Below, piece after piece: positions 1-32,000 of a stretch of 32,000 bases of DNA. Both the position numbers and the translations under genes were made by a program. The stretch comes from Candidatus Woesearchaeota archaeon. Lineage in GTDB: Archaea > Nanobdellota > Nanobdellia > Woesearchaeales > CALCXY01. The stretch covers positions 1 through 32,000 of the forward strand of contig CALCXY010000052.1 in assembly GCA_937906345.1 (NCBI GenBank), given 5' to 3'. The notes under the pieces are model-generated. The model had not been told where the DNA came from. It was given only the letters and a program-made list of their open reading frames with translations, and did not search any database. Positions within the stretch are counted from its first letter, which is position 1; the number at the start of each line of letters is the position of its first letter.

Positions 1-62
1 ACATCTTCTGGTACTGTTTCTTGTTCTACATATGCTTGTAGAATGTCTTCAAGTTTTTCCAT
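1..62 (-). CDS. hypothetical protein, first 20 codons only (gene runs off the left edge); paralog of the 357-aa protein
   Basis: Reverse complement of 1-62 reads MEKLEDILQAYVEQETVPED. This matches MEMAELEDILQAYVEKETVPED at the N-terminus of ORF 49..1122. The ATG (60-62) overlaps that ORF's stop by 14 nt. It is absent from the ORF track because it has no stop in the window. Confidence 0.55.
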   Translation of the reverse strand, partial: MEKLEDILQAYVEQETVPED

Positions 63-65
63 TTT
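3..65. repeat. direct repeat of the gene-junction sequence, copy 1 (pairs with 1057-1119)
   Basis: 55 of 63 nt are identical. The repeat covers the overlapping stop/start junction plus the first ~20 codons of each paralog. Confidence 0.9.
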
Positions 66-1122
66 GACCCTTCTTACTGTGATATGACCAGTGATCAGCA
101 ATTCGGGGATCTAACTTGGCAACTTCTGCCACCAGAGAATTTAAATTTTCACCACCCTTACGTTGTCTCCTGTCTACCATGGTCACAAGACGTCTTGGCT
201 TCCTGTTATATTTTACATTTAGAGGCACATCTGTTTTCATGTAATTTGCATTGAAATTTCTGTCAGGGTTATGTGAAAGATAATGTCTAAAATAAATCAT
301 TAAGGCCGAGACAGTTTCTGATTTATCAAATTTAGGTCTGATCTGCCACTCCTTTAAGATATTTGGATCAATTACACCACAAAGCTCTAAAATGTAGTAA
401 AATCCTCCTTTTTCAGCTAGATTCTTGTTTGCATTCTGAAAAAGATTTGCTGCCTTAGTGCCAAATTTTTTTTGTACTTCTGGATTTGAAAGGAAACTCA
501 GATTAAGCCTTTGAATATCTTGTTGATCCTTATAGATTTGATAAACATCCAAGAGAATCTGCACGGCCTCAGACTGATTAAACTTTGCTATTGGGTTCCA
601 ATGTTTAAACACATCTACATTCTTGCACGTAGATAAATTCACTATGTATTCCATACCTTCAGCAAATGTTCTTCGGGCTCCTTTATAGATATCTGCACCT
701 CCTATTTCCTTTCTTCTCAAGTATGATGATCCGAATCTCTCCTGGCTACACATATCCAGATAACCTTTTAGTATTATTAAAAATTTATTCGCCCAATGAA
801 CAGCATTAATTACTTTTCGAGCTTGTCGATTTCGTAATTGGGCAAATCTAAGTGTAGTTCCATCCCCTTGTAGATACCTTGGCTTTTTTTTTAATAACAT
901 CGGTAACTGCTCTAGGTCAACCAGAGGTATATCTAGATAAGTTGCTAGTAAAGAGTAATTTTTAAAAGCTTTAATCTCTTGCAAGATCTGAGGTCTCTCT
1001 TCTCTCTCTCTATTGAAATTATTAAGTAAATTTACTGCCTTTGGATACTCTAAAATATCTTCTGGTACTGTTTCCTTTTCCACGTATGCTTGTAGAATGT
1101 CCTCAAGTTCTGCCATTTCCAT
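49..1122 (-). CDS. hypothetical protein (357 aa) with an internal repeat; no family recognised
   Basis: Long ORF whose start overlaps the stop of the upstream SNF2-MTase gene by 20 nt. Internal repeat: HWNPIAKFNQSEAVQILLDVYQIY (aa 174-197) versus EWQIRPKFDKSETVSALMIYFRHY (aa 258-281). Confidence 0.7.
   Translation of the reverse strand: MEMAELEDILQAYVEKETVPEDILEYPKAVNLLNNFNREREERPQILQEIKAFKNYSLLATYLDIPLVDLEQLPMLLKKKPRYLQGDGTTLRFAQLRNRQARKVINAVHWANKFLIILKGYLDMCSQERFGSSYLRRKEIGGADIYKGARRTFAEGMEYIVNLSTCKNVDVFKHWNPIAKFNQSEAVQILLDVYQIYKDQQDIQRLNLSFLSNPEVQKKFGTKAANLFQNANKNLAEKGGFYYILELCGVIDPNILKEWQIRPKFDKSETVSALMIYFRHYLSHNPDRNFNANYMKTDVPLNVKYNRKPRRLVTMVDRRQRKGGENLNSLVAEVAKLDPRIADHWSYHSKKGQNGKT
1057..1119. 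repeat. direct repeat of the gene-junction sequence, copy 2
   Basis: See copy 1. Confidence 0.9.
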
Positions 1123-4100
1123 TCTCTCCTACTAGTTTTACAATATTAGAGGGTAATTGCTCGTACGGCAGAGACACATACCTTCCATTCTTGTGATCCA
1201 CTAAGCCGATTGTAGGAGAATCTTTCATCACATAGAATGAAAAATCCCCCTCTCTTCGAACGTAAAGTGCACTGGCTTCTAAACTGTCAAGAACTTCCTG
1301 AGGCATTTTCTCTTCAGAATCTTCATCCCTCATTTTTGGCTTTTCAAATAGCACTAATTTTCTGTCTTGACCTACTGCATCCTTACTTTTCTTATACTGC
1401 CAGAGATGATAACATCCTTTTTCCTCCCGACACAAAAATTCAAGCCCAAAATCAGATGCAAGAGCCTCATTCACTTTCTCCAGATGTTCGTCAGGATACA
1501 AATTTCTGTGTGTTCCAACATAGAATTTTCCATCAGGAACTATCACTCTATTGACTTCATTCATCAGCATCCAAAGATCATCATCAGAAGTATAGTGCAG
1601 ACTGAGTATTGAGCTTACTGAATCAAAATATTTATCATCAAAGGGAAGATTATAAAAATCACCGAGAAAATTCCTGCTCAGCGGAGAGTGCTTCTCAGCG
1701 AGCCTTAATTGAAATGGATTCATATCTACATTATAAATTTCTCTTCCTAATGCTCTCGAGAGAATTCCATTGCCTCCTCCTAAATCAAGCAATCTCTCAT
1801 ATCCATGCTGTTTGATATATTCTGCTACCCAAGGATTTATGCCTAAACTAACCTTGCTTCTATTTAGCTCAATAGCTAAGGTCTCTGCCCTTCTTATCTT
1901 CTCTTTAACTTCTTCACTTGGATTCTGATCCTTAAGCTCTTCTTCGCTGATTCCAATGGCTTTTGTTACATACTTCCTTCCTTTTCCAAATAAGTCTCTG
2001 AGAATTTCGTTTGCAGCTCTCTTTAAACGCTTCTTTATCCTTTCATTTTCTTGCGGCTTTTCCCAATTCTTGATCTCTCTTTGCTCTTGGGGTGTTAGCA
2101 ATCCTGAATTAAGGATTAAGTCATAATACACTTTTCTGTCATTGACGAGCTCCCATATTCCTTCATCAATAGTGTTCTCAGTCAGTAAAACATCAATATC
2201 AACATCATGTTTTTGTCCTTCTCTATGCAGCCTCTTCATCCACTGGTAAAATTCATCCCATGTGTACGGCAAGTCAAGGGCAATTCCATAACTTGCTCCA
2301 ACAAGGCTAATTCCTTCCTTCATAGTTGGAAGTGACACAAAGAGAACTTCTGTATTTCCTTGATTAAAGCGTTTCATAGCTGCTTGACGATCAGAAATCT
2401 GTTGTCCTTTTTTCTTCAGGGCTGGAACATCTCCATCTATCCTGTCTGTTACATACCACTGGCCAAAATAATCTGCAAGCTTATCAGTTACTCCGTTTTT
2501 AAAAAACGAGGTGCAGACCACTACTTTTCTATTTTTTGGAAGATCTCCAGCGTCTCTTTTTTGATTATATTCATCAACTGCTTTGAAATAATCCTCAATC
2601 ATGGACTCTAACATTACATATTTAGGAGCCTGAAAATCAATGTCAAATACTTCACTGTAACGTGTAAGTAATTCATCATCATGTCGAATATCTTCTCCTC
2701 TCACTCTACTGCCAAGAAGATTTGGATCTAGCGCTATTTTTCTTAATAAAATAAGTCTTTGCAATGGTTTGAGCCTATCTCCTCTATTAAGGATATATTC
2801 ATACATGCTCTTGATTGTATCATCTAATGGAACAAGGACCTCTCTCTCACATCTAGAAGGTAAGTCAAGCACGTCTTCACTCCTTCTTCTCAACATATAA
2901 GGTTTCAGATAAGCTCTTACATACCTTGCATCTCCTGCTAGAATCTCATTGAGGTCTTTACCTCTAGAATCAAATCCAGTAGCATAAAAATACAGGTCTA
3001 GATCTTTTCTGCCAAGTGGGAATGGAGTACCTGTGCTAATAACTTTTCTAGATACTTTGTTCATCAGCTCTCTTACAGCAAGGCCTCTATGTGTTGTCTG
3101 GCCTTTTGCGTTCTGGGATTCATCAACACAGAGCAGCTGATAATCTTGGTCAATTAATTTTTTTAACACAGAATCATGCTCATTGAGATGCAGAATCTTT
3201 GCATATAGTTCTACAATCTCTTCACGACCTAACTGAGAAAGTTCTTCTGCCTTAACCTGGTACGTATTTCCAGGTCGTTTCATTAGTGCCTTCACCTCTT
3301 TTCTCAACTCTGTGATTTTTTTGTCTGTTACGTTTTCTTTTACCAGTTCTATTTCATCAGGGCTAATATCGAATTCATCTAATTCATTCAATTTCCAATC
3401 TTTTCTAAAAATGAGCTCATAATTTACAATTGTAAATGCAGCTGTATCTAATTTTACATACTGTTCTTTACGAGTGGCTCCATTCAACACAACAATGTCC
3501 TCTTCAATCTTGTATTTTCCTTGAAAATAATTTTTCAGCTCTTCTGCAAAAGTTTCTTTTACAGTGTTAGGCGTGATTACTAATGTCTTGACAGCTCTTG
3601 CTTTATCTACAGATATACCTGCTGCAATGGCTTCAAGCTGTCCCATATACTCCGCTGATAATCCCATCTGAGCTGTCTTGCCTGTACCGCAATCATCAAA
3701 GAGGAATGTAATCTCATTTCCTTTCCGTTTCAGCTTAGCATAGAATTCAACTAGCTGATCTCTTCCAAAATCAGCAAGATACGCTTGAACTTCATCTCCT
3801 TCAATCCTTCCAGCTAGATCTTCAACTATTGCAACACGTAAACCATTATCTGGTATCTCCCTTAACTCTCTTGTTCTTTGCTCTAACTCTAACCAATTAA
3901 GCTGATGATCCTGAATATCTTCAAGGCTCCACTGCTCAGGTTTGTAGTCTCTACAAACAACAGCAATGCCTTCCTTTTGGTAAAAGCTTGGGAAAGCCCG
4001 AGTACCTATTCTAGCAGGAATTCCATGAATAGTCAGGTTATTAATATGATCATATTCTTCCCATAGTTCTTTATACATCTTTCTAGCTTCATCATGCTTA

Positions 4101-4858
4101 GAATTTTCTTCATTTTGCATTAGCTGCAAAAGAATATCATCCACCATAATCTTGCAAGTAGCTTCGTATTCAGGGTCTTCTGCATTCATACCTTTGAGCC
4201 CATCATATAATCTTTTTCGCATCCTATTTTTCTCTATATTGCGAATAGCATCATAACACATGCTTGGTAAGGATTTATTAGAAAGCTTGATCTCTTCAAT
4301 AATATGGTCTGCTGTGGGAATTTCAGGAATTTTAGGTTTCTTTCTTTCACTACGTATTCTGCCTAAATAATCTCGTAATCCTCTTACTTTTTCGAACAAT
4401 TCATCTCCCATATTTTTCAATTTATCTCGATGTATTACATACAATAATTCTGCTAGCTCATCCTCAACACCTTCATCCAATACGTCTTGGGCCCAATCCA
4501 GAAGCATATGCATAAGGGGGTCATCTTGATTAATACAATCCTCAATGCTTTTTTCCCCATTTATCTGAGCAGAAGTGTGATTATCTAAATCCAGAGCCAT
4601 TGTGGTATATGTAGGACGATAATTTGGAGCTTTTGGATTTGATTTATCAACTTCACCTATTTGATTTAGCAAAACCTCAGAAGGTAGTCTTCCTGTTTCA
4701 TTTGCTTGATCTTCGATATACTTCCTAAAATCAGAATGCTTATTCTCAAGGAAATCTGGTATCTTGAAGCTTTCTCCATCTACCATTTTTGTCATAAGGG
4801 AGATATTCATATCTGTGATAATTTTTGCAATGTCCTCTAGGGAAAACTCATTTACCAT
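1103..4858 (-). CDS. SNF2-family ATPase/helicase fused to a C-terminal class I SAM-dependent methyltransferase (1251 aa)
   Basis: SNF2 motifs: DDCGTGKT (Walker A, nt ~3677-3697), LLCVDESQNAK (motif II, ~3113-3130), STGTPF, LKPYMLRRR, VVVCTSF, MKEGISL, MKRLHREGQ (motif VI, ~2209-2245). MTase motifs: LLDLGGGNG (motif I, ~1768-1790), FDSVSSILSLHY, VIVPDGKFYV. The first ~380 aa and last ~120 aa are unassigned. Confidence 0.9.
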   Translation of the reverse strand: MVNEFSLEDIAKIITDMNISLMTKMVDGESFKIPDFLENKHSDFRKYIEDQANETGRLPSEVLLNQIGEVDKSNPKAPNYRPTYTTMALDLDNHTSAQINGEKSIEDCINQDDPLMHMLLDWAQDVLDEGVEDELAELLYVIHRDKLKNMGDELFEKVRGLRDYLGRIRSERKKPKIPEIPTADHIIEEIKLSNKSLPSMCYDAIRNIEKNRMRKRLYDGLKGMNAEDPEYEATCKIMVDDILLQLMQNEENSKHDEARKMYKELWEEYDHINNLTIHGIPARIGTRAFPSFYQKEGIAVVCRDYKPEQWSLEDIQDHQLNWLELEQRTRELREIPDNGLRVAIVEDLAGRIEGDEVQAYLADFGRDQLVEFYAKLKRKGNEITFLFDDCGTGKTAQMGLSAEYMGQLEAIAAGISVDKARAVKTLVITPNTVKETFAEELKNYFQGKYKIEEDIVVLNGATRKEQYVKLDTAAFTIVNYELIFRKDWKLNELDEFDISPDEIELVKENVTDKKITELRKEVKALMKRPGNTYQVKAEELSQLGREEIVELYAKILHLNEHDSVLKKLIDQDYQLLCVDESQNAKGQTTHRGLAVRELMNKVSRKVISTGTPFPLGRKDLDLYFYATGFDSRGKDLNEILAGDARYVRAYLKPYMLRRRSEDVLDLPSRCEREVLVPLDDTIKSMYEYILNRGDRLKPLQRLILLRKIALDPNLLGSRVRGEDIRHDDELLTRYSEVFDIDFQAPKYVMLESMIEDYFKAVDEYNQKRDAGDLPKNRKVVVCTSFFKNGVTDKLADYFGQWYVTDRIDGDVPALKKKGQQISDRQAAMKRFNQGNTEVLFVSLPTMKEGISLVGASYGIALDLPYTWDEFYQWMKRLHREGQKHDVDIDVLLTENTIDEGIWELVNDRKVYYDLILNSGLLTPQEQREIKNWEKPQENERIKKRLKRAANEILRDLFGKGRKYVTKAIGISEEELKDQNPSEEVKEKIRRAETLAIELNRSKVSLGINPWVAEYIKQHGYERLLDLGGGNGILSRALGREIYNVDMNPFQLRLAEKHSPLSRNFLGDFYNLPFDDKYFDSVSSILSLHYTSDDDLWMLMNEVNRVIVPDGKFYVGTHRNLYPDEHLEKVNEALASDFGLEFLCREEKGCYHLWQYKKSKDAVGQDRKLVLFEKPKMRDEDSEEKMPQEVLDSLEASALYVRREGDFSFYVMKDSPTIGLVDHKNGRYVSLPYEQLPSNIVKLVGENGNGRT

Positions 4859-4880
4859 ACAGAAGCCGATAAACTCATCA

Positions 4881-4888
4881 TATATAAA
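4881..4888 (-). promoter_or_regulatory. TATA box (TTTATATA on minus strand) about 22 nt upstream of the SNF2-MTase ATG; leaderless-type promoter
   Basis: Plus-strand tatataaa at 4881-4888. The same TTTATATA-22 nt-ATG geometry occurs at 31621-31628 in front of the Hel308-type gene. Confidence 0.5.
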
Positions 4889-4944
4889 TGTTTCTATTTT
4901 TTACTACTAGATAGTGAATACTTTATAAGGATATGTATTTGAAA

Positions 4945-5661
4945 TTAGATCGGAAATTCGCTCCTAAGCTGAAAAGAAAAAATTAAAGCATATCTGTCTT
5001 CAGGGATGGTATTTGAAACCCAGTGACTGTTTGATGCGTCAATTATAGCAATTTCATCATTGGCAAGATTGATTCTAGATTCCTTACCATTAACTTTGAG
5101 ACACAATGGTTCACCTTCAGGCTTGGCAGTTATAATATAATTTGCATCTTTATGAGGAGGAACTTTGTACTCATGTTCAGGTGTATGACGATATCGTGCA
5201 GAAACCAAGTCTGTGTACCCCACGTGATCATCCAAGAAAATTGTACAGAATCTCCTTGCAATCCAATCCATTTTTCGCATGCACTGCATTAATCCCTGCT
5301 CAAATCCAGGAAAATCTTTCTCAGTTTGCCATGTTCTTTGGCCTTCCTGGGTTTTTTCTTCCTGATATATTTGACTAAATCTAGTGGATGTCATGTTAAA
5401 GTACTCAGCTAATGCATCCTCAGGATTATCTCCTATATAATTATACCCTCCCATAATTTGGGGATTTTCTGCTAGATATAATCTTTTCCTATCAGAATCA
5501 AAAAATCGCCGAGATTGTTCATATACAGTATCAATTAGCTTTAAAGAATATCCCTTTAAAATAAGATATCCATCACGATTAAGATTTTCAGTAAAGGGGC
5601 AGCCAGGTTTGAGTTTGTAGAATTGACTTAAGGCCAAAGAATCAACATTTTGCTTGTTCAT
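4945..5661 (-). CDS. 2-oxoglutarate/Fe(II)-dependent oxygenase (238 aa)
   Basis: PPHKDANY (HxD), SNSHWVSN (distal His) and RYALIFSF (RxS, 2OG-binding Arg) occur in the expected order and spacing. N-terminal DGYLILKGY...RRFF resembles the DIOX_N region of IPNS/flavonol-synthase-like enzymes. Confidence 0.8.
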   Translation of the reverse strand: MNKQNVDSLALSQFYKLKPGCPFTENLNRDGYLILKGYSLKLIDTVYEQSRRFFDSDRKRLYLAENPQIMGGYNYIGDNPEDALAEYFNMTSTRFSQIYQEEKTQEGQRTWQTEKDFPGFEQGLMQCMRKMDWIARRFCTIFLDDHVGYTDLVSARYRHTPEHEYKVPPHKDANYIITAKPEGEPLCLKVNGKESRINLANDEIAIIDASNSHWVSNTIPEDRYALIFSFQLRSEFPI

Positions 5662-5693
5662 TTTACTCTTGAATTTGTTCTAAAGAAAAGATA

Positions 5694-6656
5694 CTAAGAA
5701 GTACCGAACACTGTGAATTTATCCCCTTTATGCTTTTGTATTTTTTCCTTGGATGTATAGGGGCCTATAATACTAAGTTTTCCTCCTGATCTTACTCCAT
5801 TATCAGGAAGGGTTACTATATCAAAATTAGATTGGTAAGGATCTTCTTTCCTTCCAGGCATATAAGTTAATTTGGTTACTGCATTTTTTGGATTTGAAGG
5901 ATCAAGGGTTGTAAGGCCTTCTCTTGGAACTGAATCTCCAATAATGCTCACTTCACCCCCAAGAGCCAATCCATCTAGTGCATCAGAATTATCCTTAATG
6001 ATGTTAAGAGCTTTACTGACCTTTCCAGGACCATCTAAATACTCATTTCCAACATTAGCCTCGGTGATCATTACACATGAAGGAACATTAGCAGCTTCTG
6101 TGCCAATATTTAACAATCGTGCGCCATACATAAATTTCATGACAAAAAGTGATCCTGGAGCATATTTCATGCCCTTTCGAGCTTTAGTTTCTTTTCCATC
6201 TGGAAATCCTTCAAAAGATTCTGCTCCTATAATTCTTCCTGACATAAAGCTATTTCCACCATTTTCATAGGTCCGTATAATCCATCTTCCAATAAGATCC
6301 TGAGCTACTTTACAAGCATTTTTAGCATATCTGTTGTCAGCATTTTGGTTAATTCCATATACGAATAAACCATTAGGAGCATCAATCTGCATATACTCTG
6401 CAATATCTTTGTCTTTTTTTATTCCATCTATTACAGTATCTACTGATGTAAGACCTACGAATGGCTGATTATCAGGTTTTTTAGAGCTAATCTGTAAATC
6501 TCCTCTCAACTGGGCAAGATCAGGGTTCTCAGAATCCAAGACTTGATTGTCTGTTGCTACAGATACAATACGCACAGGATTAATACCTTTTCCATCTTCT
6601 CCAATTCGAATCAACCATTTTCCAACAGTTTCATTAGTTAGATAATCTATATTCAT
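5694..6656 (-). CDS. AAG/MPG-fold (3-methyladenine DNA glycosylase family) -like protein with extra N- and C-terminal regions (320 aa)
   Basis: aa ~109-240 match, from memory, the conserved blocks of the Pur_DNA_glyco family. VAQDLIGRWII corresponds to VA..LLGk.Lv. GRIIGAESFEG corresponds to GRIVETEAY.G, with the catalytic-position Glu kept at E146 (nt 6219-6221). MKYAPGSLFVMKFMYGARLLNI corresponds to MF..PG.lYVY.iYG....NI. LDGPGKVSKALNI corresponds to l.GPgKL.qAl.I. Confidence 0.6.
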   Translation of the reverse strand: MNIDYLTNETVGKWLIRIGEDGKGINPVRIVSVATDNQVLDSENPDLAQLRGDLQISSKKPDNQPFVGLTSVDTVIDGIKKDKDIAEYMQIDAPNGLFVYGINQNADNRYAKNACKVAQDLIGRWIIRTYENGGNSFMSGRIIGAESFEGFPDGKETKARKGMKYAPGSLFVMKFMYGARLLNIGTEAANVPSCVMITEANVGNEYLDGPGKVSKALNIIKDNSDALDGLALGGEVSIIGDSVPREGLTTLDPSNPKNAVTKLTYMPGRKEDPYQSNFDIVTLPDNGVRSGGKLSIIGPYTSKEKIQKHKGDKFTVFGTS

Positions 6657-6818
6657 TTAATATCAGCATAAGAAAACATCATCTTATATTTAAATGTTTC
6701 CCTTATGACTACTTATAAGTAATAGTAAAATTTATAAAGAATATAATATTTGTAATCAATTAATATAGTAGAACTGCATGTAAAGTGTGTAAGGTTACTT
6801 TAAATTTTTTAAATTAAA

Positions 6819-7364
6819 ATGAATAAAACAATATCTCAACCTCTCGCTGATGGAACTAACAGCAAACCAGAACCCTATTATACTGCGGAATTGTATGAGA
6901 TAAGAGGAATAATGCCTTTCTTGGAGCATATAGAGCAATATTTGAGTGGTGATAGAACTGTTCCAGTTATTAGGACTGAAGATCATACCTCAAGGACCAA
7001 TCAGAATAGTGATGTATTCTGCACATTTTCTGATGATCTAATGAGACTATTTCTAGATGAAAAAAATGGATTAGAAAAACCCTATGAGGTAGCCTTAAAA
7101 TATGGGTTTAGGGGTTTTAGCAGAGGAGGTCGAAATGGAATTTTCTATCAAAGAAAGAAAGATGATGGTATGAAAGGGGTTACAGATTCTCTAATGTTAA
7201 AAAATACTGAAATGTTAAGTTTAGACTTAGATGTTCCTATTGATCACTTGGATGAACTTAAGAAAGTCAAAATTGTCTGGCATAATCCACAAGGACCAAG
7301 AGTGGTAGGAGCATATAATACTATTAAGCAGAGAATAGTATTTCTAGATTTTGCAAATTACTAA
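6819..7364 (+). CDS. hypothetical protein (181 aa)
   Basis: ORF in the high-GC island, divergent from the glycosylase-like gene. Its stop (7362-7364) overlaps the stop of the convergent gene 7361..8284. No motif recognised. Confidence 0.55.
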   Translation: MNKTISQPLADGTNSKPEPYYTAELYEIRGIMPFLEHIEQYLSGDRTVPVIRTEDHTSRTNQNSDVFCTFSDDLMRLFLDEKNGLEKPYEVALKYGFRGFSRGGRNGIFYQRKKDDGMKGVTDSLMLKNTEMLSLDLDVPIDHLDELKKVKIVWHNPQGPRVVGAYNTIKQRIVFLDFANY

Positions 7365-8284
7365 GCAGCTTCTATATTTTCTATATAAACTCCTCTAGGA
7401 AACTTGAATTCCTGCAAGCTATTAGACTGAGGAATAGGTCCAGCTTTTGGAACTAATGCTGTAGAGAAGAATATAATCCTAATCCCTCCCACAACTCCGA
7501 TCTGCCCAAAGAAATTCCTCCGCTCATCATCTGACATACTGCTTACTCTAGCCATAACAGCTGGAGGACAGTTAAAAACTCCAATTAAATCGCCTTTTTG
7601 TCTTCCGGCTGAACCAACTAAGGCTCCACCAGAAAGAGTCTTTTTTACCTCTGCTTTACTCATAGCTCTACCATAAATTCTAGGTGATGGGTAATAACTA
7701 TCCTTTTCAAATTGATCAAGTTTCATATTTATTTGTCTCAATATATCTATAAAGATTATAATTTGATTTGTTGTCTTTTCTAGTCCATCAAAACATCGCT
7801 TCACCCTTCCAGATAAGGCATGCTTATGGATTTTTAATCCATCTTTTAAAAGTTCTGATAGCAAGATAGTATTTCCTCTTGCTCTTTCTGACAAATTAAA
7901 GGCATTGTTCATATATTGAGTAAAGATGATTCTCAGCGGCAATTTCTCATCCAGATACACCTCATAATCCTGTTGAATTATTTTTAATAATTTACGTGCT
8001 TTCTTAATTTTGTACCGAATATCCTGCTCAATAGCTTTAACCTTTCTGAACTCTTCACCTAATTTTTCTAGATTCTCAATATGTACTTGACTTACTTTCA
8101 GTGTGTATCTGTGTATAACAAACCCGTGTTTTGCAAGCACATGATCCTCTAAGAATTCCTCTTGCTTCACCATAGTTCTTAACAGGTCTTCAAGAGTCTT
8201 GAACCTAGTATACAAATCTAAAATAAGGGCATATGCTTCTCTCATACGGATATTATACAATAAACTATTTAAAAACATTTGCAT
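7361..8284 (-). CDS. hypothetical protein (307 aa): helical/coiled-coil N-terminal ~190 aa plus Gly-rich C-terminal ~110-aa domain
   Basis: Long ORF with island-like composition. The N-terminal half is rich in heptad-like K/E/L stretches. The C-terminal domain is unassigned. Confidence 0.6.
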
Positions 8285-8361
8285 AATTATTGTGCAGAGA
8301 TTAATTTCAATACCTAAACTCTGCAGCGGCCCTCATGTAAAAAACACTAAAGAACTTGGAA

Positions 8362-8429
8362 CCTTCAAAATTAAGAAGGAAGAATCTTCTGCAGCAGGAA
8401 TAAGAAGGATTAAAGCTGTTGTTGAGTAA
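8362..8429 (+). repeat. copy 1 of a duplicated coding tail (…[20 protein letters not shown]-stop)
   Basis: Positions 8382-8429 align with 9625-9672 at 41 of 48 nt, including an identical 18-mer agaaggattaaagctgtt (8403-8420 = 9646-9663). Both copies end in TAA in the same frame. Confidence 0.85.
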
Positions 8430-8498
8430 TCATATCTAAGCTTGGCATGAATTATTATTTCAATATCAAAACGAAATATTAAGAATTTTTTAGAAAGC

Positions 8499-8506
8499 TT
8501 TATAAA
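8499..8506 (+). promoter_or_regulatory. TATA box (TTTATAAA) 23 nt upstream of the nucleotidyltransferase ATG
   Basis: agctttataaagaat at 8496-8510; ATG at 8530. Confidence 0.5.
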
Positions 8507-8529
8507 GAATAGGTAATTATTTTTACCAA

Positions 8530-9120
8530 ATGATAAGAAAAATTACCAAGTTTAATATCATATCCTTGTATACATCTAATTATGATAAGAGGCTATACTT
8601 AAGAGAGATAGCTAAATTCCTGAAAAAGCCTCACCAATCTATTAAGCCATATATCCAACAGCTAGTCAATGAAAATATTCTAATACAGGAAAAAAGAAAT
8701 AACGTAACTGACTTTTACCTTAATGTAAAAAATCATGCGGTATTCGAATATCTTAGCATGGCTGAAAAAACACAATTAATCCAAAAAATAAATCAAGAAA
8801 TAATTCTCAAAATACTCTATGAGAAACTTGCCAAAACATTCACTCTAAATACTTATATAATCTTTGGCTCAGCAGCACAATACGTAAAGAAGACATCGGA
8901 TATCGACTTGCTCATAATAGGAAAGAAAAAAATAAATGACATTCTCAATCAGTTTGAAAAAGTCTACAACAAGTCGATCCATACAATTCAAGTATTAAAT
9001 CTAGAAAACGTTTCAACAAGGCTAATCAAAGAGGTGTATAAGAAGCATATTATAATGAATAATTCAGATCAGGTAATAACATTTTTGAGGAAAATTCATG
9101 AAAAAAATAGAATGGTGTAA
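8530..9120 (+). CDS. minimal nucleotidyltransferase (MNT-type antitoxin-like) with N-terminal wHTH
   Basis: IIFGSAAQYVKKTSDIDLLIIG matches the GS-x9-DxD NTase motif. The N-terminal LREIAKFLKKPHQSIKPYIQQLVNENIL looks like a wHTH. It overlaps the downstream HEPN-like ORF by 23 nt. Confidence 0.8.
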   Translation: MIRKITKFNIISLYTSNYDKRLYLREIAKFLKKPHQSIKPYIQQLVNENILIQEKRNNVTDFYLNVKNHAVFEYLSMAEKTQLIQKINQEIILKILYEKLAKTFTLNTYIIFGSAAQYVKKTSDIDLLIIGKKKINDILNQFEKVYNKSIHTIQVLNLENVSTRLIKEVYKKHIIMNNSDQVITFLRKIHEKNRMV

Positions 9121-9586
9121 AACAAAATCTAGGGGTATCAAGAAAATTGATCCTAATGATAATCTCTCAGAGGAATACTTAGAAAATGCAGAGGAAAGCC
9201 TAGAAGTTTTAAGAAGTATTCATAAAACTAAGTCCAAGATGTGGCTTGCAACAACTAAATACTATATCAAGTACTTTGCAGTCTACTCAATCTTTATGAA
9301 AATTGGAATTAAGTGCGAAATACATGATTGTACTATTGCACTCATTGAAAATCTTGAAAACGGAAATATTTTTGAAGTTGGCACTGCAAAGACGTTGGAG
9401 AAAGATAAACAATTAAGGATTGATAATCAGTATTATCTCAAAAACAAGGAAGTTAATATTAACTTTGATGAGCTTGCAGGTTTTATGCTTTTCATTCGAG
9501 AAGCACTGGAAAATTTGGATGAAGATAGAATTGAGGAAATTAGAGAAACTATTTTTCCTTCTAAAAAAGATACAGAAAAACAGTAG
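9098..9586 (+). CDS. HEPN-domain-like protein (partner of the nucleotidyltransferase)
   Basis: All-helical 162 aa. EEYLENAEESLEVLRSI...YYIKYFAVYSIFMKIGIKCEIHDCT resembles HEPN helices, and the genomic pairing with an MNT supports the call. A canonical Rx4-6H motif is not evident (LRIDNQYY instead). Confidence 0.6.
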   Translation: MKKIEWCKTKSRGIKKIDPNDNLSEEYLENAEESLEVLRSIHKTKSKMWLATTKYYIKYFAVYSIFMKIGIKCEIHDCTIALIENLENGNIFEVGTAKTLEKDKQLRIDNQYYLKNKEVNINFDELAGFMLFIREALENLDEDRIEEIRETIFPSKKDTEKQ

Positions 9587-9612
9587 TAATCAAAAAGGTC
9601 TAAAATTAATAT

Positions 9613-9672
9613 CCTAAAATTAAGGAATCCTCTGCTGCAGGTATTAGAAGGATTAAAGCTGTTCTAGATTAA
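9613..9672 (+). repeat. copy 2 of the duplicated coding tail (…[19 protein letters not shown]-stop); no start codon, in-frame stop at 9607-9609
   Basis: See copy 1. Differences from copy 1 are tct/tcc, gca/gct, gga/ggt and ata/att (all synonymous), plus gtt/cta (V/L) and gag/gat (E/D). Confidence 0.85.
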
Positions 9673-9712
9673 AATAATAACGTTTATTAAACCCACTCTT
9701 CTAAGCATACGT

Positions 9713-10372
9713 ATGCCACTCTACATAATCTCAACACCAATAGGAAATCTTAAAGATATCACCTTCAGAGCAATAGAAACTCTAAGCGAAGTAGACTTAA
9801 TCCTAGCAGAAGACACGAGAAGAACACAAACCCTCCTCACTCACTACGATATTGTAAAACCCTTAGAATCCTTTAATGATCATAACAAAGAACATTCTAC
9901 CCCAACTATCATAAATAAATTAAAAAAACAAAAATCCATTGCTTTAGTATCAGATTCAGGAACACCTTGTATCTCTGATCCAGGATTCTACTTAGTACGA
10001 GAAGCAACTAAAAACAAAATTCAAATCTCTCCAATTCCAGGACCAAACGCAGCTTTAGCAGCATTAACCATCTCAGGTTTACCAACAGACAAATTCACAT
10101 TTCATGGATTTCCTCCAAAAAAAATAAAAGCAAAGGAATTATTCTTTATTAACATAAAACACTCCAAAACCACTTCAATAATTTACGAATCACCTCATAG
10201 AATTCAAAAAACCTTAGCTCTTATGGCCAAAGTAATGCCTAAATCCAATATAGTAATAGCAAGAGAACTCACTAAAAAATTCGAAGAAACCTATAGAGGC
10301 ACTGCAAAAGAACTCGCAGAAACCCTTGCAAAAAAGTCCCTAAAAGGAGAAATAACTATTGTAATACATTAG
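9713..10372 (+). CDS. rsmI: 16S rRNA (cytidine1402-2'-O)-methyltransferase RsmI family (tetrapyrrole-methylase fold)
   Basis: MPLYIISTPIGNLKDITFRAIETLSEVDLILAEDTRRT..., VSDSGTPCISDPG and IYESPHR are characteristic RsmI blocks. Confidence 0.85.
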   Translation: MPLYIISTPIGNLKDITFRAIETLSEVDLILAEDTRRTQTLLTHYDIVKPLESFNDHNKEHSTPTIINKLKKQKSIALVSDSGTPCISDPGFYLVREATKNKIQISPIPGPNAALAALTISGLPTDKFTFHGFPPKKIKAKELFFINIKHSKTTSIIYESPHRIQKTLALMAKVMPKSNIVIARELTKKFEETYRGTAKELAETLAKKSLKGEITIVIH

Positions 10373-10410
10373 GAGCTTATTGACTAAGCATATAGGCTCA
10401 ACTTTTTCAT

Positions 10411-10426
10411 GGGCGGGGGGAGGGGG
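10411..10426 (+). other. G-run (gggcggggggaggggg, 14 of 16 nt G) in the rsmI 3' region, followed by a T6 run at 10449-10454
   Basis: Read directly. It is a strong compositional outlier against an AT-rich background. Confidence 0.9.
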
Positions 10427-10630
10427 TTAATACGTCAAGCTTAAAGCGTTTTTTGGCTGGCGGGAATGAAGTCACTTAAAAATTCTCTAATTAATTAAAT
10501 ATAGCAGATTAGAACTCTATAACCTAATTTCTCAAGTTTTAACCCAAATCTTTATAAATCCAAAACCCAATTTGTACTCAAAAGGAGGTGGTTACAGTAA
10601 TCTAACCTATCTTCTTTGTAAAATTAAACA

Positions 10631-11680
10631 ATGAAACCTCGGTATGAAGTATTGAGAGATATGAAAAAGAGAAAGAAGCGTTTCATTAATATACTGCCAA
10701 GTATAAGATCAATATTTACAGGAAAATCCTTATTTATTGTAATGTTTATTCTTTTATTTATTGTTTCTATTTTTTTCTATACTCAATTTGAATTTTTATC
10801 ACAAGGACCATACCAATCTCAAGCAGGTGAATCTGCTTACTTTCAAGCGTTTTATTGGCTTGTAACTACTGCAACAACTGTGGGTTATGGTGATATCACT
10901 CCTACAACAATGGAAGGAAAAATATTAGCCTTAGTTGTTATGGTTTTAGGTGTTTCCTTATTAGGTTTTTTAATCACTCAATTAACAAAATCAATTGTAG
11001 AATCAAATATTGGAAAATTATTTGGATTAAACCGAATAAGATCCTCTATTGAATATATTATTTGTGGATGGAACGATTTAAGTAAAGCTGCCTTTGAAGA
11101 AGTAAACAATTTTAAAAATTCAATAATTATTATTTCAAAAACCCGTCCTGAGATTGATTTTTCAAAAAATGTTCAATTTATGAATGGAGATCCTCAAGAT
11201 AAAACCATTTTAGAAAATGCTAATATCAAAAAGGCAAAAAATGTGCTATTATGTATGGACTCTGATTCTGAGATCTTATTAGCAATTCATATTATTAGAG
11301 AATTAAATCCTTGGATTAACATAACTGCAAAGATGAATGATCCAGAATATATTCCCATGGCTGAATCTGCTGGTGCTGACCAAGTTGTTGCACCTTCAGC
11401 AATATCTGGAAGACTTTTATCAATAGTCCCTGAGCAGCCTTATGTTGTAAAGTGGTTTCTAGGTGCTACCTCTACTACCTTAAATGAAAAATTTATTGAA
11501 TACATTGTAGGTCCAAAATCTGTTTTTGCTGGAAAAACATTAGATCTCATCAGACAATCTTCAAATATAAAAATTATTGGAGTAGAATCAACTGAAGGAT
11601 TTGAAAAACTTCCTAAAGATGATTATGAAATTAAAATAGGAGATAAATTAATTGTATTATTTGATACCTTGCCAAAATGA
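10631..11680 (+). CDS. MthK-like K+ channel: 2-TM pore with C-terminal RCK (TrkA-N/TrkA-C) domain
   Basis: Selectivity filter TTTVGYGD lies between two hydrophobic helices. The RCK region contains YIICGWNDLSKAAFEEV and ...GADQVVAPSAISGRLL. Confidence 0.9.
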   Translation: MKPRYEVLRDMKKRKKRFINILPSIRSIFTGKSLFIVMFILLFIVSIFFYTQFEFLSQGPYQSQAGESAYFQAFYWLVTTATTVGYGDITPTTMEGKILALVVMVLGVSLLGFLITQLTKSIVESNIGKLFGLNRIRSSIEYIICGWNDLSKAAFEEVNNFKNSIIIISKTRPEIDFSKNVQFMNGDPQDKTILENANIKKAKNVLLCMDSDSEILLAIHIIRELNPWINITAKMNDPEYIPMAESAGADQVVAPSAISGRLLSIVPEQPYVVKWFLGATSTTLNEKFIEYIVGPKSVFAGKTLDLIRQSSNIKIIGVESTEGFEKLPKDDYEIKIGDKLIVLFDTLPK

Positions 11681-13659
11681 TAAACAACAATACAATCATA
11701 CTATTATCGTTTGCAGCTGCTTTTCTAAAGATAGCTCTAGCAGGGTATGTATATCATAAAAATCACAAAGCAAAAATTAATCTTATTTTTGCCTTAATTT
11801 TTTTCTCCCAAGGAATTTGGGATCTTGGAAAAGCGTTAATGTGGCTAGCATCTACAAAAAATACTGCTTTATTATTTGGTAAAATATCGTATGCTGCATA
11901 TATTTTATCTGTTTTCTTATTTGCACATTTTTGTTGGGTATATTTAAAGAGGAAAAACTTTTTTTCCAAATCCAAACTAGGGTTATTGGTATGGTATACT
12001 CCAATGATATTCCTAATCATATCTTTATTTACAACACCACTAGTTATATCTGACCTTTCTTTCCCAGGAGAAATTGATTTAGGATTTAACTTAGAACTTT
12101 GGATGTATCAATACGGTCCTTTCTATAATAATTTCTTCCTAGTATTCCAAATGCTTCCTTTCTTATATGGATTTATTATTTTTATTGCAAAATATATTAG
12201 ATCTACTGATGCAGATTTTAGAAAGCGTTTATTATATTTAATTGTTGGATCAGGAATTCCTATTTTAATCGGAATCCCTACTGGAGTTGTTTTACCAGCA
12301 ATTGGGATAAGATTACCTCCTCATAATAATATTCTAACCTTAATCATGGCTATTCTTATAGGTATTGGAATAATAAAATATAAACTTCTTTCAATTAAAC
12401 CTACTTTAGAAACCGTTAATAAGAAAATTAAATTTTCAGAAGATATCAAAAAATCCAATCTCAATTATGGCTCTTCGTATTTAATAGAAAATCCTGAATC
12501 ACATGAAACTGCTTTCCAATTTTTCCTCTTTAATTTATTTAAAGGGAATTATGGATTTATATTAACATCTCAAAACCCAGAACATCTAAAAGAAAAATAC
12601 AAATTAGTAAATACTCCAATTTCTTGGATAACAGACCATGAAACAGATGAGAGTTCCTTTGGTCCAAATGATCTGGAACAAATTTATTCTACTGTTGAAA
12701 ATTTTGTTTTAACAGTAAAGAATTCTTTTATTTTAGTTGATTGTCTTGATATTTTAAAGGATCATAATAATTTTCATAAAATCCAGTATTTTTTAAGAAG
12801 ATTAAATGGGTTAGCTAAAGAAACAGGAGCCTGTATAATTGTTCCTAGAGGAGATTTAAAATTATCTAAGAAAGAAAAAATTGTGTTTAAGTCTGAGTTT
12901 ACCTACATAACAGGTAAAGGAAAAATGGCTTCACTAACAGGATCTATAATTGATTTATATGAAAAAAGTCCTGGAAAAGAAAAATATATAATTTTAGGCT
13001 ATACAAATGTTTCAAAATCTTTGATTAATGAATATTTGCATAGAAAAATTCCTTGTACTGTTGTTTCCACTAAACACATTATGAGAAAATATCATTCTTC
13101 AATTACTTTTATTAATAAAAACCCTTTAATTAAAAGTAATATCATGCAGTTAAAAATTGATAATCCTAATACCAATGTGATTATTACATTTGATTCAGAT
13201 GCAGATACAATTTTAGGGATTAATATGGTGAGGCATATAACAGAGAAAGCAAAAGTATTAGTGAAAGTAAATACAGATAAATTTATCGACATTGCAAAAA
13301 AAGCAGGAGCAAATGAAGTCATAGCATCCTCTGCCTTAGGAGGAAAATTATTATCATTATCATTAACATATCCAAATATTGTTGAATGGTTCATGGATAC
13401 CATCACTTCAAGAAACAAATCATTGGATTTAACTGAGATATTAATTAATGAAAAATCTCCTCTTAAAGGTAAAACTATTATTGAAATAGATAAAATTTTT
13501 GGAGACGTAGCTAACGTTTTAAGTGTAAGTAAAAAAAGCACCTTTGATCTTACAACAAATGATCATTATAAAGTAAGAGAAACTGATAAACTTATAGTGC
13601 TCGTACATAGAGATAGATTAAAACAAAATCCTAAATTAAATTCTCTGTTTAATTCATGA
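11677..13659 (+). CDS. membrane sensor-like protein: N-terminal multi-TM (7TM) domain + DUF835-like domain + C-terminal RCK (TrkA) domain
   Basis: The first ~240 aa hold about 7 hydrophobic helices. GSSYLIENPES...GFILTSQNPEHLKEKY...ISWIT...FILVDCLDIL matches the DUF835 pattern as I recall it. The C-terminus GANEVIASSALGGKLLSLSLTYPNIVEWF is paralogous to the channel RCK. A 4-nt ATGA overlap links it to the channel gene. Confidence 0.75.
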   Translation: MINNNTIILLSFAAAFLKIALAGYVYHKNHKAKINLIFALIFFSQGIWDLGKALMWLASTKNTALLFGKISYAAYILSVFLFAHFCWVYLKRKNFFSKSKLGLLVWYTPMIFLIISLFTTPLVISDLSFPGEIDLGFNLELWMYQYGPFYNNFFLVFQMLPFLYGFIIFIAKYIRSTDADFRKRLLYLIVGSGIPILIGIPTGVVLPAIGIRLPPHNNILTLIMAILIGIGIIKYKLLSIKPTLETVNKKIKFSEDIKKSNLNYGSSYLIENPESHETAFQFFLFNLFKGNYGFILTSQNPEHLKEKYKLVNTPISWITDHETDESSFGPNDLEQIYSTVENFVLTVKNSFILVDCLDILKDHNNFHKIQYFLRRLNGLAKETGACIIVPRGDLKLSKKEKIVFKSEFTYITGKGKMASLTGSIIDLYEKSPGKEKYIILGYTNVSKSLINEYLHRKIPCTVVSTKHIMRKYHSSITFINKNPLIKSNIMQLKIDNPNTNVIITFDSDADTILGINMVRHITEKAKVLVKVNTDKFIDIAKKAGANEVIASSALGGKLLSLSLTYPNIVEWFMDTITSRNKSLDLTEILINEKSPLKGKTIIEIDKIFGDVANVLSVSKKSTFDLTTNDHYKVRETDKLIVLVHRDRLKQNPKLNSLFNS

Positions 13660-13665
13660 AAAAAG

Positions 13666-13721
13666 AAACTCCCTGCCTAGGTTTCGTGGGGGTGGTTAGA
13701 ATTTAGGAAGACAGGGAGTTT
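13666..13721 (+). terminator. extended hairpin between convergent genes (possible terminator or small structured RNA)
   Basis: The 10-bp stem aaactccctg (13666-13675) pairs with cagggagttt (13712-13721). An inner 8-bp helix, cctaggtt (13676-13683) with aatttagg (13700-13707), needs two G-U pairs and therefore forms only in the plus-strand RNA. The element is a GC-rich patch in an AT-rich spacer. Confidence 0.35.
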
Positions 13722-13726
13722 GAGCG

Positions 13727-14131
13727 TTATTGTTTTTTAAGTTTTAATGGCGCTTTCCTCATTTCCGTTAACCACATAATTCCAATGCGAATCATTTCAT
13801 TATTGAATCTTTCACTTATCTTGTATGTTTTCTTATACAAATCATAATCTACACAGCCCATACTTTTTAATGGAGTTAATATTCTGTCATAAAACTGCCT
13901 TTTGTTATAGCTGAGCTTTACTCGCTTCCCTTTGATTTCTTCAATCTCTGTTTCAAAGTTTCCTTCATGCAGCTTTGTAGCAAAAAAACTCATTTCTGTT
14001 TTAGTGACTTCTCCTCCATTGTCTTTGATGTATGTGATAAGAGCTTCTCCTACTATTTTCTGTTGCTTTGTTGCAAAAAGTACTTCGAATATATTATCCG
14101 GTAAATTAAACCGGTCAAATAACATGACCAT
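13727..14131 (-). CDS. hypothetical protein (134 aa), possibly wHTH-like
   Basis: The ORF fills the interval between flanking genes. No diagnostic motif. Confidence 0.5.
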   Translation of the reverse strand: MVMLFDRFNLPDNIFEVLFATKQQKIVGEALITYIKDNGGEVTKTEMSFFATKLHEGNFETEIEEIKGKRVKLSYNKRQFYDRILTPLKSMGCVDYDLYKKTYKISERFNNEMIRIGIMWLTEMRKAPLKLKKQ

Positions 14132-14209
14132 AGAAATACCATAAGATTAACTAGTATATAAATATTACGTTTTTTTACACTAGTATACGTTTCTCTATAT
14201 TAGCTATAT

Positions 14210-14746
14210 TTAGAGTTTTTCCTTATTTATTCGTAAATAATACCCTGCAAGGTTAGCAATAAAATGCAATGCCCCATAAAAAATAAAAACCCAAAGCCCT
14301 ACAATAAGAGAAATCTCCACTAGAAAACTGACAAAAATCATAGAACCAATAATCCAATCTATTTGATCAAAAGGAATCCAGGGCTTTCCAGGCGCTATCT
14401 CTAATTGTCTCTTAAAAAAACTCTTAACAGCATCTCCTAATAAACTCCCTAATCCAAGAGCTAATCCTAATAAAACAACATTAACACTAGAATAATCTAT
14501 TAAACTATAATTTATCCATGATAAATAAAATACTTTTTGTAAATACACCATTAAAATCGCAATTATAGTTCCAATTACAATTCCTTTGAAAGTCTTATGA
14601 TCTCCAAAAATTCTCTTCCCTCTAAAACTCTTCCCAAAATCAAGAGGAATATCCAAAAACTTCAATTTAACAAATAAAGGAAGAACCATATTAGCTAAAG
14701 CAGCAGGCAAGAACAACCAAAGTCCTTGTATAATCTCAATTATCAT
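14210..14746 (-). CDS. carS: CDP-archaeol synthase (CarS, DUF46 family)
   Basis: Polytopic membrane protein. LPAALANMVLP...PLDFGKSFRGKRIFGDHKTFKG matches the CarS signature region as I recall it. Confidence 0.75.
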   Translation of the reverse strand: MIIEIIQGLWLFLPAALANMVLPLFVKLKFLDIPLDFGKSFRGKRIFGDHKTFKGIVIGTIIAILMVYLQKVFYLSWINYSLIDYSSVNVVLLGLALGLGSLLGDAVKSFFKRQLEIAPGKPWIPFDQIDWIIGSMIFVSFLVEISLIVGLWVFIFYGALHFIANLAGYYLRINKEKL

Positions 14747-15291
14747 GGGAACCTCTTATGATATTGATAAATAGTTAACACACTAAAAATAACTAACAGC
14801 ACCATTAAATACAATCCTACTCTAATTTGTTCAAATACAAATAAAAGTAATATAATATATTGGAAAACTGTAGATATTTTCCCCATCACATGAGATGTGC
14901 TTGCAACATTAACATCTTTAGTTTTAAAAACATATAACCATGTAACCGCAACTAAAACATAAATATCTCTTATCAAAAATAAAAACAAATACCCTATATG
15001 AATTTCCCTAGTATAAAATAATAATATTGCTAACACAAAAATTAATACTTTATCTGATATCCCATCAATGAACCCGCCTAAATCAGACGCTACATTAAAT
15101 TTTCTTGCTAAGTACCCATCTAATAAATCAGTTATTCCTGCTATAACTAATATTACACTTAAAAACCAGATATTCTGATAAAAAAAGAGAACAAGCACTG
15201 CTATCACTATCCGTATTAAAGAAATTCCCATAACAACTCTTTTCATAAAACAAATTATATTATCATATTTAATAAAACTTGTCATTACCAA
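14743..15291 (-). CDS. CDP-alcohol phosphatidyltransferase (archaetidyl-serine/-glycerol/-inositol-phosphate synthase type)
   Basis: DLLDGYLARKFNVASDLGGFIDGISDKV matches DG-x2-AR-x8-G-x3-D-x3-D. A 4-nt overlap links it to carS. The true start is probably an internal Met (MKRVV, ~15246). Confidence 0.85.
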   Translation of the reverse strand: MVMTSFIKYDNIICFMKRVVMGISLIRIVIAVLVLFFYQNIWFLSVILVIAGITDLLDGYLARKFNVASDLGGFIDGISDKVLIFVLAILLFYTREIHIGYLFLFLIRDIYVLVAVTWLYVFKTKDVNVASTSHVMGKISTVFQYIILLLFVFEQIRVGLYLMVLLVIFSVLTIYQYHKRFP

Positions 15292-15305
15292 CTATAACAT
15301 ATAAA

Positions 15306-17186
15306 TCACGCAAAAAAAGCTTTAATCCTCTCCTCATAATCTTTAGCTAATTCTATACTATCAGCTGGAAAACATTTTGCATAATTCGGCCATGTATACC
15401 TTTCATCTAAATACAAAATAACTCCTCTATCAGTTTCGCTTCTAATACATCTTCCTGCATTTTGTAAAACTTTTGTGATAGCAGGTAAGATATATCCATA
15501 ATCCCATCCTCTGCCAAACTTTTCATTATAATAAGTTATTAATTCCTTTGTCTCAAGATTAGGTCTTCCTAAAGGAATACCTACAATAACAACACACTTT
15601 AAAAAATCTCCAGGTAAATCTATACCCTCTCCAAAGGATCCAGAGGTTACACCCAACAATACAGCACCTGAATTTTTAAATTGTTTAAACTCCTCGAGCA
15701 TAGCAGCTTTTCCTTCCTTTGAGAGTCCTTGCTTTTCAATAATGATACTTTTTTCACTCGCATCCTTAAAAAATAAATACACTTGATCTCGTAAAGAATA
15801 ACTTGGGAAAAACACTGCTGTATTTCCTGGAACAGTTTTACTAATAGTAACAAGAATATCACTTATTTTTTTAAATTCTTGCTGTGTACGTTTAGTATAT
15901 TTAGTAGTTACAGTAGGAACAACCAAACTAATCTTATTTTCCTCTGAAAAAGGATCCTCATATTCTTTTTCAATTGTCCCAAGAGGATATCCTAGCAATT
16001 CACTATACATCTCAGTTGGAGTAAGAGTTCCTGACATTAAGATGCTTGAATGACACTGTTCTAATACTTCCTCAGAAACAAGGGAAGGATCTAAACACTT
16101 GTAATGTAAATTCAAAAACGCTCCTGCTTTCGATTGATCAATAGAAAATATCCTAGCATATCCCTCATCAGGCCCTTTCCAGTTTTGTAAAAAGTTTCCC
16201 ACACTAGAAATAAAACTTTTCTCTTTTTGAGTTTTAAGCATACTTCCATAATATTCACAATCTTCATGAACTTTCTCATACTCTTTAATTTTATTTAAAA
16301 AATCATTCTTATCCACACTTTTTTCATCACCAACATTTAATCCTTGAGCATACCCATTAAGAATATCTTGAATCTCTACTAATGATTCTAAAACTTCATA
16401 ATCATTGTCTCTTGCTTCTGTTACAGCATTTTTCAATATGAAATTACTTAACTTATCTGTATTGAGTTCTTGTAACCTGCTTGGTAAGTTATGACCTTCA
16501 TCAATGATGATAATACAATCCTCTAATCCTTTTCCTATTTTTTCAAAAAAAGTATCTCTGATAGTAGGATGAAAAACATAATAGTAATCAGTAACAATAA
16601 CATTGGCTTTTTTAGCTAATTCAGATGCCATCTCATAAGGGCATAATTTTTTACTAGCACATGTTTCCTTAAGTTTTTCAGATGACATTAACTTTTTTTC
16701 AATTTCTTCAATAAATATTCTCCCTTGAACAGATAAATGCCCATTATTTTTTTCACGAACATTAGTATAATAATCACAACTAGTATCTTCTCTTAAACTT
16801 TTACAATACTCATTAAACTCTGATGAATTTAATCTCTCCACACTTTTTTGCAGACACATCCATTTTTTGCCTATAAAATCTGCAACTATAATATCTGTAT
16901 TGAATTTTTTTTTAATAAGCCCTAAAGTTTCAATAGCAATCATATGTTGAGTATGCCGAGAAGTTAGAAACAAAACAGTTTTATTATTCTTAAGAGCATA
17001 ACTTAACGCAGGACTTAACGCAGCTGCAGTTTTCCCTAATCCTGTTGGTGCATGCACCACAAGATGTTTTCCTTCTTCAACAACTTTCTTTACATCATCC
17101 ATCATCTCCTTTTGAATCTCTCTGACAGTTTCAAAAGGAAATAAGTCTTCTTCAACTTCTTTTTTCTCCATACATTGACCGAACAT
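15306..17186 (-). CDS. xpd: XPD/Rad3-family 5'-3' DNA helicase with 4Fe-4S domain
   Basis: HAPTGLGKT (Walker A) and IIIDEGHNL (DEAH-type). Four Cys fit an FeS cluster (WMCLQK, EYCKSL, TSCDYY, KLCPYE). GRCIRSETDRG is motif VI. The start may be the internal MEKKEV (17171). Confidence 0.9.
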   Translation of the reverse strand: MFGQCMEKKEVEEDLFPFETVREIQKEMMDDVKKVVEEGKHLVVHAPTGLGKTAAALSPALSYALKNNKTVLFLTSRHTQHMIAIETLGLIKKKFNTDIIVADFIGKKWMCLQKSVERLNSSEFNEYCKSLREDTSCDYYTNVREKNNGHLSVQGRIFIEEIEKKLMSSEKLKETCASKKLCPYEMASELAKKANVIVTDYYYVFHPTIRDTFFEKIGKGLEDCIIIIDEGHNLPSRLQELNTDKLSNFILKNAVTEARDNDYEVLESLVEIQDILNGYAQGLNVGDEKSVDKNDFLNKIKEYEKVHEDCEYYGSMLKTQKEKSFISSVGNFLQNWKGPDEGYARIFSIDQSKAGAFLNLHYKCLDPSLVSEEVLEQCHSSILMSGTLTPTEMYSELLGYPLGTIEKEYEDPFSEENKISLVVPTVTTKYTKRTQQEFKKISDILVTISKTVPGNTAVFFPSYSLRDQVYLFFKDASEKSIIIEKQGLSKEGKAAMLEEFKQFKNSGAVLLGVTSGSFGEGIDLPGDFLKCVVIVGIPLGRPNLETKELITYYNEKFGRGWDYGYILPAITKVLQNAGRCIRSETDRGVILYLDERYTWPNYAKCFPADSIELAKDYEERIKAFFA

Positions 17187-17500
17187 GCAGTTGTATATAT
17201 AGTTTATGTTAATAAAACGAAAATAATCTAGAAAAATTAAAATATGATGATCTTATTTTTTTTGTTTATCAAGATAATTTGCTATGTACCATACTACATA
17301 TCTAACGTAAATCTTTATAAATCTTACTCTATTAATATTTCTTAATACAAAATCACTCCTCTAAATAATTAACTCTTGTCACCACTATGGTACAATTATT
17401 ATCGACAAAAAACCAAAACCTTTAAATACCAAATAACCATTCCAAAATATAGTTTTAAAGCAATAAAAGAGGTCTAAAACATTTTATGGGGGGTTCAAAA

Positions 17501-17770
17501 ATGAGCAAAGAGAAAGTTTTCAATGTTTTTTTCAGGGAAAAACCTGCTATGATGTTAATAGGCTTAAAAAACGCCAAAAACCAAATATATGCTTCTTCAT
17601 TAGCAAAACAAATTGACTGCACATATTCGCATGTAGTTAAAATTTTGCAAGAAATGGAAAAAGCAGAGCTTATTCAATTCGATAAGCAAGGTAGATTAAA
17701 GCTATTATCCTTAACAAAAAATGGTTTTGATGTTGCTGATAATATCGAAAAGATTAGAAATATGCTTTAA
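17501..17770 (+). CDS. small winged-helix transcriptional regulator
   Basis: IYASSLAKQIDCTYSHVVKILQEMEKAELIQFDKQGR has an HTH-plus-wing pattern. I prefer the ATG at 17501, which sits 7 nt after a GGGGGG Shine-Dalgarno-like run (17488-17493), over the track start at 17486. Confidence 0.65.
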   Translation: MSKEKVFNVFFREKPAMMLIGLKNAKNQIYASSLAKQIDCTYSHVVKILQEMEKAELIQFDKQGRLKLLSLTKNGFDVADNIEKIRNML

Positions 17771-17773
17771 TTT

Positions 17774-19210
17774 TTATTTTTTTACAATTTTTTTTAGGTG
17801 TTCTTGAGCAGCTTGAATAAATTCTTCTTCTTTATCAACTGGAACAATTGCTCCAGCAGCATGTTTATGTCCTCCAAATTCTCCACCAATACCTTTTAGA
17901 ATTTCTTTCATAATTGTTCTCAAATTAATATCTTCTTTACGTTGTGATGTTCTAAATGAAATTTTACTTTGTTGTTGATCATCTCTTCCCATAATAATAA
18001 TATATTCATATTCCTTAAAATCAGGCGACTTTGATAATATAGAACTAACTGTCCCTATAATTGATGTTCGAATTGCATGTTTTGCATTTATTAAAAGTAA
18101 CTTATCCCCTTTTATGATATCTTCCCCTAATTTATTTTTATAAATAAGATCTAATGATTCCATTAACTCAATTTTATAATTCTTCAAGAGAGTTTGTGCT
18201 TTTTTCTTAGCTTTTTTACTTCCTAAACAAATTCCAATTCCAATAGAAGGCTTATCTAATCTTCCACATGCATTTAAGAGTGTGGAAAATTCTTTGGCAT
18301 TATAAAACAAAGAATCTTTTGCCTCATTAGCAAGCAAATAGGTCTCTCCAAAAACATCTTCTGGATTTTTTTCATTTTCTCGTTTAAGAATGATTCCAGT
18401 TATTAAGGTTCTTTCTTCTTTTGGAGATAATTGTGCAAGTGTTTTCCATCTTCCATTAAGTTTAGGATTTATTCCTAAGTCATGTAAAAACTGGATTGAT
18501 CCAGATTCTGAATTAGTCACACCAGGTATCCTCATATCATTACTTAATTCTAAAGTTTTATGCAATGGCCTAGTTTGACTGCCAAATAATTTAAGACCTT
18601 TTTTAATGATAAGTTTTTTAGATGCAATAGCATCTTTTAAAATAATCTCATTGAGATCTGAAAATCCATTATTTTCTTGAGCATCTCCTATAGCTCCTAT
18701 TAAAGCAAGAAACGCACTATCTTTATTTTTACCATCTAAAGCTTTTGCAACTAAGTAACTCACACCTGCACCAGAGATGCTGGTCCCTCCATCTATGTTA
18801 AAGTGATGAGGATTCACATGATAAATACTATTCTCCTCATTTTCGATATGATGATGATCAATTACAAATATTTTTCTTTTTTCTAAATATTTTTTGATAA
18901 GAGTAATCTGCCCTGATCCAAGATCTAGAAATATATTATAAAAATAATCCTCCTTAGCTAATGTTTTGAGAGTTTCCTCATTAAGCTGAGGAACAATAGA
19001 TAAAGAAAATTTATAACCTTCCCGAGTAAGAGCTTTTATCATAATAGATGCAGCACAAATACCATCTGCATCTAAATGAGTAATAATTCTCACTATTTGC
19101 TTTTTATCTAATTCCTTAAGAGACAGAGCTATCTCACTAATCTTAGCAAGGAATGCATCTATCTTACTCTGTGTAGAGTCTGATACTCTTTGAATCGTAT
19201 TTCCAGTCAA
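17774..19210 (-). CDS. archaeal RecJ/GAN-like DHH-family phosphoesterase/nuclease
   Basis: THLDADGICAAS, VIDHHH and GAIGDAQ are DHH motifs. GGHKHAAGA is the DHHA1 motif. It lies directly downstream of uS15 with a 47-nt overlap. Confidence 0.85.
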   Translation of the reverse strand: MTGNTIQRVSDSTQSKIDAFLAKISEIALSLKELDKKQIVRIITHLDADGICAASIMIKALTREGYKFSLSIVPQLNEETLKTLAKEDYFYNIFLDLGSGQITLIKKYLEKRKIFVIDHHHIENEENSIYHVNPHHFNIDGGTSISGAGVSYLVAKALDGKNKDSAFLALIGAIGDAQENNGFSDLNEIILKDAIASKKLIIKKGLKLFGSQTRPLHKTLELSNDMRIPGVTNSESGSIQFLHDLGINPKLNGRWKTLAQLSPKEERTLITGIILKRENEKNPEDVFGETYLLANEAKDSLFYNAKEFSTLLNACGRLDKPSIGIGICLGSKKAKKKAQTLLKNYKIELMESLDLIYKNKLGEDIIKGDKLLLINAKHAIRTSIIGTVSSILSKSPDFKEYEYIIIMGRDDQQQSKISFRTSQRKEDINLRTIMKEILKGIGGEFGGHKHAAGAIVPVDKEEEFIQAAQEHLKKIVKK

Positions 19211-19619
19211 TAGGAAGTTTTTTGATCTTCTTGTAATACTTTACAAGTCGTTTGATTTTGGATTGAGTTAATTGTAATCCTCGTAAACTAGATTTGTCTT
19301 GTCGATTGCTATTAAAGTGATTTTCTAATCTAACAAGTTTTTTCATTAATGCCATAAGATCCTCTGGCAACTCAGGTGCCATTTTTTTCTCTTGTAAAAT
19401 CCCAAGAATAGTTTTCTTAGTAATGGTTTTTACATCTGGGACTCCATAAGCATCTCGTAAAAGAGTTCCAATTTGTGATGTAGATTTTCCTTCTTTTGCA
19501 AGTTTCACAACTAGTAACTCAATCTCTTTATCTTTATACCGTAACCATAAGGGTTTTGTTTTTAGACTAGGTTTTCTTGAACCTGATTTTCCTCGTGCTC
19601 TTGAATGCATCTTTGCCAT
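19164..19619 (-). CDS. rps15: 30S ribosomal protein uS15 (archaeal S15P/S13e type)
   Basis: MAKMHSRARGKSGS... is a typical N-terminus. GAGGTG lies about 13 nt upstream of this ATG. The track start at 19631 adds 4 unlikely codons. Confidence 0.9.
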   Translation of the reverse strand: MAKMHSRARGKSGSRKPSLKTKPLWLRYKDKEIELLVVKLAKEGKSTSQIGTLLRDAYGVPDVKTITKKTILGILQEKKMAPELPEDLMALMKKLVRLENHFNSNRQDKSSLRGLQLTQSKIKRLVKYYKKIKKLPIDWKYDSKSIRLYTE

Positions 19620-19818
19620 TTTAATATACACCTCGTTCTGATTTGAGATTTTGGAGAATTAACTGTTCTCTCCAGCATAACCCAGCATCACCAAGTTACC
19701 TCTCGAATACAATAGGGAAGTGTTTTATCATTTATAAAGCTACTGTTTATGAGGGAAATTAATTAAGGAGTTATAATTTTAACAATAAATTTAAATACCT
19801 TCAATAATATGAAAATAT

Positions 19819-20112
19819 ATGATAAATCTTATAACATTTTTTATTGTGTTTATACTACTTTTTTTGGTAACTTTCTTCATTTATTTTAAAAAATCAAAAG
19901 AACTCATTCTGTACCATCATCATTCATTAATTGTGGATATCATAGCATGTTTGGCTGGAATATTAATTATTTATTTTGGATATTTTTTCTCTGAGTTATC
20001 TAATCCTAATATGTTAATTATCTGGATTCAAATTATAATAGGAATTGGTCTTTTTAACATCCATTTAGTTCGATATATAATTCGAATAATGATTCCCCAA
20101 AAAAAGATCTAA
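19819..20112 (+). CDS. small hydrophobic membrane protein (97 aa), hypothetical
   Basis: About three predicted TM helices. No homolog recognised. Confidence 0.4.
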   Translation: MINLITFFIVFILLFLVTFFIYFKKSKELILYHHHSLIVDIIACLAGILIIYFGYFFSELSNPNMLIIWIQIIIGIGLFNIHLVRYIIRIMIPQKKI

Positions 20113-20584
20113 CCCTCCATTTTTAATTTCTTTTTTCTAAAATAAGTTATGGCTACATAGAGTAAAAAATAAATCAAAAAAGCCATTATCAGAGCAATAA
20201 TGAAACCTCCAATATAAATCTGTTTGGCAATGTATTTAATGTCGTGAGATGTAATCGGAAGAGTAACTCCTACATTATTGCCAACTATAAAACTTCCCAA
20301 TTTATAATGCAAAAAGTATATAAAAGAACTATTTAAGGGGTTTACTAAAAGTGTACCTAAATAAGTTGATACCAAATTAAGCTTTTTTTCCAGGCTATGA
20401 ACAAAGATAAAAACATTCCAATACTAAAAGTAGGAATTATTGAAAAAAATGCACCAATCGCAACTCCTTGAGCAATTTGGTGAGGGGATGTATTTGACGT
20501 GAATATGAGTAAAATAATATCCTTAAGTGTATGTTTTTTGAAATAATTTTTTAAATGCTTATATTTTTTAATTAATGTTTTCAT
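20109..20584 (-). pseudogene. DUF2062-family membrane protein interrupted by a frameshift at an A7 run (T7 on plus strand, 20383-20389)
   Basis: ORFs 20357..20584 and 20109..20375 overlap in different frames. Changing the run length by one nt joins ...FSIGMFLSLFIAWKK to KLNLVSTYLGTLLVNPLNS..., giving a ~160-aa protein with the DUF2062-like SPHQIAQGVAIGAF...NP pattern. Confidence 0.6.
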
Positions 20585-20688
20585 ATAAAATTTATTTACT
20601 TTTTCCTTTTATAAATGTGATATATAATTCATAAATTTTTAAAGAAAGAACCAAAAATCATATATAGAATACTCTATTCTCGATATCT

Positions 20689-21246
20689 ATGGCAGTCCTA
20701 TCAGACAGAGATATTAAAGCATCTATCAACTCAGGAAAACTTAAAATCCAGCCGTATCATGAAGATGCAGTAGGGCCATGTTCTTTAGACCTTTCCTTAG
20801 GAACAAGTTTTAGAATATTCAAAAACTCAGATCATACACATATTGATCCAAAGGAAGGCATCCCCGATGATATTATGGAATTAACAACTAAAGAAACAGA
20901 ACCTTTTATAATCCATCCAGGAGAATTTGTATTAGCTTCAACAATGGAAAAAGTTACCATTCCTAATAATCTAATTGCACGATTAGAAGGAAGATCTTCT
21001 TGGGGAAGATTAGGCATTGTTATACATTCAACTGCTGGAAAAATAGATCCAGGATTTGAAGGAAACATAACTCTAGAAGTAGCAAACCTTTCTAATCTTC
21101 CAGTCTCACTCCATCCTGGAACAAAGATAGCACAACTTACTTTTGAAACACTCTTAAGCCCTTCTGAAAAACCTTACAATAAGTATGAAAAAGCTAAATA
21201 CATGCACGAAAAAGAACCAAGTGTGAGTAGGATTAGTAAAGAATAA
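20689..21246 (+). CDS. dcd: dCTP deaminase (Dcd family)
   Basis: MAVLSDRDIK..., LEGRSSWGRLGI, IDPGFEGNITLE and AQL are characteristic Dcd/dUTPase-fold blocks. Confidence 0.9.
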   Translation: MAVLSDRDIKASINSGKLKIQPYHEDAVGPCSLDLSLGTSFRIFKNSDHTHIDPKEGIPDDIMELTTKETEPFIIHPGEFVLASTMEKVTIPNNLIARLEGRSSWGRLGIVIHSTAGKIDPGFEGNITLEVANLSNLPVSLHPGTKIAQLTFETLLSPSEKPYNKYEKAKYMHEKEPSVSRISKE

Positions 21247-21251
21247 AAAAA

Positions 21252-21348
21252 TAGCCCCGAGCGGATTCGAACCGCTGTCCATGCCTCCAAAGGGCACGAT
21301 GATTGACCACTACACTCCGCAGACCTTAATTAGATCTTCTACGGGGCT
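21252..21348 (-). tRNA. tRNA-Gln: tRNA-Gln(UUG) with a 24-nt intron between positions 8 and 9 (intron 21317-21340)
   Basis: On the minus strand, the acceptor AGCCCCG/CGGGGCU has A73 and the A1-U72 pair typical of archaeal tRNA-Gln. The D arm is GUGU-AGUGGUCAA-UCAU. The anticodon arm is GUGCC-CUUUGGA-GGCAU (anticodon 21288-21290). The T arm is AGCGG-UUCGAAU-CCGCU. No CCA is encoded, and an oligo-T tract follows the 3' end. Confidence 0.8.
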
Positions 21349-21378
21349 ATTACTCGAATCCGCCTAATAGGCTAAAAA

Positions 21379-22110
21379 TTAGAATAGATCGTTTGTATAT
21401 AAATTTAATGCTTCTATCCTAGATTTTAAAGATGATTTTGGAATATAATATCCAAATTTATCCCAAAAAAGATATTTAGAAAAATGTACAGGGTTTTTTG
21501 GAGATATTAATTCCATCCATTTTTCAAGATTTTCAGTACCTGATAATTGATATATGAGAAGAACAAATTTTCTACCTTGACTCCATTTTCCATAATTAAA
21601 ACCTAATTTTTCAAATAAATATTTTAATTGATTTGAAAATGTTGAAGGAGTGAAACCTAATTCTAATCTTGGATAATAATTATATGATTTAGATTGTTTA
21701 GAAAATTTTAAACATCCATCTGTATCAAATAAACCTCTAAGGAAAGGAGGGTATAACTTTTTATTTTTCAAGATAAATAAAGGAATTTTCGCATTTTTTT
21801 TGTTCCCTCTTATTAAACCAATTTCATTTATTAAGAAATCAATAATGGGTTTAGAATAAAAATAAATGTAATAAGCATTCCGATCTTTTCTTTTTTTTAA
21901 TTTAGGTATAATATTAAACAGTTCAACAATCAAAGGAATAACATGATACTTATAATAATAAATATCTTCCAAACTTCCTACGATTGTAACTCTATTATAT
22001 TCTAAATGTATATTTCCATCTCCTAAAACAATTCCAATAAATTCAACCAACTTTGCACTTTTAGGAGGAATTCTGATTTTTTTTAAATTTCCTTTATTAT
22101 ATTTTTTCAT
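21379..22110 (-). CDS. free-standing double-motif LAGLIDADG homing-endonuclease-like protein
   Basis: LVEFIGIVLGDGNI is motif 1 and FLRGLFDTDGCLKF is motif 2. The gene ends 30 nt upstream of the tRNA-Gln on the same strand. Confidence 0.85.
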   Translation of the reverse strand: MKKYNKGNLKKIRIPPKSAKLVEFIGIVLGDGNIHLEYNRVTIVGSLEDIYYYKYHVIPLIVELFNIIPKLKKRKDRNAYYIYFYSKPIIDFLINEIGLIRGNKKNAKIPLFILKNKKLYPPFLRGLFDTDGCLKFSKQSKSYNYYPRLELGFTPSTFSNQLKYLFEKLGFNYGKWSQGRKFVLLIYQLSGTENLEKWMELISPKNPVHFSKYLFWDKFGYYIPKSSLKSRIEALNLYTNDLF

Positions 22111-22293
22111 TTTAAATCACATTTTATCTACTATTAAATTATCTAATTGATTTTTAAGTTCTACTATGACTTGTCTAGTGGAAGTGGAAAGATTTTCGAG
22201 AATGAGTCTCTATTATCGGAAAGATTTCGAAAATAATTCTTTAATAATTGAATTTCTTTAAAGATTTAAAATTTAGAAAAAATTAAATGAAAT

Positions 22294-23022
22294 TTATTTA
22301 AACATCTCCAACGCTTCTTCTTCCATAAAATGTACCTTCCCAGGTATAATTAAACAGTAAGGTGCTTTTCCAAACTCCTCTTTAACTAATTCAGAAGCTT
22401 TTCCACTTTTTACAAAATAATCCTTAGAACCTAATCGTGCACATCCAACACAAATCTGATTTTTAGCTAAACCCTTAGCCATGAGATACTCTAGTGCATC
22501 CCCAATACTCAAAAACTTTCCAGATAAAGGTTCTAAATCAAGTAAAAACAAAGTATGCAATCCCATTTTTTGATTCTGTTTTAAAACATTAATAGGCTCC
22601 TCAACATTACTATTATCAAAAGGAATTGAAGTAACTTTTCCAAATTTATAAAGTTGCAAACCAGTAACTCCAACAGCTGTTAATACAGACGCATTATTAA
22701 TAACCAAAACCTTTACACCTTTTTTACTAGCTTCACTAAGATACGTATGATGTGTAGTAGCTGAAAAAATATCTCCTACAATTAACAAAGCAACATCTTT
22801 TTTCTTAGCCTCATCTAAAATCCTCTCCTGCCCATTTTCAATCATATCCCTTCCAGCCTGAGTAATTTTCTTACCATAAAACTTCTCCAACTTCGCAACA
22901 GAAACAGAAAGCAAAGAAGTATAACTCTCCAAATACACTTTTTTACATTTCTTAACTGCTTCTAAACCCTTAACAGTTATATCTTTCTCATCTGATAATC
23001 CTATTCCTATTATGTATAGCAT
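22294..23022 (-). CDS. dphB: diphthine synthase (DphB/Dph5)
   Basis: MLYIIGIGLSDEKDITVKGLEAVK..., LLIVGDIFSATTH, LHTLFLLD and PYCLIIPGKVHFMEEEAL are characteristic. I prefer the start at Met21 of the track ORF. Confidence 0.9.
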   Translation of the reverse strand: MLYIIGIGLSDEKDITVKGLEAVKKCKKVYLESYTSLLSVSVAKLEKFYGKKITQAGRDMIENGQERILDEAKKKDVALLIVGDIFSATTHHTYLSEASKKGVKVLVINNASVLTAVGVTGLQLYKFGKVTSIPFDNSNVEEPINVLKQNQKMGLHTLFLLDLEPLSGKFLSIGDALEYLMAKGLAKNQICVGCARLGSKDYFVKSGKASELVKEEFGKAPYCLIIPGKVHFMEEEALEMFK

Positions 23023-23100
23023 AATTATTCTAGTTATCTGTGCATTTTTAAAACTTCCTACACCAATAATTATATAAAACAAAGATTCTATAATAAAGCA

Positions 23101-23475
23101 ATGAAAAAAAAGATCATTATCATAATAATCATAGTCATTCTTATTTTTTTAGGTTTTAAGCTTTATATCAAATATCAATCATCTACTAATCTTTGCTTCG
23201 AAGCCATGTGGGTAGGAGAGCATATGGAAACTGGTGAATGCAAAGCCTTTTCAGCTATTTGTCCAAGGGCTCCAAGTCAAAAGAATTATGTTAAAGGAAG
23301 TGAAAAATGTGGATTTATAAAGGCAATGGCAATACTTCAAAACACTACTCTAATTACCCAATTGTGTGATAATCTTAATGAAGAAACTAAACCTAAAGTA
23401 TTTTCACATTATAACATTAATTCTTGTGAAGAAATAGAAAAAATCCATAAAAACATGAAAGAAGTTAAATCTTAA
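23101..23475 (+). CDS. hypothetical membrane-anchored/secreted Cys-containing protein (124 aa)
   Basis: N-terminal KKK plus a hydrophobic helix, with six Cys in the remainder. No family recognised. Confidence 0.45.
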   Translation: MKKKIIIIIIIVILIFLGFKLYIKYQSSTNLCFEAMWVGEHMETGECKAFSAICPRAPSQKNYVKGSEKCGFIKAMAILQNTTLITQLCDNLNEETKPKVFSHYNINSCEEIEKIHKNMKEVKS

Positions 23476-23995
23476 TCTTATCCAAAACCATCTCCACAAC
23501 TTTGATAGCTGGAATAGTTGTAGTATCAATCCATAAATCATAATTATTCTTATCTTTATAATCAATTCCATACAGTTTCTTATAACGAAACTCATCACTT
23601 TTCTTCCTTTCTTTAATCTTTTCAACTCCATAGGCAATATCTTTATACTTTTCATGCTCTCTAGCTTGCAAAGAGATTCTTTTAGCACCTTCATCAACTG
23701 TAACATCTAAAAAAACCTTAAAACTGTTTGGAATAAAATGAAACGCAGTCCTACCAACTGCAACCACATTATCCTCTTCTTTACCAATTTTAACAAGTTT
23801 ATCATCAACAATTTTATCTGTTTCTCCATTCTCTTCATCTTGTTTATTCAACTCAGCTAAACTTATCCCTCGTTCTTCAGCAATTTTACGACGAATATCT
23901 CCCATAACATAATATTTAAAACCTAATTTCTTAGCCAATAATTCAGCAACTGTATTCTTTCCAGAGCCTGGATTCCCACTTATGGTTATTATCAT
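23465..23995 (-). CDS. cmk: archaeal-type cytidylate (CMP) kinase
   Basis: MIITISGNPGSGKNTVAELLAKKLGFKY...IAEERGISLAEL closely resembles archaeal Cmk N-termini. I prefer the start at the internal Met. Confidence 0.8.
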   Translation of the reverse strand: MIITISGNPGSGKNTVAELLAKKLGFKYYVMGDIRRKIAEERGISLAELNKQDEENGETDKIVDDKLVKIGKEEDNVVAVGRTAFHFIPNSFKVFLDVTVDEGAKRISLQAREHEKYKDIAYGVEKIKERKKSDEFRYKKLYGIDYKDKNNYDLWIDTTTIPAIKVVEMVLDKIKI

Positions 23996-24047
23996 AAAAA
24001 AAACCAGAGCAACAATATTTATAAACCTATTGTTACACAAACCCAAT

Positions 24048-24650
24048 ATGAAAAAGTGGGGCCATGATGATAAAATATTGCAATTTATCTTTCTCTATAT
24101 TATTTTTTTTGGCTGGCTATCTTTAATTAAAGATAATACTGAATTTTTTTATTATAGCATAGTAGCTTTATTAGCATTAGTTGTTCTTTTTTTCCTTCAT
24201 AAACGTGTAAGATTTCCTTTATTACTTCTTGTTTCATTAGCACTATGGGGTGCACTCCATTTTATAGGAGGATTAGTCCATATAGAAGGAGTGGTAATAT
24301 ATGAATTAACTTGGTTTGGTTTAGGATATGATAATTATATTCATTTAGTCTCCTCATTTATTGTAACAATCATTGCATATTCATTATTAGAACCTGGTTT
24401 AAATAAAAAAATTAAAGGGAGAAAAATCTATTTAGGAATATTATTAGGATTAATAGGTTTTGGAGTTGCAGCAGTTGGTGAAATTGTAGAGTTAGCAGGA
24501 GTTATTTTTTTAGGCAATGCAGGTGTAGGAGATTATCTTAATAACGCAATTGATCTAGTTTTTAATGGATTAGGAGCTACATTAGCAAGTATTTTAATAG
24601 TTCGCCATCATCATAAGAAAGATTTAATAAAGGTTAAGTCTAAGAAATAA
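24048..24650 (+). CDS. polytopic membrane protein, family uncertain
   Basis: Five or six hydrophobic helices. I prefer the start at MKKWGHDD, which avoids overlap with cmk. Confidence 0.55.
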   Translation: MKKWGHDDKILQFIFLYIIFFGWLSLIKDNTEFFYYSIVALLALVVLFFLHKRVRFPLLLLVSLALWGALHFIGGLVHIEGVVIYELTWFGLGYDNYIHLVSSFIVTIIAYSLLEPGLNKKIKGRKIYLGILLGLIGFGVAAVGEIVELAGVIFLGNAGVGDYLNNAIDLVFNGLGATLASILIVRHHHKKDLIKVKSKK

Positions 24651-24652
24651 CC

Positions 24653-25276
24653 ATGGAAATTAAAATAAATATTAAAAAGCAGCATCTCATCTATCTTTGT
24701 ATAATCATAGCAATCTCATTAGGATTAGTTGCGTATGCCAATTCAGGAGATCAATCTCATTCAGTAGATGAGATTTTATTTGATAATTCAATTCCTCAAT
24801 TAACAATCTCTGGAGATTTAACAGTAGGAGGCACAATTAGTGCAGGAGGATTCTCTATTGCTTCTTTAGCTATGCCTTCTGGAGCTGTTATGGCCTTTGA
24901 TGCAGAATCTTGCCCTGCAGATTGGAGTGAATTTACCTTAGCTAATGGAAGAGTTATTGTAGGTCAACTTGAAAATGATGCAGATTTTGGAGGAATTGAA
25001 CAAATTGGTGGAGAAAGATCACAAAGGTTAACTACCAATCAGATTCCTTCACATTCACATACCCTTACTGATATTGGTCATGCTCATTTAACTCAAATTG
25101 TAGTATCTCAATCAGGTTTTACAGGAGGTTCTCAATCATTCGGAAATGGACTTGGTGGTGGTGGTCAACCAACAACAAATGTAGTATCTGGTATATCTAT
25201 AGCTAATGCAGGTGGTTCTCAAGCTCACAACAACCTCCAACCATACATAGTTCTCAAATATTGTAAAAAAAACTAA
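24653..25276 (+). CDS. membrane-anchored phage-tail-collar-domain protein
   Basis: An N-terminal TM helix is followed by PSGAVMAFDAESCPADW, GGERSQRLTTNQIPSHSH and GGSQAHNNLQPYIVLKYC. These match the Collar (tail fibre/MdpB-like) domain pattern as I recall it. Confidence 0.7.
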   Translation: MEIKINIKKQHLIYLCIIIAISLGLVAYANSGDQSHSVDEILFDNSIPQLTISGDLTVGGTISAGGFSIASLAMPSGAVMAFDAESCPADWSEFTLANGRVIVGQLENDADFGGIEQIGGERSQRLTTNQIPSHSHTLTDIGHAHLTQIVVSQSGFTGGSQSFGNGLGGGGQPTTNVVSGISIANAGGSQAHNNLQPYIVLKYCKKN

Positions 25277-25293
25277 CCTAAACTACCAAAAAG

Positions 25294-25301
25294 TTTATAA
25301 A
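25294..25301 (+). promoter_or_regulatory. thermosome promoter TATA box (TTTATAAA), with a GGGGGA Shine-Dalgarno-like element at 25331-25336
   Basis: ccaaaaagtttataaatg at 25286-25303. GGGGGA lies 10 nt upstream of the ATG at 25347. Confidence 0.55.
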
Positions 25302-25346
25302 TGCCCTAAAATTCCCCTATAGTAGATTGTGGGGGATTCTTATAAA

Positions 25347-26984
25347 ATGACTAAAGATATACAACCAGTTTTTATTTTACCTGAAGGTTCTACTAGAACT
25401 CAAGGAAAAAACGCTCAAAAAGCAAACATTCTAGCAGCGAAAGCTGTTGCTGATACTGTTAGAACCACCTTAGGCCCAAAAGGAATGGATAAAATGATTG
25501 TTGATGCTGTGGGAGATATCACTGTTACAAATGATGGAGTTACAATTCTAGAAGAAATGAATATTGAACAACCCTCTGCTAAAATGATTGTTGAAGTTGC
25601 TAAAACACAAGAAAATGAAGTTGGTGATGGAACCACTACTGCTGTTGTATTAGCAGGTGAATTATTAAAAAACGCTGAAGATTTATTAGATAAAGATGTG
25701 CATCCTACTGTTTTAGCTAAAGGATATAGAATGGCTGATGAAAAAGCACAAGAAATTCTTAATACAATAGCTGTTGATATTAAAGATTCTGATAAAGATA
25801 TTTTAAAAAATATTTCAATGACTGCAATGACTGGAAAAGGTGCTGAAACTGCTAAAGAACACTTAGCTGATATAACTGTAAAAGCTGTTTCCTTTGTTGC
25901 TGATAAATCAACAGATGGTATCTCTGTAAACAAAGATGATATTAGAATAGAAAAAAAAGTAGGCGGTTCAATCTTTAATACTGAACTAGTAGAAGGCATT
26001 GTTTTAGATAAAGAACGTGTGCATCCACAAATGGCAAAATCCATTGAAAGCGCTAAAATTGCATTAATTGATTCTGCAATTGAAATTAAAAATCCTGAAA
26101 CTGATGCAAAAATTCAAATAACAGATCCTAATCAATTATCAGGTTTTATTGAACAAGAAGAAAAAATATTAACTAAAATGGTTGATATCATTAAAAAATC
26201 TGGTGCTAATGTAGTATTATGTCAAAAAGGTATTGATGATATAGCACAACATTTTCTTGCAAAAGCAGGAATTTATGCATGTAGAAGAGTTAAAAAATCC
26301 GACATGGAAGCATTAGCTAGAGCAACTAGTGCCTCAATTGTTACTAATCTTGATGATCTTAATGAAAAACATTTAGGAAAAGCAGGCCAAGTTGAAGAAG
26401 TAAAAGTTGGCGATGAAGAAATGACCTATGTAAAAGGTTGTAAAAACCCTAAAGCTGTTACTATTTTAATCCGTGGTGGAACAGAGCATGTTGTTGATGA
26501 AGTAAAAAGAGCTATGGACGACTCTATGGGAGATGTTGTTTCTGCATTAAAAATTGGAAAAGTAGTTGCAGGCGCAGGATCTGTAGAAATTGAATTAGCA
26601 AAAGAATTAAGAAAATTCGCAGATTCATTATCAGGAAGAGAACAATTAGCAGTTCAAGCATTTGCTAATGCTATTGAAATTATTCCAAGAACATTAGCTG
26701 AAAATGCAGGTTTAGATCCTATTGATATTACAACTGAATTAAAAGCAGCTCATGATAAAAAGCAAATTTGGGCTGGAGTAGATGTTTTCTCTGGTAAAGT
26801 AGTTGATGCATGGAAAGCAGGAGTTATTGAACCATTAAAAATTAAAACTCAAGCAGTATCATCTGCAGCTGAAGTTGCTGAAATGATTTTAAGAATAGAT
26901 GATGTTATAGCAGGTTCTGGCTCTGGTGCTGCTCCTGAACCTATGGGTGGAATGCCCCAAATGCCTCCTGGTATGGGTATGTAA
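25347..26984 (+). CDS. ths: thermosome subunit (group II chaperonin)
   Basis: LGPKGMDKM, VGDGTTTAVVLAGELL, the overall Cpn60/TCP-1 layout and the C-terminal GGMPQMPPGMGM tail. Confidence 0.95.
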   Translation: MTKDIQPVFILPEGSTRTQGKNAQKANILAAKAVADTVRTTLGPKGMDKMIVDAVGDITVTNDGVTILEEMNIEQPSAKMIVEVAKTQENEVGDGTTTAVVLAGELLKNAEDLLDKDVHPTVLAKGYRMADEKAQEILNTIAVDIKDSDKDILKNISMTAMTGKGAETAKEHLADITVKAVSFVADKSTDGISVNKDDIRIEKKVGGSIFNTELVEGIVLDKERVHPQMAKSIESAKIALIDSAIEIKNPETDAKIQITDPNQLSGFIEQEEKILTKMVDIIKKSGANVVLCQKGIDDIAQHFLAKAGIYACRRVKKSDMEALARATSASIVTNLDDLNEKHLGKAGQVEEVKVGDEEMTYVKGCKNPKAVTILIRGGTEHVVDEVKRAMDDSMGDVVSALKIGKVVAGAGSVEIELAKELRKFADSLSGREQLAVQAFANAIEIIPRTLAENAGLDPIDITTELKAAHDKKQIWAGVDVFSGKVVDAWKAGVIEPLKIKTQAVSSAAEVAEMILRIDDVIAGSGSGAAPEPMGGMPQMPPGMGM

Positions 26985-26988
26985 ACTT

Positions 26989-28539
26989 CTACTTAATTTT
27001 ATGATAAATACTAATTAAAGCATTATAACTTTCTTTTAAGTCTATATTTCCTTTATTATTTAGAATCAGATAATAATCATACGCTTTTTGATATTGTTTA
27101 AGTGCATGTGACATATGTCCTTGTTGGGAAAAAACATAAATTCCCTGAATCATTTCTTGTAATTTGAGTATTCTCCTATCAGTTACATTAGTAAATTGTA
27201 TAGAATCCTTTATGTGAGGAATAGTATCTTCATGGATCATATCTTCTTTGAGATGTTGAAAATCTTCCCTGATATGTTGATGATTCCTATTATCATGTTC
27301 TTTTAAATGACCTAAGGAAGATTTTTCTAATTGAGGATGAAGTTGATTTTCTTGTGTGCCAACACCTTTGGCAAACTCTAAATTATTGATTTCATCTGAT
27401 ACTGTATTCCTAGTTTTATTTGATTCAGGTTGTACATCTTCATGGATCATATCTTCTTTGAGATGTTGAAAATCTTCCCTAACATGTTGATGATCTTTTA
27501 TATTATTTTCTTTTAACTGTCCTAAAGAAATATTAACCTCTGAATGTACCTTCTCATCAGATTCAGCTTTTCTAAACTTTCTTGTATGAAGAGCACTTTT
27601 TAATTTATGAACTTTATCTAAATCAAGAGCTGTACTTTTTACATGTTCTCTTAAACCACTAAGATGGGTAGAAAGAATATTAGAGGCTCTATCAATTTTT
27701 TGCTTAACAATATGGTCCTGTTCTTTACCAATGTCTCCATGTATTTGTTGCACTGATTGAACATGAGAATCTTCTATATGTTGAATTGCTTTAATAACAT
27801 TTGATTTCTCTTGATTTGAAACATTTTTTGACACAAATTGTTTAAGATTATCAATTTCACTTTGTACTCTCTCATGATGTTCCATTAATTGTTGAGTAAC
27901 CTCTTTTTTAATATGATCTGAATCTAAAGTTGCTTGTGCCTTCTCCAATTGAATTTCTTGAATTTTATCAGTTTGTCCTTTATGGATTTGATCATGGAGT
28001 GTTCTAATTTGATGAGACATATGGTCTTTATAATCACTAATGGCTTCTTTCAACTCTTTATTGGTAACTATATCACTTGTTTTTTCTTTGGTTGTTGAGA
28101 AAGACTCAGCAAGAGAGTCTAATTTTTCATTTAAAGCATTAATCTTTTCATTGCTCTCTTGAAAATTCCCAAATTTTTGATTGACTTCTTTGCTTATTTC
28201 ATGAACTCGTTTCACCATCTGATCAGTATAACTTTTATCTTTTTCAATTGTATCAAATTTTTTATCTATATCTTCAATTGCTTTTAGCACATCTTTATTT
28301 TTTCCAATCGCTTTTACTTGATTTCTATAATTAATAATCTCTTTATTTAATAAAATAACCAATTCCTTTAATTTTTCTATGTTTACTTCATTGGTAAGAA
28401 CTCTTTTATCTTCTTCTCGAAGTAATTTTTTAATAGGCAATACTGAAGGGTCTTTAATTTCATTAAAAATCCCTTTTAACGCATCAACTTCTCTCTTTAG
28501 TGTACTTAAAGATTCTTGGCTTTTACTCATTTCCCCCAC
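26989..28539 (-). CDS. His-rich coiled-coil protein (516 aa) with an internal 70-aa-period repeat
   Basis: Long heptad-like K/E/Q/L sequence. SLGQLKENNIKDHQHVREDFQHLKEDMIHED and SLGHLKEHDNRNHQHIREDFQHLKEDMIHED are repeated. Confidence 0.7.
   Translation of the reverse strand: MGEMSKSQESLSTLKREVDALKGIFNEIKDPSVLPIKKLLREEDKRVLTNEVNIEKLKELVILLNKEIINYRNQVKAIGKNKDVLKAIEDIDKKFDTIEKDKSYTDQMVKRVHEISKEVNQKFGNFQESNEKINALNEKLDSLAESFSTTKEKTSDIVTNKELKEAISDYKDHMSHQIRTLHDQIHKGQTDKIQEIQLEKAQATLDSDHIKKEVTQQLMEHHERVQSEIDNLKQFVSKNVSNQEKSNVIKAIQHIEDSHVQSVQQIHGDIGKEQDHIVKQKIDRASNILSTHLSGLREHVKSTALDLDKVHKLKSALHTRKFRKAESDEKVHSEVNISLGQLKENNIKDHQHVREDFQHLKEDMIHEDVQPESNKTRNTVSDEINNLEFAKGVGTQENQLHPQLEKSSLGHLKEHDNRNHQHIREDFQHLKEDMIHEDTIPHIKDSIQFTNVTDRRILKLQEMIQGIYVFSQQGHMSHALKQYQKAYDYYLILNNKGNIDLKESYNALISIYHKIK
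27226..27284. repeat. intragenic direct repeat, copy 1 (59 nt, 2 mismatches to copy 2; weaker similarity continues to ~27320)
   Basis: Positions 27226-27270 are identical to 27436-27480. Confidence 0.9.
27436..27494. repeat. intragenic direct repeat, copy 2 (period 210 nt)
   Basis: See copy 1. Confidence 0.9.
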
Positions 28540-28749
28540 CTATTTTTTGATAATTTCTTTTAAATCGTTTATTTCTTCACGCAATAGTCTTAATTCTTTT
28601 ACTAGTTCATGCTCTTCAACATTAAATTTTTTTGAAATTTTTCGAAGTTGCCTTAATTCTACTTCTAAAAAGATAAGATAGATAACTACAATAATAGAAA
28701 AAACCATCAATAATTCTAATACAGGAAAACCTCCATCAAGTAATGCCAT
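28540..28749 (-). CDS. small single-pass membrane protein with coiled-coil tail (69 aa)
   Basis: A hydrophobic helix FPVLELLMVFSIIVVIYLIFL is followed by a charged helix. Its stop codon directly abuts the start of the 516-aa gene. Confidence 0.5.
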   Translation of the reverse strand: MALLDGGFPVLELLMVFSIIVVIYLIFLEVELRQLRKISKKFNVEEHELVKELRLLREEINDLKEIIKK

Positions 28750-28871
28750 TATCCACCTCTTAGATTATAGCAGAATTAGGTATATAAAAGCCTTTTGTTT
28801 TAAATACTCAACCTTTTATAGCATTGAGAACCTAAAACCTTTTAAACCTAAATTTATCATAAATTATTGGG

Positions 28872-30038
28872 GTGCTTAAAATAACAGACCAATACGACTT
28901 TGTCCTAATAGCTAATTCATATTCTAAGTTATTTTCTAAAAAAGTTGCACATTACCTTGATCATCATAAAGATAAGTTAAACTTTAAGTTAGATTCTATA
29001 TCTGATAAATTTTTCCCAGATGGCTCCAGATTTACTCAATTAGCAGGTTCTGTTAGAGGTAATCGTGTATTTGTAATTCATAATTATCTCCTTAATTTTC
29101 CTGATCAAACTAATTATGATCTATTTTTAATTAGTGATGCCTTAAAACGAGCTAATGAGGAAGGATTTATTTTATGCCCAACGTATTTTAATTCTAGAGG
29201 AGATAAAAAAGATGATGGTCGTGTACCCATTCCTGCAAAATTATACGCAAACTTATTAGAAACCTCTGGTGGAAAAAATCTAATGAGGGTAATGACTTGC
29301 CATTTACATGCAAAACAAGAAATGGGTTTTTTTGATATTCCTGTAGATGATGTTCCTTCTTTACCCTTATTTTGTTGGTATATTAAGAGAAGGTTATTCA
29401 AAAAATATTTTGAATCAAATACTGAAAAAGATAATCTTGCTATTTTAGCACCAGATGGAGGAGCATTTAAACTTGCAAAACAAGCAGCTGAATTTTTATC
29501 TGTCCCCGTAGCAACTAGAATGAAAGAGCGTGAAAAATTTAAAAACACTCAGGGCGACATTAAGATGCAAAATATCGATGCTTCTTTTGATATGAAAGAC
29601 CGCCACATTTTAATTTTTGATGATATGCTTGATACAGGAGGAACAATGATTGAAGCTTCAAATGATTTAGTTGAAAAGTATGGTGCAAAAAGTGTGTATT
29701 GTTTTATTACTCATTTTTTAGGCTCTCCAAAAGAGAAAACAAATTCTCCCACAACAGCAGAAGATAAATTTGCAAAAGCTAATAGTAAAATAAAACTAAT
29801 AACAACTGATACTATTCAACGATCAGACGAGTATATTAAAAAAAACAGCTCCTGGTTATGTGCAGTTCTAAGCATGGCTCCTTTTTTAGGTGAAACAATC
29901 TATAGACAATGCAAAGCAATATCAGTAAGTGTATTATATGATAATCCTGAATTATTTGAGTCATTATTAGATAAATGCTTTGCAGAAGATACATTTGATT
30001 ATTATAATCGAGAAAATAAAAATTTACTCCCAGAATAA
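28872..30038 (+). CDS. prs: ribose-phosphate pyrophosphokinase (PRPP synthetase)-like protein, unusually long (388 aa), GTG start
   Basis: FPDGSRF, RGNRVFVI, CHLHAKQEMGFFDIPVDDV and ILIFDDMLDTGGTM (PRPP loop). In frame upstream there is no ATG between the stop at 28860 and the GTG. Confidence 0.75.
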   Translation: MLKITDQYDFVLIANSYSKLFSKKVAHYLDHHKDKLNFKLDSISDKFFPDGSRFTQLAGSVRGNRVFVIHNYLLNFPDQTNYDLFLISDALKRANEEGFILCPTYFNSRGDKKDDGRVPIPAKLYANLLETSGGKNLMRVMTCHLHAKQEMGFFDIPVDDVPSLPLFCWYIKRRLFKKYFESNTEKDNLAILAPDGGAFKLAKQAAEFLSVPVATRMKEREKFKNTQGDIKMQNIDASFDMKDRHILIFDDMLDTGGTMIEASNDLVEKYGAKSVYCFITHFLGSPKEKTNSPTTAEDKFAKANSKIKLITTDTIQRSDEYIKKNSSWLCAVLSMAPFLGETIYRQCKAISVSVLYDNPELFESLLDKCFAEDTFDYYNRENKNLLPE

Positions 30039-30044
30039 TCCTAT

Positions 30045-31598
30045 CTACTTAAATTTTTTAATACTAAGTTGCCCTTTTCTTGTTCCTTTAGGAACTTCTT
30101 TAATCTCTAAACCAACTTCTTTTTTAACTTTAAGTGCTGTAGCTTTCCCTATGATTTGAGTTAATTTAATAATATCAACATTTTTAATATCTCTTACATC
30201 CTTTACTCCATTCTTAAAAAGATTACGAGCACGCACCCTCCCAATATTTCGAATCCTGATAAGTGCAAATAATTCTTCTTTAATTCCATAACTTAACCGT
30301 AATCTTAATTTACTAAGTTTTCTCCCAACATCAGGAAATTGTAAAATTTTAACAATCTCTTGACAAGAATAAAAAAGCCAATCTGCAATATCTAATTTTA
30401 CTTTCAATTCTCCAGGTCTCACTCCAAATCTTTCAAGAATATATTCTTCATCTTTTTCATTGATCCATTCATCAAACAACATAGCTGTTTTTATTGATTT
30501 CATAAAATCAGCTGAATCATCATCGTAAAAACTTGGCTCATCCATTAATAATCTATCTGCATATTTATTTAATTCCTCTTGCACAATATCATATTCTCTT
30601 GTTGGAACATTAAGCAAAGGCCTCATTTCAAGAGTATAACTCATTAATTGTAAAAAAGAAAAGGATAAAGCCCTAACTGCTGTAGCATTTTTAATTCCTT
30701 TAATTAATTCATGAGCTGTTAAAGGATCTAAATATAATTCTGCTACTCTTTTTCCTAAAAGTGTTGCTTTAAATTTGATATTATCCAGATCTGATGCAGA
30801 AACAAACTCATCTTGCGTTGAAGAAATAAATTCCCACTCTTCTAATAACATAAGCATTTTTTGAATACTCCCTTCAAGTTTATGCATATCTTTAAATTGA
30901 TACGCCCAAAATGTTTTTTCAAAAAATGCAATAATTTGTTCTTTACTTTTCAAGAAATTTGATGCAATTAAACTCAACAAATAGGTTCGAAGAACAGGCT
31001 CTACTGCTAATTTACTGTAGATATCCTCTGGTTCTCCCATAATATATTGATCATATACTGCATCTTTTTCACCTTCAGTCCCTGCTAAACAAATAGCCTC
31101 TCCAAAACTATCATAACTTGGCCTTCCAGCTCTCCCTGCCATTTGTAAATATTCTAAAACTGGAATATTTTTCATTCCCATAGGACCAAATCGCTTTAAA
31201 TCTCTAATTATAGCTCTAAAAGCAGGCAAATCAATTCCTGCAGCTAAAGTAGGAGTACTTGAAATAATTTTAATAACTCCTGATCGAAAATTATCTTCAA
31301 TTAACTCTCTTTGCTTATACGTTAAACCAGCATGATGGAAAGCAGTTCCTTTTTCAACACACGCAGCAAGCCTTTTACATTGTTTAGTAGGTTTAGATAA
31401 AACTCCTAATATTTTTTTAGCCAACAATCCACATTTTTTATCAACTATCTGATTTTTTTTAGCAATCTCCTCTGCTGTTTTCTCAGCACTCCTTTTAGAA
31501 TTGACAAAAACCAATGCTTGTTTTCCTTTTTTAATCGTATCAAGTGCAATATTTAGCGAAGCATCATTCCCTATTTGAAGAATTTTCTTAGTTGCCAT
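30045..31598 (-). CDS. Hel308/Ski2-type helicase, C-terminal part only (RecA2 + winged helix + ratchet + HhH); RecA1 domain absent
   Basis: ALVFVNSKRSAEKTA, TAFHHAGL, SSTPTLAAGIDLPA (motif V) and YLQMAGRAGRP (motif VI) are present, followed by a long helical region and a C-terminal HhH-like IGRVRARNL. No Walker A or DExH motif occurs anywhere in the ORF. Confidence 0.85.
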   Translation of the reverse strand: MATKKILQIGNDASLNIALDTIKKGKQALVFVNSKRSAEKTAEEIAKKNQIVDKKCGLLAKKILGVLSKPTKQCKRLAACVEKGTAFHHAGLTYKQRELIEDNFRSGVIKIISSTPTLAAGIDLPAFRAIIRDLKRFGPMGMKNIPVLEYLQMAGRAGRPSYDSFGEAICLAGTEGEKDAVYDQYIMGEPEDIYSKLAVEPVLRTYLLSLIASNFLKSKEQIIAFFEKTFWAYQFKDMHKLEGSIQKMLMLLEEWEFISSTQDEFVSASDLDNIKFKATLLGKRVAELYLDPLTAHELIKGIKNATAVRALSFSFLQLMSYTLEMRPLLNVPTREYDIVQEELNKYADRLLMDEPSFYDDDSADFMKSIKTAMLFDEWINEKDEEYILERFGVRPGELKVKLDIADWLFYSCQEIVKILQFPDVGRKLSKLRLRLSYGIKEELFALIRIRNIGRVRARNLFKNGVKDVRDIKNVDIIKLTQIIGKATALKVKKEVGLEIKEVPKGTRKGQLSIKKFK

Positions 31599-31620
31599 AA
31601 AATAAGGTAGGATAGGTACA

Positions 31621-31628
31621 TATATAAA
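31621..31628 (-). promoter_or_regulatory. TATA box (TTTATATA on minus strand) 22 nt upstream of the helicase ATG
   Basis: Plus-strand tatataaa at 31621-31628; ATG at 31598. Confidence 0.5.
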
Positions 31629-31650
31629 TCTTTACACATTCTTTTTTTGT

Positions 31651-32000
31651 ATGTCAGATAATAAAGTTGGAGCTGGAATGGGAATTATCCTTCTAAAAGA
31701 TAATACAAAGATTTTATTTGGAAAACGTCATATAGATCCTGATAAAGCTGATTCAGAGATGCGTGGAGAAGGAACATGGACCTTACCTGGCGGCAAGATT
31801 GAATACCAAGAATCATTTGAAGAAACTGCTATTAGAGAGGTAAAAGAAGAAACTGATATTGATGTTAAAGATTGCCAAGTAATCTGTGTAAATAATAATA
31901 AAAACAAACATGCTCATTTTGTTACAATAGGATTATACTCTGATAATTTTAAAGGAGAACCGAGTGTTATGGAACCTGATGAAATAACTGAATGGCAATG
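31651..32000 (+). CDS. Nudix hydrolase, N-terminal part (runs off the right edge)
   Basis: ATG at 31651. The translation MSDNKVGAGMGIILLKD...LPGGKIEYQESFEETAIREVKEETDI contains the Nudix box GX5EX7REUXEEXGU. It is not in the ORF track because there is no stop in the window. Confidence 0.8.
   Translation, partial: MSDNKVGAGMGIILLKDNTKILFGKRHIDPDKADSEMRGEGTWTLPGGKIEYQESFEETAIREVKEETDIDVKDCQVICVNNNKNKHAHFVTIGLYSDNFKGEPSVMEPDEITEWQ

What the first reader, a model, noticed from the sequence alone, without database searches (positions are those of the whole stretch)
1..6656. Candidate undescribed system: AAG-fold glycosylase-like + 2OG-Fe(II) oxygenase + giant SNF2-ATPase/SAM-methyltransferase + tandem orphan paralogs
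Five co-oriented minus-strand genes are tightly packed: a 32-nt gap, an 86-nt gap carrying its own TATA box, then 20-nt and 14-nt stop/start overlaps. That suggests two linked transcription units, glycosylase-like plus oxygenase, then SNF2-MTase plus paralogs. None of the genes is housekeeping, and the block sits in a compositionally foreign island next to a toxin-antitoxin pair.

Pairing a translocase with a methyltransferase recalls DISARM, BREX and type I/ISP restriction logic. The methyltransferase, oxygenase and base-excision enzyme together form a write/oxidise/excise triad. That triad is reminiscent of base-hypermodification pathways, or functionally of the Ada-AlkB-AlkA alkylation response. 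No nuclease, integrase or canonical DNA-MTase motif is visible. I do not recognise this gene set as any described system.
Basis: partly seen in the sequence, partly recalled or inferred. Interest (0 to 1): 0.8.

Follow-up and report, generated by a model that had tools for sequence, protein, structure and literature searches.

The report
Integrase-less archaeal glycosylase–SNF2–methyltransferase mobile island
A compact, horizontally moving gene package in uncultured marine archaea combines a DNA base-excision enzyme homolog, a DNA motor fused to a methyltransferase, and several copies of a new repeat protein; it matches no described system and is probably a restriction-modification-like DNA-surveillance module, though its function is untested.

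Summary
All gene coordinates, gaps (32, 86 nt) and overlaps (20, 14 nt) check out. The AAG-family, 2OG-oxygenase, SNF2 and class-I methyltransferase assignments are supported by profiles.

Three things change the picture.

1. The block runs past the window edge. There are four tandem repeat-protein paralogs, not two.
2. The block lies inside an ~11.8-kb insert bounded by 117-bp direct repeats. One repeat is the 3' end of the alanyl-tRNA synthetase gene; the other (window 8317-8433) is a displaced copy differing only by synonymous changes.
3. A second archaeal contig carries a diverged copy (43-54% identity) as an 8-kb insert. It is flanked by 67-bp repeats behind the 23S rRNA gene and holds only the glycosylase homolog, the SNF2-methyltransferase and two repeat proteins.

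The conserved core is therefore three families. It moves as a unit with no detectable integrase.

The oxygenase is a lineage-specific accessory. It resembles IPNS/plant-type small-molecule oxygenases, not AlkB or TET, so the "write/oxidise/excise triad" is not core.

Best reading, confidence about 0.4: a restriction-modification-like selfish or defence gene complex with a base-excision effector. No PADLOC defence system matches. My searches had limited sensitivity, so the apparent rarity is provisional.

The parts
1..62 (-). 5' end of the second repeat-protein paralog (458 aa on the full contig). It is cut by the window edge and its start codon is at 62-60.
   Evidence: L001 11061-12437 encodes MEKLEDILQAYVEQETVPEDV.... 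Two more paralogs (375 and 380 aa) follow outside the window.
49..1122 (-). Repeat-protein paralog 1 (357 aa). It has a conserved ~95-aa N-terminal domain followed by three ~85-aa all-alpha repeats, the first degenerate.
   Evidence: No Pfam, PHROG, NCBIfam or PADLOC family matches. The AF2 model is all-helical but low confidence (pLDDT 48.5).
1103..4858 (-). Fusion protein of 1251 aa: unknown N-terminal domain (~1-285), SNF2 ATPase (~288-920), class-I SAM methyltransferase (~1010-1135) and a conserved C-terminal tail.
   Evidence: Pfam; phrog_62 E 2e-41. The PDB profile's best hit is the Sulfolobus SNF2/Rad54 ATPase 1z63. The motifs GTGKT, DESQ, TGTP, HREGQ and LDLGGGNG are present; there is no DPPY-type or PCQ motif. 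The ortholog P0002 is 50-54% identical.
4879..4894 (-). Promoter-like BRE/TATA box (AGAAACATTTATATA) in the 86-nt gap, 23-30 nt upstream of the SNF2-methyltransferase ATG.
   Evidence: A TATA-like box (AAAAACTTTATAAAGG) sits in the equivalent 62-nt gap of L007.
4945..5661 (-). 2OG-Fe(II) oxygenase-like protein (238 aa). It is a lineage-specific accessory gene.
   Evidence: phmmer found 8 distant homologs. H170, D172, H213 and R223 are invariant. Weak DIOX_N and 2OG-FeII_Oxy hits; PDB 3on7 E 3e-5. The gene is absent from L007.
5694..6656 (-). AAG/MPG-family DNA glycosylase homolog (320 aa). The family core is ~108-220, with N- and C-terminal extensions.
   Evidence: Pfam 36.5 bits against a cut-off of 27. 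A two-sequence profile hits human AAG at E 3e-6. E146 aligns with catalytic E125 and N183 with N169, and both are invariant; the His136 loop is deleted and Y159 is replaced by Met. Residues 2-41 resemble the start of the core (hhalign E 5.7e-5).
6685..6700 (-). Promoter-like BRE/TATA box (GGGAAACATTTAAATA) upstream of the glycosylase-like gene.
   Evidence: L007 has GGGGAACATTTATAAATA at the equivalent position.
6819..7364 (+). Orphan gene (181 aa) inside the insert. Its 3' end overlaps the 307-aa gene convergently by 4 nt.
   Evidence: No family hit. Not present in L007.
7361..8284 (-). Orphan gene (307 aa) at the inner edge of the insert. The N-terminal half is probably helical. There is no recombinase signature.
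   Evidence: Not present in L007.
8317..8433 (.). Direct-repeat copy marking the right boundary of the insert. It is a displaced copy of the last 37 codons plus stop of the alanyl-tRNA synthetase gene.
   Evidence: It is 111/117 identical to L001 14626-14742. Five of the six mismatches fall in codons and are synonymous.

Best explanation
The finding is the window-resident part of an ~11.8-kb mobile gene complex with no detectable integrase. It has inserted at the 3' end of the alanyl-tRNA synthetase gene of an uncultured low-GC marine archaeon.

**Conserved core (shown).** Three gene families in fixed order and two transcription units:
1. An AAG-family glycosylase homolog. It keeps the catalytic glutamate but has a remodelled base pocket.
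2. An SNF2 dsDNA-translocase fused to a class-I SAM methyltransferase.
3. Two to four translationally coupled paralogs of an all-alpha ~85-aa-repeat protein. They share an N-terminal domain.

**Proposed mechanism (inferred).** The complex works like a restriction-modification or DISARM-type module, with base excision as the effector.
- The motor-methyltransferase tracks along duplex DNA and deposits a mark.
- The repeat proteins dock through their common N-terminal domain and supply DNA or target binding.
- The glycosylase converts particular bases in target DNA into abasic sites, which inactivates that DNA.
- Which DNA is the target is not resolved. It could be unmarked DNA, or DNA carrying a foreign modification.

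Such a unit would act as a defence or addiction module. That would explain how it persists and spreads as a self-contained cassette.

The oxygenase and the 181-aa and 307-aa orphans are lineage-specific additions.
For: **Conserved linkage.**
- L007/L008 carry the same three families in the same order. Identities are 43% (glycosylase-like), 50-54% (SNF2-methyltransferase) and 29-38% (repeat proteins).
- Nothing else is shared between the two loci.

**Mobility as a unit.**
- 117-bp direct repeats bound the window-lineage insert.
- 67-bp direct repeats, 99% identical, bound an 8.0-kb insert in L007. It contains only the four core genes and starts 1 nt after the 23S rRNA.
- The two targets differ. 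No integrase or transposase was detected.
- The five in-codon mismatches between the AlaRS repeat copies are all synonymous. This implies two functional alleles, meaning the element brought its own copy of the target.
- The pattern meets most published criteria for 'insertion with long target duplication' of R-M gene complexes: under 20 kb, repeats over 30 bp, no other mobility genes (PMC2853133, read).

**Enzymes look active.**
- The catalytic Glu and the N169 equivalent are conserved in the glycosylase-like protein.
- SNF2 motifs I, II and VI and SAM motif I are intact in both lineages. Motif III (TGTP) was matched only in the window protein.

**Precedents.**
- A methyltransferase-SNF2 dyad is a known theme in conflict systems (PMC5512222). 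SNF2 plus MTase plus effector occurs in BREX-related systems (PMC12839542).
- Stand-alone glycosylases defend against phages. Brig3 has an AAG-like fold (bioRxiv 10.64898/2026.02.25.707755). See also Dag1/2 and the PabI restriction glycosylases.

**Context.**
- The insert has higher GC than its flanks.
- A SoFic-like Fic gene (E 1.5e-31), a DUF4145 gene and an MNT-type nucleotidyltransferase flank the locus.
Against: - No experiment or methylome supports any activity.
- The methyltransferase lacks every canonical DNA-MTase motif. It most resembles small-molecule and carboxyl O-methyltransferases, so DNA may not be its substrate.
- No sequence-recognition module comparable to HsdS or a TRD is identified. 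The role of the repeat proteins is a guess. They have no family match, and the resemblance to ARM repeats is a weak local motif.
- Both structure predictions failed (pLDDT 48.5 and 28.7), so no fold-level test was possible.
- Only two lineages are known, which makes co-occurrence statistics impossible.
- No empty-site allele or circular form was found.
- The L007 locus has no defence-gene neighbours.
Confidence: 0.4

Rival explanations
1. The core genes are the mobility and maintenance machinery of a new kind of integrative element, not cargo. On this reading, lesion formation by the glycosylase at a target, SNF2-driven annealing or branch migration, and host recombination together insert the element next to a carried copy of the host target.
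For: - The L007 insert contains nothing but the four core genes between its 67-bp repeats.
- The two lineages use different targets and different repeat lengths, and no integrase was found.
- The element-borne AlaRS fragment differs only by synonymous changes, which fits Campbell-type recombination through a carried target copy.
Against: - None of these protein families has a known strand-transfer activity.
- Long repeats at gene 3' ends are also what a trans-acting integrase or plain homologous recombination would leave.
- The element could be a decayed remnant.
- No circular junction or second copy was observed.
Confidence: 0.15
2. It is a DNA-modification (hypermodification or anti-restriction) module of a mobile element. 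The SNF2-methyltransferase modifies the element's or the host's DNA as DarB-like dyads do. The oxygenase, where present, elaborates the mark. The glycosylase homolog edits or proofreads the modified bases.
For: - The strongest family hit of the SNF2 part is phrog_62, a phage helicase family (E 2e-41).
- The methylase-SNF2 dyad of polyvalent proteins is proposed to protect incoming DNA (PMC5512222).
- Oxygenase-SNF2 coupling exists in base J synthesis (JBP2), from my own knowledge.
Against: - The methyltransferase is not of the adenine-MTase type found in those dyads.
- The oxygenase is not TET/JBP-like and is not conserved.
- An 8-kb element with no replication, transfer or virion genes has little DNA of its own to protect.
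Confidence: 0.15
3. It is a horizontally acquired DNA-repair or alkylation-tolerance island. The AAG homolog removes alkylated purines, the oxygenase reverses alkylation, and the SNF2 protein gives access to lesions.
For: - Membership of the AAG/3-methyladenine glycosylase family with a conserved catalytic Glu.
- SNF2 proteins such as CSB/ERCC6 appear among the PDB hits.
Against: - The glycosylase scores far below the NCBIfam 3mg cut-offs (35 against 116 bits), and its pocket residues are changed.
- The oxygenase is not AlkB-like and is missing in L007.
- A fused methyltransferase and 2-4 diversifying repeat paralogs have no place in repair.
- The unit is mobile and rare.
Confidence: 0.1
4. 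The target is not DNA at all. The methyltransferase and oxygenase make or modify a small molecule or a protein, and the gene linkage is incidental.
For: The methyltransferase resembles BioC, Mtf2 and UbiE-type enzymes. The oxygenase resembles IPNS/plant-type 2OG oxygenases.
Against: - The methyltransferase is covalently fused to an intact SNF2 dsDNA translocase in both lineages.
- It is always preceded by an AAG-family gene.
- The oxygenase is dispensable.
- No other biosynthetic genes lie in either insert.
Confidence: 0.05

Closest known systems
Restriction-modification gene complexes inserted 'with long target duplication' (Furuta, Abe & Kobayashi 2010, PMC2853133)
   Same: Small inserts under 20 kb, flanked by direct repeats much longer than 30 bp that duplicate the target. 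They carry no integrase or transposase, have atypical GC, and overlap the 3' end of a host gene. The cargo is a methyltransferase plus a DNA-damaging partner.
   Different: - That study's screen retained no archaeal case.
- Here the 'R' candidate is an AAG-family glycosylase and the 'M' candidate is not a recognisable DNA methyltransferase.
- No empty-site genome was available for comparison.
- The synonymous-only differences suggest the element carried its own target copy rather than duplicating the target in situ.
DNA methylase-SWI2/SNF2 dyad of phage/plasmid polyvalent proteins (DarB-like; Iyer et al. 2017, PMC5512222)
   Same: A methyltransferase and an SNF2 ATPase sit in one polypeptide on a mobile element. 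The best family hit of the SNF2 part is a phage helicase family (phrog_62).
   Different: - Those dyads use an N6-adenine MTase, usually N-terminal to the ATPase.
- Here the MTase is Methyltransf_11-type, C-terminal, and lacks the DPPY motif.
- The partners here, an AAG homolog and repeat paralogs, are not reported there.
Antiviral and restriction DNA glycosylases (Brig1/Brig3, Dag1/Dag2, PabI family)
   Same: Base excision serves as the DNA-inactivating step. The genes lie on mobile or defence islands. Brig3 is described as AAG-like in overall fold and pocket.
   Different: - Brig and Dag proteins act as single genes (Brig3 with the accessory BapA).
- PabI pairs with a conventional DNA MTase and has a different fold.
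- None is linked to an SNF2-MTase fusion or to repeat-protein arrays.
- Sequence relatedness to Brig1/3 could not be tested here.
DISARM, BREX-related 'BR' systems, Dpd and Zorya type II (SNF2-containing defence systems)
   Same: An SNF2-family motor is combined with a methyltransferase and a DNA-damaging effector in one operon. There are weak PADLOC hits to DrmD, DpdE and ZorD.
   Different: - The hits cover only the generic helicase lobes.
- None of the defining partners is present: DrmA/B/C, PglZ/BrxC/PglX, DpdA-C, ZorA/B, or an HKD or PD-(D/E)xK nuclease.
Human AAG/MPG and bacterial/archaeal 3-methyladenine DNA glycosylase (PF02245)
   Same: Family-level sequence match over the N-terminal two-thirds of the domain. 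The catalytic Glu125 and Asn169 equivalents are conserved, and an aromatic residue is kept at Tyr127.
   Different: - The His136 loop is deleted and Tyr159 is replaced by Met.
- The C-terminal third is not matched.
- There are extra ~105-aa N-terminal and ~100-aa C-terminal regions.
- It scores far below the ortholog cut-offs.
- It is operon-linked to a motor-MTase.
JBP2 of kinetoplastids (2OG oxygenase fused to SNF2) and the Ada/AlkA/AlkB response
   Same: An oxygenase is coupled with an SNF2 ATPase, or a methyl-handling protein with an oxygenase and a glycosylase. Both resemblances are from my own knowledge.
   Different: The oxygenase here is not TET/JBP- or AlkB-like by profile and is absent from the second lineage. 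Neither analogy therefore describes the conserved core.

Membership tests
AAG/MPG DNA glycosylase family (Pfam PF02245 Pur_DNA_glyco) | Sequence match above the curated family threshold | tested here: met
   36.5 bits against a gathering score of 27, residues 110-220. The L007 ortholog is also annotated PF02245. The two-sequence profile hits human AAG at E 3e-6.
AAG/MPG DNA glycosylase family (Pfam PF02245 Pur_DNA_glyco) | Catalytic general-base Glu (human E125) and pocket residues Y127, H136, Y159, N169 | tested here: inconclusive
   The E125 equivalent (E146) and the N169 equivalent (N183) are invariant. Y127 is F in the window protein and Y in L007. The H136 loop is deleted and Y159 is Met. 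The catalytic residue is kept but the pocket is remodelled.
AAG/MPG DNA glycosylase family (Pfam PF02245 Pur_DNA_glyco) | Orthology to 3-methyladenine glycosylase (NCBIfam TIGR00567 / PRK00802 cut-offs) | tested here: not met
   35 bits against a cut-off of 116; 30.9 against 211.
AAG/MPG DNA glycosylase family (Pfam PF02245 Pur_DNA_glyco) | AAG fold (curved mixed beta-sheet) over the whole domain | not testable with these tools
   The single-sequence AF2 model failed (pLDDT 28.7). Only 3-130 of 181 profile positions align.
2OG-Fe(II) oxygenase superfamily | HxD/E...H iron triad and 2OG-binding Arg, conserved across homologs | tested here: met
   H170, D172, H213 and R223 are invariant in 8 sequences.
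2OG-Fe(II) oxygenase superfamily | Pfam family score above threshold for the window protein | tested here: not met
   DIOX_N scores 17.0 against 27.3; Asp_Arg_Hydrox 16.6 against 22.6. Four of the 8 aligned family sequences weakly hit 2OG-FeII_Oxy. The profile hits PDB 3on7 at E 3e-5.
AlkB or TET/JBP nucleic-acid oxygenases | Profile match to these families | tested here: not met
   No such family appears among the Pfam or PDB hits of the protein or its homologs.
SNF2/SWI2 ATPases | SNF2-rel_dom plus Helicase_C above threshold, with intact motifs I, II, III and VI | tested here: met
   38.6 and 33.6 bits. GTGKT, DESQ, TGTP and HREGQ are present in the window protein; the TGTP pattern was not matched in P0002. 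Best PDB hit is 1z63.
DNA amino- or C5-methyltransferases | Motif IV (D/N/S)PP(Y/F/W), or PCQ plus ENV | tested here: not met
   Neither motif IV nor PCQ occurs in either ortholog. The Pfam and NCBIfam hits are Methyltransf_11/25 and BioC/Mtf2/UbiE-like.
DISARM / BREX / Dpd / Zorya / MADS (PADLOC models) | Presence of the systems' defining partner proteins | tested here: not met
   There are only helicase-lobe hits to DpdE, ZorD and DrmD, plus a partial mad2 hit to the methyltransferase domain. All other cluster proteins give nothing.
R-M unit 'insertion with long target duplication' (criteria of PMC2853133) | Insert under 20 kb; flanking direct repeats over 30 bp; no other mobility genes | tested here: met
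   11.8 kb with 117 bp repeats, and 8.0 kb with 67 bp repeats. No integrase or transposase family hit.
R-M unit 'insertion with long target duplication' (criteria of PMC2853133) | Insert contains both an R and an M homolog; repeat aligns to a single copy in an insert-free genome | tested here: inconclusive
   The R and M roles are inferred only. No empty-site contig was found among the 9 contigs carrying the flanking gene. No close genome exists in the GTDB representatives.
Brig1/Brig3 antiviral glycosylases | Sequence or structural homology to Brig1/Brig3 | not testable with these tools
   PADLOC-DB 2023 predates Brig1. No Brig-named chain appeared in the PDB profile search. No usable model was available for a fold comparison.

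The most novel reading that the evidence does not exclude
The three-family core (AAG-like glycosylase, SNF2-methyltransferase, repeat-protein array) is itself an autonomous mobile element of a new class. It would spread without an integrase or transposase. It would create a base-excision lesion at a chosen host site and use SNF2-driven annealing, plus a carried copy of the target, to insert with a long duplication. The methyltransferase would protect occupied sites, and the diversifying repeat proteins would choose the target.
Probability: 0.1. Interest if true: 0.9.

Novelty: new variant of a known kind. Interest (0 to 1): 0.62.

Why it matters
- If the glycosylase is the effector of a motor-plus-methyltransferase module, base-excision restriction and defence would no longer be limited to single-gene (Brig, Dag) or two-gene (PabI) systems. 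It would extend to a translocase-coupled, multi-subunit system, in archaea that are almost unexplored for immunity.
- The methyltransferase is not of any DNA-MTase class. A DNA mark made by it would be new chemistry.
[quoted passage not shown] The 2010 genome screen I read (PMC2853133) retained no archaeal case, and the mechanism of this mode of gene mobility is still unknown.
- The ~85-residue repeat protein family has no detectable relatives. It shows a patch exchange between paralogs, which makes it a candidate programmable binding scaffold.

Tried and rejected
**Structure prediction**
- The repeat protein (2-sequence alignment) gave pLDDT 48.5.
- The glycosylase homolog (single sequence) gave pLDDT 28.7.
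- Both models are too poor, so I ran no fold search.

**Looking for more loci**
- SNF2-MTase alignment against GTDB genomes, JGI metagenome contigs and IMG/VR: nothing relevant.
- Repeat-protein and glycosylase alignments against metagenome and viral contigs: nothing.
- tblastn against plasmids and phages: only generic SNF2 C-lobe hits at 23-27% identity.
- The word-indexed protein searches returned almost only self-hits. They missed homologs I already knew of, so their negative results are weak.

**Identifying the organism**
- The neighbouring K+ channel gene used as a query against GTDB found only a 29%-identical Methanothrix hit.
- Cluster look-up gave TARA station 037 mesopelagic, 0.1-0.22 and 0.22-1.6 um size fractions, but no taxon.

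**The repeat unit**
- HhH idea: a Cdd1 hit of 27.7 bits comes from repeat summation. It was not reproduced per unit, so I rejected it.
- ARM idea: only a local GGIxxIVxLA motif matches designed ARM proteins. The two halves of the unit are not similar to each other, so this is unproven.
- HEAT-like AlkD/AlkC glycosylase idea: no Pfam hit.

**Other checks**
- The 307-aa protein as a hidden integrase: no Pfam, PHROG, NCBIfam or PDB support.
- Strain comparison for an empty site: all contigs are 100% identical to the window.

Full report
**1. The observation**

The 32-nt and 86-nt gaps and the 20-nt and 14-nt overlaps are exact.

The 86-nt gap holds AGAAACATTTATATA at 4893-4881, 23-30 nt upstream of the ATG. 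A near-identical GGGAAACATTTAAATA (6699-6687) precedes the first gene.

The rest of the window is an archaeal chromosome. It encodes:
- CDP-archaeol synthase and a thermosome
- ribosomal protein S15/S13
- an XPD helicase, a RecJ/Cdc45-like DHH protein and a Hel308-like helicase
- tRNA-Gln

Chromosomal GC is about 30%; the block is about 36-37%. Look-ups place the sequence in TARA Oceans station 037 mesopelagic metagenomes, including the 0.1-0.22 um size fraction. A very small-celled (DPANN-like) archaeon is my inference only.

**2. The proteins**

*The 320-aa protein.* It passes the Pfam Pur_DNA_glyco threshold (36.5 against 27 bits). A profile built with its ortholog hits human AAG at E 3e-6.
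- The alignment puts invariant E146 on the catalytic Glu125 and N183 on Asn169.
- Phe or Tyr sits on Tyr127.
- The His136 loop is deleted and Tyr159 is Met.
- It is therefore a family member that probably retains chemistry but has a different pocket.
- It is far below the 3mg ortholog cut-offs.
- Residues 2-41 look like a partial duplicate of the start of the core.

*The 238-aa protein.* Its Pfam hits are only sub-threshold.
- An exhaustive phmmer search found eight 212-247-aa homologs with invariant HxD...H...R.
- Half of the aligned sequences touch 2OG-FeII_Oxy or DIOX_N.
- The profile hits an iron/ascorbate oxidoreductase structure, 3on7, at E 3e-5.
- This is the IPNS/plant-2ODD-like branch, not AlkB or TET/JBP.

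*The 1251-aa protein.* It is an intact SNF2 ATPase.
- Motifs I, II, III and VI are present.
- The best PDB relative is the Sulfolobus Rad54-like enzyme, and phrog_62 scores E 2e-41.
- It carries an unknown ~285-aa N-terminal domain, a C-terminal Methyltransf_11-type domain and a conserved tail.
- The methyltransferase has a normal SAM motif I but no DNA-MTase motif IV. It resembles BioC, Mtf2 and UbiE-type enzymes.

*The 'orphan paralogs'.* They form a new family.
- A ~95-aa conserved N-terminal domain (LEDILQAYVE..TVPEDIL..NRFNREREERP) is followed by three to six ~85-aa repeats.
- No library recognises them.
- The AF2 model is all-helical but unreliable.

**3. Beyond the window**

The exact-protein look-up returned a 52.6-kb contig, L001, that is 100% identical to the window where they overlap. 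On it the cluster continues with three more paralogs (458, 375 and 380 aa), giving seven co-oriented genes. It ends 3 nt from the stop codon of a convergent alanyl-tRNA synthetase gene.

**4. A second locus**

The only real homolog of the fusion protein, P0002 (50-54% identity, same architecture), lies on a 167-kb archaeal contig, L007. A second sample gives L008.

In L007 it is preceded by a 317-aa Pur_DNA_glyco protein (43% identical). It is followed by 620-aa and 465-aa members of the repeat family.

An all-against-all ORF comparison shows that these three families are the only things the two loci share. The oxygenase and the 181-aa and 307-aa genes are absent from L007, and the flanks are unrelated. 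Promoter-like boxes occupy the same two positions.

The oxygenase, however, is not core.

**5. Boundaries and mobility**

*Window lineage.* A 117-bp direct repeat (111/117 identical) occurs at two places:
- the 3' end of the AlaRS gene (L001 14626-14742)
- window 8317-8433, just outside the 307-aa gene

The second copy encodes a displaced AlaRS C-terminus. Five of the six mismatches fall in codons and all five are synonymous. That is not expected from decay of a dead copy; on a rough expectation that about a quarter of random coding changes are synonymous, the chance is on the order of 0.25^5. The two copies therefore come from two functional alleles, meaning the element brought its own copy of the target.

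*L007.* A 67-bp repeat (99% identical) starts 1 nt after the 23S rRNA and recurs 7 nt after the last repeat-protein gene. It encloses 8.0 kb that contains only the four core genes.

Neither insert has a detectable integrase or transposase. This matches most of the published description of R-M gene complexes inserted 'with long target duplication' (PMC2853133). The match is incomplete because no empty site was available for comparison.

**6. Interpretation**

*Shown:*
- A conserved, compact, horizontally mobile three-family unit.
- Catalytic signatures intact in the glycosylase homolog, the ATPase and the SAM-binding site.

*Inferred:* an R-M-like or DISARM-like logic with base excision as the effector. 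It is supported by:
- the known methylase-SNF2 dyad (PMC5512222)
- SNF2 plus MTase plus effector systems (PMC12839542)
- antiviral glycosylases, one of them described as AAG-like in fold
- defence-associated neighbours in one lineage (SoFic-like Fic, DUF4145, MNT)

*Against:*
- The methyltransferase class is not a DNA-MTase class.
- There is no recognisable specificity module.
- There are no functional data.
- Only two lineages are known.

I put this reading at about 0.4. The rivals are a new mobility machinery (0.15), a DNA-modification or anti-restriction module (0.15), a repair island (0.1) and a non-DNA target (0.05).

**7. Limits**

The word-indexed protein searches demonstrably missed known family members, and the collection scans depend on exact peptide patterns. 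'Only two lineages' is therefore a lower bound on the distribution.

Both structure predictions failed, so no fold-level evidence exists for the extensions of the glycosylase homolog, for the N-terminal domain of the fusion protein or for the repeat proteins.

**8. Verdict**

This is a real, undescribed gene complex. It is best filed as a new variant of motor-methyltransferase-effector conflict systems, with an AAG-family effector and an unusual mode of mobility.

Its triad mechanism does not hold.

Noticed in passing
L010 2633-2704 against L001 14282-14353 and L001 ~11546-11637 (outside the window): A population variant of the 380-aa paralog (P0005) differs from the L001 copy only in one 72-nt patch (24 nt, 11 aa). 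That patch is identical to a segment of the 458-aa paralog. This is either gene conversion between tandem paralogs or an assembly chimera. TARA assemblies also break inside this paralog array.
   Followed up: partly
window 5694-6656, protein residues 2-41 against 113-153: The N-terminal extension of the glycosylase homolog resembles the first strands of its own AAG core (VGKWLIRxxxDG..PVRIV against IGRWIIRTYENGG..GRII). The catalytic Glu is missing from this copy. hhalign gives E 5.7e-5 and probability 66%.
   Followed up: partly
window 6819-7364 (+) and 7361-8284 (-): Two orphan genes lie inside the insert with their 3' ends overlapping by 4 nt. They are absent from the second lineage. The 307-aa protein has a helical N-terminal half and a Gly-rich C-terminal domain with no detectable relatives. 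They could be a toxin/immunity-like pair or an unrecognised recombination function.
   Followed up: partly
window 8530-9120 and 9098-9586: A wHTH plus Polbeta/MntA-like nucleotidyltransferase overlaps a 162-aa partner. The partner has no family hit and shows RIDNQY where a HEPN Rx4-6H motif would be expected. The pair lies just outside the insert's repeat.
   Followed up: partly
L001 16434-19204 (beyond the AlaRS gene, outside the window): A SoFic-like Fic protein (PADLOC E 1.5e-31), a DUF4145 protein and two small orphans sit on the far side of the AlaRS gene. The integration site is thus flanked by defence-associated genes on both sides.
   Followed up: partly
L001 14630-16381 (outside the window): The alanyl-tRNA synthetase is only 583 aa (catalytic domain plus tRNA_SAD) and lacks the usual C-terminal part. 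This suggests a reduced or split enzyme, as reported for some small-genome archaea (the comparison is from my own knowledge).
   Followed up: no
window 21252-21326 and 21379-22110: A free-standing LAGLIDADG-type endonuclease-like gene (243 aa) lies 52 nt from tRNA-Gln.
   Followed up: no
window 24653-25276: A 207-aa protein matches the C-terminal domain of phage baseplate protein Gp10 (35.6 bits against a cut-off of 27). It sits between a DUF2238 membrane protein and the thermosome gene, an odd place for a virus-like domain.
   Followed up: no
L007 2253-8810: The rRNA operon of the second archaeon is longer than the Rfam models: SSU 1621 nt against 1478, LSU 3734 nt against 2987. It carries LAGLIDADG ORFs at 4166-4627 and 7127-7642, which suggests intron or homing-endonuclease insertions.
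   Followed up: no
window 26989-28539: A 516-aa ORF on the minus strand has no Pfam match at all.
   Followed up: no

What the first reader, a model, noticed from the sequence alone, without database searches (positions are those of the whole stretch)
1103..4858. 1251-aa SNF2 ATPase fused to a non-DNA-type class I methyltransferase, with about 500 aa of unassigned sequence
All SNF2 motifs (I, II, III, IV, V, VI) are intact, so the ATPase is probably active. The C-terminal MTase has a GxGxG motif I (LLDLGGGNG) and a Methyltransf_11-like layout. I could not find a DPPY/NPPY or PCQ catalytic motif typical of N6A/N4C or C5 DNA methyltransferases. Its substrate, whether DNA, RNA, protein or small molecule, is therefore open.

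The N-terminal ~380 aa and the C-terminal ~120 aa after the MTase match nothing I recognise. They could carry target recognition or effector functions.
Basis: partly seen in the sequence, partly recalled or inferred. Interest (0 to 1): 0.6.

Follow-up and report, generated by a model that had tools for sequence, protein, structure and literature searches.

The report
Archaeal SNF2 motor fused to methyltransferase
A tiny symbiotic (DPANN) archaeon encodes a real 1251-residue DNA-motor protein fused to a methyltransferase that is not of the DNA-methylase type, and it is the core of a rare gene set found in no paper or defence catalogue searched, together with a DNA-repair-glycosylase look-alike and several repeat proteins.

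Summary
Window 1103..4858 (-) is one intact 1251-aa ORF. It has all SNF2 motifs, a canonical Methyltransf_11 class I methyltransferase, and no DPPY/NPPY or PCQ motif.

It is not an assembly chimera. The identical protein is recorded on 7 contigs in four source collections, and eight homologues are collinear.

The fusion is a family: 15 of 15 sampled relatives share the architecture. In DPANN (Nanoarchaeia) genomes it travels in a conserved cassette with two partners:
- a small AAG/MPG-fold protein, present in 25 of 43 non-redundant loci;
- tandem paralogous repeat proteins.

In this genome the cassette has six genes: AAG-like (catalytic Glu kept), an orphan 2OG-oxygenase-like gene, the fusion, and three adaptors. 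The last two adaptors lie on contig C13.

The N-terminal 280 aa form an all-alpha domain with no fold match. Residues 306-380 are an insertion unique to this protein. The C-terminal tail is a small alpha/beta unit. The methyltransferase is structurally closest to rRNA and small-molecule enzymes (RRP8, Bud23), and its substrate is unproven.

My best reading is an adaptor-guided DNA-marking, defence-like machine (about 45%).

I found no description in papers or in PADLOC. This scan has already met the module on at least 7 other genomes.

The parts
1103..4858 (-). P0001, the 1251-aa SNF2 ATPase-Methyltransf_11 fusion (whole gene including the stop codon)
   Evidence: ORF list and translation. Pfam domains. 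Full-length collinear homologue P0005 at 50-54% identity.
4019..4858 (-). N-terminal all-alpha domain, aa 1-280, specific to the subfamily, fold unassigned
   Evidence: Conserved in 8 homologues (A3; nt HMM). AlphaFold model has pLDDT of about 80 over residues 1-277. No Foldseek PDB match, best E = 1.2. No profile link to the adaptor repeats.
3965..3994 (-). SNF2 Q motif (FPSFYQKEGI, aa 289-298), the true start of the ATPase
   Evidence: P290, Y293 and Q294 are invariant in A3. Q294 is conserved in at least 90% of 51 family members.
3719..3943 (-). 75-aa insertion (aa 306-380) between the Q motif and motif I, unique to this protein
   Evidence: It is a gap in all seven closest homologues. Low pLDDT. 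No other copy in the genome.
2099..3718 (-). SNF2 ATPase core: lobe 1 (motifs I-III, with a helical insert of about 90 aa before motif II) and lobe 2 (motifs IV-VI), aa 381-920
   Evidence: Pfam SNF2-rel_dom and Helicase_C. phrog_62 at E = 2e-41. K394, D579, E580, Q872 and R876 are invariant in 51 sequences. Motifs read directly.
1844..2098 (-). Helical linker, aa 921-1005, conserved within the family
   Evidence: A3 and A4 alignments, G960 invariant in A3. Helices in the model.
1379..1843 (-). Class I SAM methyltransferase domain (Methyltransf_11 type), aa 1006-1160
   Evidence: Pfam 55.2 bits. Model pLDDT 85-96. Foldseek and PDB profile hits are to class I MTases only. D1025 conserved in at least 90% and K1157 invariant in 51 sequences.
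1106..1333 (-). C-terminal tail, aa 1176-1251: predicted helix plus four-stranded sheet. The last 7 codons (6 residues and the stop; 20 nt, 1103-1122) overlap the start of P0002.
   Evidence: Model pLDDT 71-84 for residues 1187-1231. Conserved in P0005 and partly in P0027/L006. Overlap of 1103-1122 with the next gene.
5694..6656 (-). P0004, AAG/MPG-fold (Pur_DNA_glyco) protein of 320 aa, first gene of the cassette; it keeps the catalytic Glu (E146)
   Evidence: Pfam 36.5 bits, cut-off 27. TIGR00567. Alignment to human AAG places E146 at E125 and keeps the Y162 wedge. This is the commonest neighbour family of the fusion.
4945..5661 (-). P0003, orphan 2OG-Fe(II)-oxygenase-like protein of 238 aa, inserted between the AAG-like gene and the fusion; specific to this genome
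   Evidence: Only weak Pfam hints: Asp_Arg_Hydrox and DIOX_N, both below cut-off. No homologue in 5.8 billion clusters except itself. No PDB hit. Absent from all other loci.
49..1122 (-). P0002, first adaptor paralogue (357 aa): conserved acidic N-terminal segment plus repeats of about 85 aa
   Evidence: Homologous to the 620-aa and 465-aa proteins that follow P0005 in L002. Repeat period 84-88 aa. No Pfam or PHROG match.
1..65 (-). Start of the second adaptor paralogue, cut by the contig end. It continues on contig C13, which carries this paralogue and a third one.
   Evidence: The junction is 81% identical to the P0001/P0002 junction. The C52 end overlaps the C13 start by 55 identical nt. 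Paralogues at C13:3-1115 and 1054-2196.

Best explanation
What it is. P0001 is the ATP-driven hub of a conserved, sporadically distributed DPANN-archaeal module.

Shown:
- It is an intact SNF2-type ATPase covalently joined through a helical linker to a SAM-binding class I methyltransferase of the Methyltransf_11 type.
- The same fusion occurs in many DPANN genomes.
- It is encoded next to an AAG/MPG-fold protein and next to one to several tandem paralogous repeat proteins.

Inferred mechanism:
1. The repeat proteins are interchangeable nucleic-acid-binding adaptors. They dock on the fusion through a short acidic amphipathic end motif. Here the motif is N-terminal (ILQAYVE); in the HNH_repeat group it is C-terminal (SLLEQYV).
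2. The SNF2 motor translocates on or distorts double-stranded DNA at the site chosen by the adaptor and exposes a base.
3. The methyltransferase places a methyl group at a position not used by ordinary restriction-modification enzymes. Its nearest folds make m1A and m7G in rRNA.
4. The AAG-fold partner flips out and reads that base. In this genome's version, which keeps the catalytic Glu, it may excise the base.

The patchy distribution, the variable adaptor arrays, the atypical G+C content and the neighbouring MNT/HEPN pair suit a conflict or defence-like role better than housekeeping.
For: Protein and family:
- Integrity of the SNF2 and methyltransferase motifs.
- Residues invariant or conserved in at least 90% of 51 family members: K394, D579, E580, Q872, R876, D1025, K1157.
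- 15 of 15 sampled relatives have SNF2-rel_dom + Helicase_C + Methyltransf_11.

Gene context:
- The AAG-like family is the top recurrent neighbour: 17 metagenome loci, adjacent in 14-15 of 18 genome loci, and 25 of 43 non-redundant fusion loci overall, although many contigs are truncated.
- Adjacent repeat arrays carry PF18780 HNH_repeat units of 64-66 aa, or units of 84-97 aa in this subfamily.
- In some relatives the repeats are fused to the N-terminus of the SNF2 protein (L013, L015, L019, L021, L022).
- The terminal motif occurs in 21 of 108 operon-adjacent ORFs against 0 of 399 other ORFs.
- P0004 aligns to human AAG with E125 and Y162 retained.

Distribution:
- About 15-20 of 400 genomes of the phylum carry the fusion.
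- It was not found in the same-genus genome or in 39 others of the order.
- G+C is 36-38% in the cassette against about 30% in the rest of the window.
- A Polbeta-type nucleotidyltransferase gene (Pfam Polbeta; the first-stage notes read it, with the next ORF, as an MNT/HEPN pair) lies at 8530-9120.
Against: - No biochemical evidence exists for any step.
- The methyltransferase family (Methyltransf_11) has no member known to me that methylates DNA. All sequence and fold neighbours act on RNA, lipids, small molecules or proteins.
- The catalytic Glu of the AAG-like partner is missing in 24 of 30 family members, so excision cannot be the general mechanism.
- The 85-aa repeats of this genome's adaptors are not demonstrably homologous to the HNH_repeat type (hhalign E about 0.1). 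Their binding of nucleic acid is only assumed.
- The docking motif was defined post hoc on related sequences.
- No nuclease or other obvious effector is encoded in the cassette.
- No PADLOC model matches the partner proteins.
Confidence: 0.45

Rival explanations
1. RNA- or RNP-directed machine. The SNF2-like ATPase remodels an RNA-protein complex or RNA polymerase (as RapA does), and the fused methyltransferase modifies rRNA, tRNA or nascent RNA. The repeat proteins would then be RNA-binding adaptors.
For: The best structural neighbours by TM-score are rRNA methyltransferases: nucleomethylin/RRP8 (TMt 0.72) and Bud23 (0.65). Some relatives exceed the Pfam cut-off for Methyltransf_8, the Rrp8 family. 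In the closest homologue's contig the cassette lies directly downstream of the rRNA operon.
Against: The rRNA adjacency is not recurrent: there is no rRNA gene within about 10 kb in 17 other loci. The partner is a DNA-glycosylase fold, and the adaptor repeats of the larger group are homing-endonuclease-associated (DNA-binding) repeats. A housekeeping RNA modification would not be present in only about 5% of genomes and be missing from a complete genome of the same genus. P0001 itself has no Methyltransf_8 hit.
Confidence: 0.17
2. Chromatin or protein methylation. The motor acts on archaeal chromatin, and the methyltransferase modifies a protein such as a histone, Alba, an adaptor or the AAG-like partner, by analogy with eukaryotic remodeller-methyltransferase assemblies.
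For: Class I Methyltransf_11-like folds include protein methyltransferases; weak PDB profile hits include a protein lysine methyltransferase and CheR. SNF2 proteins are classic chromatin motors (PDB hits to ISWI, Chd1, SRCAP and Fun30 C-lobes).
Against: There is no specific similarity to any protein methyltransferase family. This reading does not explain the conserved AAG-fold partner. The patchy, island-like distribution is unusual for a chromatin regulator.
Confidence: 0.13
3. Ordinary plasmid- or phage-type SNF2-DNA-methylase fusion (DarB-like dyad, or a restriction-modification or DISARM component) whose DNA-methylase motif is merely diverged.
For: The SNF2 part matches phrog_62, the large phage 'DNA helicase' family, best (E = 2e-41). 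There are weak PADLOC hits to DpdE, ZorD, DrmD and mad2. Coupling of a helicase with a methylase is a well-known theme (PMC5512222).
Against: No N6/N4 or C5 motif and no Pfam DNA-methylase family at E <= 0.1. The domain order is reversed relative to DarB. None of the 80 best IMG/VR loci has the fusion, the AAG-like gene or the repeats. The PADLOC scores (25-40 bits) cover only generic lobe-2 or Rossmann segments. No partner genes of DISARM, Dpd or Zorya are present.
Confidence: 0.05
4. Assembly chimera or fused pseudogene: two unrelated genes joined by misassembly.
Against: The identical 1251-aa protein is on record from NCBI, ENA, Tara and MetaClust on 7 contigs of up to 52.6 kb. P0005 is collinear over the full length on two separately assembled JGI contigs. 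Dozens of relatives have the same architecture. The contig break lies in the repeated adaptor genes, not in P0001, and is explained by a 55-nt overlap with C13.
Confidence: 0.01

Closest known systems
DNA methylase-helicase dyad of polyvalent proteins (archetype DarB of phage P1; Iyer et al. 2017, PMC5512222)
   Same: A SWI2/SNF2-clade ATPase is covalently coupled to a SAM methyltransferase. The SNF2 part of P0001 matches the phage family phrog_62 best. The proposed logic is the same: a translocase presents DNA to the methylase.
   Different: In DarB the methylase is an N6-adenine DNA methyltransferase placed N-terminal to the helicase, preceded by LPD36, and carried by phages and plasmids. 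Here the methyltransferase is a Methyltransf_11 type without DPPY, it is C-terminal, the gene is chromosomal in DPANN archaea, it was not found on viral contigs, and it comes with an AAG-fold protein and adaptor arrays.
SNF2-containing defence systems: class 1 DISARM (DrmD + DrmMI), Dpd (DpdE), Zorya (ZorD)
   Same: An SNF2 ATPase works with a DNA-modifying activity in a patchily distributed multi-gene cassette. There are weak PADLOC hits to DrmD, DpdE and ZorD.
   Different: The hits are 25-40 bits over lobe 2 only. None of the signature partners (DrmA/B/C, DpdA-K, ZorA/B/C) is present. The methyltransferase is not a DNA-methylase family. The AAG-fold partner and the repeat adaptors have no counterpart in those systems.
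Type I / ISP restriction-modification enzymes with exchangeable specificity subunits
   Same: The concept is shared: motor plus methyltransferase plus a separate, swappable target-recognition component, here present as several paralogues.
   Different: There is no HsdS/TRD fold, no nuclease domain and no gamma-class N6 methylase. The adaptors are helical tandem-repeat proteins.
Human AAG / bacterial Mpg (Pur_DNA_glyco, PF02245), for the partner protein P0004
   Same: Same fold family. P0004 keeps the equivalents of the catalytic E125 and the intercalating Y162.
   Different: P0004 is 320 aa with extra N- and C-terminal regions. Y127 is replaced by F and Y159 by M, and the H136 loop is deleted. 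Most family members in these cassettes lack the catalytic Glu. The gene is operonic with a motor-methyltransferase rather than being a stand-alone repair gene.
rRNA methyltransferases RRP8/nucleomethylin (m1A) and Bud23 (m7G), for the methyltransferase domain
   Same: They are the nearest solved folds by TM-score (2zfu TMt 0.72, 6g4w/4qtu 0.62-0.65). The Methyltransf_11/8-type motif layout is shared.
   Different: Identity is only 17-20%. P0001 has no Trm112 partner or ribosome-biogenesis context, and it does not reach the Methyltransf_8 model.

Membership tests
SWI2/SNF2 ATPases (SF2 helicase-like) | Pfam SNF2-rel_dom plus Helicase_C above their gathering scores | tested here: met
   38.6 bits (cut-off 24.9) and 33.6 bits (cut-off 23.5).
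SWI2/SNF2 ATPases (SF2 helicase-like) | Motifs Q, I, Ia, II, III, IV, V and VI with catalytic Lys, Asp-Glu and Arg fingers | tested here: met
   GTGKT 391, DESQ 579, TGTP 609, QWMKRLHREGQ 872. K394, D579, E580, Q872 and R876 are invariant in 51 relatives.
Class I SAM-dependent methyltransferases, Methyltransf_11 type | Pfam PF08241 above its gathering score, GxGxG motif I, acidic residue after strand 2, seven-stranded Rossmann-like fold | tested here: met
   55.2 bits (cut-off 21.2). LLDLGGGNG and NVDMN read directly. The model has pLDDT 85-96 for the core and the strand order of class I MTases, with 1139 Foldseek hits at E <= 0.001; the listed ones are all class I MTases.
N6-adenine / N4-cytosine DNA methyltransferases | Catalytic motif IV (D/N/S)PP(Y/F/W) after strand 4 | tested here: not met
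   The pattern occurs nowhere in the protein. The loop after strand 4 reads SLHYTS. No Pfam N6_Mtase, N6_N4_Mtase, MethyltransfD12 or Eco57I hit at E <= 0.1.
C5-cytosine DNA methyltransferases | PCQ (motif IV) and ENV (motif VI) within the methyltransferase domain | tested here: not met
   No PC[QN]. The only ENV is at residue 508, inside the SNF2 insert. No PF00145 hit.
DarB-like methylase-helicase dyad (polyvalent proteins) | Adenine methyltransferase N-terminal to the SNF2 ATPase, preceded by LPD36, borne by phage, plasmid or conjugative element | tested here: not met
   The order is reversed and the methyltransferase family is different. No fusion among the 80 IMG/VR loci.
Class 1 DISARM | DrmD SNF2 together with DrmA, DrmB, DrmC and the DrmMI N6 methylase | tested here: not met
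   DrmD hit of only 25 bits over residues 823-910. No PADLOC hit for P0002, P0003 or P0004.
RRP8 / Methyltransf_8 rRNA m1A methyltransferases | Pfam PF05148 above its gathering score | tested here: inconclusive
   P0001 has no hit at E <= 0.1. Relatives P0038 and P0054 reach 35 bits (cut-off 27) but score higher on Methyltransf_11. 2zfu is the best TM-score match.
DPANN SNF2-methyltransferase / adaptor / AAG-like module (undescribed; defined in this scan) | SNF2-Methyltransf_11 fusion adjacent to an AAG-fold gene and to tandem repeat-protein paralogues | tested here: met
   The window carries P0004, P0001, P0002 and two further paralogues on C13. The same layout is seen in L002, L004-L006, L008-L010 and in most of L164-L181.

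The most novel reading that the evidence does not exclude
A 'methylate-then-read/excise' nucleic-acid surveillance system. Arrays of swappable repeat-protein adaptors direct an SNF2 motor to chosen DNA. The fused rRNA-type methyltransferase installs a lesion-type methyl base (for example m1A, m3A or m7G) on that DNA. The AAG-fold partner recognises the base and, in versions such as this one that keep the catalytic Glu, excises it. The result would be abasic sites that inactivate foreign DNA, with the orphan 2OG-oxygenase here acting as an eraser. This would be a restriction principle based on enzymatic DNA alkylation and base excision, not seen in described defence systems.
Probability: 0.15. 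Interest if true: 0.88.

Novelty: new variant of a known kind. Interest (0 to 1): 0.62.

Why it matters
Coupling a helicase to a methylase is a recurring solution in restriction-modification, DISARM and phage anti-restriction, but so far always with dedicated DNA methylases. Here the same logic uses three different components: a methyltransferase from the RNA/small-molecule branch, a DNA-repair glycosylase fold as a fixed partner, and multi-copy modular adaptors.

If the module acts on DNA, it would do three things:
- reveal a new chemical mark, or a new way of restricting DNA, in DPANN archaea, whose biology is almost untested;
- provide a natural example of adaptor-programmable recruitment of a DNA-modifying motor;
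- show how an AAG fold is re-used as a reader.

This genome's version is the most useful one for experiments on excision, because its AAG-like protein keeps the catalytic Glu that most relatives have lost. It also carries an extra oxygenase-like gene.

Tried and rejected
I searched residues 52-1251 instead.
2. A Pfam scan of the 51-sequence alignment exceeded the size limit. I sampled 15 members instead.
3. N-terminal domain: Foldseek against the PDB gave nothing (best E = 1.2). hhalign against both adaptor repeat types and against the N-termini of the HNH_repeat-associated group linked only the last 60 positions around the Q motif. The idea that the N-terminus is a cryptic adaptor-repeat region is therefore not supported.
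4. Homology between the 85-aa repeats (P0002 type) and the PF18780 repeats is not established (hhalign E about 0.1).
5. The rRNA-operon linkage seen in L002 was rejected as a general feature.
6. Viral origin: there is no fusion, AAG-like gene or repeat protein in the 80 best IMG/VR loci.
7. The PADLOC 'mad2' hit (E = 4e-9) was followed into the MADS papers. mad2 is a predicted N6 DNA methylase. The hit has the size of generic Rossmann-fold similarity, so I do not use it as evidence for DNA methylation.
8. P0003: no homologue and no PDB relative, so it cannot be assigned to AlkB or TET/JBP.
10. A phylogeny of the methyltransferase domain against reference DNA, RNA and small-molecule methyltransferases was not done. 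No reference sequences could be brought in without typing them. Profile and fold comparisons were used instead.
11. Literature searches found no description of the fusion or the module.


Full report
**1. Observation**

The minus strand of window 1103..4858 holds one ORF of 1251 codons. Three Pfam families are above their curated cut-offs: SNF2-rel_dom (368-690), Helicase_C (777-881) and Methyltransf_11 (1024-1114).

Read directly, all SNF2 motifs are present: Q FPSFYQKEG, I GTGKT, II DESQ, III TGTP, IV VVVCTSFF, V MKEGISL, VI QWMKRLHREGQ. The methyltransferase has the canonical Methyltransf_11 layout: LLDLGGGNG, NVDMN, GDFYNLPF, FDSVSSILSLHY, VPDGKFYV. There is no (D/N/S)PP(Y/F/W) and no PCQ anywhere in the protein.

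- The SNF2 Q motif lies at 289-298, so the ATPase begins near residue 285. Residues 306-380 are an insertion that all seven closest homologues lack.
- The methyltransferase fold extends to about residue 1160, which leaves a tail of about 75-90 residues.

**2. Not an artefact**

- The identical protein is on record from NCBI, ENA, Tara and MetaClust on 7 contigs of up to 52.6 kb.
- Its nearest relative P0005 (50-54% identity, 1169 aa) is collinear from Met1 to the tail on two independently assembled JGI contigs.
- The contig end 1.1 kb downstream is caused by the repeated adaptor genes. The reverse complement of C52:1-55 is identical to the first 55 nt of contig C13, which continues the array.

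**3. Host and setting**

The window carries CDP-archaeol synthase, a thermosome subunit, XPD and Hel308. The genome is 1.64 Mb and 77% complete. Its relatives are 0.6-2.1 Mb genomes spread over very many families of one order. One homologue is named 'Candidatus Nanoarchaeia archaeon', and neighbouring loci carry archaeal SRP RNA. The host is a DPANN archaeon.

The cassette has 36-38% G+C against about 30% for the rest of the window. A Polbeta-type nucleotidyltransferase gene, read in the first-stage notes as an MNT/HEPN pair with the next ORF, lies close by at 8530-9120.

**4. The fusion is a family**

An exhaustive HMMER search of 1.84 billion representatives gave 3427 hits, 140 of them below 1e-10. 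All 15 hits sampled for Pfam have SNF2-rel_dom + Helicase_C + Methyltransf_11. Their N-terminal extensions are 0, about 300 or 900-1100 aa long.

Eight proteins, including P0001, share the 300-aa N-terminal domain (A3). Across 51 members:
- K394, D579, E580, Q872, R876 and K1157 are invariant;
- D1025 (methyltransferase motif I) is conserved in at least 90%.

Both activities therefore appear to be under selection.

**5. The gene neighbourhood is the main new result**

I clustered all ORFs of 71 fetched loci. The only family that recurs widely next to the fusion is a small Pur_DNA_glyco (AAG/MPG-fold) protein, found in 17 loci. In 18 further loci cut from 17 genomes of the phylum it is adjacent in 14-15. 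Pooled, 25 of 43 non-redundant fusion loci carry it on the fetched stretch, although many stretches end at contig ends.

Between or beside these two genes lie one to seven tandem paralogous proteins made of repeats:
- In the larger group the units are 64-66 aa and match Pfam PF18780, the homing-endonuclease-associated repeat.
- In P0001's subfamily the units are 84-97 aa and match nothing.
- In some relatives the repeats are fused to the N-terminus of the SNF2 protein itself.

The cassette in this genome, in order:
1. P0004, AAG-like (6656-5694).
2. P0003, an orphan 2OG-oxygenase-like protein (5661-4945).
3. P0001.
4. P0002 (1122-49), whose start overlaps the end of P0001 by 20 nt.
5. Two more paralogues on C13 (3-1115 and 1054-2196).
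6. A convergent, unrelated gene follows.

P0003 occurs in no other locus and has no homologue in 5.8 billion clusters.

**6. The partner proteins**

*AAG-like protein.* P0004 aligns with human AAG over the catalytic block:
- E146 stands at the position of the general base E125.
- The intercalating Y162 is kept.
- Y127 is replaced by F and Y159 by M.
- The H136 loop is deleted.

In an alignment of 30 cassette-associated AAG-like proteins, only 6 keep this Glu: P0004, L002, L010, L175 and two in L181. The rest have Ala, Gly, Ser or Lys. For the family as a whole the conserved role is therefore more likely base flipping and reading than excision. The version in this window could be catalytic.

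*Adaptors.* The adaptor paralogues of the window and of L002 share a strongly conserved acidic N-terminal segment that contains ILQ-x-YVE. The HNH_repeat-type adaptors end in SLLE(Q/S)YV.

A loose pattern for this motif within 30 residues of either end occurs in 21 of 108 operon-adjacent ORFs and in 0 of 399 other ORFs of the same loci. The pattern was defined after seeing the data and the sequences are related. It is a lead for a docking peptide, not a proof.

**7. The unassigned parts of P0001**

- *N-terminus.* Residues 1-277 are modelled as an all-alpha domain (pLDDT about 80, 5-sequence alignment). There is no PDB fold match, best E = 1.2, and no profile similarity to either adaptor repeat type.
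- *Insertion 306-380.* Low confidence in the model, and found nowhere else in the genome.
- *C-terminal region.* The model (18 sequences, pLDDT 76) gives a helical linker, a confident methyltransferase core (pLDDT 85-96) and a tail (1187-1231) of one helix and four strands with pLDDT 71-84.
- *Tail conservation.* The tail is conserved in P0005 and partly in P0027/L006 only.

**8. What the methyltransferase resembles**

Sequence-profile and fold searches against the PDB return only class I enzymes that act on small molecules, lipids, peptides or rRNA. By TM-score the best are nucleomethylin/RRP8 (0.72) and Bud23 (0.62-0.65). No DNA methyltransferase is among the 50 Foldseek matches listed.

Some relatives exceed the cut-off of Methyltransf_8, the Rrp8 family; P0001 does not. 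The PADLOC hit to 'mad2', a predicted N6 DNA methylase of the MADS system, has the size of generic Rossmann-fold similarity.

The substrate cannot be read from the fold.

**9. Mechanism**

*Shown:*
- an intact motor-methyltransferase fusion;
- a conserved three-part gene module;
- patchy distribution: about 15-20 of 400 genomes of the phylum have long-frame hits, and nothing was found in the complete same-genus genome or in 39 others of the order;
- nothing found on IMG/VR contigs.

*Inferred:* adaptors bind nucleic acid and dock on the fusion. The SNF2 motor works on dsDNA, as SNF2 ATPases generally do (PMC5512222). The methyltransferase modifies an exposed base. The AAG-fold protein reads that base and, here, perhaps removes it.

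I give this DNA-directed, defence-like reading about 45%. The alternatives are an RNA/RNP-directed reading at about 17%, a protein/chromatin-methylation reading at about 13%, an ordinary diverged DNA-methylase fusion at about 5%, and an assembly artefact at about 1%.

The rRNA-operon adjacency seen in L002, which might have favoured RNA, is not found in 17 other loci.

**10. Comparison with known systems and novelty**

The closest described concept is the DarB-type methylase-helicase dyad and the SNF2-containing defence systems DISARM, Dpd and Zorya. P0001 fails their membership tests:
- wrong methyltransferase family;
- reversed domain order;
- no signature partners;
- only 25-40-bit PADLOC hits.

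Full-text searches found no description of the fusion, of its link to an AAG-like gene, or of PF18780 arrays next to SNF2 genes.

Earlier agents of this scan reported the same module on at least seven other genomes. My independent analyses agree with them. They add that this genome's version keeps the AAG catalytic Glu, carries an extra oxygenase-like gene, uses 85-aa-repeat adaptors with the putative docking motif at the N-terminus, and has a unique insertion in the ATPase.

I class it as a new variant of a known kind (motor-methylase coupling). The module as a whole could prove to be a new kind of system if the methylate-then-read/excise idea holds.

Noticed in passing
window 1-65 and contig C13 (L191) 1-2196: The left end of contig C52 and the start of contig C13 share 55 identical bases, so the two contigs join. 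The adaptor array continues with two more paralogues (C13:3-1115 and 1054-2196), followed by a convergent 583-aa gene. The assembly broke inside the repeated adaptor N-termini.
   Followed up: yes
window 4945-5661 (-): P0003 is a 238-aa protein with an HxD...H pattern and weak, sub-threshold hits to 2OG-oxygenase families. It has no homologue in the 5.8-billion-cluster search except itself, no PDB relative, and is absent from every other cassette examined. It is an orphan gene inserted into a conserved module.
   Followed up: partly
L002 2253-8810: In the contig of the closest homologue the cassette lies directly downstream of a 16S-tRNA-23S operon. The 23S match spans 3734 nt for a 2987-nt model. 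Two paralogous ORFs (4166-4627 in the spacer and 7127-7642 inside the 23S) suggest intron- or homing-endonuclease-type insertions.
   Followed up: no
window 21252-22110: A stand-alone LAGLIDADG_3 ORF (21379-22110, minus strand) lies 52 nt from a tRNA-Gln(TTG) gene (21252-21326, minus strand).
   Followed up: no
window 8530-9586: A Polbeta-type nucleotidyltransferase gene (8530-9120) overlaps a 162-aa ORF (9098-9586). This looks like an MNT/HEPN-style toxin-antitoxin pair at the edge of the higher-G+C island.
   Followed up: no
L181 (G031:C25) 2426-5485: One relative carries two nearly identical 144-aa AAG-like genes, both with the catalytic Glu, separated by a 733-aa ORF and downstream of the fusion and a 1110-aa ORF. 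This is a duplicated variant of the module.
   Followed up: no
window 10631-13659: A K+ channel with an RCK (TrkA_N/C) domain is followed, with a 4-nt overlap, by a 660-aa HisKA_7TM-DUF835 protein that carries its own TrkA_N/C domains.
   Followed up: no
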